Positions 1-64,000 of a stretch of 64,000 nucleotides of DNA are shown piece by piece. Both the position numbers and the translations under genes were made by a program. The notes beneath the pieces were generated by a model that was not told the origin of the DNA, made no database searches, and was given only the letters and a program-made list of their open reading frames with translations. Source of the stretch: Acutalibacteraceae bacterium (lineage in GTDB: Bacteria; Bacteroidota; Bacteroidia; Bacteroidales; Paludibacteraceae); the NCBI GenBank assembly GCA_963659365.1, contig CAVKTI010000004.1:9776-73775 (forward strand), given 5' to 3'. Each line of letters opens with the position of its first letter. Positions within the stretch are counted from its first letter, which is position 1.

Positions 1-8390: not shown

Positions 8391-9923
8391 TCAATCCCAG
8401 CCGTCGAAAATGTGGTAATCGTACACATTGTCCTCGTTGGCATCGTGCAGCGGCGACCAGATTTGCGCAAAAAATGGGTTGCGTTTCGCCTCTTTGTCCC
8501 ACTGCCACGGACGCGGATTCGGCACATCGTTGTACGGATTTGGGAAGCAGTCGGGGCACCAATGGCCGCCCAACAAAATCAGTCGCGGCGAGGCTTCGAA
8601 GTGGTGTCCTTCGGCGCATTGCCACTCGAGCGGCGTGTCCCAATCGCCTGTTGTCATCGTTTGGCTCAAACAGCGGCCGCCACGAAATTCGGCAGCGCGG
8701 CGCATATCGTCGATGGTAAATTCGGCCATCGGTTTCTGCTCGTCGTAGCCGTGGTCGAGCAGCACCGCTTTTTCGGAATTGTGCGAAAGGTCGGTGTGTT
8801 TCCAATCGGGAATGGCGCGATATTTCTCCAGCGAACCGTAGTAAGCGGCTATGCGCTGCGTGTTGTGCTCTTTTATCCAAGTCTGCGTGCCGTGAACGGC
8901 CTTGTGCGCCATGGCACGCATGGCGAGTTTCACAATGTGCGGCACAAGTTTTGCCGCTTTGGTGATACGCGCAATTTTGATGCCGCTGGGCAAACTGTCC
9001 GATTGCGCCATCTGCGCGAAATAGTCTTTCGCAGGAATGTTCGCGCGGAAATGCAGATAGTCGTCGAGCCGATCGCCATCGAGATACCACATGCCGTGGA
9101 AATTGCGTGTGGTGAACCATCGGGCTTCGAAAATTTTTTCGGGGCGTGGGCAGCCAATCGCATCGAGCAGCAGGCACTCAAATTCGTAGTTCGACAGGCG
9201 ATATTCTGCGCCAGAACCGATGTTGTAGTAGCGATTCCAAAACTCGGGCGGCACTTCGGGACGGCAAACGCGCTCGAGCAGACGCCCCGAATCCTCCACC
9301 GTTGCCCATTCGAGTACGCCGCGAATCGGCACATGAAACATTATCGGGTCGTAGTTTTTTAAGATTGCGGGATAGAGAATGCCCGACTGCCGCAGACTGA
9401 CCCAAGTTTTGATGCCCGAATCGGTCAAAATGCGCTCCGCCACCGCTTTTGTCAGGCCGTAGTGGTCGTAGGCCGACACGCAAATAGGGTCGCCAGCGCG
9501 CCCCCAGTGCAGCGGTTCGCGACGGTCGCCCATCTGCGCCACCGACCCGATGTAAACCACTTTCGGTTGGCGGTCGCCTTGCGCCAAAACGGCGTTTTTC
9601 ACATTTTCGGCCGCAGCAAGGTTCACACGGCGTGTGGCGTGCGGTTTGTAGTCGGCTTGCGGCGACACCATACCGCCCACATGCAGCACAATGTCCGCAC
9701 CCGAAACGCCGCGCAACACATCGTCGTAGCGTGTCAAATCGCCCCAAATGATGTCGATTTTTTCGGTGTAGGCAGCCAATTTCTGCTTGTTTTTCGCACT
9801 TGGACGCGCCAAAATGCGCACACGGTAGTTGTCGGGATATTTGAGCAACTCTTGCAGGCCGGCCCAGCCCATTGTGCCAGTAGCGCCCGTCAAAAAGACA
9901 ACTCGTTTTCTATTTTCGCCCAT
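8391..9923 (-). CDS. NAD(P)-dependent epimerase/dehydratase-family (extended SDR) protein with a C-terminal extension
   Basis: 510 aa with a Rossmann motif (FLTGATGTMGWAG) and a YGLTK (YxxxK) motif. The many overlapping ORFs in other frames are GC-rich shadows. Confidence 0.8.
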   Translation of the reverse strand: MGENRKRVVFLTGATGTMGWAGLQELLKYPDNYRVRILARPSAKNKQKLAAYTEKIDIIWGDLTRYDDVLRGVSGADIVLHVGGMVSPQADYKPHATRRVNLAAAENVKNAVLAQGDRQPKVVYIGSVAQMGDRREPLHWGRAGDPICVSAYDHYGLTKAVAERILTDSGIKTWVSLRQSGILYPAILKNYDPIMFHVPIRGVLEWATVEDSGRLLERVCRPEVPPEFWNRYYNIGSGAEYRLSNYEFECLLLDAIGCPRPEKIFEARWFTTRNFHGMWYLDGDRLDDYLHFRANIPAKDYFAQMAQSDSLPSGIKIARITKAAKLVPHIVKLAMRAMAHKAVHGTQTWIKEHNTQRIAAYYGSLEKYRAIPDWKHTDLSHNSEKAVLLDHGYDEQKPMAEFTIDDMRRAAEFRGGRCLSQTMTTGDWDTPLEWQCAEGHHFEASPRLILLGGHWCPDCFPNPYNDVPNPRPWQWDKEAKRNPFFAQIWSPLHDANEDNVYDYHIFDGWD

Positions 9924-9948
9924 AAAAATTCGATTACTATCAAAAAAG

Positions 9949-9956
9949 CAAAGGTA
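9949..9956 (-). promoter_or_regulatory. Candidate -7 box (TACCTTTG)
   Basis: caaaggta on the + strand, 26 nt upstream of the ATG at 9923. Confidence 0.45.
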
Positions 9957-10177
9957 AGCATTTTTGTCAGACGCACCAAATCGCTATTTTGGGGGTTGCG
10001 TGGGGCGGGGGAATTTGAGAAACTAATAGTGCGTCCCTACTTTTTACTTTACGAACTTTCAACTTTCTCACTCAAAAAACACGCGCAATGGTCTTAAAAA
10101 ATGTTATTTTAAGTTATTTTTGTGTTAAAAAACACACTTTTCGCACAAAAGAGCGTTGTTATTTGAGATAGATGTGT

Positions 10178-10185
10178 TAGTTTTG
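10178..10185 (+). promoter_or_regulatory. Candidate -7 box (TAGTTTTG)
   Basis: Matches TAnnTTTG and sits 18 nt upstream of the histidine kinase ATG at 10203. Confidence 0.4.
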
Positions 10186-10202
10186 TGGCGCGATAATCGA
10201 CG

Positions 10203-11564
10203 ATGAGAAAAAAATCGCTTTGGATATTGATAACACTGATGCTCCTCTCGTATGTGGGGCTGGTGGGCTTGCAGATACACATCTTCGGCGACCTGATGGA
10301 TGCCGCTGCCGAGCGTTTCGACGAGAATGTGCAGCGCAGCCTCTATCGGGTAGTGCGCTTGGTCGATAAGAAAGAGGTGCGCCAATACTTGAACGAATTT
10401 CTCGCCACCGAAAACGGCCAAAATGGCGATTCTGCCACTTTGTCGAACGGCGACTACACCTACTCGATTGCGCCGTCGGAGATAGTGAACGAGGTGCTGG
10501 CACGCCTGCTGCGCGATGCACACCGCCGCCCCATCGACCAGCGCGTCGATTTCGAGGGGCTGGACGCAATGCTTTGCTACGAATTTACCAAAAACGGCAT
10601 CGATTTGCCCTACGATTACGCCGTGGTCGATGCGCAGGGAAGGGCAGTGTACAAGAGCCGCCACGAGTTGAACGCAGCAGACGCACGCTACCGCCAGCAA
10701 CTTTTCCCCGTCGAAAACGATGGCGACGCCTATTTTCTCTGTGTGCAATTTTCGCACCCCGACGAGCATGCACGCCACCTGCTGGGAATTTTATGCCCGC
10801 TGATTATACTGATGGTGCTCATCACCATGACTTTTGCGTTCATTCTTTGGTACATATTCAGCCAACGCCGCATGAACGAGATAAAAAACAGTTTTGTGAA
10901 CAACATGACCCACGAACTGAAAACGCCCATTTCGTCCATCTCGTTGGCGGTGCAGATGCTCAACGACCCATCGATAAAGGACAATGCCACGATTCTGTCG
11001 CATGTGTCGAATGTTATCGGCGACGAGACCAAACGCCTCAGTTTCCTTGTCGATCGTGTGCTGCAAATGTCGATGTTCGAGCAGGGCAAAGCGGTGATGG
11101 ACCTCAAGGCGGTAGATGTGCACGAACTGCTGCAAAACATTGCCGACAATTTTGTGTTCAAAGTCGATCGAATGCATGGGCGCATCAACACGCAACTGAA
11201 GGCGCAAGAGACGGTGGTTTTGGTCGACGAAATGCACTTGACGAATGTCTTCTACAACCTGATGGACAACGCCGTGAAGTACCGCAAACACGACTTGATG
11301 CTGACGGTCGCCACACGCAACACCGACGATGGGCGGCTGCTCATCGTTATCGAAGACAACGGTATCGGCATTGCCAAAGAGCATTTGCGCCACATTTTCG
11401 ACCAGTTTTACCGCGTGCCTACGGGCAATTTGCACAATGTGAAAGGCTTCGGGCTGGGGCTGGCCTATGTGGCACGCGTGGTGAATATGCACAACGGCTC
11501 CATTCGCGCCGAAAGCGAACTCGGCATTGGCACAAAATTCACTATCGAACTGCCAACCGTCTGA
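10203..11564 (+). CDS. Sensor histidine kinase
   Basis: 453 aa with two TM segments. It has an H-box MTHELKTPISSI, a G1 box DNGIGI and a G2 box GFGLGLA. Confidence 0.9.
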   Translation: MRKKSLWILITLMLLSYVGLVGLQIHIFGDLMDAAAERFDENVQRSLYRVVRLVDKKEVRQYLNEFLATENGQNGDSATLSNGDYTYSIAPSEIVNEVLARLLRDAHRRPIDQRVDFEGLDAMLCYEFTKNGIDLPYDYAVVDAQGRAVYKSRHELNAADARYRQQLFPVENDGDAYFLCVQFSHPDEHARHLLGILCPLIILMVLITMTFAFILWYIFSQRRMNEIKNSFVNNMTHELKTPISSISLAVQMLNDPSIKDNATILSHVSNVIGDETKRLSFLVDRVLQMSMFEQGKAVMDLKAVDVHELLQNIADNFVFKVDRMHGRINTQLKAQETVVLVDEMHLTNVFYNLMDNAVKYRKHDLMLTVATRNTDDGRLLIVIEDNGIGIAKEHLRHIFDQFYRVPTGNLHNVKGFGLGLAYVARVVNMHNGSIRAESELGIGTKFTIELPTV

Positions 11565-11613
11565 AAATCAGAATAAAACAAAACCTATTTTTTTTCATAA
11601 AAACATTACGATT

Positions 11614-12321
11614 ATGACATTAGCAAAAATTCTATTGTGCGAGGACGACGAAAATCTCGGTATGTTGCTTCGCGAATATCTGCAAACAAAGGGATACGAT
11701 GTAGATTTGATGTCCGACGGCGAAGAGGGCTTGGCGGCGTTTATGGAAAACAGTTACGACCTCTGCCTGTTAGATGTGATGATGCCGCAAAAAGACGGTT
11801 TTGCGCTGGCGCAGGAGATTCGCCGCATCGACAGCCGTATGCCAATCATTTTTTTGAGTGCCAAAACGCTGAAAGAAGATGTGCTGGCGGGCTTTCGCAT
11901 CGGTGCCGACGACTACATCACCAAACCGTTTAGTATGGAGGAGTTGCTCTTCCGCATCGAGGCCATATTGCGCCGCCTAAACAGCCACAAAAACAGAGCG
12001 GGACAAACCTACTTGCTCGGTCGCCTCTTGTTCGACACGCAGAAGCAGCAACTGACCATCGACGACAAGGTGATTCGCCTCACCACTAAAGAGTCGGAAC
12101 TGCTGACGCTTTTGGCCGAATGTATGAACAGTGTGTTGGAGCGCGGCTTTGCGCTGAAATCGATTTGGTTGGAAGACAACTATTTCAATGCCCGCAGTAT
12201 GGATGTTTACATCACCAAACTGCGCCGCAAACTGTGCGACGACCCCAATGTGCAAATTCTGAATGTACACGGTCGCGGCTACAAACTCGTCGCCCCCGAA
12301 ACAGAGGCAGGAAACAATTGA
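11614..12321 (+). CDS. OmpR/PhoB-family response regulator
   Basis: 235 aa counted from MTLAKILLCEDDE. It has a receiver domain (LLDVMMP) and a winged-helix C-terminus (LTTKESELLTLL, HGRGYKL). The ORF-track start at 11527 overlaps the kinase gene. Confidence 0.9.
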   Translation: MTLAKILLCEDDENLGMLLREYLQTKGYDVDLMSDGEEGLAAFMENSYDLCLLDVMMPQKDGFALAQEIRRIDSRMPIIFLSAKTLKEDVLAGFRIGADDYITKPFSMEELLFRIEAILRRLNSHKNRAGQTYLLGRLLFDTQKQQLTIDDKVIRLTTKESELLTLLAECMNSVLERGFALKSIWLEDNYFNARSMDVYITKLRRKLCDDPNVQILNVHGRGYKLVAPETEAGNN

Positions 12322-12590
12322 TAATTGACAATTGACAATGCAGAGCCGTCACAGTGTGGCGGCTCTACTGTTTTTGTTGGACATCGCCCCCTTTTCCGTT
12401 TTCCCCGAAGGGGAAAAGCCTTCGTTTAATTAAGAGTTATGAATTTAGAATTATGAATTTTTGTGTCCACCACCACCCAATTTGATTGAATAATTGGAAA
12501 TTAAGGAATTGGGTAATTAAAAAGTCTATGCTCTATCTTCTATGTTCTAAAAATCTATTCTTGCTACTTGCTACTCACATCTTGCGACTG
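12322..12590. repeat. Composite intergenic repeat cluster
   Basis: Contains (ATTGACA)n, hairpin AGAGCCGTCACAGTGTGGCGGCTCT, the small hairpin ttccccgaaggggaa, aatttagaattatgaatt, the AT-rich block, ctatgctctatcttctatgttctaaaaat and (CTTGCTA)2. Confidence 0.85.
12343..12378 (+). terminator. Rho-independent terminator after the response regulator
   Basis: AGAGCCG...CGGCTCT stem followed by actgtttttgtt, 22 nt after the stop. Confidence 0.6.
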
Positions 12591-12682
12591 AAAAAAACTT
12601 CCGTTTGTCGCACAAAGTGTGTTTTTTGTCGAAAAAAGTGTTAAAAATTTGAAAAAGATATTGTCGGTTCAATAAAAGTTTG

Positions 12683-12690
12683 TAACTTTG
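12683..12690 (+). promoter_or_regulatory. Candidate -7 box (TAACTTTG)
   Basis: Matches TAnnTTTG and sits 45 nt upstream of the ATG at 12735. Confidence 0.45.
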
Positions 12691-12734
12691 CAGTCGAAAA
12701 CAAAATAATTTTTCACAAAAAGGCTTACAAAAAG

Positions 12735-13814
12735 ATGAAAAAGTTAGTTTACACACTCACTATGGTAGTCGCTATTGCTTGCATGGCCACCTCGTGCGAC
12801 AAGGACAAGGACAATAACGATCCGAAAGATACGACAAAAAACGACTCGATTCCTGTTGATTCTACTGTAACGCCTGCCGAAGCAATCGAATTTGCTGAAG
12901 GTTATGTTTCGTTCTACGGCACGCAATACTCGGAAACCAATAATCATATGTTGGTACTCTATACCGACATGACCATGGACGACGATGGTTATTTCAACTC
13001 GAAAGGCTATGCACTGCAACTCGACCTCTACACAACCGACGAGGAGTTGGTGGCTGGCAAATATACATTGAGCGACGACGAGGCATATCCCGCTGGCACA
13101 TTCAGTGCCGAGTATAGTGCTTGGGTCGATGTTGATGATGCTGGCGAACAGACCGATTACGGCATTCAGGCAGGCACAGTGAATATCGCTCTCGCTGGCG
13201 ACATCTACACCATCGACATTAATTTGACCGATTCGCTTGGCAACGAACGCGTGGCGCACTATGAGGGTGCATTGGAGATTTACGACGAACGCGAAAATCC
13301 GTATGACTACGAACCGACAACACCTACAACCATAACCGTAAATGCTCCTGCCGATTCTATCGAAGCCACTAATTACGGCGACTACTACGACAATGGCACT
13401 GATAATCTTGTTCTCGACATTTGGGACGATAATACCACGGTTTCGTTGAGCCTCTATGTAGCAAATGGTGCTACTGCGCTGCCCGTGGGCGAATACAAAT
13501 TTGCCAACGACTATTCGGAAATGAGCCTCGAAGCAGGTTCGCTGTATTGGGGTATGTTCATAGTCGGCAGTTATGCCGCCACCGAAGAGGACTACTACTG
13601 GCTGAACGACGGCACGCTGACGGTGAGCGAAGCAGATGGTGTTTATACCATTGTGGGTACGCTGAAATCGTACTACGGCAGCGAAATCAGTGTCAATTAC
13701 AAAGGTGCAGTTACGCTCGAAGTGTATGACGATGCCGACGAAGCACCAGCCGCCAAAGCAAAGGCTCTGCGCCACACGCAAAACGCAAAACGCATAATCA
13801 AAGCCCACAAATAA
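12735..13814 (+). CDS. Hypothetical lipoprotein
   Basis: 359 aa with lipobox MATS-C and an acidic D/E/Y/T-rich mature part. The 354-aa antisense ORF is a shadow. Confidence 0.7.
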   Translation: MKKLVYTLTMVVAIACMATSCDKDKDNNDPKDTTKNDSIPVDSTVTPAEAIEFAEGYVSFYGTQYSETNNHMLVLYTDMTMDDDGYFNSKGYALQLDLYTTDEELVAGKYTLSDDEAYPAGTFSAEYSAWVDVDDAGEQTDYGIQAGTVNIALAGDIYTIDINLTDSLGNERVAHYEGALEIYDERENPYDYEPTTPTTITVNAPADSIEATNYGDYYDNGTDNLVLDIWDDNTTVSLSLYVANGATALPVGEYKFANDYSEMSLEAGSLYWGMFIVGSYAATEEDYYWLNDGTLTVSEADGVYTIVGTLKSYYGSEISVNYKGAVTLEVYDDADEAPAAKAKALRHTQNAKRIIKAHK

Positions 13815-13840
13815 AAGTTTTCTTCATAATGTAATGGGGC

Positions 13841-13876
13841 GGCTCGGGAGAATTTTTTCTCTCGAGTCGTTTTTTG
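13841..13876 (+). terminator. Rho-independent terminator
   Basis: 9-bp stem CTCGGGAGA/TCTCTCGAG (one G-U pair) followed by tcgttttttg. Confidence 0.65.
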
Positions 13877-13900
13877 TGCATACCGTATGCAGAAAATTGG

Positions 13901-13908
13901 TAACTTTG
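13901..13908 (+). promoter_or_regulatory. Candidate -7 box (TAACTTTG)
   Basis: Lies inside the longer ORF-track version (13887) and 33 nt upstream of the internal ATG at 13941. This supports the shorter start. Confidence 0.45.
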
Positions 13909-13940
13909 TATTCGGGAATCCCCTTTATCGAATTTATTTT

Positions 13941-14780
13941 ATGATTCTACTTGCAGACAGCGGCTCGACCAAAACGACATGGGCACTTTGCCACCAAGGG
14001 CAGGTGGTTGCCACACACACCACCGTGGGGCTCAATCCGTTTCACCAAAGCGTGAGCGACATCAGCAACACAGTTGCCGCCCTGCCCGAAACCATGCGCC
14101 ACGCCAACTGCGTGCGGTTCTATGGCGCAGGTTGCACGCAAGAGAAAAAAGAGTGCGTTGCCAGTGCGCTACGCACCGTGTTTGCGCACGCCGACATCGG
14201 TGTAGAGTCGGACATGCTGGGAGCGGCGCACGCTCTGCTGCAACACGAGCGCGGCATCGCCTGCATACTTGGCACGGGCGCCAACTCGTGCCTCTACGAC
14301 GGTGTGCAGATAGTGCAGAATGTCCCGCCGCTCGGCTACATTTTGGGCGATGAGGGCAGCGGCGCAGTCATCGGAAAGCGTTTTGTGGGCGACTGCCTGA
14401 AAAACCAAACACCCGCTGCGCTGAAGCAACTTTTTCTCGATACCTACGCCACATCGGCCGCCGACATTGTGGAGCATGTTTATAGGCGGCCGCAAGCCAA
14501 CCGCTATCTGGCGCAGTTTGCACCGTTCCTATCGGCCAATATCGACCGCTACGACTACATTCGCACGCTGGTGTCGGACTGTTTCCGCGACTTTTTTGTG
14601 CGCAATGTGCTGCAATACGACGGTGCACACACGCTACCAATCGCCTTTATCGGGTCGGTGGCGTACCACTTTGCCGCTCCCCTGCGCACAACAGCGCAAG
14701 CACTTGGCTTGCACATATCGAAAATAGAGCAGTCGCCCATCGCAGGGCTGGCGGAATTTTATATTGATAGTGAGGAGTGA
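13941..14780 (+). CDS. BadF/BadG/BcrA/BcrD-type ATPase (N-acetylglucosamine kinase-like)
   Basis: 279 aa counted from MILLADSGSTKTTW (ASKHA phosphate-1 motif). It also has ILGTGANS and ILGDEGSG motifs. Confidence 0.8.
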   Translation: MILLADSGSTKTTWALCHQGQVVATHTTVGLNPFHQSVSDISNTVAALPETMRHANCVRFYGAGCTQEKKECVASALRTVFAHADIGVESDMLGAAHALLQHERGIACILGTGANSCLYDGVQIVQNVPPLGYILGDEGSGAVIGKRFVGDCLKNQTPAALKQLFLDTYATSAADIVEHVYRRPQANRYLAQFAPFLSANIDRYDYIRTLVSDCFRDFFVRNVLQYDGAHTLPIAFIGSVAYHFAAPLRTTAQALGLHISKIEQSPIAGLAEFYIDSEE

Positions 14781-14988
14781 TGCGGCAGAGCCGCAATTTC
14801 AGAATTCAAATTGTTTCTCAAAATTGCTGCCGCAATTTTTGTTTCTAGTTTCTTGCGCTTCGCGCTGTTTCTATGTTTCAGGTTTCAAGTTTCAGATTGT
14901 CGGATTAACCAAATAAGCAAATCCGCAAATAACCAAATAAACAGTTCAATAGTTCAACGCTTCAACAAAATATAAACCTTCTTTCTGC
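14781..14988. repeat. Composite intergenic repeat cluster
   Basis: Contains hairpin GCGGCAGAGCCGC followed by aatttcagaattcaaatt, aaaattgctgccgcaattttt, gtttctagtttcttgcgcttcgcgctgtttctatgtttc, aaccaaataagcaaatccgcaaataacc and agttcaacgcttcaac. Confidence 0.85.
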
Positions 14989-15735
14989 TTAAAAATTCTC
15001 GATGCTGATTTGTTCGCCATCGAAAACGGCATACGAAAATTCGCGCATGAAGTCGCCGATAATCAGCATTTGGCTGCGGCTTGGCAGCATCAGATTCAGC
15101 ACGATGTGGCGGTGGCCAAAGATGTAGTAGTCGATGTCGGGGTGCTGCGTGGCGTGTTGCTTGGCAAAAAGTACGAGCGGCTCGCGGTCTTCGCCAAGGT
15201 AGCCCACAGCGTTGCGTTCGTGTTTGCGGCGGTTGCTCTCGCTCCAACGCTGGCCGAAAGTCATGCCTGCATTGACGGGAATGAGATTGCGAAACGCCCA
15301 TTGGCAGGCGCGACTGTGAAAAATGCGGCGTATGAGCGAAAATTTGCGGTTTCGGTCGCCCAATCCATCGCCGTGCGCAAGGAAAAACTGCCGTCCTTCG
15401 AGCGTGAATAGTTGCGGCTCGCGGTGTACGATGAGCCCAACCTCTTGCTCCAAATACCCGAAAGTCCACATATCGTGATTGCCTGCGAAAAAATGCACTG
15501 GCACGCCCGATTCGGCTATTTCACGCAGTTTGCCCAATAGCCGCGTGAAACCTTTTGGCACAACGGTGCGGTATTCGAACCAAAAGTCGAAAATATCGCC
15601 CAAAAGGAAGATGGCGGCGGCATCGGTTTTGGCCATGTCGAGCCAATCGACCAAGCGTTGCTCGTGTGCGTGCTGGTCGGCCATGACGCGCGAACCAAGG
15701 TGCGCATCCGACAGAAAATAGTATTTTGCGCTCAT
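14989..15735 (-). CDS. lpxH: UDP-2,3-diacylglucosamine diphosphatase
   Basis: 248 aa with metallophosphoesterase motifs FLSDAHLG, LLGDIFDFWFEY and AGNHD. Confidence 0.9.
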   Translation of the reverse strand: MSAKYYFLSDAHLGSRVMADQHAHEQRLVDWLDMAKTDAAAIFLLGDIFDFWFEYRTVVPKGFTRLLGKLREIAESGVPVHFFAGNHDMWTFGYLEQEVGLIVHREPQLFTLEGRQFFLAHGDGLGDRNRKFSLIRRIFHSRACQWAFRNLIPVNAGMTFGQRWSESNRRKHERNAVGYLGEDREPLVLFAKQHATQHPDIDYYIFGHRHIVLNLMLPSRSQMLIIGDFMREFSYAVFDGEQISIENF

Positions 15736-16040
15736 AGAAATCAGTGTGAAAGTTTATAAAGTTTGTAAAGTGGAAAGTGTATAAAGTGAAAAGTGATTTC
15801 TAGTTTCTCGCGCTGCGCGCTGTTTCTAAGTTTCTAAGTTTTTGGTCGGACGGTGATTTTTCAAATCATCAATTCAACCATCAACGAAAAAACAATGCTT
15901 ATAGCGCGCAACACTATTTTTTAGTTTACTCCAAGTAGATTATAGCATCTGCAAAGATACAAAATTAGTTTGATTGAAAGTGTAAAAGTTGAATCTGCCG
16001 TCCACTTTATACACTTTCGCACTTTCATACTTTCGCACTA
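15736..16040. repeat. Composite intergenic repeat cluster (partly degenerate)
   Basis: Contains gtgaaagtttataaagtttgtaaagtggaaagtgtataaagtg, gtttctcgcgctgcgcgctgtttctaagtttctaagttt and actttatacactttcgcactttcatactttcgcact. Confidence 0.7.
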
Positions 16041-16046
16041 AATTTG

Positions 16047-16054
16047 TATCTTTG
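16047..16054 (+). promoter_or_regulatory. Candidate -7 box (TATCTTTG) only 8 nt from the vanZ-like ATG
   Basis: Matches TAnnTTTG at 16047-16054, with the ATG at 16063. An identical box on the opposite strand lies at 15952-15959. Confidence 0.4.
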
Positions 16055-16062
16055 CAAGTGAT

Positions 16063-16431
16063 ATGTGCCGCTTTTTTGTTGCGTATTGGAAAACATTGTT
16101 GTGTGCGGCGGGCATCGCTGTTTTGTCGCTGGTGTCGTTTTCGGTGTTTGCAGTGCCTGCTGTGTCGCTCGTGCCGTATGCCGATAAATGGGTGCATGCG
16201 CTGATGTATGCCGCATTGGCGGTGGTGGCGTTTGCCGATTGTCGGTCGCAAGGATTGTCGCGAGGCGCATGGGCGTTTTTGCTGCTGCTGCCACCGATTT
16301 ACGGCGGCGCGCTGGAACTGTTGCAAGAGTTTTGCACCGCCACGCGCTCGGGCGATTGGCTCGATCTGCTGGCCGATACCATTGGCGGTTGGCTGGCGTT
16401 GGCGGTTTGTGCATTGAGTGCTAAAAATTAA
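16063..16431 (+). CDS. VanZ-like family membrane protein
   Basis: 122 aa with 4 TM segments. It has the motif pattern DKWVHALMY ... GGALELLQEF ... RSGDWLDLLADTIGG. Confidence 0.75.
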   Translation: MCRFFVAYWKTLLCAAGIAVLSLVSFSVFAVPAVSLVPYADKWVHALMYAALAVVAFADCRSQGLSRGAWAFLLLLPPIYGGALELLQEFCTATRSGDWLDLLADTIGGWLALAVCALSAKN

Positions 16432-16436
16432 GAAGC

Positions 16437-17546
16437 GTGAACGATAAACTGAAATACGAGATTGCGCTGACGCTGATAAATGGCGTTGGTCCTGCCAATG
16501 GGCGCAAATTGCTGGCGCATTTTGGCGATGTGGAAACCATTTTCCGCCAAAGTCCCGAATCGCTGCGCAAAATTCCGAATATCGGCGACGCATTGGCCGA
16601 GGCGGTTGGCTCGTCGCAGGTGCTTGCGCGCGCCGAACGCGAGATAGAATTTGTAACGCGCTACGGCATTCAGACGCATTTTTTCACCGACAGCACCTTC
16701 CCGCGCCGCCTCAAAGAGTGCGAAGATGCGCCGCTGTTGCTCTACACCAAAGGTTGCTCCGATTTCAATGCTGGCCGCTATCTGGCGGTGGTCGGCACAC
16801 GCAAAATAACGCCTCAAGGCAAAGACATTTGTCGCGCGCTGGTGAGCGATTTGGCCAAAACGCAGCCCAATCTGACCATCGTCAGCGGACTGGCCTACGG
16901 CGTTGATGTAACGGCCCACAAAGCCGCGCTCGATGGCGGTTTGCGCACATTCGGCGTGGTGGCGCACGGTTTGGATCAGATTTATCCATCGGCACATCGT
17001 GCCACCGCACAAAAAATGATTGAGGAGGGCGGCGCTATCATCACCGAATTTCCGACCGAAACGCAGCCGCTTGCCGCCAATTTTGTGCAGCGCAACCGCA
17101 TTGTGGCTGGCTTGTGCGATGCCGTGTTGGTGGTGGAATCGGCGTTGAAAGGCGGTTCGCTCATCACGGCCGAGATGGCCAACGACTACAGCCGCGATGT
17201 GTTTGCCATTCCCGGGCGACCGACCGATGTGCAGTCGCAAGGGTGTAACAATCTGATTTACAACAATCAAGCGGTGCTTATTCAGACGGCTGCCGACTTA
17301 GAAAAATTTATGTGTTGGGACAGCAATGCGCTGCCGCGCGACCGCCAGCAGGCACTTTTCGAGGCACTCACGCCCGACGAACAGGTCATTGTCGATGTGT
17401 TGCAAGGTGCCGATGCGGTCTATATCAACCATCTGTCGATGCAGAGCGGCATTCCGCTGCAAAAACTGCTTGCGCTGTTGGTGCAGATGGAGTTCAAAGG
17501 GCTGGTGCGTGCGCTGCCGGGCAGTCAGTACAAAATGGTAAATTGA
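16437..17546 (+). CDS. dprA: DNA-processing protein DprA
   Basis: 369 aa with a GTG start. The N-terminus has IALTLINGVGPANGRKLL and the Rossmann-like core has GLAYGVDVTAHKAAL. Confidence 0.9.
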   Translation: MNDKLKYEIALTLINGVGPANGRKLLAHFGDVETIFRQSPESLRKIPNIGDALAEAVGSSQVLARAEREIEFVTRYGIQTHFFTDSTFPRRLKECEDAPLLLYTKGCSDFNAGRYLAVVGTRKITPQGKDICRALVSDLAKTQPNLTIVSGLAYGVDVTAHKAALDGGLRTFGVVAHGLDQIYPSAHRATAQKMIEEGGAIITEFPTETQPLAANFVQRNRIVAGLCDAVLVVESALKGGSLITAEMANDYSRDVFAIPGRPTDVQSQGCNNLIYNNQAVLIQTAADLEKFMCWDSNALPRDRQQALFEALTPDEQVIVDVLQGADAVYINHLSMQSGIPLQKLLALLVQMEFKGLVRALPGSQYKMVN

Positions 17547-17549
17547 GCG

Positions 17550-18266
17550 ATGGTAAAGACGCAAGCCATTGTGTTACAAGCATTTCGCTACGGCGAAAGC
17601 AGCCACATTGTGCGCCTTTTCACGCGAAGTCACGGCGTGCTGTCCTGCTTGGTGAAAGGGCAGGGGCGTCGTTCGCCGCTTTCAACTGTGCTGATGCAGC
17701 CGCTGTCGCTTATCGACGCGCTCGTTGATGTTCGTCCCAATCGCCAATTCCAATTTTTGCGCGAATGTACGCCCGATGTGCTGTTGCAAAGCGTTCCCGC
17801 CGACCCAGCCAAAAACGGCGTGGCATTCTTTTTGTGCGAATTTCTCTACCGCGCGCTGTGCCAATCGCCTGTCGATGAGCAACTGTTCGATTTTGTGCGC
17901 CGTTCGGTCATCGTTTTCGACGAAACGGAGCGTGGTTCTGCCAATTTTCACCTTGTTTTTCTGATAAAACTGACGCATGCGCTCGGTCTTTTCCCCAATT
18001 TGAGCGACTATCGCGCTGGCGCATTTTTCGACATGGCAGGCAGCCTTTTTGTCGATCGGCGGCTCGATGCCAACACGCTCGATGCGCAGCAAACCGAGGC
18101 TTTCGTGCAATTGATGCGCATGGATTATGCCAATATGCACCTTTTTGCGCTTTCGCGAGCGCAGCGCAACGACATTTTGGAGCATATTCTCACCTACTAT
18201 CGCCTGCATCTGCCCGAACTTGGCACGCTGAAATCGCTCGATGTGCTGCGCCAACTCTATGCGTAG
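17550..18266 (+). CDS. recO: DNA repair protein RecO
   Basis: 238 aa. The N-terminus (QAIVLQAFRYGESSHIVRLFT) is OB-fold-like, and the gene is tightly coupled to dprA. Confidence 0.85.
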   Translation: MVKTQAIVLQAFRYGESSHIVRLFTRSHGVLSCLVKGQGRRSPLSTVLMQPLSLIDALVDVRPNRQFQFLRECTPDVLLQSVPADPAKNGVAFFLCEFLYRALCQSPVDEQLFDFVRRSVIVFDETERGSANFHLVFLIKLTHALGLFPNLSDYRAGAFFDMAGSLFVDRRLDANTLDAQQTEAFVQLMRMDYANMHLFALSRAQRNDILEHILTYYRLHLPELGTLKSLDVLRQLYA

Positions 18267-18291
18267 ATTTGCGCGAACGCCAAAAAATCGC

Positions 18292-18299
18292 TACCTTTG
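18292..18299 (+). promoter_or_regulatory. Candidate -7 box (TACCTTTG) for the tRNA
   Basis: Matches TAnnTTTG and ends 11 nt before the tRNA 5' end. Confidence 0.5.
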
Positions 18300-18309
18300 C
18301 GCCACTTTT

Positions 18310-18381
18310 GGCCCTGTAGTTCAATGGATAGAATACGAGTTTCCTAAACTTTAGATCCGGGTTCGATTCCCGGCGGGGCTA
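18310..18381 (+). tRNA. tRNA-Arg (anticodon CCT)
   Basis: Folded by hand. Acceptor stem is GGCCCTG/CGGGGCT and the D arm is GTTC...GAAT. The anticodon loop is TTCCTAA, with CCT at 18343-18345. The T arm is CCGGG-TTCGATT-CCCGG and the discriminator is A. No CCA is encoded. Confidence 0.85.
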
Positions 18382-18384
18382 CAA

Positions 18385-18678
18385 ATTCTAATTAAGAATG
18401 AAGAATTAATAATGAATAATACTAGTAGCAAGTAGCAAGATACAAGTAGCAAGAAAAGTTTGAAAGTATAAAAGTGCAAAAGTAGGGACGCACCGAGTGC
18501 GTCCGAACGCTTCAACGATTAAACGCTTCAACAATTCAACAAAAACATAGAAACAAAAATTGCGTCAGCAATTTTGAAAAACCAGAAACCAGAAACCAGA
18601 AATTACTTTCACACTTTCACACTTTCTTACTTTCACACTTTCACACTTTCATACTTTCACACTGTTATACTGTTCATC
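18385..18678. repeat. Composite intergenic repeat cluster
   Basis: Contains aatgaagaattaataatgaataat, (TAGCAAG)n, gtataaaagtgcaaaagtaGGGACGCACcgaGTGCGTCC, (ACGCTTCA)n, AAAATTGCgtcaGCAATTTT, (AACCAGA)3 and (TTTCACAC)n. Confidence 0.9.
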
Positions 18679-19209
18679 GTGAATCGCAAACTGAAGACAG
18701 AGGAGATTCGGCGGTTGTCGCCCGAGGAGTTTGCGGCGGCGGATAAATTGCCGCTCGTTGTTGTGCTCGACGATGTGCGCAGTCTGCACAATGTTGGGGC
18801 GGTTTTTCGCACGGCCGATGCCTACCGTGTCGAGGAGGTGCTGCTGTGTGGTATCACTGCCACGCCGCCCAATGCCGAGATTCACAAAACGGCTCTTGGG
18901 GCGGAATTTACCGTGGCGTGGCGGCATTTTGCCAACGCTCTCGATGCGGTGGTTGCGCTCAAAGCCGCTGGTTTCACGGTGTTTGCCGTGGAGCAAGCCG
19001 AAGGCAGCCGCTCTTTGGACACTTTTGAACCCGAGCGTGGCGGCAAATACGCCGTGGTGCTTGGCAACGAGGTGAAAGGCGTGCAGCAAGCCGTTATCGA
19101 TGCGTGCGATGGCTGTCTGGAACTGCCGCAATTTGGCACCAAACACTCGCTCAATGTGAGCGTAACCGCTGGCATTGTCATCTGGGAAATTGCCAAAAAG
19201 ATTAGGTAG
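18679..19209 (+). CDS. TrmH/SpoU-family RNA 2'-O-methyltransferase
   Basis: 176 aa counted from a GTG (VNRKLKTEE...). SpoU motifs are LDDVRSLHNVGAVFRTADA, VLGNEVKGV and SLNVSVTAGIVIWE. The ORF-track start at 18574 would translate the (TTTCACAC)n repeat DNA, so the start is uncertain. Confidence 0.8.
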   Translation: MNRKLKTEEIRRLSPEEFAAADKLPLVVVLDDVRSLHNVGAVFRTADAYRVEEVLLCGITATPPNAEIHKTALGAEFTVAWRHFANALDAVVALKAAGFTVFAVEQAEGSRSLDTFEPERGGKYAVVLGNEVKGVQQAVIDACDGCLELPQFGTKHSLNVSVTAGIVIWEIAKKIR

Positions 19210-19549
19210 ACCCCCTCTAATCCCCCAAGAGGGAAGATTGCTGCGCGGAAACGCAGCAATTTCAAATTTCAAATTATTAGTCGCAAGATATGAGTAGCAA
19301 GAATAGATTTTAAGAACATAGAGCATAGAACATAGACTTTTTAATTACCCAATTATCTAATTTCCAATTATTTAATTAAAAGTGCTGTGGCGTTTGGGAA
19401 CGCAAAAATTCATAATTCTTAATTCATAATTCTTAATTAAACAAAAGGCGTTTCCCCCTTCGGGGAAAGGGGACTACGACCAAAATAACAGTAGAGCCGC
19501 CACACTGTGACGGCTCTACATTGTCAATTATCAATTGTCCATTATCAAT
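19210..19549. repeat. Composite intergenic repeat cluster
   Basis: Contains hairpin TTGCTGCGcggaaaCGCAGCAA followed by (ATTTCAA)2, (TAGCAAG), attttaagaacatagagcatagaacatagac, the AT-rich block, (AATTCATAATTCTT)2, the small hairpin tttcccccttcggggaaa, AGAGCCGCCACACTGTGACGGCTCT and (TGTCAAT)n. Confidence 0.9.
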
Positions 19550-20245
19550 TTATTTGAGCACAGGGCGAACAGATAGTCCACAGTAGCGGCTGTCGCTGTC
19601 CCTGTACACATCGACCGAGAGGAAGAGCGCGTGCCACACGCTGCTCGGGTCGCTCGTGTTGAGCGAACTCGACCAGTAGAAGCCGTAGTAGCCTGCGCTG
19701 CCCAGGTCTGCGCCGACGTAGTAGCGAAAGCCCGCCGCAGGGAGAAAAATGGTGTTGCCGTTCTTACCTGTTACCCAATAACCTGCTACACCAGTGGTTT
19801 GGTAACTATCGGTCCAAATCCATTCGCAGTTCTCGCGTAGTTCTGTCCACTCACCATCGGTGGGCATACGCCAAGCACTACCCCAGTTAGTGGTAGCAGC
19901 ATCATCGGAGGCTTCAAGCGTGGTTTTACCGTCTGTGGCGTTGTATTTGGTCAATTTGCTGTAATCGTCATCATAATTGTAAGTGCCATATTTGTAGGTA
20001 TCCCACGAGTAGTCGCTTTTTGTGGTGGTTTCGCCCCAAGCGTAGTAGTTGCCGTACTCTTCGGGTTTGGTTGCGCCAACATTGCAGGTTGCCCATTTCA
20101 CACTCAACCCTAAATCGACATAACCATAACCATTCTCATAGCCAGTGGCGGCTTCATTCGAACCGTCTTTTGGGTCGTTGTTTTCGCAGGCGGCAAATAC
20201 CGCTGCAGCGCAGCAAAGTGCTGCAAAAAATTTAAGTTTTTTCAT
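19550..20245 (-). CDS. FISUMP-domain lipoprotein (Fibrobacter succinogenes major paralogous domain, TIGR02145-like)
   Basis: 231 aa with lipobox VFAA-C. Hallmark motifs are VDLGLSVKWATCNVGA, YGNYYAWGE, WRMPT..EW, FLPAAG and YWSSS. Confidence 0.8.
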   Translation of the reverse strand: MKKLKFFAALCCAAAVFAACENNDPKDGSNEAATGYENGYGYVDLGLSVKWATCNVGATKPEEYGNYYAWGETTTKSDYSWDTYKYGTYNYDDDYSKLTKYNATDGKTTLEASDDAATTNWGSAWRMPTDGEWTELRENCEWIWTDSYQTTGVAGYWVTGKNGNTIFLPAAGFRYYVGADLGSAGYYGFYWSSSLNTSDPSSVWHALFLSVDVYRDSDSRYCGLSVRPVLK

Positions 20246-20393
20246 GATTAAATGAAATTAAAAAGTGAATAAATAAAAAATTGGTTGTTGTTTTATCTTT
20301 CCGTCGTGCTGGATTTGTAATCCTGCACTCACTGTATTATAGGGGTTTGTAATTTGTTTGTCGAAAAATTATAAAACAATCAGCGCAGATACA

Positions 20394-22043
20394 CTACTTT
20401 TTCTTCAGCGTCCAATTTTGCCAAGTAGTACCAAGCGACGACGACGAGATGACGCATGGTGTTTGCTGTTTGGAATTTTCGACAACCGATTTTTTGCTGA
20501 CATTCGTTCTGATGTATTCACCAAGTTCTTTGAGCGTAACATTTCCACTCGTAGCCTGCAAATTTTTTAGCAAAAAGTAGGTAAACATACCATGCTGCTG
20601 CTCTTCGTAAGGGTAAGCGGTTTGGTCGCCAGTAGCCGCTGAGAATACAACCATATTGCCCTGCGGTACGCCAGTTTTTGCCTTAAGAGCCACGCCGCGT
20701 GCCGATGCCAGCATACCATCACCGCGTTTGCTGCCCGAAAAACAGGCATCGAGAAAGACGGTTACACTTGTAGCATTGGTTTGACCCAGCGTTGCATACA
20801 AATCGTCGAGTTTGTAACCAGTAGTAACATCGGAGCCAATGCCATCGACAGGCAAAAGATAGGCAGTACGGCTACTTTCGTCGGGAATGCCATGACCTGC
20901 GTAGTAGAAAATGATTTGTGGGTCGTCGAATGTTTCAGAAACATTTTGAATCCATGCAATCGCTGTTTTTACCTGATTCCCAGTGGCATTCTGGACAAAT
21001 TTGATGTGTTTGGCAGGAATGCCAAGCGTTTTTTCGCAATACTGTTTGAATATCTGCCCATCGTTCGAAGCATACGGCACAGAGGCTACCGACGAGTAGT
21101 TTTCGTTGGCAATAATCACCGCAAAAGCGTTGTTGTTTTTCTTTGCTGCCATTGGAATGTTTACATCAACATCGGATGTGAGGCTAACTTTCGTTATTTT
21201 GACATCATCGTTCCCCCCAGCAACTGTTACGACTGGTCCTCCTACCGCTTGGCCAAAGCGAAGCGGGATTTTTTCGCTTTTTGCAAAACCTTTGGCCTCG
21301 CTTAAATCTATGCCAATCTCCATATTTTCGGCGGCGTTGTTATTCGCTATCAATTCATAGTCAAACTCTTGCTTTTCGCCTGCCAGCAATTTTGGAATAG
21401 TAACGAACTCGTTGGTACTCAAAAGATTAAGATTCTGCGGAAGTACCAAACGCACTTTCACATTTTCGGCCTTTCCTTGAGCAAGATTTTGGACTACCAC
21501 ATGAAGATGAAATGTTTCGCGGCGTTTCAACACTCCCGAATTATTACTCCCAATTTTATGATCCGCCACCTGCACATCAGGCGTTTTTAACTCGTGCGTT
21601 TGGATATTCATTGTCACCTTTTGAGTGCCAAAACCATGCGGTTCTTCTACCTCCACAGCAATAGCCACTGCGCCACGAACTGTATTTTCGTTTGCTTTGA
21701 TTGGCATCTCTACATGCGTCTTACCGCCAGCAGGAATGAGAGGCAGTACAACATCGGGAATGGTTATGCCTGACGAATTGCCTGCAATAGAGGCACGCGC
21801 CACACAGTTGCGACCTTCGCCTTCGCCCGTGTTCACAACATCGAAAACGATTTTGCACTCCTCATTGGCATCGATTACGCCATTGTTGTCCTCGTCCACA
21901 AATTGTGGTGTGCTAACAACACTAAGTACTGGTGGAATCACCTTTTTGCGAATAACAAAATCCATTGGTTGGCTCACATTCGATTGTGCCAACATGCCTC
22001 CCGCCACCAAGAGCGAGAGCGTGAGTAATTGTAGTTTTTTCAT
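20394..22043 (-). CDS. Secreted caspase-like peptidase (MEROPS C14) with N-terminal beta-sandwich (CARDB-like) domains
   Basis: 549 aa counted from MKKLQLLTLSLLVAGGMLAQS (signal peptide). The caspase dyad context is IIFYYAGHG (His) and VFLDACFSG (Cys). The ORF-track start at 22172 overlaps the upstream gene. Confidence 0.8.
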   Translation of the reverse strand: MKKLQLLTLSLLVAGGMLAQSNVSQPMDFVIRKKVIPPVLSVVSTPQFVDEDNNGVIDANEECKIVFDVVNTGEGEGRNCVARASIAGNSSGITIPDVVLPLIPAGGKTHVEMPIKANENTVRGAVAIAVEVEEPHGFGTQKVTMNIQTHELKTPDVQVADHKIGSNNSGVLKRRETFHLHVVVQNLAQGKAENVKVRLVLPQNLNLLSTNEFVTIPKLLAGEKQEFDYELIANNNAAENMEIGIDLSEAKGFAKSEKIPLRFGQAVGGPVVTVAGGNDDVKITKVSLTSDVDVNIPMAAKKNNNAFAVIIANENYSSVASVPYASNDGQIFKQYCEKTLGIPAKHIKFVQNATGNQVKTAIAWIQNVSETFDDPQIIFYYAGHGIPDESSRTAYLLPVDGIGSDVTTGYKLDDLYATLGQTNATSVTVFLDACFSGSKRGDGMLASARGVALKAKTGVPQGNMVVFSAATGDQTAYPYEEQQHGMFTYFLLKNLQATSGNVTLKELGEYIRTNVSKKSVVENSKQQTPCVISSSSLGTTWQNWTLKKK

Positions 22044-22056
22044 AATATGACAAGTT

Positions 22057-22896
22057 TTATTTTTTGTTATAGATAGGACGGATAGAACGGCCGCAACAAC
22101 GAACGAGACAAGCATCGATACAATTTGCGCGATCTGGATTTTTCTCAGAAATCGAGTTTTCCCAAATATCAAAATGATAACAACACAAAAAAATATTATC
22201 TGTTTTTATCCCAGAGAAAGGGAAAAAAATTGAGTTCCCATTCTTCCGACTTACAAATAGAGATCCATGCACACCAACGCTATCCATCTCTGTTTTTTTA
22301 CAATAAAGCTTCAATTCTTTCCATTGTTCAACTGAAGGCATACACCAATTTTGCCCCCAATTAGCAGTTGCTGCATCGTCTATAGATTCGATAACGAACT
22401 TTTTATCAATGCTGTTGTATTTTGTCAAATTATATCTAGTCCCCCATTTATAATTTTCCCAGCTAAAGACTTCCTTACTTTCAACTTCGCCCCACGCAAA
22501 GTAAGCGCCAAACTCTTCTGGCGAGTTTGCTCCCACATTGCAAGTTGCCCAAAGCGTACCACTGGGTAAGCCAAGGTCTACAAAAGCGTGCGGTGCTTCC
22601 ACTTTGAAAACCACATTGTCGGCGAGAAACTCATCGCTTTCGGCAAGCGGCGACCAAGTAATGGTGCGATTTTCGCCCTTTGCTACGCAGCCCACATCGC
22701 CTTGCGCAGAGTGCAGCTCTACAAATGGTTGCCCACCTACCGACATATAGGCACGCACTTCGGCTGACTCACCAAGGTCGTAGGTTATTACAACATCTTC
22801 GCCACTCTGTCCCACCCGCACATTAGTTACTTGGGCGAAAAGGGAGATGGGAAGGAGGAAAAGGGAAGATAAATGTGCAAATAATCTTGTGTACAT
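22057..22896 (-). CDS. Secreted protein with an N-terminal beta-sandwich-like domain and a FISUMP-type C-terminal domain
   Basis: 279 aa with a signal peptide. The N-terminus VTNVRVGQSGEDVVITYDL is shared with the 26733-27650 product. FISUMP motifs are VDLGLPSGTLWATCNVGA and YFAWGE. The 3' third is markedly AT-rich. Confidence 0.7.
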   Translation of the reverse strand: MYTRLFAHLSSLFLLPISLFAQVTNVRVGQSGEDVVITYDLGESAEVRAYMSVGGQPFVELHSAQGDVGCVAKGENRTITWSPLAESDEFLADNVVFKVEAPHAFVDLGLPSGTLWATCNVGANSPEEFGAYFAWGEVESKEVFSWENYKWGTRYNLTKYNSIDKKFVIESIDDAATANWGQNWCMPSVEQWKELKLYCKKTEMDSVGVHGSLFVSRKNGNSIFFPFSGIKTDNIFLCCYHFDIWENSISEKNPDRANCIDACLVRCCGRSIRPIYNKK

Positions 22897-22918
22897 AAAA
22901 CTGTGTGTTAGAGTGTTA

Positions 22919-23740
22919 TTAGACTAACTGAGTCTGAATTCCGATATTGGCATAAAGTTTACTTTTCGTCACTTTGCCTTCGTATCCATTAGCAAAAATC
23001 TCATCTTGTTTTATTTTTACCAATCTATCAGGTAACCATGGATCTAGGACTACTTCGTCAAATGCAAAATTGGGGTCAAGCCTATAGTTATATGTATTTT
23101 CATGATTGTTATAATCCAGGCCCTTGTAATAGAGCAAACGAACCTCTTGCTCATATCCAAATTCAACTCTTTTTGTAAGCAGTAATTGTGCTTGACAAAT
23201 ATTTTGCTTATCACTTGCTAAAGGTTGAGACTGTTCCAATAAATCAACTATTACGCCATCTAAAACATATTCAACTTTACCAATGAAGCATTGCCATTCT
23301 TTCATGGATTGCATGTTATACAATGGTTTAAAAATTTTTCTCACAGTTGATTTTACCCTAACGACCCTTTTATTGCCATTATCTGAATATACCCGCCAAA
23401 GTCCATCACACTCTTGTTCTTTAATGGTCCAAGACTGTCCATACCAACTATCCCTAACGCACGACATATCTACATATTCTCCATTTCTCGTCTTAAAGGT
23501 GTGATTTAGCAATATATTTTCGAAAGGATCTTCCCACATCATAGGTCTAACCAAAGTGTTTTGTTTTGCTTTAATCAGATCAATAAATCTATTGTACTCA
23601 AATATACGAAAAATGGGAGTGTCTAACGACAAATTAAGCGCGTTAGCATCTAGTTTCATTTCGTTGGCTTTAAGTGTATCTGGTTCATTGTCAGAATGGT
23701 TCAATAGTTCCACTCTTTTTTCTCTAGAATAATCTACCAT
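22919..23740 (-). CDS. DUF2971-family protein (no signal peptide)
   Basis: 273 aa. DUF2971-like landmarks are LVRPMMWEDPFE, LWRVYS, VEYV and the late YEQEVRLL. The gene is AT-rich. Confidence 0.7.
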   Translation of the reverse strand: MVDYSREKRVELLNHSDNEPDTLKANEMKLDANALNLSLDTPIFRIFEYNRFIDLIKAKQNTLVRPMMWEDPFENILLNHTFKTRNGEYVDMSCVRDSWYGQSWTIKEQECDGLWRVYSDNGNKRVVRVKSTVRKIFKPLYNMQSMKEWQCFIGKVEYVLDGVIVDLLEQSQPLASDKQNICQAQLLLTKRVEFGYEQEVRLLYYKGLDYNNHENTYNYRLDPNFAFDEVVLDPWLPDRLVKIKQDEIFANGYEGKVTKSKLYANIGIQTQLV

Positions 23741-23771
23741 ACTTCAAAAAATATATTTTCATGGTTGTGTT

Positions 23772-24560
23772 TTATTTAGGTGTGTCGTTGATATCGGAAA
23801 TTTTTATTTCAAAACGATTCGAATTTAATACTGGTTGAGCAATTTTAGGTTTCAAATTTAGTTTTTGCGCAATATGTTCCAAAATAATTTTGTTACCGTC
23901 AGAGATTTGGCTTCCCATTATTATGCTTTTAAGTGCGCCATGTTTCCATGGGATTTTATAGCCTTTCCCTCCATCTAAATCACTATGAGTTAATAGGTAA
24001 ACATTTCCAAGGATAAGTCTTTTTTCTTCTTCGACCTCCCATGTCTCTTTTTGCTTTACTCGTAATAAATAAGAGAATAGTTTTTCCACACCCTTTTCAT
24101 CATGTAATAATCCTAAAATAGGTTCTGATCTTTCTCCTGACTCCTTTCGTTCAGTAACGATGCGTGTATTTTCATCATCAAAATCAGGATATTTATCCAC
24201 ATATTCGACATCGTACAATTTACTAGAAACACCACTTGAGACCAGATCAACTAAATTTTTAGAATCAAATTCAAGACACCAACCACGAAAAGAATCAGCA
24301 TAAAAAGACCAAAAATGTTTATTACAATTACTTTGAGTAAAACTACATAAAGCAAATCTTTTCACTATACTAGAATATCCATCTATATCATATCTTTTTT
24401 GTTCCAATTTAACCTTTAATTTAGGGAAAGAGTCCAAAACTTTGGCATTAAAATCGTACGGATCATTCAAAAATTCGCTTTTCGAAAACCAAAAATACTC
24501 ATGTACGAGAGCATCTATATTGTTTTCATTCGGTGCATAAAATTTGAAAACACTTGCCAT
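23772..24560 (-). CDS. DUF2971-family protein (no signal peptide)
   Basis: 262 aa. Landmarks are FKFYAP, FWFSKSEFLNDPYDF, ALCSFT...HFWSFYADSFRGWCLEF, VEYV and WEVEEEKRLI. The gene is AT-rich. Confidence 0.7.
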   Translation of the reverse strand: MASVFKFYAPNENNIDALVHEYFWFSKSEFLNDPYDFNAKVLDSFPKLKVKLEQKRYDIDGYSSIVKRFALCSFTQSNCNKHFWSFYADSFRGWCLEFDSKNLVDLVSSGVSSKLYDVEYVDKYPDFDDENTRIVTERKESGERSEPILGLLHDEKGVEKLFSYLLRVKQKETWEVEEEKRLILGNVYLLTHSDLDGGKGYKIPWKHGALKSIIMGSQISDGNKIILEHIAQKLNLKPKIAQPVLNSNRFEIKISDINDTPK

Positions 24561-24589
24561 AAATTCAGTTTTTAACTAATCAAACAACA

Positions 24590-26719
24590 TTACTCATGAA
24601 TTGCCCTGACTGAACACCCAGCGTGGCGGCGGCAGTCGAGGCGGCTGTTCATACCGTCCGAGCCGAAGTATGCGATATATGCGTTGAGCTGGCCGTCTGC
24701 ACCGAGCGAACTCGACCAGTAGTGGCCGTAGAAGCCTGCGAGGTTCAGGTCGTCGTAGGCGCGACAGCCCGCCGCAGGGAGAAAAATGGAGTTGTCGTTG
24801 GTTTTGCTCGCGACAATAAAACCTGCAACGCCTGTGCCGTTACAGTTGTCTATCCATGTCCATGCGCAGTTCCTGTACAGTTCTGTCCACTCTGCAGCGG
24901 TAGGCATACGCCACTTGCCGCCCCAGTTTACGGCTGCAGCATCGTCCTCGGCTTCGAGCGTAGTTTTTTCATCTGTTTCATTGTATTTGATATAATTGCC
25001 TGATGTGCCATACTGGTAAGTACTCCACGAATAACTGGCTTTTGTAACTGTTTCGCCCCAAGCGTAGTAGTTGCCGTACTCTTCTGGCGCATTCGCACCG
25101 AGATTGCAAGTGGCCCATTTCACGCTCAGACCAAGATCTACCCAAGCATGGCCAGTTGTTTCAAACATTACAGTTTCGCCATACGCAGTGCCTTTGGCAT
25201 TAGTAGCGTAGGCGCGCACATAGTAGGTCGTAGCCTCGCTCAAGCCTGTGAGCGTACAACTAAATTTGTCCATATTATCGGCAGCAACAACCTCGTCGTT
25301 TATCGTAGGGTTGGCAGATGTGCTGTAGCAAATGCCGCATGCAAGAATTTCAGAATTACCATCATTCGTTATTTGTCCGCTACAAACGGCAGACGATGAT
25401 GTAATGTCAGTTGGCTCTAGCGTAACTACTGTAGGTGTCCTGATAGACACGGTTGTAAAACTCCTTTTTTCGCCGTATCCAGTTCCTTTGGCATTAGTAG
25501 CATAGGCACACACACAGTAGGTCGTACCATCTTGCAATTCGGTAAGTTTGCAATCAAATACAGAATCCTCTCCGTTATATGATATTTTTTTGCCATCAAT
25601 GATTGGCTCGGTACTTGTGCTATAGCAAATGCCACATTCGGTAATTTCAGAATTGCCATTGCTAATAATTTTGCCGCCACATACGGCCGAAGAGACGGTT
25701 ATATCGGTTACCGTAGTGGTTGTTACAGTAGGGGCAGTGGTACTCTTTGTCGTAAATCTATAATCGTCGCCATACGCCACACCTTTGGTATTTACAGCGT
25801 AAGCGCGCACATGGTAGGTTGTGCCTTCGTTCAAGCCTGTAAGCGTACCCGAAAACTCGCCGGCATTGTCTTGTTTACAAACAAGAGTTTTGTCGTCGAT
25901 AGTGGGGTCTGCAGTCTTGCTATAGCAGATACCACATTCGGTAATTTCAGAATTGCCATTGCTGGTTATTTTGCCGCCACACATGGCCGAAGAGACAGTT
26001 ATGTCAGTTACATCGCTGGTTACAACCGTTGGTTTTGTTATACGAAGCGTGCTAAACTTTATGTTTTCGCCATATGCTATACCAATGGTATTTACGGCAT
26101 AGGCGCGCATGTAGTAGGTCGCGCCATCTTCTAAACCTGTTACCGTGCCGCTGAAATGGTTGTTCTTTTTATCGCAAACTGTATGACTGCCTTCGATGGT
26201 TGGATTTGCAGATTTGCTGTAACAAAAGCCGAATTTCGGCAACGAATCGCAGCCCCAATCTATCAAAGAGCCATAACCAACGAACGAACTAGCAGTAATG
26301 CCACCAACCGAGTCGGTTGTAACCTTGGGCAGCGTGTAGGCAAGTGTATGCAGTGTGTCGATCTGTGGCAACAGCACAGAACTGTACGAATTTGCTACTT
26401 TGTAGCGCACATAGTAGGTCGCGCCCTGTTGCAGTGGCGTAATAACAGCGGTGTAACTTTTGTCTTTGCCCACACTCAATGCCAGCGTTTTGTAGTCGGC
26501 AAACGAAGAATCGTTGGTGTAGTGTAGTTCGGCAGAGGTTATAGTAGCGTTGCTAACGAAAGAACCTCGTTGCAGCACATTGCGGTAACTTGGCGTTACC
26601 TTGGTTATGTCAACTTTCACCGTAGATATTGGTACCTCTTTGTCTTTCTCGCAAGTAGAAAAAATCAGTGCCACGCCAACGACAAATAGGAGGGTGTGTA
26701 TTTTTCTTATAGATTTCAT
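24590..26719 (-). CDS. Large lipoprotein with tandem Ig/FN3-like repeats and a C-terminal FISUMP domain
   Basis: 709 aa with lipobox IFST-C. It has four clear ~95-aa repeats plus one degenerate repeat. The C-terminal motifs are WVDLGLSVKWATCNLGA, YGNYYAWGE, FLPAAG and YWSSS. Confidence 0.85.
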   Translation of the reverse strand: MKSIRKIHTLLFVVGVALIFSTCEKDKEVPISTVKVDITKVTPSYRNVLQRGSFVSNATITSAELHYTNDSSFADYKTLALSVGKDKSYTAVITPLQQGATYYVRYKVANSYSSVLLPQIDTLHTLAYTLPKVTTDSVGGITASSFVGYGSLIDWGCDSLPKFGFCYSKSANPTIEGSHTVCDKKNNHFSGTVTGLEDGATYYMRAYAVNTIGIAYGENIKFSTLRITKPTVVTSDVTDITVSSAMCGGKITSNGNSEITECGICYSKTADPTIDDKTLVCKQDNAGEFSGTLTGLNEGTTYHVRAYAVNTKGVAYGDDYRFTTKSTTAPTVTTTTVTDITVSSAVCGGKIISNGNSEITECGICYSTSTEPIIDGKKISYNGEDSVFDCKLTELQDGTTYCVCAYATNAKGTGYGEKRSFTTVSIRTPTVVTLEPTDITSSSAVCSGQITNDGNSEILACGICYSTSANPTINDEVVAADNMDKFSCTLTGLSEATTYYVRAYATNAKGTAYGETVMFETTGHAWVDLGLSVKWATCNLGANAPEEYGNYYAWGETVTKASYSWSTYQYGTSGNYIKYNETDEKTTLEAEDDAAAVNWGGKWRMPTAAEWTELYRNCAWTWIDNCNGTGVAGFIVASKTNDNSIFLPAAGCRAYDDLNLAGFYGHYWSSSLGADGQLNAYIAYFGSDGMNSRLDCRRHAGCSVRAIHE
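25160..26332 (-). repeat. Intragenic tandem domain repeats (about 95 aa x 4)
   Basis: The repeating unit is PTV.T..VTDIT.SSA.CGG.I.SNGNSEI.ECGICYS....P.I.........F...LTGL..GTTY.VRAYA.N.KG.AYG....F.T. Confidence 0.8.
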
Positions 26720-26732
26720 GGTTGCTGCCTAT

Positions 26733-27650
26733 TTATTTTTTTAGTGGTATAGTCCAACCTATACCAGCCGTTATTTCCATATACTTAAACTCGATAGTGC
26801 TAACACCTGCCATCAGCGAGAAGCCGCGAATATCGGCAATAATGCCCACCTCGCCGCCAAATCCTTTGTAGGCAGTTGGGCCGTAGGTTATCCATTGGCC
26901 ATCGGTGGTTTGCCACAACTGGTAGCGCTGACCGTATGTTGCACCCAAATAGAACGCAATAGTCGAACGGTCATCGCCAACCCAAAATGTCCCGAATATA
27001 TCCCACACCAATCCGAGACTTACCATAAAATGGTTTGTTTTTGTTTTCCCAGAATAGAATGGCAACTCCTCGCCAATGTAGCCATTCGCATCGCAAGCGC
27101 TACCATTCCCCTTAGCCCACTGCCAATCTTTATTAACCCACGAAAAATTGGTGCGCCCACTCAAATACCACCCCAATAATCCAAGATATGTTTGACCGAG
27201 AAACATCCCCCACGAGTGTTGTGGCACAAAACCATATCCGTATTCTGCTAAAAGGAATGTTTTAGTTAAATAATCATAAGCATCGCTTACTACTACCTCG
27301 AAAGATACATTGCTATGAACAAATTCTTCGTTATTTTTCAAAACATGCCAAACCACTCGTTTATTTTTCCCTTTTCTTACAAAACCAATATCGCCTTCTA
27401 CACTATCTGCTCTTAATTCTACAACTTTTGTTACCCAATAATAGCTACATACACCATTATTCCAATACGACTTCTGCATTTTTTCATCGCCATAAATAAC
27501 CTTTATGCTAACATAAGATTTTTCATCAAGGTCATAAGTAATAACAATATCGGTGCCTTCTTGCGTAGCGCGCACATTGGTAGCCTGCCGTGCAAAAGCC
27601 ATCTGCACGCCACACAGCACAAGAAGAAATAAGAAGAAGAGTTTGCGCAT
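26733..27650 (-). CDS. Secreted hypothetical protein (shared N-terminal domain, aromatic/Gly-rich C-terminal half)
   Basis: 305 aa with a signal peptide. The N-terminal ATNVRATQEGTDIVITYDL resembles the 22057-22896 product. The C-terminal half is rich in W/Y/G and may be a membrane beta-structure. Confidence 0.65.
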   Translation of the reverse strand: MRKLFFLFLLVLCGVQMAFARQATNVRATQEGTDIVITYDLDEKSYVSIKVIYGDEKMQKSYWNNGVCSYYWVTKVVELRADSVEGDIGFVRKGKNKRVVWHVLKNNEEFVHSNVSFEVVVSDAYDYLTKTFLLAEYGYGFVPQHSWGMFLGQTYLGLLGWYLSGRTNFSWVNKDWQWAKGNGSACDANGYIGEELPFYSGKTKTNHFMVSLGLVWDIFGTFWVGDDRSTIAFYLGATYGQRYQLWQTTDGQWITYGPTAYKGFGGEVGIIADIRGFSLMAGVSTIEFKYMEITAGIGWTIPLKK

Positions 27651-27663
27651 ATTTCTGTGTAAT

Positions 27664-28557
27664 TTATCTACGAATAGTTATCATTTTTGGTACTACCTGC
27701 ACATTGGTATCGTTACGCCGCAGTTTGCTCTGCCATTGATTAAATGCTTCGAACGAGATAGAGCCATTAGGTGTGGCAGGTTTCGAAAATGGCTCGGTAG
27801 AAAAGACAAAATAGAGATAGTTGGCTTCGTACTCCGAACGGCAAGTCATCACATATTCGTCCACTATATTTCTATCCTCGCCTTTAGGGTCATTGTAGAA
27901 AAAGAGGTACTGCTTGTCTTTCAAAATTTTGTACGAGCCGCTGTTTTGTGCTTGGTAAGGCAGCATACAAACCACATTCTGCTCCGCATCCAACAAAAAG
28001 ATAGCGAGATAGCCCTCCAATGGTGCTGCAAACGAGCAATAGAGGTCGTCGCCCGCACGAAAATCGCTCGATTCTTTGTTGGCATCTACGCCATTGCGCA
28101 AAGTGTGAATATCAAGTGCAATTCTGCTATTTTTTATTTCACGCGCACGGCCACACACATGCGCATGAATAAGGGTTTCGCCTGTATGCTCGTCCATGTA
28201 GAAGCGGAATGTAGGCTCTTCTGTGTCGCCCAACCATTCGCCACGCACAACAGTGTTGCCCAAAGATTGGAAAAAGGTGTCGCTTTCGCCGTTGCGGTCG
28301 CTGATATACATGGTATTAGTTTGCGAGACAAGTGTACCATATACCGCAGATAACGCCTCTATGCGCGCACGCTCGGCTGCAATGTGTTTAGCCTCATCGC
28401 GGCTTACATTTTCTGATACCACATAGGTGTAGTCGCCACAGATCGTTTTGATGGGCGGGGCAGCATACATCGATACACTGAAAAGCAACAGACACCCACA
28501 TACCCACTCAATGAGTATGTGCCGCGACCTCAGATTTTTACTCCTTTTAGCCATCAA
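27664..28557 (-). CDS. DUF4384-like domain protein with an N-terminal anchor/signal
   Basis: 297 aa with a hydrophobic N-terminus. The segment FRAGDDLYCSFAAPLEGYLAIFLLDAEQNVVCMLPY resembles DUF4384, a domain often linked to caspase-domain proteins. Confidence 0.6.
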   Translation of the reverse strand: MMAKRSKNLRSRHILIEWVCGCLLLFSVSMYAAPPIKTICGDYTYVVSENVSRDEAKHIAAERARIEALSAVYGTLVSQTNTMYISDRNGESDTFFQSLGNTVVRGEWLGDTEEPTFRFYMDEHTGETLIHAHVCGRAREIKNSRIALDIHTLRNGVDANKESSDFRAGDDLYCSFAAPLEGYLAIFLLDAEQNVVCMLPYQAQNSGSYKILKDKQYLFFYNDPKGEDRNIVDEYVMTCRSEYEANYLYFVFSTEPFSKPATPNGSISFEAFNQWQSKLRRNDTNVQVVPKMITIRR

Positions 28558-28636
28558 TCTTATTTATTTGTCCCATATAAATAGGGTATCATGTGTTTGG
28601 CAATGGGGCGTTTATCCCCATCACCAAACACAGATG

Positions 28637-29311
28637 TTAGAAACCAAGAACTTGGTCTAGTTGATCGTGCAGGTCGAGTCCCTTGTCCTCAAGGTCTTGA
28701 CGGATAACGCGTTTGGCTGCCTCATGCGCCATCTTTTGGTTGTAGGCAAGGCGGACAAGCACTTCTTTGTTCTTGTTGGACTTGGTGCGATACACTTCCA
28801 TCACAGGTAGCACACGCCCGAGGCTCTGCGAGATAAGGTTCTTGCTGGCACTCACGCTCTCCACAATAGACGCAGCATCATCGGCTGCAAGTTGGCGATT
28901 AGCCACCGTATTCTCTACGAGGGCAGTAACCTCCGTCTGTATCTGACCAGCGAGGTTCTGTTTGGCAAGTTCAAGGGCTTGCATCTTGGCCGCATCGTAA
29001 CTCTCTCCAATACTCATAGCCTCCGCCATGATATAGAGCGGGTAGCCGCTTTCGTCGTACTCGTACTGCATGGTGTAAGACTTCTCCAATTGTTTCTCGA
29101 GCGGCAGTGCGCCAGGTGAAACTTGCCAACCTTCTTTCTTGAGTTTCTTGGCTTCCTTCTTGGTGGCGCGGCTGACTTTGGCATTGAGTTCTTTCTTGCT
29201 TTGTTTCACAACCTCTTTGCGCTCCTTGTTTAACTCTTTCTGCGACTGCGCAGACATGGTGCTTGGCACTGCCATTGTGAGCACCAATGCAAATAACATG
29301 ATTTTGTTCAT
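28637..29311 (-). CDS. Secreted LPP20-like / hypothetical protein
   Basis: 224 aa with a signal peptide (PSTMSAQS), a Lys-rich helix and an LPP20-like core (IMAEAMSIGESYDAAKMQALELAKQNLAGQI). The family call is tentative. Confidence 0.6.
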   Translation of the reverse strand: MNKIMLFALVLTMAVPSTMSAQSQKELNKERKEVVKQSKKELNAKVSRATKKEAKKLKKEGWQVSPGALPLEKQLEKSYTMQYEYDESGYPLYIMAEAMSIGESYDAAKMQALELAKQNLAGQIQTEVTALVENTVANRQLAADDAASIVESVSASKNLISQSLGRVLPVMEVYRTKSNKNKEVLVRLAYNQKMAHEAAKRVIRQDLEDKGLDLHDQLDQVLGF

Positions 29312-29754
29312 TTGTTTTTGTTTTTTTGCCCGCCAGCCTCCCTAAACAAGCGTCGTTACAAAAAAAATTGGTTGAAAACAACACACAAAAAAAGCGTGGG
29401 AGTCTGTGCCAGTTGCTCGTCCCACGATTCAAGGCCTTCACATTGCCCAAGCAGTAAGTCGAACAACGCAGAAGTCCACGCCCTGCGTCACGCTCCTTGT
29501 GGAACGCAACACATCGTAGCCATCTACTGTTGCTTCGTTTCTACCGCTTTTCAAAAAGTTGTGAAGTTCTGAATCGTCGAAACAGAGCGTCAAGTAAACG
29601 CTTTTTATGTATGTCTGTCGCCCACCCACTCGCCCTTGCGGACTTCTGCCAATGGGAAACGCTGCAAATATACGATTATTTTTCTGATTGCCAAAATGCA
29701 GAATCTGCCACCAAGCAAAAATGCGATGGCGGAATGTGTAAGTGGCTCAATTAT

Positions 29755-29944
29755 TTCATTATTTGAAGATTTGAAGATTGAGGTATTTTTGACTGCGTGG
29801 CTTTCCCCCCTTCGGGGGAAACGGGAAAGGGGGCTATGGCCAAGACGAAAACTTGGGCGGTGAACCTGCTGAACTGCAAATAACCCAATCAACAAAAAAA
29901 AGGACGCACCAAGTGCGTCCCTACTGTCATACTTTCTCGCTCAC
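29755..29944. repeat. Composite intergenic repeat cluster
   Basis: Contains (TGAAGAT)2, the small hairpin tttccccccttcgggggaaa and the hairpin GGACGCACcaaGTGCGTCCctac. Confidence 0.75.
29893..29920 (-). terminator. Rho-independent terminator of nadE, built from a repeat-family hairpin
   Basis: On the - strand, GGACGCAC-ttg-GTGCGTCC is followed by TTTTTTTTTG. It lies 25 nt after the nadE stop. Confidence 0.75.
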
Positions 29945-31867
29945 TTACTCCAAGCCATCGACGGCATCGAGCCATAGTTGCGACGAGGCATCGCTGGGCA
30001 TGCGCCAATCGCCGCGTGGCGAGAGGTTTACGCTGCCTACTTTCGGGCCGTCGGGCATACACGAGCGTTTGAATTGCTGCGCAAAAAAGCGTTTTGCAAA
30101 AATCCGCAACCACTTTTTGATGGTCGCTGCATCGAATTTTTCCGTAAAAGCCGTCTGTGCCAACGCATAGATTTTGTCGGGCGCAAAACCGTGGCGCAAC
30201 ATATAGTAAAGGTAGAAATCGTGCAGTTCGTAAGGACCAACCAAATCTTCGGTTTTCTGCGCAATATCGCCTTTTTCGTCGGCGGGCAGCAGTTCGGGAC
30301 TCACGGGTGTGTCGATAATGTCGAGCAGATTTTTGCGTGCCGATTGTGCAAAAGCGCAGTCGGCGGCGTAGCGCACCAAATGGCGCACCAGCGTTTTGGG
30401 AATGCTGGCGTTCACGGCATACATGCTCATGTGGTCGCCGTTGTAGGTCGCCCAGCCGAGCGCAAGTTCTGACAGGTCGCCCGTGCCAACCACCAGTCCG
30501 CCGCACTGATTGGCAACATCCATCAAAATCTGCGTGCGTTCGCGGGCTTGCGTGTTTTCGTAAGTGGTGTCGTGCTGCCGCTGGTCGTGGCCGATGTCGG
30601 CAAAGTGCTGCAAACAGGCCTTTTCGATGCTGATTTCGCGCAGTGTTGCGCCAAGACTTTCAACAAGTTCGGTAGCGTTTTTGTAGGTGCGATTGGTCGT
30701 GCCAAAACCGGGCATGGTTACCGCCACAATGTTTTTGCGCGGCAAACCGAGTTTGTCGCAGGTGCGTGCGCACACGAGCAGTGCCAAGGTCGAATCCAAA
30801 CCGCCCGAAATGCCGAGTACAAGCGATTTTATGCCTGTGGCGTGCAAGCGCGTAGCAAGTGCGTGGGTCTGTATGTCGAGAATCTCTTCGCAAGTAGCCG
30901 TCAAATTGTCGCCTTTTGGCACAAACGGCGTGGCATCGATGTGGCGCGTGAGTGCGAGCGGCTTTTCGGGCAGGTCGAACCGACTGAAAATGGGCGTTGG
31001 TGTGGCTGCCAAATTGCGCGAAAAAGCACTCTTTTTGCGGCGGTCGTGGCGCAGGCGCTCAACATCTATTTCGCTCACAATCAGTTGCTTATCGAGCAAA
31101 AAGCGTGCGCTTTCAGCCAACAGTGCGCCATCTTCGGCAATGATGCCGTTGCCCGCAAAGACCAAATCGGTGCTCGACTCGCCAAAACCAGCCGACGCAT
31201 AGACATAGCCCGCCATACAGCGCGCCGACTGCTGCCGAATCAAGCTTTTCAAGTAGGCGTTTTTGCCGATAAGTTCGTTCGAAGCCGAAAGGTTGAAAAT
31301 GATTTCTGCGCCCGACAAGGCGTGTGCGCTGCTCGGCGGAATCGGCGTCCATAGGTCTTCGCACAGTTCGATGGCAAAGGTGGCATCGCTCGATTGGAAC
31401 AGGATATTCGCCCCGAAAGGCACGGTTTGTCCGCAGCAGACAACGGTTTCGGCAGTGGCATCGGCTGCCGAGGCGAACCAGCGCGCTTCGTAAAATTCGT
31501 TGTAATTGGGCAGATAGGTCTTCGGCACAATGCCCAAAATGCGTCCTTGATGAAACGCGGCGGCGCAGTTGAATGTGCGGTTTTGCGTGCTTATCGGCAG
31601 CCCGACAATGCCCACGATGTCCATCGTTTTCGTTTCGTGCAGCAGCCACGCCAAACTCTGCTCGGCTTCGTGCAGCAGCAGGGCATTGCCAAACAGGTCG
31701 GCGCAGGTGTAAGCGGTCAGTCCCAGTTCGGGAAAAACGACTATCTGCACGCCAGCGGCTTCGGCTTGGCGGAGCAAATCGAGCGTCTGTTGCGCGTTGA
31801 AGCGGCAATCGGCCACTTTTACCGACGGAATGGCGGCAGCCACCTTGATGAATCCGAAATTTTTCAT
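29945..31867 (-). CDS. nadE: Glutamine-dependent NAD+ synthetase
   Basis: 640 aa with an N-terminal CN-hydrolase domain and a C-terminal PP-loop (LGISGGLDST). Confidence 0.9.
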   Translation of the reverse strand: MKNFGFIKVAAAIPSVKVADCRFNAQQTLDLLRQAEAAGVQIVVFPELGLTAYTCADLFGNALLLHEAEQSLAWLLHETKTMDIVGIVGLPISTQNRTFNCAAAFHQGRILGIVPKTYLPNYNEFYEARWFASAADATAETVVCCGQTVPFGANILFQSSDATFAIELCEDLWTPIPPSSAHALSGAEIIFNLSASNELIGKNAYLKSLIRQQSARCMAGYVYASAGFGESSTDLVFAGNGIIAEDGALLAESARFLLDKQLIVSEIDVERLRHDRRKKSAFSRNLAATPTPIFSRFDLPEKPLALTRHIDATPFVPKGDNLTATCEEILDIQTHALATRLHATGIKSLVLGISGGLDSTLALLVCARTCDKLGLPRKNIVAVTMPGFGTTNRTYKNATELVESLGATLREISIEKACLQHFADIGHDQRQHDTTYENTQARERTQILMDVANQCGGLVVGTGDLSELALGWATYNGDHMSMYAVNASIPKTLVRHLVRYAADCAFAQSARKNLLDIIDTPVSPELLPADEKGDIAQKTEDLVGPYELHDFYLYYMLRHGFAPDKIYALAQTAFTEKFDAATIKKWLRIFAKRFFAQQFKRSCMPDGPKVGSVNLSPRGDWRMPSDASSQLWLDAVDGLE

Positions 31868-31889
31868 GATTTCTGAAATAAAAATGCGC

Positions 31890-32513
31890 CTAAATCAGTG
31901 CTTTGATGCAGACAATCACGCCGAAAAGTACCAATATCGCCCCTGTGATTTTGTTCAAAATCCACAGACCGCGCACATTGAACCGACTGCGTAACTTGCT
32001 GACAATGAGCGTGAGTGTGAGCCACCAACTGAATGCGCCAATCAAAATCGACAGCATTCCAATGGCGTTTTCGTACCATGTTTGCCCCGATTCGAAAAAG
32101 TTGAACTGCGCAAAAAGTCCGATGAAAATGAAGATAATCAGCGGATTGCTAAAACAGAGCCCAAACGCCGAAAGGTAGTCGCTGATGTAGTCGCTTTTCG
32201 ACGATTTTTTGACCGACGAGAGTTGCGCCGATGGGTTGCTCAAAAAGACATGAACGCCAAAAAATACCACAATGACACTGCCCGCAATCTGAATCCAAAA
32301 TTGGTGCGCATCGATAAAATCGGTGATGAAACTCATGCTGAACCCAACGATGGCGGCATAAATCAGGTCGGAGGTGGACGCGCCCAAACCAGTTATCACA
32401 CCGTGCCAACGCCCACGATTGAGCGTGCGCTGTATGGTGAGAATGCCGAGCGGCCCCACGGGCACCGATGTGAATAGCCCGATGACTATGCCGATGAGTA
32501 TGGTATTGAGCAT
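31890..32513 (-). CDS. LysE/RhtB-family amino-acid exporter
   Basis: 207 aa with 5-6 TM segments. The N-terminal motif PVGPLGILTIQRTL is typical of the LysE family. Confidence 0.8.
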   Translation of the reverse strand: MLNTILIGIVIGLFTSVPVGPLGILTIQRTLNRGRWHGVITGLGASTSDLIYAAIVGFSMSFITDFIDAHQFWIQIAGSVIVVFFGVHVFLSNPSAQLSSVKKSSKSDYISDYLSAFGLCFSNPLIIFIFIGLFAQFNFFESGQTWYENAIGMLSILIGAFSWWLTLTLIVSKLRSRFNVRGLWILNKITGAILVLFGVIVCIKALI

Positions 32514-32528
32514 CGCTGTGCCTGATAT

Positions 32529-33440
32529 TTACTTTTTCATTCGTGTTACCAGTTCCACAATTTCGCGCTCGTCGTTGGGGTGAAACCAGTGTATCTCCTT
32601 GTCGCGCCCGAACCACGACAACTGTTTTTTGGCGTAGCGGCGCGTGTTTTGCTGAATCATACCGATGGCGTGGTCGCGTGTCCAAGTGCCATCGAAATAG
32701 TTGAACAACTCCTTGTAACCCACCGTGTTGAGCGCATTCAACGCACGGTGTGGGTACAATGCTCGCGCCTCTTGTTCCAGTCCATCGTCCATCATCTGCA
32801 GCACACGCTTGTTGATGCGGTCGTAGAGTTCGGCGCGTGGGCGGTTCAACCCTATTTTTATGATGTCGAACGCGCGCTGTTTCGTCTGATTGGTGCGCAA
32901 GTCCGAGAATTTTTTGCCCGTCATCTGCATCACTTCCAAGGCGTGGAGCATGCGTTTGGCGTTTTTCAAATCGACTTCGGCGTAATGCGCTGGGTCGAGC
33001 AGCCGCAGTTTGCGCCGCACGCCTTCGATGCCGTTTTGGGCGTAAAAGTCGGCCACTTCGCGGCGCGTTTCAGCATCAATGGTCGGCAGGTCGTCGATGC
33101 CGCGGCACACAGCGTCGGCGTAGAGCATCGAACCGCCAGTCATCAGCGCATTGCCCGAGCGTGCTATCTCCGCTTCGATAATCGGAATGGCGTCCAACTC
33201 GAACTGACCTGCGCTATACGGCTCGAACACAGAGCGGCTGCCTACGAAAAAGTGCTGCACTTGGCGCAGTTGCGCTTCGGTGGGGGCTGCCGTGCCGATT
33301 TTCATCTCGCGAAACATCTGCCGCGAGTCGCACGAAACGATGGCACAGCCCAACAATCGCGCCAGCGTTAGGCTGATGTCGGTTTTGCCCACGCCCGTCG
33401 GCCCGACCACGACAAACAGTTTTCCGCGCGCGTCAGCCAA
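32529..33440 (-). CDS. miaA: tRNA dimethylallyltransferase
   Basis: 303 aa with P-loop GPTGVGKT and the motif SCDSRQMFREMKIGTAAPT. Confidence 0.9.
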   Translation of the reverse strand: MADARGKLFVVVGPTGVGKTDISLTLARLLGCAIVSCDSRQMFREMKIGTAAPTEAQLRQVQHFFVGSRSVFEPYSAGQFELDAIPIIEAEIARSGNALMTGGSMLYADAVCRGIDDLPTIDAETRREVADFYAQNGIEGVRRKLRLLDPAHYAEVDLKNAKRMLHALEVMQMTGKKFSDLRTNQTKQRAFDIIKIGLNRPRAELYDRINKRVLQMMDDGLEQEARALYPHRALNALNTVGYKELFNYFDGTWTRDHAIGMIQQNTRRYAKKQLSWFGRDKEIHWFHPNDEREIVELVTRMKK

Positions 33441-33442
33441 GT

Positions 33443-33988
33443 TTAGTACAGTTCGTTACCGTTCTCGTCGAACGACATATCGCCAAAGCCCTCTTCGTCG
33501 ATTTCGTCGGGGTCGTATTCGTCGCCGCCATAGAAATCGGTGTCGAAATCCACCTTCTGTTTCTCGGCAAAAGCGTCGATGTCCATCATCTGCACGGGCG
33601 CATTGCCTTTGCTGCGTGTGCATACAGGTTTGTCGAGACTTTTGCCCGGCGTGGCGGCTTTTAGTTCGATGAAAAAGGCGCGTTCGGTCATGTTGTCGAA
33701 CACATAGAGCAGGCGTTGCCCCACATCTTCCACAAACTCGTCGAGACGCGTGTCGGCCATCAGATAGGTGTCGGTTTCGGAGTCTGCGCCCATGTCGATG
33801 AGCGTGATTTCCTGCTCTTTTTCCCAGTTGTCGCTACAGATAAAAAACGAGGTAATCTGCTTTTTGTCGTAGCCCGCCGACTCTTGAATCGCTTCGTGGA
33901 ATTGCAGAAAAGTGGCTTCGGAATCGATTTCGATTTCGCGCTGGAAGTTGTCCACTTCGTCCGACAGAATCAAAAATTTATAAACCAT
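33443..33988 (-). CDS. Conserved hypothetical protein, pRiA4b-ORF3/MM3350-like N-terminal domain with an acidic tail
   Basis: 181 aa. The N-terminal pattern is YKFLILSDEVDNFQREIEIDSEATFLQFHEAIQ and the C-terminus is D/E-rich. The family call is tentative. Confidence 0.6.
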   Translation of the reverse strand: MVYKFLILSDEVDNFQREIEIDSEATFLQFHEAIQESAGYDKKQITSFFICSDNWEKEQEITLIDMGADSETDTYLMADTRLDEFVEDVGQRLLYVFDNMTERAFFIELKAATPGKSLDKPVCTRSKGNAPVQMMDIDAFAEKQKVDFDTDFYGGDEYDPDEIDEEGFGDMSFDENGNELY

Positions 33989-34013
33989 AAAAATTGCGTT
34001 TGTTTATAAACAA

Positions 34014-34021
34014 CAAAGATA
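34014..34021 (-). promoter_or_regulatory. Candidate -7 box (TATCTTTG)
   Basis: caaagata on the + strand, 26 nt upstream of the ATG at 33988. Confidence 0.45.
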
Positions 34022-34061
34022 CAACATTTTTTTGTTAGAAGCCAAAAGTAGTGTTTTTTTC

Positions 34062-34094
34062 GCAGAAAAAAGACCCCGCATGCGGAGTCTTTTC
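34062..34094 (-). terminator. Rho-independent (potentially bidirectional) terminator
   Basis: AAAAGAC-CCCGCATGCGG-AGTCTTTT. On the - strand the hairpin is followed by TTTTTTCTG. It lies 29 nt after the DUF3078 gene stop. Confidence 0.75.
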
Positions 34095-34122
34095 GCTTTG
34101 TTGCTGATTTTCAGACTGTTCG

Positions 34123-35112
34123 TTAGAAACTGTAGCCGATACCAAGTCCGATATTGCCTTTGAACTGCACGCGCTCAACGGGATTTTCGCCGTTTTTGTC
34201 GGCTATCATCACGCCGTTGTAGTATTTGAGCGAGGTGCTGAGCGTTACATTCAGCACTTTCAGGAATTGGTACGAGATAGCAAAGTCCCAATCGACATCG
34301 AAATTGCCAAAACGGCGGTGATTGGCTTTGTCCGACGGCCATTTGTAGGGGGTAAACACGCCCACGGTCGAGATGATTTTCAGATTTTCGATGCGCGCAT
34401 AGTTCACACCTGCTTTTGCCGAAAGACCGAGTTCGGCCAGCACTTTTTTGTTTTGGTCGATGCCGTATTTTGTGCGGAAATCGAAGTACTGTTTTGCGCC
34501 ATCAGCATCGGTGTAGCCCAAACTATCGACGGTGCAAGTCGAGATGCGGCCTGCTACAGGCGACACATACACCGAGAAAATCTCGTTAGGTTTCCAGTCG
34601 ATACCGAGCGAAACATCGGTGTACGAAGGCGAGAGCCAACTCGAAATCGGCTTTTTGTAGTTGTCGCCATATTCGTAGCCTTTGGCATACTGCGATTTGA
34701 AGCCAGCCAGCGCGGTGAGATACCATGTTTTGTGGAACTCCCAGCCAAATTTTGTGGTGAAATTGATTTTGTCGTTCGATTTGCGCCACGGCTCGAAAGT
34801 GTTTTGCTGGTAGGTCATACCAAATTCGGTGTCGAGGTTGCTCTCCCACGCAATGGCGTTCTTTTTGTAGAGCAGCGTTACATTGGCGGCCGCCACGGTG
34901 GTTACATTGTTGTTGCCGCCCGCAGCCCAGTTCCAGAGGCCAGTGGCGCTAGCGTTGAGCGAGAGAATGCCTGTGCATTTCCAGTTTTTCTCTGCAACAG
35001 GTGCGGCAGCCGCTTCGGTGGCTTCGGCTGCTGTTTCGGTTGGTTCGTCGGCAAAAATTGGCGCACAGCAGAGTACCGCCAAAGCCGCTAAAAGTAGTTT
35101 TTTTGTTTGCAT
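34123..35112 (-). CDS. DUF3078-domain outer-membrane protein
   Basis: 329 aa counted from MQTKKLLLAALAVLCCAPIFA (signal peptide). The motif LSLNASATGLWNWAAGGNNNV is typical of DUF3078, and the protein ends in YSF. The longer ORF-track start at 35151 lies inside the promoter box. Confidence 0.8.
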   Translation of the reverse strand: MQTKKLLLAALAVLCCAPIFADEPTETAAEATEAAAAPVAEKNWKCTGILSLNASATGLWNWAAGGNNNVTTVAAANVTLLYKKNAIAWESNLDTEFGMTYQQNTFEPWRKSNDKINFTTKFGWEFHKTWYLTALAGFKSQYAKGYEYGDNYKKPISSWLSPSYTDVSLGIDWKPNEIFSVYVSPVAGRISTCTVDSLGYTDADGAKQYFDFRTKYGIDQNKKVLAELGLSAKAGVNYARIENLKIISTVGVFTPYKWPSDKANHRRFGNFDVDWDFAISYQFLKVLNVTLSTSLKYYNGVMIADKNGENPVERVQFKGNIGLGIGYSF

Positions 35113-35148
35113 AACGATATGTTTTGTTAGTATTCGCAGAAATCGCCG

Positions 35149-35156
35149 CAAAATTA
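35149..35156 (-). promoter_or_regulatory. Candidate -7 box (TAATTTTG)
   Basis: caaaatta on the + strand, 37 nt upstream of the ATG at 35112. Confidence 0.45.
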
Positions 35157-35164
35157 CAAAAAAA

Positions 35165-35613
35165 ACTTAACTTACTGAAATCGTGCTGCGCATTTCGGAT
35201 TGGGTTGATCAGTTGACGAGTTGATAAGTCGTTGAAAAGTTGATGAGTTGATGAGTTAATCAGTTGATTAGTTTAACGCATTGGTGATGGTTTCTGTTGA
35301 ATCGTTTAATCGTTGAACTGTTTATTTGTGGATTTGGTTATTTGGCTTTCCAACCCCTCCGCTTCGCTCGTCCCCTTGTAAAGGGGATAGGTTCGCGTTG
35401 GTTTAGTTCGTTAAATGTGTTTTTTGCACTGCTGCTGTTTTTTCTGCCCTCTCCCCTTTTCAAGGGGAGTACCTGCGGAAGCAGGGGAGGGGTTTTATCC
35501 CAATTTTGAATTTAGAATTATGAATTATTCGCGCTCAAAAACGCCGCAATCTTCAAATTTTCAAATCGGCAAACTAGAAACCAGAAATTACTTTTCACAC
35601 TTTCGCACTAATC
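35165..35613. repeat. Composite intergenic repeat cluster
   Basis: Contains (GTTGATGA)n-type arrays, ttgaatcgtttaatcgttgaac, the three-hairpin GC core in reverse orientation at 35351-35526 (ending aatttagaattatgaatt), caatcttcaaattttcaaat, aaaccagaaatt and tttcacactttcgcact. Confidence 0.9.
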
Positions 35614-37002
35614 TTACAAATAGCCCAAAATTTTGAGCATCGATTTGTAACTCTGCTCTTTGGCGAAGAGTTTGGTGGTGTAGTCGCCGTTTTCGTCGCG
35701 GTCGATGACGACCAGTTTCGGGGCAGGAATGAGGCAGTGTTGTATGCCGCCGTAGCCGCTCAAAGCCTCTTGATAGGCACCCATGTGGAAAAATCCGACG
35801 AACTGCTCGCCTTCCCACTCGTTTTTGGGCAGGAACACGGCGTTGGAGTGCGCCTCGGCGTTGTAGTAGTCCTCGCTGTCGCAGGTGAGTCCGCCCAGAT
35901 GCACGCGCTCGTACTCTTTGTCCCAATTATTCACAGCAAGCAGCACAAATCGCTGGTTCAACGCCCAAGTGTCGGGCAGCGTGGTGATGAACGAACTGTC
36001 AATCATGTTCCACAATTCGCGGTCGTTTTGCTGTTTTTGGTTTACTATGGAGTAGAGCATGGCACCGCTTTCGCCCACGGTGTAGGAGCCAAATTCGGTG
36101 AAAATGTTCGGTTCGGCGGTGTTGTAGTTGTTGCAGGTTTTCTTTATCTGCGACACAATCTCTTCGGCCATATATTCGTAGTCGTATTCGAAATCGAGGT
36201 GCGCTTGTATGGGAAATCCGCCGCCAATGTTGAGCGAATCGAGTTCGGGGCAGATTTTTTTCAGTTCGCAATAGAGGTTCACGGCTTTGTTCAACTCGTT
36301 CCAATAGTAGGCTGTGTCGCGTATGCCCGTGTTGATGAAAAAGTGCAACATCTTCAGTTTCACATTCGGATTGTGCTGAATGTGGTGTTTGTAATAGGGT
36401 ATGATGTCGTTATAGCGAATGCCGAGGCGCGATGTGTAGAAGTCGAATTTCGGCTCTTCTTCGGCGGCAATGCGTATGCCTACATTCATTTCGAGGTCGT
36501 CGTCGAACAAATCGAGTTCAAATTTGTTGTCGAGTATCGGAATTACATTTGTGAATCCGCTGCGAATCAAATTTTGTATATTTTCGACATATTGGGCGCG
36601 TTTGAATCCGTTACACAAGATGTATGTGTCCTGTTTAAGTAAGCCCGATTTGTATAATTCTTCCAAAATGTTGATGTCGAATGCCGACGAAGTTTCGATA
36701 TTTACGCGATTTTTAAGCACTTCTTCCATCACAAACGAGAAGTGCGAACTTTTGGTACAGTAGCAGTATTGGTAGTCGGCGGCGTAATCGACTTTGGCCA
36801 TTGCCACATTGAACATACGGCGGGCGCGCTGTATGTTTTGACTGATTTTCGGCAGATAACTGAGGCGCAACGGCGTGCCGTACTGCTTTATCAAATCCAT
36901 CAGCGGAATGCCAAACCAATGCAGTTCGCCATCTTCGATAGTAAACTCTTCGCTCGACAGGTCGAAAGCCTGCTCAATCAGGTCGATGTACTTGTTTTTC
37001 AT
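35614..37002 (-). CDS. Type III PLP-dependent decarboxylase (short arginine-decarboxylase-like)
   Basis: 462 aa with an alanine racemase/Orn-Arg-DAP decarboxylase-fold pattern. The candidate PLP Lys is in YCYCTKSS, and a GGGFPI motif is present. Substrate is inferred only. Confidence 0.75.
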   Translation of the reverse strand: MKNKYIDLIEQAFDLSSEEFTIEDGELHWFGIPLMDLIKQYGTPLRLSYLPKISQNIQRARRMFNVAMAKVDYAADYQYCYCTKSSHFSFVMEEVLKNRVNIETSSAFDINILEELYKSGLLKQDTYILCNGFKRAQYVENIQNLIRSGFTNVIPILDNKFELDLFDDDLEMNVGIRIAAEEEPKFDFYTSRLGIRYNDIIPYYKHHIQHNPNVKLKMLHFFINTGIRDTAYYWNELNKAVNLYCELKKICPELDSLNIGGGFPIQAHLDFEYDYEYMAEEIVSQIKKTCNNYNTAEPNIFTEFGSYTVGESGAMLYSIVNQKQQNDRELWNMIDSSFITTLPDTWALNQRFVLLAVNNWDKEYERVHLGGLTCDSEDYYNAEAHSNAVFLPKNEWEGEQFVGFFHMGAYQEALSGYGGIQHCLIPAPKLVVIDRDENGDYTTKLFAKEQSYKSMLKILGYL

Positions 37003-37024
37003 TGTTTTCTACTTTCAACTAATT

Positions 37025-37032
37025 CAAAATTA
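37025..37032 (-). promoter_or_regulatory. Candidate -7 box (TAATTTTG)
   Basis: caaaatta on the + strand, 23 nt upstream of the ATG at 37002. Confidence 0.45.
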
Positions 37033-37329
37033 CCCCAAGGGGACTTCTATAAATTCCCCGTTTTATAAAAAGTTTAACAAATAGTGGATTCCGAAACACT
37101 TTTGTGTGCTTTTTGTTTTTGGACTGCATCTCTTTGACTTTCACTCAATTACAATGCCACCGCATTGCGCTCTCGTTCAAGCCAAATATCTGCTATCCCA
37201 AAATTCAAAAATCACTACAAAGCAATTTATAGAAATCCCCTTAAAAATCACAATCCAGCTCACTCGGATTGTCATTAAAAACCAAATCCAACTGAATCGG
37301 ACTGCAAAGATAGCATTTTTTTTGCAAGA

Positions 37330-37520
37330 AAAGAATGCGCGTAAAAAGTATAAAGTTGAAAGTGGGGGCACACCGAGGCCTCTTTTTTTTGTGGATTTGC
37401 AGATTTTCCCAAATAACCACCCACAAATCAACAAAAACTGAAAAACATAGAAACAGCGCGAAGCGCGAGAAACATAGAAACAAAAATTGCAACAGCAATT
37501 TTGAGAAATATAGGAAATCG
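37330..37520. repeat. Partial/degenerate composite repeat cluster
   Basis: Contains gtaaaaagtataaagttgaaagtgggggcacaccgaggcc (a degenerate GGACGCAC hairpin module), gtggatttgcagatttt, aaacatagaaacagcgcgaagcgcgagaaacatagaaac and AAAATTGCaacaGCAATTTT. Confidence 0.7.
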
Positions 37521-37790
37521 CTCGCTTGCAAAAATTGAGCATTTTGCCGTTTGTCGATGTGTTACTTTTCTTCCTGATATTCAGGCGATTGAGGTTGTTG
37601 TGTGTGGATTTCGGCAAAAAAGTTGCGTTATTACAAAAGAAATGCCTACATTTGTCGATTGAATGTTTGCTGGCGTTGGCTGCTGGCTGTGGCGCATGCG
37701 CGGTTTGCTAAGTTTTTGGTGTGCAAACAGTTGTCGTGCGTGTGGCGGTGTGCGGTCGTTTTCGGCCCAGACAAAAATAGAGCAAAAAAT

Positions 37791-38792
37791 ATGAAAGATG
37801 AGAGTCATTTGAGGGTCGCGGTGATAGGCGGCGGCAGTTGGGCGACGGGTATAGCAAAAATTGTACTCGACTCGCAGCCCGAAATCGTCTGGTACATGCG
37901 CCGTCAAGACCAAATAGACGAGTTTGTGCGCACAAGCCGCAATCCGTCGTACCTATCGAGCGTGAAATTCGACATCAACCGCATACATTTCACCTCGAAA
38001 ATAAACCAAGCGGTGCGCACAGCCGATGTGCTGATTTTTGCTACGCCGTCGCCATTTTTGAAACAACACCTTAAAAAACTGCGGCTGCGGCTCGACAGTA
38101 AAATAGTGGTGTCGGCCATCAAGGGCATCGTTCCCGACGAAAACATGGTCGTTTCGGAGTATTTCCACCAGATGTATGGGCTTCCTTTTGCGCAGATAGC
38201 CGTGTTGAGCGGGCCGTGCCACGCCGAAGAGGTGGCGTTGGAGCGCACTTCGTACCTCACCATCGCTTGTGCCGACCGCGACCGTGCGCGGCAACTTTCG
38301 CCGTTGTTCACCAACCGCTATGTGCAGACCTACATCAGCGACGACACTTGCGGCATTGAGTATGCATCGGTGATGAAAAACATCTACGCTATCGCTGTTG
38401 GTGTGTGCCACGGGCTGAAATATGGCGACAATTTTCAGGCGGTGCTGGTATCGAACGCCATTCAAGAGATGAACCGCTTTTGCAACGCCGTGCATCCGTT
38501 CCACCGCAATCTGCAAGAGTCGGTCTATCTGGGCGACCTGCTCGTAACGGCCTACTCCAAATTCAGCCGCAACCGCACTTTCGGCACCATGATAGGCAAA
38601 GGTTACAGCGTGAAAACCGCTCAAGTGGAGATGGAGATGATAGCCGAAGGCTACTACGGCACCAAGTGCATACACGAGATAAACGAAAAATACCAAGTGA
38701 ACATGCCGATTCTCGATGCCGTGTACGCCATTCTCTACCAACGCCGCCTGCCCGCAAGCGTCATGCGCGAACTGACGAAGAAGTTGCAATAA
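37791..38792 (+). CDS. gpsA: NAD(P)H-dependent glycerol-3-phosphate dehydrogenase
   Basis: 333 aa counted from MKDESHLRVAVIGGGSWATGIA (Rossmann motif). The 63-codon upstream extension in the ORF track has no homology-like features. Confidence 0.9.
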   Translation: MKDESHLRVAVIGGGSWATGIAKIVLDSQPEIVWYMRRQDQIDEFVRTSRNPSYLSSVKFDINRIHFTSKINQAVRTADVLIFATPSPFLKQHLKKLRLRLDSKIVVSAIKGIVPDENMVVSEYFHQMYGLPFAQIAVLSGPCHAEEVALERTSYLTIACADRDRARQLSPLFTNRYVQTYISDDTCGIEYASVMKNIYAIAVGVCHGLKYGDNFQAVLVSNAIQEMNRFCNAVHPFHRNLQESVYLGDLLVTAYSKFSRNRTFGTMIGKGYSVKTAQVEMEMIAEGYYGTKCIHEINEKYQVNMPILDAVYAILYQRRLPASVMRELTKKLQ

Positions 38793-39080
38793 TTAGTAGC
38801 AAGTAGCAAGAAGCAAGAAGCAAGAAGCAAGAAAGATTTTAAGAACATAGAAAATAGAGCATAGACAAAATTAGTGTGAAAGTATAAAAGTGCGAATGTA
38901 GGGACGCACCGAGTGCGTCCGAGAATAATGAATAATACTCGCGGCCTTTCGGCTACCGACAACCAGAAATTAGAAATTAGAAATTTTTGCCTCACAGACC
39001 TTCACCAATGCGTTAAACTAATCAACTGATCAACCAATCAACTCATCAACCTAATTTGAAATCTGAAATTCCACAAAAAT
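38793..39080. repeat. Composite intergenic repeat cluster
   Basis: Contains (TAGCAAG)2(AAGCAAG)4 at 38795-38833, attttaagaacatagaaaatagagcatagac, gtataaaagtgcgaatgtaGGGACGCACcgaGTGCGTCC, aataatgaataat, (AGAAATT)3, reverse (GTTGATGA)-type arrays and aatttgaaatctgaaatt. Confidence 0.9.
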
Positions 39081-40418
39081 ATGAAAGACATTAAACTGAA
39101 CATCGAAAAGGCGTATGGCTTTGTTTCGGCCGACGCTGTGAAATCGTATGCGGGCAAGGCCGCCGACTGCTTATGTATGTTGCACGAAGGCACAGGCAAA
39201 GGCAACGATTTTCTTGGTTGGCTACGGCTGCCGAGCGACATCGTGGCTGAACTCGATGCCATAGAAGCCGCCGCAAAAACGCTGCGCGAACGCTGCGAAG
39301 TGGTGGTAGTTGTCGGTATTGGCGGCAGTTATCTGGGCGCAAAAGCCGTTATCGAGGCACTGTCAAACTCGTTTGAGTGGCTCAAATGCAAACACGATGC
39401 GCCAGTGATTGTCTATGCTGGGCAAAACATCGGCGAAGATTATCTCTACGAATTGCAGGAGATGCTGAAAAACAAGCGGTTTGGTATCATCTCGATTTCG
39501 AAATCGGGTACAACCACCGAGCCTGCGCTGGCTTTCCGTATGCTGAAAACGCAACTCGAGGCGCAGCAAGGCAAAGCCGCTGCCAAAGAGGCGATTGTCT
39601 GTATCACCGACAAATCGCGCGGTGCTCTGCGCACTTTGGCCACGCAAGAGGGCTACAAAACTTTTGTCATTGCCGACAATGTGGGCGGTCGTTTTTCGGT
39701 GCTGTCGCCTGTGGGGCTGCTGCCCATTGCTGCGGCTGGTTTCGATGTGCGCCAACTGGTGGCGGGTGCCATGCGTATGCAGGAGGTTTGCGCATCGGAA
39801 AAATTCGACGAAAATCCTGCTGCACAATATGCCGCCGTGCGCAACGAACTCTATCGGTCGGGCAAAAAAATCGAAATTCTCGTCAATTTCCACCCGAAAT
39901 TGCACTATGTGTCGGAGTGGTGGAAGCAACTCTACGGCGAGAGCGAAGGCAAGGAACACAAAGGCATTTTCCCCGCTTCGGTCGATTTCACTACCGACCT
40001 GCACTCGATGGGGCAGTGGATTCAGGACGGCGAGCGCACCATATTCGAAACGGTGATTTCGGTGGTCGAAATGAACCACGAAGTACGCGTGCCGCACGAC
40101 GATGCCAACCTCGACGGTCTCAATTTCTTGGCTGGTAAGCGCGTGGACGAGGTGAACAAGATGGCCGAACTCGGCACTATGCTGGCGCATGTCGATGGCG
40201 GTGTGCCAAATCTGAAAATAGAACTGCCTGCGCTGAACGAATACTATCTGGGCGAACTGCTCTATTTCTTCGAAAAAGCCTGTGGCATAAGCGGTTACAT
40301 ACTTGGTGTGAATCCGTTTGACCAACCGGGCGTGGAGGCGTACAAGAAAAATATGTTCGCCCTGCTCGACAAACCTGGCTACGAAGAAGCCTCGAAAGCC
40401 ATCAAAGCAAAACTCTGA
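39081..40418 (+). CDS. pgi: Glucose-6-phosphate isomerase
   Basis: 445 aa with the motifs GIGGSYLG and [10 protein letters not shown]. Confidence 0.9.
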
Positions 40419-40707
40419 AAATAGTTAGAAGTGAGTAGTTAGTAGTGAGAAGTGATGCGGCGAAGCCGCAATTTCAAAATTTCAAATTTCAAATTTCAAA
40501 TTTCAAATTTCAAATTGTCGGATTAGCCCAATAAACATAGAATTTTTGCGACAAGCGAGCGCAGAGTCAAACTTGTTTGGGCTATGCCGAGCGGAGCAAA
40601 AATCTTCGTAGAAAAACTTAGGAACAAAAATTGCGTCAGCAATTTTGAGAAACAACTAGAATTCACTTTTACACTTTCTCACTTTCACACTTTTTCACAC
40701 TGATTAA
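40419..40707. repeat. Composite intergenic repeat cluster
   Basis: Contains (TAGTTAG/AAGTGAG)n, hairpin GCGGCgaaGCCGC, about six copies of ATTTCAA at 40471-40516, attgtcggattagccc, AAAATTGCgtcaGCAATTTT and (TTTCACAC)-type arrays. Confidence 0.9.
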
Positions 40708-41460
40708 ATGAAAATTGCCATTGTAACAGCGCAGTACGAGGAGATTGAGCGACTCGTCGAACCACTTGAACACAAGGAGGTGGTGGAGGCGTGTGGGCGT
40801 GTGTTCTACACTTTCGACTATGCCGACCACGAGGTGGTGGCGGTTTTTTCGCACTGGGGCAAGGTGGCGGCGGCCGTTACTATGTCGCTTTTGCTGGAGC
40901 GATTTAAGCCCGATTTTGTGGTGTCGATAGGGTTGGGGAGCGCAGTCGTTCCCGAACTGAATATCGGCGATATTGTGGTGGCACAGCGGCTTTTTCAGCA
41001 CGATATGGATATGCGACCGCTCTTCCGCCGTTACGAAATTCCGCTGTCGGGCGCAACCTCGTATGCCACGCAAGAACACGACCAGCGGTTGGCGGCAAAC
41101 GCCGTGCATAACCTGTTGAAACAGTCGAAAGACCTGCGCTGGCAACTGCTTGGCTACGGCATTGCAGTGCCAAAATTGCACCTTGGCGACATCGCTTGTG
41201 GCGACCTGCTGATAACGGGTGCGGCGCGCAAAGCCGCCATCAATCGCAATTTGCCATCGGTGCTGTGTGCCGATATGGAGAGCGGCGCAATGGCGCAGGT
41301 GTGCGTCGATTTTGCCGTGCCGTTTGTCTTTGTGCGCGTCGTTTCCGATGTTGCCAACGAGACTGCCAACGATGCGCAAGCCGAACGCTTCAAAACCGAT
41401 TTTTCGGCCAAATACAGTGTGGCCATTTTGCAGTCGATATTGTCGCTGCTCGCCACATAA
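40708..41460 (+). CDS. mtnN: 5'-methylthioadenosine/S-adenosylhomocysteine nucleosidase
   Basis: 250 aa with a PNP_UDP_1 fold pattern. The motifs are GKVAAAVT and CADMESGAMAQVC. Confidence 0.85.
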   Translation: MKIAIVTAQYEEIERLVEPLEHKEVVEACGRVFYTFDYADHEVVAVFSHWGKVAAAVTMSLLLERFKPDFVVSIGLGSAVVPELNIGDIVVAQRLFQHDMDMRPLFRRYEIPLSGATSYATQEHDQRLAANAVHNLLKQSKDLRWQLLGYGIAVPKLHLGDIACGDLLITGAARKAAINRNLPSVLCADMESGAMAQVCVDFAVPFVFVRVVSDVANETANDAQAERFKTDFSAKYSVAILQSILSLLAT

Positions 41461-41523
41461 GTATTTTTTACAAAGCGGGAAATTTATAGAACTTAACCAA
41501 ATATCTAACCTAAAAAACACATT

Positions 41524-43719
41524 ATGGAAATTAAAATGTTGATTTATGCCGTTTTGGCGGCATCGGTGTTGGCATTGGCGATGGCCTATCTGTTCTATCG
41601 CCAAATGCTGAAAAAAGACGAAGGCACCGATTTGATGAAAAAAATTGCGGCGCATGTGCGCCAAGGTGCCATGGCGTACCTCAAGCAGCAGTACAAAGTG
41701 GTGGCGATTGTGTTCGTTATTTTGGCAGTGCTGTTTGGCGTGATGGCACTGTGCGGTCTGCAAAATGGCTGGGTGTGGTTCGCCTTCCTTACGGGCGGTT
41801 TATTCTCGGGTTTGGCAGGATTCTTCGGTATGAAGACCGCCACTTACGCTTCGGCACGCACCGCCAACGCTGCTCGGCAGTCGCTCAATAGCGGCTTGCA
41901 AGTGGCTTTCCGCTCGGGCGCGGTGATGGGCTTGGTGGTTGTGGGCTTGGCACTGCTCGACATCTCGGTGTGGTTCTTGGTGCTCGACCATTTCATTCCA
42001 GCCGAAAATCACCTCATTATAATCACCACCACTATGCTGACCTTTGGCATGGGCGCATCGACGCAGGCGTTGTTTGCGCGCGTGGGCGGTGGCATCTACA
42101 CCAAAGCCGCCGATGTCGGTGCCGATTTGGTGGGCAAAACCGAATACAACATTCCCGAAGACGATCCGCGCAATCCCGCTACCATTGCCGACAATGTAGG
42201 CGACAATGTGGGCGATGTGGCTGGCATGGGTGCCGACCTGTACGAATCGTATGCGGGCTCCATTTTGGCAACGATGGCACTCGGTGCATCGGCGTTTGCC
42301 ACCTCGGCCGTCGAAGGAATGCAGTTGAAAGCCGTGCTTGCGCCGTCGCTCATTGCAGCGGTGGGCGTGCTGCTGTCGCTCATCGGCATCTTCATGGTGA
42401 AAACCAAAGAGGGCGCAGGCATGAAACAACTTTTGTCGGCATTGAGTCGCGGCACAAACACCGCCGCCGTGTTGATTGCAGTCGCCACATTTGGCATTTT
42501 TGCTTGGCTTTTCGGCACAGAAACTGCCCAATGGTGGCAGGTGTCGCTGTCGGTTGTGGTGGGACTGTTGGCGGGCGTCATCATCGGCAAATCGACCGAA
42601 TACTACACCTCGCAGACCTACAAACCTACGCAAAAGGTGTCGGAAAGTTCGCAAACAGGCCCTGCCACGGTCATCATTTCGGGACTTGGACTCGGTATGC
42701 TTTCGACAGCGATTCCCGTTATCACAGTGGGCATAGCCATCGTTTTGGCCTATCTTTGCGCCAACGGATTTACGCTCGAATTTACTTCGCAGAGCCTCTC
42801 GCTCGGCCTGTACGGCATTGGCATTGCAGCGGTTGGTATGCTTTCGACGCTTGGCATTACGCTGGCCACCGACGCTTACGGCCCGATAGCCGACAACGCT
42901 GGCGGTAACGCCGAAATGAGCGGTCTTGACCCCGAAGTGCGCCAACGCACCGATGCGCTCGATGCGCTCGGCAACACCACGGCTGCCACAGGCAAAGGTT
43001 TTGCCATTGGTTCGGCCGCGCTCACGGCTTTGGCACTGCTCGCATCGTATGTCGAAGAGATAAAAATTGCGCTGGTGCGACTTGGCGAGGCTTTGCCAAA
43101 TGGTATGGCTGCCGCCGAAGCATCGCTCATCGACTTTATGGAGGCCTACAATGTGCATTTGATGAACCCCATCGTGCTGGTGGGCATATTCATCGGTGCT
43201 ATGATGGCGTTCCTATTCTGCGGTTTGACGATGAACGCCGTTGGTCGCGCTGCCCAAAAGATGGTCGAAGAGGTGCGCCGCCAATTCCACGAAATTGCTG
43301 GCATTCTCGAAGGTAAAGCCGATCCCGACTATGCGCGTTGCGTTGCCATTTCGACCAAAGGTGCGCAGCACGAGATGTTGTTGCCGTCGCTCTTGGCGAT
43401 AATTGTGCCAGTGGTTACTGGTTTGGTTTTGGGCGTGGCTGGCGTTCTCGGCTTGCTGATTGGCGGTTTGAGTTGCGGCTTTGTGTTGGCTGTGTTCATG
43501 GCCAATGCTGGCGGCGCGTGGGACAATGCCAAAAAGCATGTCGAAGAGGGCAACTACGGCGGCAAAGGCAGCGAATGCCACAAAGCCACCGTCGTTGGCG
43601 ACACCGTTGGCGACCCATTCAAAGACACGGCTGGTCCATCGCTCAACATTCTCATCAAACTGATGTCGATGGTAAGCATCGTCATGGCTGGCCTCACCGT
43701 AACTTGGCACCTGCTCTAA
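41524..43719 (+). CDS. hppA: Membrane-bound ion-translocating pyrophosphatase
   Basis: 731 aa with about 16 TM segments. The motifs are [36 protein letters not shown] and [11 protein letters not shown]. Confidence 0.92.
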
Positions 43720-43742
43720 TCTTTTCAGACCGATAACCAAAC

Positions 43743-43777
43743 AAGAATCCCCGAACTTTCAGGGATTCTTTTGTTGT
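43743..43777 (+). terminator. Rho-independent terminator of hppA
   Basis: AAGAATCCC-cgaactttca-GGGATTCTT followed by TTGTTGTG. Confidence 0.7.
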
Positions 43778-43852
43778 GCTATTTTGTGGCTTGAATTATT
43801 TTTGATTTATAGGTCATTTTTTTCGTGAAATTCTGTTTCCCTCACTTTTTTA

Positions 43853-43885
43853 GGGGGGGGCCTCGCGCGCGCGCATAATGCGCGT
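43853..43885. other. G8 homopolymer, alternating (CG)5 tract and 13-bp palindrome
   Basis: gggggggg (43853-43860), cgcgcgcgcgc (43864-43874), and GCGCAT-A-ATGCGC (43871-43883). It sits at the left edge of the AT-richer island. Confidence 0.8.
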
Positions 43886-43923
43886 TTTTTATATATTGTA
43901 CGCGCACGCGATCCGAGTTTTTC

Positions 43924-43931
43924 TAAATTTG
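43924..43931 (+). promoter_or_regulatory. Candidate -7 box (TAAATTTG)
   Basis: Matches TAnnTTTG and sits 70 nt upstream of the ATG at 44001. Confidence 0.35.
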
Positions 43932-44000
43932 TACTCGAACAAAAAAATTTTTCTCAAATCCTTAAAAACCTTGCGGTGTATAGGCAACCGATCATCGATT

Positions 44001-44195
44001 ATGGAAAGAAATAGTTTGAAACTGCGATTTGTGTTCGAGCGTGAAACAAAAAATCACCTTCGATTTTATGAACAGGTGTTGGATCGTTGGGGAGTACCGA
44101 CAATCGCCAACATCTATGTGAATAAACATGCCATAAGGACACTTGGCTATCGCGAAGGCGATGCGCTGGAAGTAACCATTGCTGCCGTCAAATAG
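44001..44195 (+). CDS. Small hypothetical protein (64 aa) homologous to the C-terminus of the 806-aa protein
   Basis: The sequence is MERNSLKLRFVFERETKNHLRFYE...IYVNKHAIRTLGY. By eye it is about 40% identical to residues encoded at 47297-47485. The start is taken at the internal ATG of ORF 43878. Confidence 0.6.
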   Translation: MERNSLKLRFVFERETKNHLRFYEQVLDRWGVPTIANIYVNKHAIRTLGYREGDALEVTIAAVK

Positions 44196-44263
44196 CATGG
44201 CAGCGAATTTGGTATAAACAAATTGAATTTATAATGAAAAATCAAAACAAAAATTTTACAATC

Positions 44264-44884
44264 ATGAAAAAAATTCTTATTTTAGCAGTCTGTGTAGTAG
44301 TGTGTTGTGGTTCGATTGTGGCTCAAAAACGCCCTTGCTACGCAATTGCCAAGGGCAAGGTGCCTGCGGCTGGTTCAACGCTATGCATCGTTGCATTAGA
44401 TGGGGATTCACTATTGTCGCCAGAACGCCCACCACAAACAATGGAATTGTGTGATTTTGTCGCTATGGTTGTTGGCGCATGCAAGTCTAAAGGTTATAAG
44501 ATAACGCGAGATATTACTCAAGCCAACTCTATAATCATCATTCAGCATGGAGTTGATAAAGATGCTGATGGGGAGTTTTTTAACTTTATACAGCTGTCGG
44601 CGTATACGAGTGGCGGAGGTGCCAATTTGGAAAATATGGCAGATTATGTGTTGTTTTGCGCTACATGGCGTGTCGAAGAACAATCTTCCATGTATATTCG
44701 ACCCTTCTATAGTGTTTTCGATAGATTGTTACTGGGTGCTGCTATAGAAAAAGGCTTTTTCTTTACCAAGCCCAAAAAAATGCAGTGGAATGCTGAAGGC
44801 ATGTTTATGGGAGTGAGCGACAAAACTATGAGGCGTCTAAGGAGGTATCAGAATAAGTTTGGTTTTCTGTGGTACTATAAATGA
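44264..44884 (+). CDS. Hypothetical secreted protein
   Basis: 206 aa counted from MKKILILAVCVVVCCGSIVAQ (signal peptide). An alternative ATG lies at 44234. No family recognised. The gene is AT-richer than the flanks. Confidence 0.6.
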   Translation: MKKILILAVCVVVCCGSIVAQKRPCYAIAKGKVPAAGSTLCIVALDGDSLLSPERPPQTMELCDFVAMVVGACKSKGYKITRDITQANSIIIIQHGVDKDADGEFFNFIQLSAYTSGGGANLENMADYVLFCATWRVEEQSSMYIRPFYSVFDRLLLGAAIEKGFFFTKPKKMQWNAEGMFMGVSDKTMRRLRRYQNKFGFLWYYK

Positions 44885-45064
44885 AATACAGTTGGTAAAA
44901 GAATCCGTTATGAAAAAAAAGTATCAGAAAAAATATCGCTCGTTCTGTTATGAATAGTGAAAAAGAGTAAAAACTCAAGACAACTTCGGAGGAATCTCTT
45001 TCGGAGTTGTCTTGAACTCTTTCCTCAAAAATTATTGATAACCATTTGAAAATCAGAGAGAATT

Positions 45065-47485
45065 ATGGAATTGATAGACAGAGTAAAAAAAATTCTTGTA
45101 ACGGCAGGTGTGTTGTCTAAAAGAGACGCAGGAAACACAACGCCTCGCTTGTCAAGCGTTGCAGACACAGGAATGGGTGATGCAGAATTTATATCAACAA
45201 CGACCTATAATCATGGTTGTAGTAAGACAGAGAAGCAAAGAAACAGTAAACAAAACTTTCTCTTTCTCGTACCTTCTACTGCCGAGCAAGAACAACAACA
45301 ACCAACCTCTGAACAAGCACAAGAGCCAACTGCCGAGCAAGAGCAACCTGCGCCCGAACAAACGCAGCAGCCTACTACCGAGCAGACTGCCACCGAACAA
45401 ACAGCAGAACAACCTACTGCCGAGCAACAGCAGCAAACGGAGCAGAAACAGGAGCAGCCCACGCCAATAGGTGCAGAGCAGAAAAACAACGAGGCGGTAT
45501 TTCAGCCCAAAACGAAAAAGGTTATTTTCCGCTACAAGACCCAAGACGGTCGGTCGTTGTCGCTACCGCTGACATCAGAGGGCGGCTTCTATGTGCGCCC
45601 CGATGGAACGGTCGATTGGGAACGCACACGCTTTGAACACCCAGTGTATTGGAAACCAATGGGCAAAGCCAAGTTGTTCGCTCCTTTCTATCACGACCAT
45701 CTCGACCAAATGCTCGAAGCCGACTGTGTTACAGTGGCACGCCACAACGCCGACCTGCGTGCCGAGCAGCGGCGTGCCGAGCAGGAAGCCGCCGCAAAGG
45801 CACAGGCAGAGGCGCAAGCCAAGCAGCAGCAACAAGCCATAGCCGAACAGCAAGCGGCACAGCAGCCACGCTACCCAACGAAAAAGGACGGCACGCCCGA
45901 CTTTGATAAGATGACCCCACAGCAGGAGTACGACTATCAAGTAGAAACTAACGGTGAAGAGTCGGCACAAAAGGTTGCGCAAGCCTATGTCAATCGCTAC
46001 CAATCGGCTGTTGATAATATACAGGCGCAACTCGATAGCGGCAAAGGCACGAATAGCGTATCGGCTATGCAAGCCAAACTGAACGAAAACAAGGAGCGGC
46101 TCGAGGCGTGGCGTGCGTTTGTGAAAGAGCAGCAGCAAGAAACGCAGCCGCAAGCCGAACAGACGCAGCAAACCGAACAGACGCAACAAGCCCCACAAGC
46201 AAGACAACAACAAGAGCAACCGCAACAGCAAACTGAACAGACGCAGCAAACCGAACAGCAAGACGAGGAGGTAGGGTTAAGCGATGAAGACCTTTGGCAT
46301 AAGATGGAGGAGCAGGCTCAAATCGTTACTGCGCCTGTTTCGTTTGGCGATGAAAAATCGCTTGCTAAACGAAACGCCGCTATGCAGGAGTATTTTCGGC
46401 TGCAAGAACTCTATTGGAACCGATTGGAAAACCAAAAGCAGCGCAGAGCAGAACAAAAATCTGCACCGCAAGCAGAGCCTGTGCAACAGCCGCAACCTAC
46501 GCCAGCAGCGCAAGTAGAGCCTACTCCAGCCCCTGCGCCACAAGCCGATCCGAAAGCGATGAGCGAACGGTTCAAAAATCCGAGAGCACTGTTTTATGCA
46601 TCGATGATGCGAAAATTGCGTAACGCTATACAGTGTGCCGATACAAGCACAAAACGCCAACAACTCGAAACAACACTCAAATGCAGAATGAAATGGTGGA
46701 CCTCTTCGATTTACAACTCGATATGCGACCCAACACTCAGTGCTGAATATGCTTCCGTATTCAAAACATTGGAAACGGGAGAACTCACCGACGCAGAGCG
46801 ACAATCGACAGAGATGCGTGCCGCAAATTTGAGAATGCTGCACCAACAAGAACAGGGCGAAATGTATAGATACGCCATGAACCTATTGCGCAAAGCCAAA
46901 GAGTTTTCCGAATTGGAACGCTTGGTAGCCGAAACCGTGATTGATACGGTAGAGAATCTCCGAAAAAAAAGATTGGAAATGCTTGTTATGCCGCGATTAC
47001 AAAAGATCAAGGGCGTAAGCGATATAACCATCAATAGCGGCATCAGTGTCCGTCCGAGCGTACAAGGAGAACTGATGGAACTGATTCATGTGGTAGAGGC
47101 CACCGTAACCTCCGATGCCCAAGCAGATTTTCTTTATGCCATAGAAACGGCGGCAGATCTCATAACTCCAGACCGTTTTTCTATCTATGCTGACGAGTTA
47201 ATAGCAAAAACGCACGACAACAGAGAAACATGGAGAAAAGTAAGGTTCGATCCGCAATTTACCGAACTGCGATATGGCATGGACGATGGAGTAACGGTGC
47301 GCTTCATGTTCGAGCGAGAAACCAAAAACACCCTGCGTTTCAAAGAATTAGTCGACGACGAGTTTGATATCCCGAAAATGAACACCATCTATGTGAATAA
47401 ATCGCTGTTGAAAAAAATCGGCTACAGCCCACTCGATACGCTCTACATAACGCTACAACACAACGGTGATTTCACCGCAAAATAG
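45065..47485 (+). CDS. Large Q/E/T-rich hypothetical protein with coiled-coil-like regions
   Basis: 806-aa ORF. Low-complexity TEQ/AEQ tracts lie at 45278-45466 and 46128-46272, and an Ala/Gln/Glu helix (AEQRRAEQEAAAKAQAEAQAKQQQQ) is present. The C-terminal module is shared with the 64-aa ORF. No signal peptide, and the start is uncertain. Confidence 0.65.
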   Translation: MELIDRVKKILVTAGVLSKRDAGNTTPRLSSVADTGMGDAEFISTTTYNHGCSKTEKQRNSKQNFLFLVPSTAEQEQQQPTSEQAQEPTAEQEQPAPEQTQQPTTEQTATEQTAEQPTAEQQQQTEQKQEQPTPIGAEQKNNEAVFQPKTKKVIFRYKTQDGRSLSLPLTSEGGFYVRPDGTVDWERTRFEHPVYWKPMGKAKLFAPFYHDHLDQMLEADCVTVARHNADLRAEQRRAEQEAAAKAQAEAQAKQQQQAIAEQQAAQQPRYPTKKDGTPDFDKMTPQQEYDYQVETNGEESAQKVAQAYVNRYQSAVDNIQAQLDSGKGTNSVSAMQAKLNENKERLEAWRAFVKEQQQETQPQAEQTQQTEQTQQAPQARQQQEQPQQQTEQTQQTEQQDEEVGLSDEDLWHKMEEQAQIVTAPVSFGDEKSLAKRNAAMQEYFRLQELYWNRLENQKQRRAEQKSAPQAEPVQQPQPTPAAQVEPTPAPAPQADPKAMSERFKNPRALFYASMMRKLRNAIQCADTSTKRQQLETTLKCRMKWWTSSIYNSICDPTLSAEYASVFKTLETGELTDAERQSTEMRAANLRMLHQQEQGEMYRYAMNLLRKAKEFSELERLVAETVIDTVENLRKKRLEMLVMPRLQKIKGVSDITINSGISVRPSVQGELMELIHVVEATVTSDAQADFLYAIETAADLITPDRFSIYADELIAKTHDNRETWRKVRFDPQFTELRYGMDDGVTVRFMFERETKNTLRFKELVDDEFDIPKMNTIYVNKSLLKKIGYSPLDTLYITLQHNGDFTAK

Positions 47486-47850
47486 GCTTTCGTTACCGCT
47501 TAATTCATAATTCTAAATTCTACATTGGCATTAACCCCCTCCGCTTCGCTCGTCCCCCTATCTTTTCGCTACGCTCCAAGCAGGGGGACAGGTTCGCACC
47601 CAACATTTTCTCGTTTTCTCCCCCTGCTGCGCAGCAGATAGGGGGAGTACCCACGCAAGTGGGGGTAGGGGTTTGGTTTAATTAAGAGTTAAGAATTTAG
47701 AATTATGAATTATCCGCGTTCCCAACCGCCTTAATTATTCAATTTTCGTCGGACGCACGCGGTGCGTCCCTACAATTTGAAATCTGAAATTTGAAATTTG
47801 AAATTGCGGCTCTGCCGCACCACCTCTCACCTCTTCATTTTTTTACACTT
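47486..47850. repeat. Composite intergenic repeat cluster
   Basis: Contains the TIR-bounded GC core at 47502-47711, the hairpin GGACGCACgcgGTGCGTCCctac, reverse (TTGAAAT)n followed by GCGGCtctGCCGC, and tttacactttttcacat. Confidence 0.9.
47502..47711 (-). repeat. MITE-like copy of the three-hairpin GC core with perfect 18-bp terminal inverted repeats
   Basis: The left end is aattcataattctaaatt (47502-47519) and the right end is aatttagaattatgaatt (47694-47711), its exact reverse complement. The interior has three GC stems homologous to those in copies at 161-296, 1388-1518, 6118-6258 and 35351-35526. Confidence 0.75.
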
Positions 47851-47900
47851 TTTCACATAAAAAAATGCGCATAGCGTTTGTTTGTTTCACAAAATAGTTG

Positions 47901-47908
47901 TAATTTTG
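47901..47908 (+). promoter_or_regulatory. Candidate -7 box (TAATTTTG) for the giant gene
   Basis: Matches TAnnTTTG and sits 30 nt upstream of the ATG at 47938. Confidence 0.45.
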
Positions 47909-47937
47909 CATTGTGGTATATTCCGCAGAGTAGATAC

Positions 47938-50900
47938 ATGAGAAACGCACCGCTATACACCCTATTCATATATGCACGCAAACGCTTGCTTGCGCTGGCC
48001 GTGGCGCTGTGTGTGGCTGTAGGCGCATGGGCGGAAGTGGACAAATGGGATACAAAGGTTGTGTCTTGGAGCAATGGTTCGGGAACGGTGGGTGATCCAT
48101 ATCTGATAGAAAGCGCCCAAAATTTGGCCTATTTGGCGGAGAGTGTAAATGCGGGAACCACTTATAGAGGTCAATATTTTAAATTGACAACGGATATTGA
48201 TTGTGATGGCAACCCTTGGATTCCGATAGGGAATAGTGCGACCAACAGTTTTCGGGGAACATTTGACGGTGATAATCATTCCATATATGATGTAAAAATA
48301 TCTTCTGGTACTTATTTGGGCTTATTTGGCAATACCAATGGTGCAACTATTAAAAACGTATATGTTGAAGCGGTGATTGCGTTGATTGCGTCATCGTCAA
48401 CGGTATCGCCGTATGCTGGCGGCTTGGTGGCTTATGCCAATAATACGATTGTAGAAAACTGCCATACCATGGGGGATTTGTCGGTGAGGGTAACGACGCC
48501 ATCGAATGGTATGCGTGTTTATGTGGGTGGTATGATAGGCTATGCTGTTAGCTGTAATGTGTCGTATTCGCATAACTATGCTCGTGTATTTTCACTTGAC
48601 CAAATAGTGGCTATTACCAATTCCAGTAATACTGGATATACCTATGCTGGTGGTATTGCTGCGTATGCTCAAAACTCTACTTTCACTTATGTGAGCAATA
48701 GCGGCAAAATCCAATCGGTGTCGTTTACGCATGCGTTGAGTAAATCTAAAAAGACGAGTTATTTTTCGTATGCATACGCAGGTGGCATTGTGGGCGCAGG
48801 CTATGCTACATTGTCATCGAACCAAAATACATTTAATCAATGTTATAACAAGGGGAATGTACAGACTATTGCTCGTGCTGATAATTTGGATTATCCTAAA
48901 TACGCTTGGACGTATGGTGGTGGCATTTGTGGTTGGGGCGGTACAACCAACAACTGTTATAATATGGGGCAGGTGAAGTCTTTGTCCATTTGGAGTCAAT
49001 CATACTATAACAATTACAGCATTCCTGCCTGTGCGGCGGGTATGGGATGGGGTGTAAAGGCCACCAACTGTTATAATGCAGGTACATTGATTGTGCGTTG
49101 TCCGACGACAATGAAAGGTTACGATAATGGAACCAATGGTAATTGTACTTGTTGCGCAAATACTACTGAAGAAGACGAAGTGCTCGGACACGACGATGAC
49201 TATTATAATGGAGAAACATATACTACTGAGTGGCGAACATACGCTTCAGCCGTTACTTACCCTATAAGTGGTGGTTTTGGTGTTGATAATAACAACCAAA
49301 ATGACATTTCGTCGGCAACCAATTGTTATTACTTGGAAGGTTGTTGTACTCCGTCTAACACTAAAGGCACTGGTCGTGGAGCCACTACACTGCAGAATGC
49401 CGCTATGCCTGGCACACTAAATGGTTCGGTGTTCATTCAAGACACGGAGAACATCAACAAGTATTATCCCATTTTTGGAACATATAAACCTTACGCCACG
49501 ACACTTGACTACATATCGGTGGATTCTACAAATGCCCTGTTGAATGGCGCATATAAATATGTCAATTCAGCGGACTCCGTAGGTTACGAGTTGCGTATGG
49601 ATGGCGAAAAGGAATGGAATACATACCGTTTGTCGTTGAATGGCAATCCGGGCAGTTTGCCTGAAAAGGTAACGGGTTTGATTCGCGATAAGCAATACAC
49701 CTATCGTATTTGGTTGGACGAGGGCGGTATGCGCCACTATGGCGATACATTAAAATTCCACACCACTTGTCCGCCGAACAATCCTGAGTTTCGTGATACC
49801 ATTTGCATGGGTTCCACATATAACCTGCATGGGTTCAATGTAACGCCCATTTCCGCTGGTACAACTACGCATGTGCATAACCTGCAAACCATTTGGGGGT
49901 GCGATTCTATCGTAACGCTTTACCTAACGGCGATGCCTCAATACGAGATAGAGATAAGCCAAGAAATTCGCGACAAGCAGAGCCCCTACATTTACCCGAT
50001 GCCAGCAGGCTACCGTTGGGAGCCGATTCCCGAAGAGTCCCGCACCTTTACCACATCGGGCGTGAAAACGCTGAATTTGAAAACAGTAAATGGTTGTGAC
50101 TCTATCGTCAAACTCGATTTGACCATCACGCCTACTTACGATATTCTTGTAACGCAGAACAGTGCCTTGTGGGGCGATGTGTCGGTGAATAAGCCCTATT
50201 TCACTGCTGGGGAGCAGGCCACAATCATTGCCACTGCCAAACCATACTACCACTTTAAGCAGTGGGAGAAAGATGGTCAAATAGTGGCCACCACCGCCAC
50301 ACACACCATCTATGTTACAGCCAGCGGCACTTACACCGCCATTTTTGAGCCCGACGAGTTCAAGGTAACTACGGGTGTGAACGATGGCAACATGGGACGA
50401 ATAGACCCAGCAGGCGAAAACAGCATGGCGTACAACAGCGACACGATGATAGTGGCCACTGCATACACAGGCTACGACTTTTTGGGCTGGAGCGATGGCT
50501 ACCAAGGCGGCGAAAGACGCAAATACAGAGTAGAACCGCGCGACACTACTATCACAGCCCTCTTTGCTATACACAATTACAATGTAACTACGAGCGTGAA
50601 CGATGACAACATGGGTAGCGTTACCGAGGGCGGCCGCAAGCCCTATAAATCGGACTTCGTGATAACTGCCACGCCAGCAGAAGGTTACGAGTTTGCAGGG
50701 TGGAGCAATGGTGTGAGCAAAGCCACCAATCCATACACATACACAGTGGAATCGCGCGACACAGCCATCATGGCGCGCTTCGTGGCGAAAAAGTTTTTGG
50801 TAACGACCGCCGTCGAAAAAATTGGTGATGTTACGCCGGGTGATGTTACGCCGGGCGGCTACATAGCCTACAACAGCGATACACTGATAGTGGCCACGCC

Positions 50901-53900
50901 ACGCAAAGGCTATCAGTTCAAGGAGTGGAAAGATGGCTTCGGCTCGAACTCCAGTCGCCTCTATAAGGTGCTGCCCACCGATACGACACTCACGGCCGTG
51001 TTCGAGCCTGTGGAGGTGAGCATCAACACAACAACGGTGGGCAACGGTTCGGTGGGCGGTGCTGGCACCTATCACTATGGCGACAATGTAACCCTCACTA
51101 CCACTGCGCCCACAGGCTACACATTCCAGCAGTGGCAAAACGGCAACCGCACCACGCCGCTGAACATTAAAATCAACTGGGTGGGCGACTCTACTTTCAC
51201 TGCCACATTTGTGCCAGTGCAGTGCGAGGTGAATATCGTTCCCGACGACTACAACCACGGCTCGGTAACGCCAAGTTCGGGCAGTTACGCCTATGGCACA
51301 GGACTCGATTTGGAAGCCAAAGAGAACGACTGCTGCTACGACTGGTCAGGGTGGACCGACACAAAGGGCGGCAGTTACGCCAATCGCAACTATCACATTA
51401 CGGTAAACAATCTTGATGGCCCAATCACCTACACCGCCAACTTCAAACCGAAATCGTTTACCGTAACCACTGCTGTGAAGGACGGCAACACTACGCTCGG
51501 CACAGTCGATGCTACCAAAACATACCTCTACGGCGACACCGCAATTGTAAAGGCCTATCCGAGCAGAGGCTATCGCTTCAAGCGGTGGAATGGCAGCGAC
51601 AGCGACTACGAGAATCCGCGCAAGTTCGAGGTTACCCAAGCGATTACGCTCACTGCCGAATTCGAGCCGATAGATGTGACGCTCACCACCAAAGCCACCA
51701 ACGGTACGGTAACGCCAAGCACAGGCAGCCACAAGTTTGGTGCCGCGATAAGCGTAACGGCATCGCCCGCCACAGGTTACAAATTTGTTGGTTGGGAGAA
51801 TGGCGAGACGCGCCAAAACTTCACCTTTAATATAGGTGCAAACGACACCACGCTCGAAGTGGTGTTTGTGAAAGACAACTTCGACCTCACCGTGCGTGTG
51901 CAGGACGACAACAGCGACTATGGCACGGTGTCGCCAGCGGGGACAAATTCGTATGCTTACGAAACGCTTGTGCCAGTTTCGGTAACGCCAAACGACGGGT
52001 TCAAATTTCTGCGTTGGCAAGAGAATGGCAAGACAGCGACCAGTTTCGACTACACGATGGGCGCAGCGGCGCAGACCTTCACCGCACTGTTCGACACACT
52101 GAGTTACCGCATTGTGGTGCAGCCCGAAAGCACAAGCAAAGGCAGCACCTCGCCAGCGAGTGGCGACCACAAATACCGCACAGAATTTAAGATAAAGGCC
52201 GAGCCGGCAACAGGTTACGAGTTCGACCACTGGAGCAACCCTGCCTACACCGATGCCGAATTTGTTTACACCACGCCAGCGAAAACGGAAACGCTGATTG
52301 CCTATTTCCGCCCGATACAATATCATGTAACCACAACCTGCAACGACAAGCACGGCACGGTAACGCCGCCAAGCGGCAACTACGATTTTGCTTCGTTGCT
52401 TTCGATACAAGCCGATGCGCGGCCCGGCTACAAATTCCTGCGCTGGGAAAACGGTAGCACTACCAATCCGCTGACTTACAAGGTGGAAGCCAAAACCGAC
52501 ACCGTGTTCGAGGCTCTGTTCACACCGCTGAACTACAAGATAACCCTCACGCGCAACGACGAGGACATGGGTACAGTGGCTGGCGGCGGCACATTCCCAT
52601 TCGATACGGAGGTTACCATCACCGCGCGTCCAAATTCGGGCTACAAGTTTGTGCGCTGGAGCGACGGCACGAGCGATGCCGATTCGGTGCGTAGGTTCGA
52701 GATAAATGTGCCGAGCGACACCACCATTCAAGCCATCTTTGCAAAAGCAAGTTTCAACATCACCACCGAGGTGAATGTGGCGGGGCGTGGCACAATAGCC
52801 CTAACCCCAAGCGGCGGCAAGTACCTCTATGGCGACGATGTGGAGATAAGCGCAACGCCTAACACTGGTTACAAGTTTACGGGTTTCACCTCTACTGGCT
52901 GGACAGGCACCGAACCCGACAATCCGTACACATACAATGTGAAGGCGCAGAACATCACGGTTACCGCCAACTTTGTTCCGCTGCAATACACCGTTTCCGC
53001 CACAGTGAACGATAAAGCCATGGGCGAGGTGTCGCCAACGAGCCGCACATGCGACTTTATGGGCAGTGTCGATTTCACGGTAACACCAAAAACTGGCTAC
53101 TCGTTCGTAAACTGGGACGACCTGAACAGCAGCGAACTCACGCGCACATACACGCTCGAAACGGCTGGCAATGTTGCACTCAAAGCCAACTTTGCACCGA
53201 ATACCTATCACATCACAGTAGAGTCGGCCGACGAAGACCAAGGCACAGTTACTGGCACAGGCGACGTGGTTTATAACACGGAAGTTACCATTACCGCCAC
53301 GCCAAAAGAGGGCTACAAATTCTTAAAGTGGCAAGACGGCGATAAAAAAGCGGAGCGCACTATCAACAACTACCGCGGCACCACGCCCGACTCGGTGTTC
53401 ATCGCCTACTTTACGCCGAACGGCTACAATGTGAACGCCGAAAAGACCGCAGGCAAAGGCACGGTTTCGCCAACAAAACAGAGCGGCACTTACAAAGGGT
53501 CGGTAACGGTAACCGCTACGCCAGCAAGAGGCTACCAAGTGCAGTCGTGGAATGGCGATGCGTCTGAAACCGAATTGACCTACACCTATAATATAGATGA
53601 ACCGCGCGACACGGTGGTGCGTGTGGCCTTCGCACCGATTGAAGTGCCTGTTTATGCCATCTCGGCCAACGATGATTGGGGAACTGCTGCCGTTATAGGC
53701 GGCAACGACCACAAATTCGACGAAGAGGTCGAAATCGTAGCGACGGCCAAAAATGGTTACGAGTTTGTGGGCTGGGAAAATGTTTCGGGCGGTGCAAGCA
53801 AAAAATTCACTATCAGCAGCACAAAAGACACCACATTTACCGCCGTCTTCAAACGGAAGAGTTACCATGTAACCACGCAACCAGACCATTGGCAGCATGG

Positions 53901-56900
53901 GTCGGTTACGCCAGCCACTGGAAATTATGTGGTCGACACCATATTATATATAACCGCTGCGCCGAAAACAGGTTACGATTTTGCTGGTTGGCAGTATCAG
54001 CCAAGCGAAACTGGCACGACTATTCAGTACAAAGTGCTTCCGCTCGACCACGACACCACATTCCAAGCCAACTTCGAGCCGAAAGAGTTTACCGTTTCGA
54101 CGGCTGTTGGCGAAGGGCTTGGCACTGTTTCGGCTGGCGGCAAGGTAAAATTTGGCAGTTCCATCACCGTTACTGCTACGCCCGAAACTGGTAAGTCGTT
54201 CAGAGAGTGGCGGCTGGGCAACAAAGTGGTGTCGAGCGAGGCAACATTTACCTACACACTCGACACAGCGAACAATATAACGCTCACGGCCTGCTTTGCC
54301 GATCAAGTTTATCGCATATATGCCTATGCTGCCGATGGCAACGGCACAGTGAGTGGCAGCGGCAACTACGAGTACGATACAAAGATACCGCTCGAAGCCA
54401 AAGCCAACTGGGGCTACGAGTTCGACAAGTGGACCGATGGCGCAACAGATGGTTACTACCGCATATACACGGTTACAGGCGAGGCCAACATCTCTGCCAC
54501 ATTCAAAAAGAAGAAATTCAAAGTAACCGTTCGTTCCGAAAGCACGAGCAAAGGCGAGCCAACGCAAATACTCACTAACGCAGAATACGAGTACCAATCG
54601 ACCATCGCCTTGGGCGTTACGCCAGCGTCGGGTTACGAGTGGAGTCATTGGGCCGACAAGAGCGGCAACAAACTGAATGTAACGGAGAACTTTACGCTCG
54701 ATGTGCGGAGCGATACCATAGTAACCGCCTACTTCAAACCAAAAACATTCCATGTAATCACCACAAGCAACGATGAGAACATGGGTACTGTAACGCCAGC
54801 CACAGGCGATTACGAATTTGGCACACCGCTGACTGCGAAACCCATTGCCAAGTTGGGTTACAAATTCCTCTATTGGAACGACGACCCGACGCTGACCGAA
54901 CAAACATTCACCTACCCAGTGGCGGCGGTGGACAACTACACCATCAAGGCGGTGTTTGGCAAGGAAAGTTACGGCGTGAAACCGCAAAACGATGGGCACG
55001 GCACAACTACGCCATCGGTTTATACCAAGTACGAGTACCAATCGACGGTGAAAATCTATGCCACGCCAGCCGAAGGCTACACCTTCGACCATTGGAACAC
55101 GGAAGAGACTACCGACACCGTATATTATTTTGTAGAGCCGCGCGACAGCACCTACAAAGCCTACTTCCGCCCACTGACTTACACGATAACCACAAAAGTG
55201 GACGACAAAGATCGCGGCGAAGTGACGAAATTCACTGAAAAACAGACTTTCGACACCGATGTTACTATTACCGCCACGCCGAAAGAGGGCTATGTGTTCG
55301 ACCACTGGAACGACGACACATCGCTCGATGAACCTTCGTTCACTTACAATGTGGCGGCAAGAGATACAGTTATTGTGGCGCATTTCCGTCCCGATAAGTT
55401 TACGGTGAAGACAGTTGGTAAAGATGGTCTTGGCACAGTTTCGGGCGCAGGCACTTATGACTTTGGCACAACCATTTCGATGCAAGCCGATGGCATTGCT
55501 GGCTACGAGTTCTCCTATTGGGAAGACCGCGCCACATCGGACAACCCGCGCGAATACAAAGTGTTGGCTCATCGTCCCGACACCACATTCACCGCTGTGT
55601 TTGCTCCGATAAATTACAAAATTTCTGTGGCGGTGATCGACACTTGCAATGGGCGCGGCTCGGTTAGTGGCACTGCTACCAAGGCATTTGGCTCTACAGT
55701 AACGGTTACAGCCACGCCGAAAGATGGCTACCACTTTGTGAAATGGCACGATGGCGATACCGACAATCCGCGTGAGTATAGGATTGAAGATGCGTGCGAC
55801 ACCACACTGCGTGCCATATTCATGCCCGAGGAGTACACCATCTCTGTAGCTACCGAATCGAGCGTAAAAGGCACGGTGAGTGGCGGCGGCAAAGCCCTCT
55901 ATGGTCGCACCACGCCCGAGGTGAAAGTAACCGCCACGCCAGAAGAGGGCTATCTGTTCGACCACTGGAGCGACGGCAGCAAAGATAGAGAACACACCGT
56001 TACGCCATACAAATGGCTGAAAGATACTACCCTGACGGCCTACTTCACAACCGCTTCATATCAGGTTTTCGCGCAGGTGAAAGGCACTGGCGGTAGTGTA
56101 GAGCCACTTGTGCAGCAGTGCAACTATTTAGGTAGTGTGCAGATAACCGCCACATCATCGCGTGGCTACCGTGTGAAGGCGTGGAACGGCACCGAATCGA
56201 CCGCCGAAAGTTATAAGCACACGCTGCTGTTGCCCCAAGACGAGACTGTATGGGTAGAGTTCGAGCCGATAGATGTGTATGTTTATGCCGAGTTCGACAA
56301 AAACATGGGCGCAACAACCGTAACGCTCGAAGGCGAAACCACGGCGCACAACGACTATAAGTTTGGCGACAGAGTTACCATCACCGCCACACCGAAGTCG
56401 GGGTATAAATTCGACTATTGGGCGGACGAATTTGGCACAAAACTTTCGGGCGGTGCAGAAAAATCGTTCAAAATTACCAGCATAGACGACGACACCATAT
56501 TTACCGCTGTATTCTCGGCCGAAACATATCGTGTAAACATCACCTCGAACAACGGCACATACGGCACTATCGAGCCAGAATCGAAAGACTATGCGTTTGG
56601 CGATAAAATCAACATTGTGGCAGAAGCCAAAACTGGTTACGAAATTGTGGGCTGGGAGAAACAGCCAAGCCGTGGCACACAAGACAGATTTACCTACACC
56701 GTGGAGGCTGTCGATGACACCCTATTCCAAGTAAACTTTGCGCCGCGCAAGTTCGAAATAACCACCACTACCGATGGTCTTGGCACAGTAACGGCAGGCG
56801 GCGAAAAAGAGTACAACACCACATTCAAGATAGAACCCACGCCTAACGCTGGTTACAAGTTCAAGTATTGGGAGATAACCGTTGGCGGCAGCATCAGCAC

Positions 56901-59900
56901 CAGCACCGACAATCCGCTCTACTACCAAGTTCCAGCCAACAACGCCACCGTCAAAGCCTACTTCGAGCAGCGCGACTACACGGTAACTGTAACGCCCAAT
57001 AGCACCGACATGGGCAGCGTAACAGGCAGCGGCAAATACACCTACGGCAATACCGCTCTGGTAACCGCCACGGCGAAAGCGGGTTACCAATTCTCGCACT
57101 GGAGCGATGGCGATGGGTCGGGGACAACGCGCAGTTGGACGGTGAAAAACGACACGACCTTCCAAGCCGTGTTTGTAGAAAACGAGTACGAACTCACCAT
57201 TCAGTCGAGCGACAAGAACAAAGGCTCTGTCGATCCAGAACTTCTTAACGATCCGCGCAAATATAAGGAGTCGATTTCGTTCAAGGCTGTACCTGCAACT
57301 GGCTACCAACTGGAGCGTTGGAGCGACGGCAACACCGAGGTCAATCGCTCGCACACGATGGAGGCAAAGAGTGCTTCGTACACCGCCTACTTTGTAGCGA
57401 AACGATACCCTGTAACCATAACGACGAACTACGACTATATGGGTAGCACCACGCCAGCATCGGGCGAATACCCATACGACACCACGCTCACTATCAAAGC
57501 CACGGCCAATCCAGGCTACAAGTTCGTAGGCTGGGAAGATGGCGAAACCAGCAGCCAACGCGACTACAAGGTAACAGATGTGGCCAAAACATTCCGTGCG
57601 CTGTTCGAAAAAGATAGTTACACACTCTACACCGTGGCCAAAGATGGTCTTGGCACAGTAACGCCTGCCACTGGTTTGAAACACGAATATCAGACGCGGG
57701 TGGAGATTACAGCCACGCCAAATGCTGGCTACCACTTTGTGCGTTGGCAAAATGGTGAAACGGCCAATCCTACTTTCTACGATGTGTTGGCGAAAGATTC
57801 GACCTACACCGCCTATTTCGAGCCGAATCTCTACAAGATAAGCACCCAAGTCGCTTGTAGCAGCAGTAGCAGTAGCGATTGTGGCACTGTAACCGCATTC
57901 GACGAGGATCAGCCCTACGGTTCAAAGGTAAAAATTACTGCCACGGCAAAAGAGGGCTATGTGTTCGACCACTGGAACGACGATGCGACGCAGACCAAGA
58001 ACCCCATCGAATACACAGTGCAGATAAAGGACGACACCACCTTTGTGGCGCACTTCCGTCCGCTGCAATACTACATCACCATCGAGGCACGCACAGGCGG
58101 CACGGTAACGCCAGCATCGGGCTACTACGATTACGGCACGCCGCTTACAATCAAGGCATCGCCCAGCGATGGCTATACTTGGAACAAGTGGACCGACGGC
58201 GAAGAGCAGTTCGAACGCCGTTACACCGTTGAGGCGCACTCGATGACCTTCACCGCCTCCTTTACACCGATAAAATACACGGTAGCGGGCGCAGTAGTGG
58301 CTGGTCAAACCGACCGCGGCAGCGTAAATCCAGACTTCCAGCGAGCCGACTTTGGTACAACTGTTACTGTAAACGCCATGCCAGAAACAGGCTATGCGTT
58401 CGATGTTTGGCACGATGGTTGGGACAGAAATCCGTATGTTTACAAGATAGAAACAGCGAAAGACACCGTGCTGCGTGCCAAGTTCAAACCGTTGCAGTAC
58501 AAGGTAACGACAGGCGTCGCTTCGGGCGTGGGCAAGGTAGAAACAACGCCAACCACAACCAACGGCAAATACGATTTCAACTCCACAGTTGTACTCGAAG
58601 CCAAGCCCGAGGCAGGCTACAAATTTGTCGGCTGGAGCAATGGCGAAGGTGAAAATGTGAATCCATACACATACATCGTAGATGCGCGCGACACCACTAT
58701 CAAAGCGAACTTCGAGCCGATAGGCTACACCATAACGGCAGCGGTGAACGACGGTCTTATGGGCGAGGTTACGCCACGCGACACCGTGGTTAAATACAAA
58801 CAGTCGGCCAACTTGGTGGCAAAAGCCAACGACGGCTACCACTTTGTAGAGTGGGACGACACGAAGAGCACCAACCCGAAGCGCACCTACTGGGTGGACA
58901 CGCCGAGCGACATTACACTGCGTGCCATCTTTGCGGCAAACGAATACCAACTCACCGCCAGACCTGAATGGTCCTCGCAAGGCACGGTTACTGGCGGCGG
59001 CACGGTAACATTCAACCAAGATGTAACCGTAGCGGTAACTGCCAACGAGGGTTACACATTCTCGCACTGGAGCGACAACACCAGCCAAACGCCATACACC
59101 TACAAATATACCACCGTTGGCAATTCGGAGATAATCGCCTACTTTACCGCCAATCAGTACAACATCACAACCAAAGTGTTGGGTGGCAAAGGCTCAATTT
59201 CGCCCGATCAGGCGCAAGGCACTTATGGCGAAAGCACCAAATTCACAGCCGTACCTGCGCGTGGTTATCAGGTGAAAGAATGGAGCAATGGTTCCAGCGA
59301 GATAGAAAACAACTTCCGACTCAATATGCCGCGCGACACCATTGTTACTATCGAGTTCGAGCCGATTACCATCAATGTCAATGTGTCGGAGAACTACGAC
59401 TACATGGGCAGCGCATCGGTTAAGGGCGGCAACGAACACAAGTTCGATTCGGCGGTAACCATCATCGCCACGCCAACGACGGGCTACAAGTTGCTGCGCT
59501 GGATGGACAATAACGGTACGCAGGTTGGCACGACTTTAGAAAAGACCTTCACCATCAATAGCGTACGCGACACCACATTCCAAGCCATTTTTGCGCCGAT
59601 TTCGTGCAGCGTTATCACTGGTTCGGGAGGCAATGGCACAGTAACGCCGCCGTCGAAGTCGTATCCCTACGACACCACATTCATGGTGCAAGCCACGCCA
59701 AACGAAGGCTACCAGTTCGACCGCTGGCGCGACCAGCCGTCGGTTACAGACGATTACATCAACTACACCGTCAAAAATCTGGACGGTGACACCACCTTCT
59801 TCGCCTACTTCAAGCCGAAGCAGTACTACATGGCGGCTGTGGCCAATGGCGGTCTTGGCACGATAACGATGACCGATGCCAACGGCATTGTAGGCGACGG

Positions 59901-62900
59901 CATGAAAGACTACAAATCGACCGTATCTCTTTCGGTAGTGCCAACTGCTGGCTACAAAGTAACGGAATGGCGCAACGCAGCAGGTGCAGTGGTGGCTGGT
60001 GCTGTTACCTCGTTCACCTACCAAGTGCCGCTCGATGGAACTACACTGACTGCCTATTTTAGCAAAGAGACCTACCACATTACCGTTACAACAGACAATC
60101 CGTCGGCTGCCGAAAGTTTTACAGGCGAGGGCGACTACGAATATGGTGCGACACCTACCGTTTCGGTTACTGCCAAGCATGGCTGGATATTTAAGCAGTG
60201 GGATTACGATGCCACGAAAACGCAAACACACCAATACACGGTGAAAGGCTCTGCCATTATCAAAGCCATATTCGAGAAAGATAAATTCCGTGTAACAGGA
60301 ACGAGCAACAGTTACACCATGGGCGATGTTTCGCCACGCGACTTGAGTTACGAATATCAATCGACAGCGACACTGACGGCTATTCCTGTGCTTGGCTATC
60401 GGTTTGTAGAGTGGCAAGATGCGAATGGGAATAGCCTTGGCAACAAAAACCCATACGAATACTATGTCGAAGATGCTGCTTCGTTCAAAGCCATATTTGC
60501 AGAGGAGAATTATCTGGTGAATACAGGTGTGAACGATGCCTCACTTGGTTCGGTAACGCCAACGTCTAATTCGTACCCATTCAATAAGATTATAAGTGTC
60601 AAGGCCGAAGCGAGATCGAAAGGCTACGAGTTTAAGTATTGGATGAACCAAGACAGCGTGAAGAATGGCACCGACAACCCGCGCAGTTACACCGTGCGTG
60701 CGGTGAAAGATACCACGTTCATCGCCTACTTTGGCCCAGCCAACTTCAAAGTGGAGGTTGCCTCGGACGACTATAGCATGGGTAGTGCAACCATTTTGCC
60801 AGCCTCGGCCGACAAACGCTATCCCTATTTGAGCAAAGTTACCGTTACGGCTAAACCAAGCGAAGGCTACAAGTTTGTCCGTTGGAGCGACAATAGCACC
60901 GATGCTACACACGACTACTATGTCGATGCGGCCGATGTGGTTCTCACCGCCTACTTCGAGAAAGATAATTTCCAAGTGCGCACCGCTGTGAACGACATCT
61001 ACATGGGCGTTGTCAATCCGTCGGGTACTAATCTCTATTCGTTCCAAGATACGCTGCTGCTTACCCCAACACCTATCGACTCTGGCTACAAGTTTGCGCG
61101 CTGGAGCGACGACAATAGGCAAAATCCGCGTAAGTACATAGTGCAAGCCAAGGCAGACACGCTGTTTACGGCCATTTTCGAAAAGCGTAAATTTAGTGTA
61201 GAAGGTCTATCGGACGACGGTTCTATGGGTTCGGTTACCCTAACGCCCGAAGGCGATGGCAGCGGCGAATACGAATATCTGAGTAGTGTAGTGCTGCGCG
61301 CTGTGCCAGAACCAGGCTACGAGTTCGACGAACGCTGGAAAGGCAGCAACACCAAAAAGGATTTTGTCGAATACATAGTGCAGGCAAAAGACACCTCGTT
61401 CACGGCGTTCTTCCGCCCAAAAGACTACAAAGTAACCATCGCAACCAACGACGACAAGATGGGTTATGTAGAGCCAGGTAACAACTATTACACATTTGGC
61501 ACGAATCAAGATTTTGTAGCGACATGCAACTCTGGCTATCAGTTCTCGCATTGGGAGAATAATCATGGTGTGCGTGTAGGGTCCAATGCCAAACTCACAT
61601 GGAATGTGAAATCGCAAGATACCATACTCATTGCCGTATTCAAACCCGATAAGTACACAGTCAAAACCGTCAGCGCACAGCCCAACTGGGGTTCTACATC
61701 GCCTTCAATTAAGCAGTACGACTATTTGGATTTGGCTACAATCAAAGCCGTGCCAAAGCATGGTTACTACTTTGTAGGTTGGGACGACGGTGGCAATGGC
61801 AGCACCGATACCGTGCGCGAAGTGAGTGTAGAGGCCAACATTACCTACACTGCCAAATTTGCTCGCGAGAGTTACACCGTTACCACAGGCACTAACAACG
61901 GCTTGTGGGGCAGCATGACACCAGCGACGGATTCGTATCTCTACGACAGCATCATTACGCTGGTGGCCAAGCCTGTGCATAGCGGCTATGTGTTCGACCA
62001 TTGGAGCGATGGCGATGGCAGTCGCGAAAACCGCATTTTCAAAGTAACAGACGACACCACCATCACAGCCATATTTGCCAAGAATAAATTCTGGGTGAAT
62101 GTAAGTTCCGAAAACGCCAGCAAAGGCACGATAGAACTGCCCAATCCAGCCAGCGCACAGTACGAATACTACACCCCAGTGAAATTCAAGGCAGTGCCAG
62201 AGTCTGGTTACGAGTTCGACTATTGGAGCGACGATCCTAATCAAAAGAGTGCCGAGCGCACCTACATTGTCGATACTGCCAATGTGAACATTGTGGCGCA
62301 CTTCAAGAAGGCTCAATTCAGAGTGTATGGCAAATCAGACGACAGTTCGATCGGAAAAGTCGTTCCGCAAGTGGGCTACTACGCATTCGATAGCACTATT
62401 CATTTGGTGGCTCAACCTGCCACAGGCTACAAAATTGACCATTGGGAGAACAAACATGGCGTTCGTGTGGCGGCCGCAATCGATAGTTTGGAATATACCG
62501 TTGAAGCCGTAAAGGATACCACATTCTTTGCCTTCTTTGTGAAAGACAAATACATGGTGCGTGTGCGCACAAACGATGCTAATTATGGTACGGTAACGCC
62601 GAAAACTGATCAGCAATACGAGTACCAAAGCACGGTAACGATGAAGGCGATGCCAAACAAAGGTTATCAGTTTGTGCAATGGAAAGATGGGCACAAGGGC
62701 GACAGCATACGCACCTACATAGTAGAGGCCAAGGACGATACCACTTTCACCGCTATATTCGAGCCGATTATCTACACGCTTACCGCTTCGGCCTACGAGG
62801 GCAAAGGCACGCTCTCGCCCTCGAGCGGTTCGGTGGCATACGATTCTGCCGTTTGGGTAACGGCTACGCCTAACGATGGTTATACATTCGACCATTGGCA

Positions 62901-64000: not shown

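Follow-up and report, generated by a model that had tools for sequence, protein, structure and literature searches.

The 64-kb window, by which we mean the whole stretch of DNA analysed here, is ordinary chromosomal DNA whose genes include those for DprA, RecO, PGI, an H+-pyrophosphatase, MiaA and NadE. The nearest named relatives of its arginine decarboxylase belong to Paludibacteraceae MAGs, and none of its 40 open reading frames (ORFs) encodes a transposase, an integrase or a DUF559 protein. Between its genes, this genome is a patchwork of short repeat modules. A sequence-only reading of the window had listed six copies of a structured repeat core, and all six are indeed present, as five full elements and one half element; the stem sequences that it quoted were also confirmed, among them the CCCCCT/AGGGGG variants and, in copy 6, the nested GCTGC/GCAGC hairpin.

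Each full element is an inverted dimer of arms of ~ 50 nt in the order left (L) arm, spacer, right (R) arm. An arm consists of a C-rich block, a complementary G-rich block, a linker that folds into a mini-hairpin and a third G-rich block. The R arm can be written as TGTCCCCTT - loop - AAGGGGAC - GA - GCGAAGC - GGAGGGGTT and the L arm as AACCCCTCC - variable small hairpin - TA - CTCCCCTT - loop - AAGGGGAG; the linker mini-hairpin is thus GCGAAGC in the R arm and variable in the L arm. The L and R arms are reverse complements that have diverged, which is why a model of the R arm matches the L arm on the other strand. The loops of the two main hairpins also tend toward reverse complementarity to each other. 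A covariance model built from the right arm (R1) and run with filters off revealed six right arms (246-296 +, 1469-1519 +, 6199-6261 +, 7087-7137 -, 35349-35399 - and 47531-47600 -) and, on the opposite strand, five left arms, with no further convincing match in the 64 kb. There are five exact matches to the 22-mer GGGGACGAGCGAAGCGGAGGGG in the window and none in 100 shuffles; the stem 2 sequence occurs four times.

In copy 1 (+ strand), the L arm (182-239) comprises the terminal block AACCCTACC (185-193), the small hairpin CCTGC/GCAGG (194-207) and the main hairpin CTCCCCTT/AAGGGGAG (210-228); it was recognised by the right-arm model on the opposite strand (9.9 bits) and by a scan for triplex-type motifs (184-228 -) that is described below. 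Its R arm (246-296) pairs GTCCCCTT (257-264) with AAGGGGAC (268-275), followed by GCGAAGC (278-284) and the third block GGAGGGGTT (285-293), and was supported by the covariance model (51.8 bits), the triplex scan (257-293 +) and the 22-mer. Copy 2 (1409-1519 +; L arm 1409-1466, R arm 1469-1519), identified from the sequence, the duplication analysis, the covariance model and the triplex scan, lies inside a tandem duplication of 37-1242. This 1.2-kb tandem segmental duplication (families D7 and D12) holds both copies, with paralogous 250-aa ORFs between them, and copies 1 and 2 are therefore not independent insertions.

Copy 3 (6133-6261 +; L arm 6133-6192, R arm 6199-6261; 25.2 and 20.3 bits) has a GAAAAAC-GACA-GTTTTTC hairpin in its R arm in place of the GCGAAGC linker and keeps the third block as GGTGGGGTT; in the triplex scan its linker is 22 nt long and its block is GTGGGGT. 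Copy 4 (7087-7137 -) is a solo R arm with part of the spacer and without an L arm, supported by the model (55.9 bits), the 22-mer and the triplex scan. Copy 5 (35349-35497 -; R arm 35349-35399, L arm 35440-35497), found by both model and scan, carries an insertion of ~ 34 nt in its spacer. In copy 6 (47531-47674 -; R arm 47531-47600, L arm 47607-47674), both main hairpins have long loops with nested hairpins. Read on the + strand, its R arm runs through AACCCCCTCC (47533-47542), GCTTCGC (47543-47549) and GTCCCCCT (47552-47559) to AGGGGGAC (47582-47589), and its L arm from CTCCCCCT (47618-47625) to AGGGGGAG (47640-47647) and the small hairpin CCCAC/GTGGG (47650-47664). The two arms scored 47.7 and 14.1 bits, a later model search gave 55.1 bits, and copy 6 also forms a long L:R hairpin (see below).

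Base pairing and mirror symmetry of the arms

Selection maintains two features of the repeat family, Watson-Crick pairing and a mirror purine block. Compensatory changes in the stems, which had been proposed from the copies in the window, were borne out: pairing is kept in 97.9% of stem cells, and eight of the 11 pairs change on both sides. Double changes were observed in 141 cells compared with 43 in shuffles, and none of 500 shuffles reached the observed number; the aligned arms came from loci selected without regard to the repeat, and fitting the alignment to the model favours pairing. In the L arm, the small hairpin varies freely in sequence while its pairing is kept (CCTGC/GCAGG, CTGCC/GGCAG, CCCAC/GTGGG, CCACC/GGTGG, CCCCGA/TCGGGG and others). 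The asymmetry between G·U and A·C pairs was considered as a strand test and set aside as not usable, because the loci concerned were chosen by the exact 22-mer on one side of the stem.

The earlier description of three hairpins holds with respect to pairing but not as the minimum-energy fold. Folded as a single DNA strand, the dimers favour a single extended hairpin between L and R (z = -5.4 in copy 6, -4.4 in copy 1). The linkers, in turn, fold better than their shuffles (-2.25 vs -0.69 kcal/mol, p = 1.5e-17), and many of them contain G-N-A triloops. The oligonucleotide d(GCGAAGC) is an unusually stable DNA mini-hairpin.

This GCGAAGC mini-hairpin had been overlooked, as had the third conserved block of each arm, which is GGAGGGGTT or, read from the opposite strand, AACCCCTCC. 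This block is a mirror image of the second according to the code G·G, A·A, T·A, i.e. when it is read backwards it matches the purine block, with G facing G and A facing A or T. Two sequence types are linked at three places, CCCCTT/AAGGGG/GGGGTT and CCCCCT/AGGGGG/GGGGGT; this triple covariation of a T-type and a G-type could reflect two lineages instead of many events. The same code is found in arms with very different blocks, such as GGAGGGG/GGGGTGG, AAGGAGGAG/GAGGTGGTA, AAGAGGGGG/GGGGGAGTT and GAGAGGG/GGGTGAG. The linker before the mirror block is 9-16 nt long in the family and 10-12 nt in the scan frames of the window, apart from the longer one of copy 3.

A generic scan for triplex-type motifs, written without reference to the elements, returned 11 motifs in the 64 kb, and nine of them are arms. 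Nine of the 11 window arms were thus found, the two long-loop arms of copy 6 being missed owing to the loop limit. The scan demands the mirror block by construction, and support for the block therefore comes from the enrichment near genes reported below and from hairpin controls. In a test of the longest run on full stems, a downstream mirror block covering at least the stem minus one position was present in 38% of 304 hairpins near DUF559 genes, compared with 8% for a direct repeat and 1% and 3% for the upstream controls (Wilcoxon p = 3.6e-18). An earlier control based on 7-mers with one mismatch did not separate mirror from direct repeats.

Arms of this kind recall the triplex-type repeats of E. 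coli, named TMECO by Holder et al. (2015). For the E. coli motif, an intrastrand triplex of the purine type was formed in vitro (CD, NMR), and such a DNA triplex cannot form in RNA (PMC4666352). Earlier work cited there found that PIT elements, another name for these repeats, blocked DNA polymerase in vitro and had no effect in vivo (PMC4666352). A conserved mirror purine block that can fold on single-stranded DNA points to selection on DNA structure and not on RNA.

Distribution and linkage to DUF559 genes

The exact 22-mer is unchanged in more than 107 loci of contigs representing one genome per species, in Bacteroidaceae, Alistipes, Segatella, Paludibacter, Dysgonomonas, Prolixibacteraceae, Flavobacteriaceae and others. 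In a crude pattern screen of 125 22-mer sites (120 in these loci and five in the window), a recognisable left-arm main hairpin was found upstream of 47 sites, 27 of which also have the terminal block; neither feature was seen at 70 of the 125. The right-arm model located 234 arms in the ~ 750 kb formed by the 22-mer loci and the window. Phage and plasmid collections contained no match to the element, and a literature search with the 22-mer sequence strings returned none.

Are the elements mobile? A mobile-element-like nature is plausible. Among the relatives compared, no clean pair of filled and empty sites was recovered: those at 96% and 92% identity of the flanking proteins are without the element and also differ in gene order, and the relative at 98% has it. 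Relatives found through the arginine decarboxylase likewise differ in downstream gene order. The close relative L190 carries a composite element at the site of copy 5, an intergenic region with fast turnover between relatives that are 98% identical. Short-read assemblies break at the copies, and contigs with matching proteins end at the repeats.

Which gene, if any, accompanies the repeat? When ORFs within 3 kb of the elements were clustered (107 loci), the neighbour family shared by the largest number of loci was DUF559, with eight; the runner-up, ABC-type ATPases, occurred at seven loci and further from the element. By tblastn, genuine DUF559 copies are present in nine of the 107 element loci, all of them within ~ 450 nt of the exact 22-mer and seven within ~ 150 nt. 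At the remaining two DUF559 loci, one gene has a weaker arm overlapping its 3' end and the other has only a motif-like sequence just upstream.

An independent sample was provided by 80 metagenome loci fetched by the DUF559 protein alone, some near-duplicates being included. A covariance-model match lies within 200 nt of the gene in 39 of the 80 loci, and 68 of 100 model matches are near a DUF559 gene, compared with 22.9 expected. A triplex-type motif lies within 250 nt of the gene in 67 of the 80, and motif density is 4.97 per kb near the gene compared with 0.23 per kb far from it and ~ 0 in shuffles. Based on crude gene calls, 88 of 114 gene-adjacent intergenic regions (77%) contain a motif, compared with five of 56 others (9%) in the same loci (odds ratio 34.5, p = 3e-18). 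The arms flank the gene in a stereotyped pattern, with the end of a + arm 8-68 nt ahead of it and the beginning of a - arm 0-57 nt behind it, and this pattern remains constant although the block sequences vary widely among loci. Often a whole dimer is present in duplicate, one on either side of the gene (e.g., in L110, L114 and L117), and in a gut lineage the DUF559 gene is enclosed by inverted repeats, at least ~ 65 bp long, that consist of L-type arms. These data establish by position a genetic tie between the repeat family and small DUF559 genes.

The putative partner protein of ~ 120 aa matches PF04480 above the gathering score (E = 2e-33 to 1e-25), and its closest solved structure is PDB 3hrl (E = 6.5e-25). 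Its alignment shows invariant D, E-x-D, H and E-N columns. DUF559 has been grouped with Vsr and the homing endonuclease I-Bth0305I in a single clade (PMC3424549). In PADLOC, the nuclease domain matched larger defence proteins only weakly and in part.

The same association was found in E. coli, where ycjD is the sole DUF559 gene in its 5-kb neighbourhood and the sole triplex motif within 5 kb of it is a BoxC element 168 nt downstream on the same strand. This element is TMECO no. 9 of Holder et al., formerly BoxC or PIT (PMC4666352). A 66-nt query consisting of that BoxC copy and its flank had a median of 16 matches per genome. The gene ycjD is present in 3378 of 5426 complete genomes, and genomes without it carry the eef efflux operon (eefRABCD) at the same sapF-fabI site; in one of these strains, UPEC 536, no triplex motif was found there. 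The eef operon was inferred to have been lost on at least two independent occasions, with ycjD located there in the lineages that are without eef (PMC12817139). Since strains without ycjD carry eef, the site is replaced and not empty, and E. coli was rejected as an empty-site test. In the literature accessible free of subscription, we found no report tying DUF559 or ycjD to BoxC or triplex repeats.

Possible explanations of the repeat family

On a slight balance of probability, we regard the window elements as gene-less inverted dimers of a triplex-type palindromic repeat whose partner enzyme is a DUF559 protein presumably acting as a nuclease. Each arm, when read on the strand to which it belongs, presents a pyrimidine block, its Watson-Crick purine block, a mini-hairpin linker of 9-16 nt and a second purine block mirroring the first, which on single-stranded DNA could fold back as a reverse-Hoogsteen third strand. 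DUF559, a PD-(D/E)XK nuclease of the Vsr and I-Bth0305I clade, is predicted to recognise and cut the folded arms, and repair or recombination with other copies at the cuts would spread, duplicate or delete the repeats and the gene. The window copies would then be non-autonomous members and local hot spots of rearrangement, in a proposed parallel to REP/REPIN repeats and the RAYT enzyme. Such a cut-and-repair route would explain the [L-R]-gene-[L-R] arrangement, why so many copies are without a gene, how copies 1 and 2 came to be duplicated in tandem and why copy 5 lies in a region of fast turnover. It may be speculated that the conserved T opposite G at the base of the main stem (T11, invariant in 62 sequences) would be a Vsr-type feature and a possible recognition point. 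Instead of serving as targets, the arms could regulate the expression of a toxic nuclease gene.

Could the repeats exist without a dedicated enzyme? They would then be dispersed structured DNA repeats, spread by replication slippage and recombination and tolerated between genes, and DUF559 genes would be small mobile genes landing or retained at recombination-prone sites. This explanation, which we consider unlikely, agrees with the unusually rearranged TMECO loci, for which no link to mobile elements was reported (PMC4666352), with the absence of DUF559 from most element loci and with the short-module mosaic of the intergenic DNA. However, it does not account for the stereotyped way in which arms of very different block sequence are oriented and spaced relative to the gene, for the 77% vs 9% contrast between intergenic regions or for the exact 22-mer across families.

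The sequence-only reading had attributed the covariation to selection on structure in RNA or single-stranded DNA. Structure stands; RNA is improbable, whether as a cis-regulatory leader, an sRNA or a cluster of 3' hairpins that stabilise or terminate an mRNA. Watson-Crick covariation and some T-opposite-G stem positions are compatible with an RNA, as are the upstream gene lying on the same strand somewhat more often (49 vs 28 by crude gene calls) and the position of copies 1, 2, 4 and 5 upstream of same-strand genes. However, Rfam yielded no usable match at the gathering score or even at E = 10 (the best, RAGATH-19, reached 15.8 bits, the threshold being 85.6), all four classes of gene orientation are represented, arms are present on both strands of every element, and there is no U tract. 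The mirror purine block would have no role in an RNA hairpin, purine-motif triplexes being restricted to DNA, and PIT elements had neither promoter nor terminator activity in the earlier work cited by Holder et al. (PMC4666352).

Very improbably, the dimers are cassette-type recombination sites (attC-like), placed in direct orientation on either side of genes and serving a site-specific recombinase. Such a role fits the [L-R]-gene-[L-R] arrangement at DUF559 genes and at the paralogous ORFs between copies 1 and 2, but no integrase was found in the window or among recurrent neighbours, the copies are dispersed singly and not arrayed, and, by eye, their ends do not fit attC core sites.

The 18-nt inverted repeats around copy 6 (47502-47519 and 47694-47711) are exact, and they had been taken as terminal inverted repeats (TIRs) arguing for mobility. 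This argument fails: the 18-mers belong to a 7-nt tandem array that is common in the intergenic DNA of this genome. The left repeat (47502-47519 +) is an AATTCAT/AATTCTA array, a separate flanking module and not the end of the element, and the right one is part of an array at 47680-47712 on the - strand. A copy of the array precedes the L arm in copies 1, 2, 5 and 6, and copy 6 has a second, inverted array on the other side; the other copies never have 18-mers on both sides. When up to two mismatches are allowed, the 18-mer AATTCATAATTCTAAATT has 11 sites in the window, no core being nearby at six of these (8356, 8370, 12428, 12442, 19407 and 19421), and the flanking module occurs without a core at 8317-8398. 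No target-site duplication was visible on reading the flanks, where element boundaries are not sharply defined. A classical MITE moved by a DDE transposase encoded elsewhere would agree with the exact repeats of copy 6, the multiple intergenic copies and the breaks in short-read assemblies, but with these array data, and with no transposase among the 40 window ORFs or the recurrent neighbours in 107 loci, it is scarcely credible.

REP/REPIN elements served by a RAYT (a Y1 HUH transposase) are equally hard to credit: palindromic units in inverted dimers that form one long hairpin do resemble REP dimers (PMC3733652), but the arms have no unpaired GTAG or CGTC tag as required by the definition in PMC3733652 (in TGTCCCC...GGGGACGA, GTC pairs with GAC), REP families are usually specific to a species or genus and the 22-mer here spans families, and the earlier statement that no RAYT or cognate transposase is present in the window was upheld and extends to the recurrent neighbours of the 107 loci, among which there is no Y1 transposase and the recurrent family is DUF559.

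Comparison with known systems

The best reading of the window elements is that they are a Bacteroidota counterpart of the E. coli BoxC/PIT/TMECO repeats with a longer linker. Both have a C-rich block, its complement and a mirror G-rich block with the G·G, A·A, T·A code; both are always intergenic, show no strand bias and form inverted heterodimers (A + B there, L + R here). The ~ 20 copies per genome and the rearrangement-prone loci are further points of likeness. BoxC-type blocks (CCCTCTC/GAGAGGG/GGGTGAG) also adjoin DUF559 genes in metagenome loci and are found nested inside Bacteroidales arms. The second loop, in contrast, is 3 nt long in TMECO (TTA/CCG) and 9-16 nt with a mini-hairpin here, which is outside the 1-6-nt limit of the ITxF search (PMC4666352). 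The TMECO consensus CCCTCKCCC..GGGAGAGGG-TTA-GGGTGAGGG and the blocks GTCCCCTT/AAGGGGAC/GGAGGGGTT, compared by eye, are not similar, and the 22-nt stretch that is invariant across families here is a further difference from TMECO. The TMECO paper does not mention ycjD or DUF559 (PMC4666352).

A wider proposal, which we hold to be possible rather than probable, is that DUF559 proteins, including YcjD, are the missing partner of BoxC, PIT and triplex repeats in general and form a second partnership of the RAYT/REPIN type across phyla. A nuclease with a Vsr fold would recognise the folded hairpin or triplex in single-stranded DNA, and when the cut is repaired, repeats and gene would be copied into other members of the repeat family, which would also cause the rearrangements at these loci. 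The BoxC/PIT repeats of E. coli, familiar since the 1990s, have had no function, origin or partner protein assigned to them, and DUF559/YcjD, a widespread family with a nuclease fold, has a solved structure but no known role. The positional link, which holds from Bacteroidales to E. coli across unrelated block sequences, gives both puzzles one concrete experiment, namely binding or cutting of the folded repeat. The present analysis also extends triplex-type repeats to Bacteroidota, including the gut genera Segatella and Alistipes, where they break short-read assemblies and mark fast-changing intergenic regions.

REP/REPIN-RAYT systems are similar in that short palindromes occur mostly as inverted dimers folding into a long hairpin, with many gene-less copies and a few that flank one small gene for a DNA-cutting enzyme. 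They differ from the elements described here, which have an extra mirror block and no unpaired GTAG/CGTC tag, and whose flanking units are for the most part complete dimers in direct orientation; the enzyme, too, is HUH Y1 in REP/REPIN and belongs to the PD-(D/E)XK Vsr-like superfamily here. CGTC-tagged REPs, described by Di Nocera et al. (2013), are likewise reported from Bacteroidetes, among other phyla, and resemble our elements in their stems of 8-9 bp, their head-to-head dimers and the lack of a known dedicated transposase (PMC3733652). However, their unpaired tag, A/T-starting stems, loops of 4-5 nt and CCA tail do not fit here, and identity with them was rejected on the definition of that family (PMC3733652). 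Finally, free-standing homing endonuclease genes and that of I-Bth0305I, an enzyme with a Vsr fold, resemble the DUF559 loci as small nuclease genes in or beside conserved DNA that is a possible target (PMC3239194, PMC3424549), with the difference that the presumed target of DUF559 is predicted to be a dispersed repeat and not a host gene or an intron site.

Tandem repetition in and around the elements

Short tandem arrays with a unit of 7-8 nt (AGTAGCA, TAATTATC, AGGTTAG, ACTTTCAC, AATTTCA and others) crowd nearly every intergenic region of the window, for example at 37-130, 8211-8387, 18390-18676, 38798-39055, 40422-40698 and 47774-47805, and 114 rows were returned for the window by a tandem-repeat finder. 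GC elements, the triplex-type repeats built as L arm, spacer and R arm, are likewise flanked by 7-9-nt arrays of a similar kind in many other Bacteroidales genomes.

Repetition on a larger scale was found at copies 1 and 2, which lie in a tandem segmental duplication (37-1242 and 1270-2421, ~75-80% identity between the units). Each unit consists of flank arrays, an L-R element and an ORF of 250 or 243 aa, neither of which had a Pfam match. Thus, direct L-R dimers also bracket a gene other than DUF559, the small Vsr-like nuclease proposed as the partner enzyme of the arms. A giant ORF on the forward strand (~48300-64000, >5000 aa, continuing past the window end) is also built of repeats, which carry a G-Y-x-F-x-x-W signature and are spaced mostly at multiples of ~215-225 nt; a partial copy on another contig is annotated as a 2332-aa product.

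Turnover and assembly breaks at element sites

The copy-5 site was compared with that of a close relative (locus L190, 11507-11758, versus window 35152-35640). The arginine decarboxylase is 98% identical between the two strains, while the downstream intergenic DNA is very different: the relative has an additional nested copy-6-type arm, a copy-3-type arm and 7-nt arrays unlike those of the window. In locus L173, the host-gene start located 5' of the DUF559 unit (1-130; ttacgcgcatagYgtggaagggaagccg...) recurs past the downstream dimer (700-800), and this sequence pattern suggests either a duplication made upon insertion or tandem paralogues.

Assemblies are broken by GC elements. In two other assemblies of the same organism (L193 and L194), short-read contigs stop within ~130-170 nt of the genes beside copies 6 and 3, and such breakage may conceal GC elements from MAG-based surveys.

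Related motifs and the E. coli ycjD locus

The pattern of pyrimidine, complementary purine and mirror purine blocks also occurs in small hairpins of the window (12387-12416, reverse strand; 29802-29833, forward strand; also 19455-19471). These hairpins read TTTCCCC-loop-GGGGAAA followed by AAAAGGG; they may be simple terminators or else represent another triplex-type motif, of minimal form. In a Flavobacteriaceae MAG (L027, 902-1074), three identical R arms form a tandem array with a 62-nt period, which looked CRISPR-like at first but is a repeat arm plus a fixed spacer.

Units resembling the E. coli BoxC, of the form CCCTCTCC-loop-GGAGAGGG-TT-GGGGTGAGG, are nested in or adjoin the loops of Bacteroidales R arms (L110, 2999-3085; L016, 1618-1727; L084, 3013-3092; L111, 3041-3127), and a BoxC-like block pattern adjoins DUF559 genes in L111, L177 and L186. 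The E. coli DUF559 member, ycjD (L195, K-12, 1351040-1351830; absent from L196, UPEC 536), is found in just 62% of complete genomes of that species and carries an IS1 insertion in one strain (ETEC6). Its start is overlapped by a perfect 17-bp hairpin, and in K-12 a remnant of the ycjD 3' end lies downstream of the gene, together with a BoxC.

Follow-up and report, generated by a model that had tools for sequence, protein, structure and literature searches.

The 5' part of a gene for a giant bacterial surface protein with 62 complete InlB-B-type repeats in a Paludibacteraceae-like member of the Bacteroidales

The analysis of a 64,000-nucleotide stretch of DNA (hereafter the window) from a metagenome-assembled genome of a Paludibacteraceae-like member of the Bacteroidales revealed the beginning of a real and intact gene for a giant bacterial surface protein. 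The encoded product starts with a signal peptide and a head, which are followed by a long array of PF18998 (Flg_new_2) units, in agreement with the sequence-only reading, which had described a giant secreted or surface protein of Listeria-Bacteroides / InlB-B-type repeats. In our best reading, which we hold with moderate confidence, the protein would be a fibrillar adhesin with the head at its tip, the repeats as its stalk, and a C-terminal anchor, probably a T9SS sorting domain, encoded past the window. The gene and its putative promoter are located as follows.

47938..64000, + strand: 5' part of the giant gene, 5,354 codons, open and cut by the window end
47877..47908, + strand: putative Bacteroidetes-type promoter, TTTG followed by 20 nt and TAATTTTG, ending 30 nt 5' of the start codon

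Frame +1 stays open from the ATG at 47938 to base 63999 and contains no stop codon in 5,354 codons, and the closest in-frame stop 5' of this ATG is at 47872. The claims that one frame is open up to the window end and that the gene extends past it were thus borne out, as was the suggestion that the ORF was missing from the mechanical ORF list for lack of a stop inside the window, because this list omits ORFs running off the source. Over the same stretch, four other frames contain 258, 151, 287 and 286 stops. The frame that is antisense codon for codon contains only 30, because TTA, CTA and TCA are seldom used as sense codons in the giant ORF (6, 8 and 16 occurrences, respectively); the long antisense ORFs (up to 683 aa) were rejected as genes, since codon usage explains the low antisense stop count. 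Additionally, the relative synonymous codon use of the giant ORF correlates with that of five housekeeping genes (r = 0.87).

The Bacteroides promoter consensus for the -33/-7 elements is TTTG-N19-21-TAnnTTTG. Six matches to this pattern were found in the window, compared with 1.29 expected, and none of 100 shuffled sequences reached six; the majority of the matches are located just 5' of genes or tRNA. No Rfam family was found in the gap upstream of the giant gene. The gene is probably expressed. It lies in a variable surface-protein locus, 3' of the gene for the H+-pyrophosphatase (H+-PPase). The order GpsA-PGI-PNP-H+-PPase is kept in close relatives, and the comparison of synteny downstream of H+-PPase found no giant gene at the same place in them; there, an HTH regulator is followed by LRR_5 surface proteins or by a trypsin-like protease. 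No T9SS component gene was found among the ORFs of the 64-kb window.

The sequence-only reading had placed an unspecified head of ~730 aa before the array. Its length is consistent with an HMM built on the protein's own units, which puts the first unit at aa 742, and the head itself can now be specified as a GLUG-type beta-helix and an FN3-like domain, preceded and followed by the other elements given here.

47938..48036, + strand: signal peptide, aa 1-33 (MRNAPLYTLFIYARKRLLALAVALCVAVGAWA / EVDKWD), type I, with an A-x-A cleavage site
48043..49482, + strand: predicted GLUG-type right-handed beta-helix head, aa ~36-515, based on homologues, profile, AF2 and Foldseek
49489..49767, + strand: predicted FN3-like beta-sandwich domain, aa ~518-610, based on AF2, Foldseek and profile
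49771..50160, + strand: two short Cys-containing modules, aa ~612-741, each ending in G-C-D-S-I-V-x-L-x-L-T as read from the translation

The translation shows a basic n-region, a hydrophobic core and A-W-A ahead of a conserved mature N-terminus, and no canonical lipobox is present in this signal peptide. The AF2 model places a helix at aa 6-27, within the signal peptide, and in the consensus of the homologues the signal peptide stops just ahead of a conserved WDG motif. The N-terminal Sec signal peptide that T9SS cargo carries is thus predicted for the giant protein.

The search with the head yielded 488 homologues (best E = 6e-73), many of which carry the GLUG motif (PF07581). These homologues belong mainly to Bacteroidales and Clostridia, and many of the Bacteroidales ones also carry the T9SS domain PF18962. 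On the protein itself, Pfam GLUG scored below its cut-off of 20.5 (19.3 bits; 16.9 in another scan). The head family consensus shows a repeating I-x-N-C-x-N-x-G...G-G-I-x-G pattern, and the AF2 model of the head consists of stacked short strands, with pLDDT mostly >90 for aa 40-390; a Cys- and acid-rich insert modelled with low confidence (aa 391-455) and a C-terminal cap are also part of it. When the head family profile was compared with the PDB, it matched 3n6z_A at 3.2e-28 and residues 159-365 of the S. pneumoniae IgA1 protease (6xja, 6xjb, 7jgj) at ~8e-10, and Foldseek aligned the head model with 6xja_P over 361 columns (E = 5.7e-4). The head is therefore modelled as a right-handed beta-helix like the N-terminal domain of the IgA1 protease (6XJA/7JGJ) and the Bacteroides "putative IgA1 protease" fragment 3N6Z. 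We know of no ligand of the GLUG beta-helix. The FN3-like domain was modelled with pLDDT 76-93, its best Foldseek matches are FN3 domains (TM 0.5-0.78 relative to the target), and positions 456-545 of the head profile weakly match FN3 chains. For the Cys-containing modules no Pfam match was found, and AF2 confidence is low for aa 648-740.

The likeness of the head to the non-catalytic N-terminal domain of IgA1 metalloproteases raises the question of whether the product acts chiefly as an enzyme after secretion, such as a protease or a glycan-degrading enzyme, with a catalytic domain in the 3' part and with the head and repeats serving for targeting. Some head homologues do carry Peptidase_M26_N (PF05342) or other enzyme-associated domains, and the part of the source contig that may fall past the window (up to ~23 kb) leaves room for an enzyme domain. 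However, Pfam and NCBIfam scans found no catalytic domain in the 5,354 residues, the catalytic domain of the IgA1 protease is located close behind the beta-helix and not after 60 spacer domains, and in relatives with T9SS-like tails the repeats, or a short linker, pass straight into the tail. Some other giants, such as P0165, P0169 and P0221, carry further modules after the array, but these are non-catalytic. We consider an enzyme quite unlikely. Identification as an IgA1 protease (peptidase M26) in particular was rejected on present evidence, as no peptidase family was seen in these residues by Pfam or NCBIfam.

The array was delimited with the HMM of the protein's own units, and comprises the following elements.

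50161..63882, + strand: array of 62 complete Flg_new_2 units, aa 742-5315, 68-83 aa each (mean 73.8)
63883..64000, + strand: initial 39 aa of unit 63 (profile positions 2-38, E = 1.2e-6), incomplete at the window end

The 63 units counted from the sequence alone correspond to these 62 complete units and the partial 63rd, and the proposed period of ~74 aa agrees with the observed lengths. The unit consensus is G-x-V-x-P...Y-x-Y...A-T-P-x-x-G-Y-x-F-x-x-W...D-T-T-x-x-A-x-F-x-P-x-x-Y-x-V, in which W and F are invariant in all 62 units, and G, G, Y and A are found in 90% of them or more. The statement that every unit carries the G-Y-x-F-x-x-W signature was slightly overstated: the strict form is present in 44 of 62 units and a relaxed form in 57, the Trp being the part found in all 62, and NPR, also given as a hallmark, occurs in only 8. 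The family assignment holds as the Listeria-Bacteroides / InlB-B type, and the model has to be changed from PF09479 / TIGR02543 to PF18998 (Flg_new_2, divergent InlB B-repeat). Over the two halves of the ORF, PF18998 matched 27 + 31 = 58 stretches with 737.9 and 912.3 bits (cut-off 23.6), and per-kilobase scans agree. PF09479 (Flg_new) reached 74.3 and 120.6 bits (cut-off 27) with 0-1 individually significant stretches, and TIGR02543 reached 37.3 bits (cut-off 20.95) on one 1,000-aa piece. Because these two are clearly weaker models of the same superfamily, the repeats were filed under PF18998.

The relation to the InlB B-repeat (2Y5P) and to Flg_new / TIGR02543 lies in a unit of ~70 aa with G-Y-x-F-x-G-W and L-x-A-x-F and a probably similar all-beta fold. 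The unit profile matched 2y5p_A over positions 5-64 of 73 with a marginal E of 0.016 and low sequence identity. The AF2 model of units 57-59 is all-beta, with pLDDT 92.3, and Foldseek matched this three-unit model to elongated multidomain surface proteins (strings of complement CCP domains, YwfG, pilins, and InlB 36-392); InlB 36-392 comes only at rank 23 (E ~5e-3) and is preceded by other strings of small beta domains. Only one B-repeat is present in InlB of Listeria monocytogenes, between its LRR/IR region and its GW domains, whereas the giant protein has 62 or more in tandem; its host is Gram-negative, and its anchoring would differ from that of InlB.

These structural matches also bear on a possible, though doubtful, alternative, in which the repeats are the working parts, forming a multivalent array comparable to MucBP/Mub, with each unit presenting its own surface to glycans, host or partner cells and with the head as an accessory. 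The InlB B-repeat fold is reportedly related to mucin-binding domains, the Foldseek matches of the three-unit model include the mannose-binding surface protein YwfG, and only about six positions per unit are conserved, which leaves the unit surfaces free to differ. Additionally, fragments that bound dextran or pectin in phage display resembled Prevotella proteins with divergent InlB B-repeats; these fragments themselves, however, have no Pfam match, and the repeat is not directly implicated. Against the multivalent array, Flg_new_2 units are not known to bind a ligand, the conserved unit residues are core-forming aromatics and glycines, and the same repeat follows a large variety of unrelated heads (LRR_5, GLUG, enzymes), as spacer domains do. 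LRR_5 heads on Flg_new_2 stalks, for example, were observed in other Paludibacteraceae / Bacteroidales proteins.

It had also been claimed that the units are diverged at the DNA level and form an old array rather than a recently amplified one, and the comparison of the units is in full accordance with this: their pairwise identity is 29% on average and 49% at most, and the longest exact DNA repeat, the only long one, has 35 nt and joins units 24 and 36 (13-14 nt in codon-shuffled controls). At such a mean identity and with such a short exact repeat, assembly collapse or recent amplification is unlikely. An older event may nevertheless have left a trace in the following part of the array.

52342..58527, + strand: units 11-38, possible trace of an old duplication of a ~12-unit block (units 11-26 like units 23-38)

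The best-partner lags among the units are 12, 14 and 26, with a run of raised identity at lag 12, and units 13-18 are also similar to units 39-44. The observed clustering was reached by 83 of 2,000 permutations, and the evidence for such a duplication is modest. The low identity of the units (29%, never >49%) would fit an old array that keeps only the residues determining the fold, a pattern expected of a long multidomain protein whose neighbouring domains must not misfold with one another. Identity is not significantly lower between adjacent units than between distant ones (0.285 vs 0.294, z = -1.3), and there is thus no signal of neighbour avoidance beyond the generally low identity.

The same data speak to the reading that the gene is non-functional, that is, a wrongly assembled repeat region or a pseudogene in decay which happens to be open in the window. 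The contig was assembled from a metagenome, and genes with repeats are easily misassembled; moreover, the searches with the head, the JGI pattern and the C-terminal part found no orthologue or fragment from the same species. On the other hand, chance cannot give an open frame of 5,354 codons where four other frames contain 151-287 stops, the codon usage matches that of the genome, none of the 62 units has lost the residues that determine the fold, and short reads can place units uniquely when these are 29% identical with no exact repeat longer than 35 nt. An artefact or pseudogene is thus highly improbable.

The 3' end of the gene was sought in public data. The last 60 nt of the window had no exact match in genome_contigs and metagenome_contigs, and exact matches to neighbouring proteins led only to short contigs of other assemblies, one of 3.6 kb from Logan and one of 7.4 kb from GCA_963630945.1; an identical H+-PPase gene is present in SRR13434670. 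When JGI metagenomes were scanned with a degenerate pattern of the last 331 aa, all matches were at the level of paralogues (24-38% identical). With the final 475 aa and the final 1,500 aa as protein queries, no match exceeded 41% identity among proteins of up to ~1.75 times the query length, giants being invisible to short queries. As a side observation, the source contig has 87,074 bp, of which up to ~23 kb may fall past the window; this would allow a protein of up to roughly 13,000 aa with about 150 units.

When GTDB genomes were scanned with the first 100 aa of the head, 442 relatives were obtained, and in the best 80 the number of such units within 10 kb is 6 at most. The repeat itself is widespread, with ~97,000 proteins in public data, and arrays of 40 to 56 units by the same count are already public; when counted with this HMM, the 17 top-scoring giants have at most 56 units, fewer than the 62 complete ones of the giant protein. 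The order of signal peptide, head and repeat array is shared with three proteins, which also have PF18998 in common with it: P0101 (1,129 aa), in which a GLUG head and Flg_new_2 are followed by PF18962; P0004, with GLUG heads, one unit by our own HMM (PF18998 being precomputed) and a tail that reads like a T9SS domain; and P0203 (4,027 aa), with a weak GLUG head and 38 Flg_new_2 units. P0170 and P0172 (3,569 and 3,914 aa), with 41-42 units by the same count and T9SS-like tails, are similar in the divergence of their units (mean identity 0.36-0.37, compared with 0.29 here). The large repeat-array proteins that appear to be from Bacteroidota have Por_Secre_tail-like or DUF6383 tails, whereas P0286 ends in LPKTG and a membrane helix and P0282 in an SLH-like tail; these anchors suit the respective lineages and were counted in favour of the fibrillar adhesin. 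The head is 24-34% identical to those of gut Bacteroidales relatives with Flg_new_2, none of which is orthologous, and no experimental study of these Flg_new_2 giants of the Bacteroidales was found in the searched literature.

Among better known systems, giant proteins of 10,000-30,000 aa with Listeria-Bacteroides repeats were described in gut Clostridia by West-Roberts et al. 2023 (bioRxiv 10.1101/2023.11.21.568195). They share with the present protein the origin from bacteria of the mammalian gut, the repeat superfamily and a proposed role in surface binding, and differ in phylum, envelope and partner domains (dockerins and YG repeats there, a GLUG head here). The giant protein is an unusually long example of a kind that is common in gut Bacteroidales and Clostridia. 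The periscope proteins, long-stalk adhesins of Gram-positive bacteria, also use small tandem domains to project a functional domain from the cell (PMC12415215). They are, however, defined by near-identical DNA repeats that permit rapid changes in length, and membership in this group was rejected on account of the 29% mean and 49% maximum identity of the units and the 35-nt longest exact repeat. With units this different and no long identical DNA, the length of the array is probably stable.

SprB of Flavobacterium johnsoniae, a gliding adhesin of 6,497 aa exported by Sec and then by the T9SS, forms a giant repeat-rich filament on the cell surface. The likeness extends only to this outline of a giant repeat-rich filament on the surface of a member of the Bacteroidota, T9SS export being presumed here. 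A gliding adhesin of the SprB type was rejected, as Pfam yielded no SprB repeat and nothing but Flg_new_2, Flg_new and weak chance matches; no gliding genes were found near the giant gene and, to our knowledge, Paludibacteraceae are not known as gliders.

In the fibrillar adhesin that we favour, the giant protein would be exported by Sec through its N-terminal signal peptide, and the crossing of the outer membrane and the tethering to the surface would most likely be achieved by a C-terminal sorting domain encoded past the window, in this phylum most probably a T9SS C-terminal domain, as suggested by the relatives. The 62 or more small all-beta domains of the InlB-B type would then form a long, thin stalk of roughly at least 0.2 micrometre, assuming 3-4 nm per domain, which would place the GLUG head and the FN3-like domain far from the cell, where the head may bind a ligand on host material, food particles or other cells. 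A bolder extension, which we consider unlikely, is that the whole gene is among the longest in Bacteroidota and encodes the longest known InlB-B-type array, in which each diverged unit might offer a binding surface of its own, so that the protein would act as a sub-micrometre, multi-specific tether and not as an inert stalk.

The giant protein reveals no new mechanism and is not a new kind of system. It does offer a clean, long case for structural and biophysical studies of the folding and solubility of strings of small domains, with 62 complete units so well diverged that they can be assembled from short reads, and it suggests that a GLUG beta-helix may be displayed at the end of such stalks, provided that the head points outward. 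In Paludibacteraceae, it marks a variable surface-protein locus beside conserved housekeeping genes. Genes for giant fibres systematically disappear or are fragmented in assemblies of short reads and in ORF tracks from which unfinished ORFs are left out, as was the case here. Giant surface fibres determine to what gut anaerobes attach, be it mucus, plant particles or partner cells.

The reading frame that opens at ATG 47938 on the forward strand runs to the end of the window (47938-63999) through 5,354 residues without a single stop codon, as the sequence-only reading had described. Upstream in this frame, the nearest stop lies at 47872, with no start codon between it and ATG 47938. A frame left open by chance can be excluded, because 258 and 151 stops were found in the other sense frames and 287 and 286 in two antisense frames over the same 16 kb. 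The synonymous codon choice of this giant gene correlates with that of five housekeeping genes of the window (r = 0.87). The same reading had noted that the gene is missing from the mechanical ORF list, and it is indeed absent, because the list leaves out ORFs that run off the source. The codon-for-codon antisense frame contains only 30 stops, owing to the rare use of TTA, CTA and TCA in the sense frame (6, 8 and 16 uses, respectively; 30 in 5,354 codons). The chain of antisense ORFs opposite the gene (49924-63978, minus strand, up to 683 aa) was considered a by-product and not a set of genes.

Features of the giant protein, encoded on the forward strand, with the evidence used
aa 1-33: type I-like signal peptide, ending A-W-A right before the conserved mature N-terminus
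aa ~36-515: GLUG-type beta-helix head (homologues, profile, model, Foldseek)
aa ~518-610: FN3-like sandwich (predicted structure, Foldseek)
aa ~612-741: two short Cys-containing modules, each ending G-C-D-S-I-V-x-L-x-L-T (translation)
aa 742-5315: repeat array, 62 complete and directly adjoining units with lengths of 68-83 aa (mean 73.8; own-unit HMM)
end of window: first 39 residues of unit 63 (own-unit HMM)

The 63 tandem repeats of ~74 aa counted earlier by eye thus correspond to 62 complete units and one partial unit. Their assignment to the Listeria-Bacteroides (Flg_new/TIGR02543) family holds at the superfamily level, but the Pfam family Flg_new_2 ("divergent InlB B-repeat"; 58 significant stretches, 738 + 912 bits) is matched more strongly than Flg_new (PF09479) and TIGR02543. 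The unit consensus is G-x-V-x-P....Y-x-Y.......A-T-P-x-x-G-Y-x-F-x-x-W-x-D.........Y-x-V....D-T-T-x-x-A-x-F-x-P-x-x-Y-x-V, with Trp and Phe invariant in 62/62 units. When compared with the solved InlB B-repeat 2y5p_A, the unit profile aligned over nearly the whole domain, but with E = 0.016. A model of units 57-59, built with other unit triplets as the alignment, is all-beta (pLDDT 92.3), and in Foldseek it best matches surface proteins in which small beta domains follow one another, among them complement control modules, YwfG, pilins and InlB 36-392.

Pairwise identity between units is low (mean 29%, minimum 11%, maximum 49%), and the longest exact DNA repeat within the gene is 35 nt, compared to 13-14 nt in codon-shuffled controls. 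These values bear out the earlier statement that the units are diverged at the nucleotide level and lack long identical stretches; therefore, assembly collapse or recent amplification of the array is very unlikely. That the giant gene as a whole is an artefact or a pseudogene appears extremely improbable. The only long exact repeat, AAAGAGGGCTATGTGTTCGACCACTGGAACGACGA, is found at 55281-55315 and 57948-57982 (gene offsets 7344 and 10011) and joins units 24 and 36, exactly 12 apart; either a short tract of gene conversion or a leftover from a block duplication could account for it. A faint higher-order pattern is visible: for many of units 11-44, the most similar unit lies 12, 14 or 26 positions off, and at lag 12 a run of raised identity extends across units 11-26. 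A permutation test of this run gave 83/2,000, so that there is modest evidence for a putative old duplication of a ~12-unit block. Across the array, similarity between neighbouring units is not significantly lower than between units far apart.

The 740-aa region preceding the array has 488 homologues (E down to 6e-73), mostly "GLUG motif-containing" proteins, which often carry the T9SS sorting domain PF18962 in Bacteroidales, and Flg_new and Cu_amine_oxidN1 in Clostridia. Their alignment consensus contains the repeating rung I-x-N-C-x-N-x-G...G-G-I-x-G. On the giant protein itself, Pfam GLUG scored 19.3 bits, just below the cut-off of 20.5. The AlphaFold model of the head consists of stacked short strands (pLDDT 74.5 overall, mostly >90 for aa 40-390), and Foldseek aligned it to 6xja_P over 361 columns. 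The family profile matched 3n6z_A, a solved fragment of a "putative IgA1 protease", at 3e-28, and residues 159-365 of the S. pneumoniae IgA1 protease at ~8e-10; no catalytic domain was found in the 5,354 residues by Pfam and NCBIfam scans. An enzyme domain downstream of the visible part is a reading that these protease matches bring to mind, but we consider it improbable. The Pfam scan found no family match for the Cys-containing modules, which were modelled with low confidence. The beta-helix also bears an insert (aa 391-455; 49108-49302) rich in Cys, Asn, Thr and acidic residues (…NGTNGNCTCCANTTEEDEVLGHDDDYYNGE…), of very low model confidence and without counterpart in the homologue consensus.

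The unit profile was searched against 1.84 billion representative proteins and matched 97,565 of them at E <= 0.001 (10,651 at E <= 1e-30); such repeats are thus very common. The top-scoring proteins have 1,000-6,800 aa, and in one of them HMMER reports as many as 61 stretches matching the profile. When 17 large proteins from this set were re-counted with the own-unit HMM at the thresholds used for the giant protein, the largest array had 56 units, compared to 62 complete ones in the still unfinished giant gene. Unit identity in these proteins ranged from 0.23 to 0.88, and thus the divergence observed here is not exceptional. Three database proteins resemble the giant protein in architecture: P0203 (4,027 aa; weak GLUG head and 38 Flg_new_2 units), P0101 (GLUG head, Flg_new_2, PF18962) and P0004 (GLUG heads, one unit by the own-unit HMM, PF18998 in the precomputed annotation, and a tail that is T9SS-like by reading of the sequence alone). 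Large arrays end in anchors fitting their lineage: Por_Secre_tail-like or DUF6383 tails in Bacteroidota-like proteins, LPKTG plus a membrane helix in P0286, and an SLH-like tail in P0282. LRR_5 heads are also borne on the same repeat in Paludibacteraceae and other Bacteroidales. The closest head relative (45% identity over 291 aa; SFDZ01000015.1, 9908-10819, locus L011), from a related Bacteroidales MAG, is cut after 304 aa by the contig end, which would be expected if a comparable long gene had disrupted the assembly there. A metagenome pattern scan and protein searches with C-terminal pieces found neither an orthologue nor a fragment of the array from the same species. In an archaeal MAG (Methanocorpusculum sp., goat caecum; L022, 8483-11209), a 909-aa protein combines a GLUG-type head with two of the units; gut adhesin modules may be shared across domains, or the contig may have been misbinned.

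The window is chromosomal and carries genes for H+-pyrophosphatase, glucose-6-phosphate isomerase (PGI), GpsA, NAD synthase, DprA, RecO, MiaA, a two-component system and a tRNA; its PGI clusters at >=90% with a "Paludibacteraceae bacterium" MAG protein. The GpsA-PGI-PNP-H+-PPase block is conserved in close relatives (L002-L005), where the H+-pyrophosphatase is followed by an HTH regulator and then by LRR_5 surface proteins or a trypsin-like protease; no giant gene was found at this position in them. Here, three unannotated ORFs (43720-47937) precede the giant gene. The conserved upstream block and the differing downstream genes point to a variable surface-protein locus. The Bacteroidetes promoter consensus TTTG-N19-21-TAnnTTTG occurs six times in the window (1.3 expected), mostly in front of genes, and a putative copy (47877-47908) lies 30 nt ahead of the giant gene ATG. 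No T9SS gene was found within the 64-kb window.

Several other features of the window were observed. The 806-aa ORF immediately upstream (45065-47485, forward strand) is of low complexity and rich in Q/E/A/P, shows no signal peptide on inspection and matched nothing in Pfam or NCBIfam, and its 90% cluster contains only short fragments. A dispersed intergenic repeat of 7-nt sub-units (TAATTCATAATTCTAAATTCT) is located at 1387, 8355-8382, 12440, 19406-19440, 35507, 47501-47521 and 47692-47712 (10 matches with <=3 mismatches, 0 expected). Within the 452-nt gap just ahead of the giant gene, two perfect copies in inverted orientation flank a G/C-rich, palindromic stretch of 170 nt; no match was found in Rfam. 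A run of minus-strand ORFs (19550-29311), mostly without Pfam match, includes a 592-aa protein with caspase-like Peptidase_C14 and CARDB and a 709-aa protein with FN3 domains, and may represent a gene cluster for a surface structure or a defence-like function.

Taken as a secreted or surface repeat protein, the product can be assigned with high confidence. More specifically, it is probably a fibrillar adhesin with a T9SS-anchored C-terminus and a head-outward stalk, as suggested by the intact long ORF, the order of signal peptide, beta-helix head, FN3 and long array, and the sorting domains at the C-termini of relatives. The protein would be exported via Sec, then transported by the T9SS and covalently attached by way of a C-terminal domain encoded past the window end. 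If the anchor is C-terminal, the head would face outward on a stalk of ~0.2 micrometre or more (assuming 3-4 nm per domain), and would bind a ligand. Tandem small domains of this kind have been viewed as spacers that project functional domains off the cell (PMC12415215). That the units themselves are the binding modules is less likely. The gene continues past the window, where up to ~23 kb of the 87,074-bp source contig may still follow. Giant gut-bacterial proteins with Listeria-Bacteroides repeats have already been described (West-Roberts et al. 2023, 10.1101/2023.11.21.568195), and no mention of Flg_new_2 by name was found in the literature searched. The giant repeat surface-protein gene first recognized by eye is real and was accurately described, and its product is an extreme example of a known, very widespread and, by the literature searched, experimentally unstudied kind of protein.
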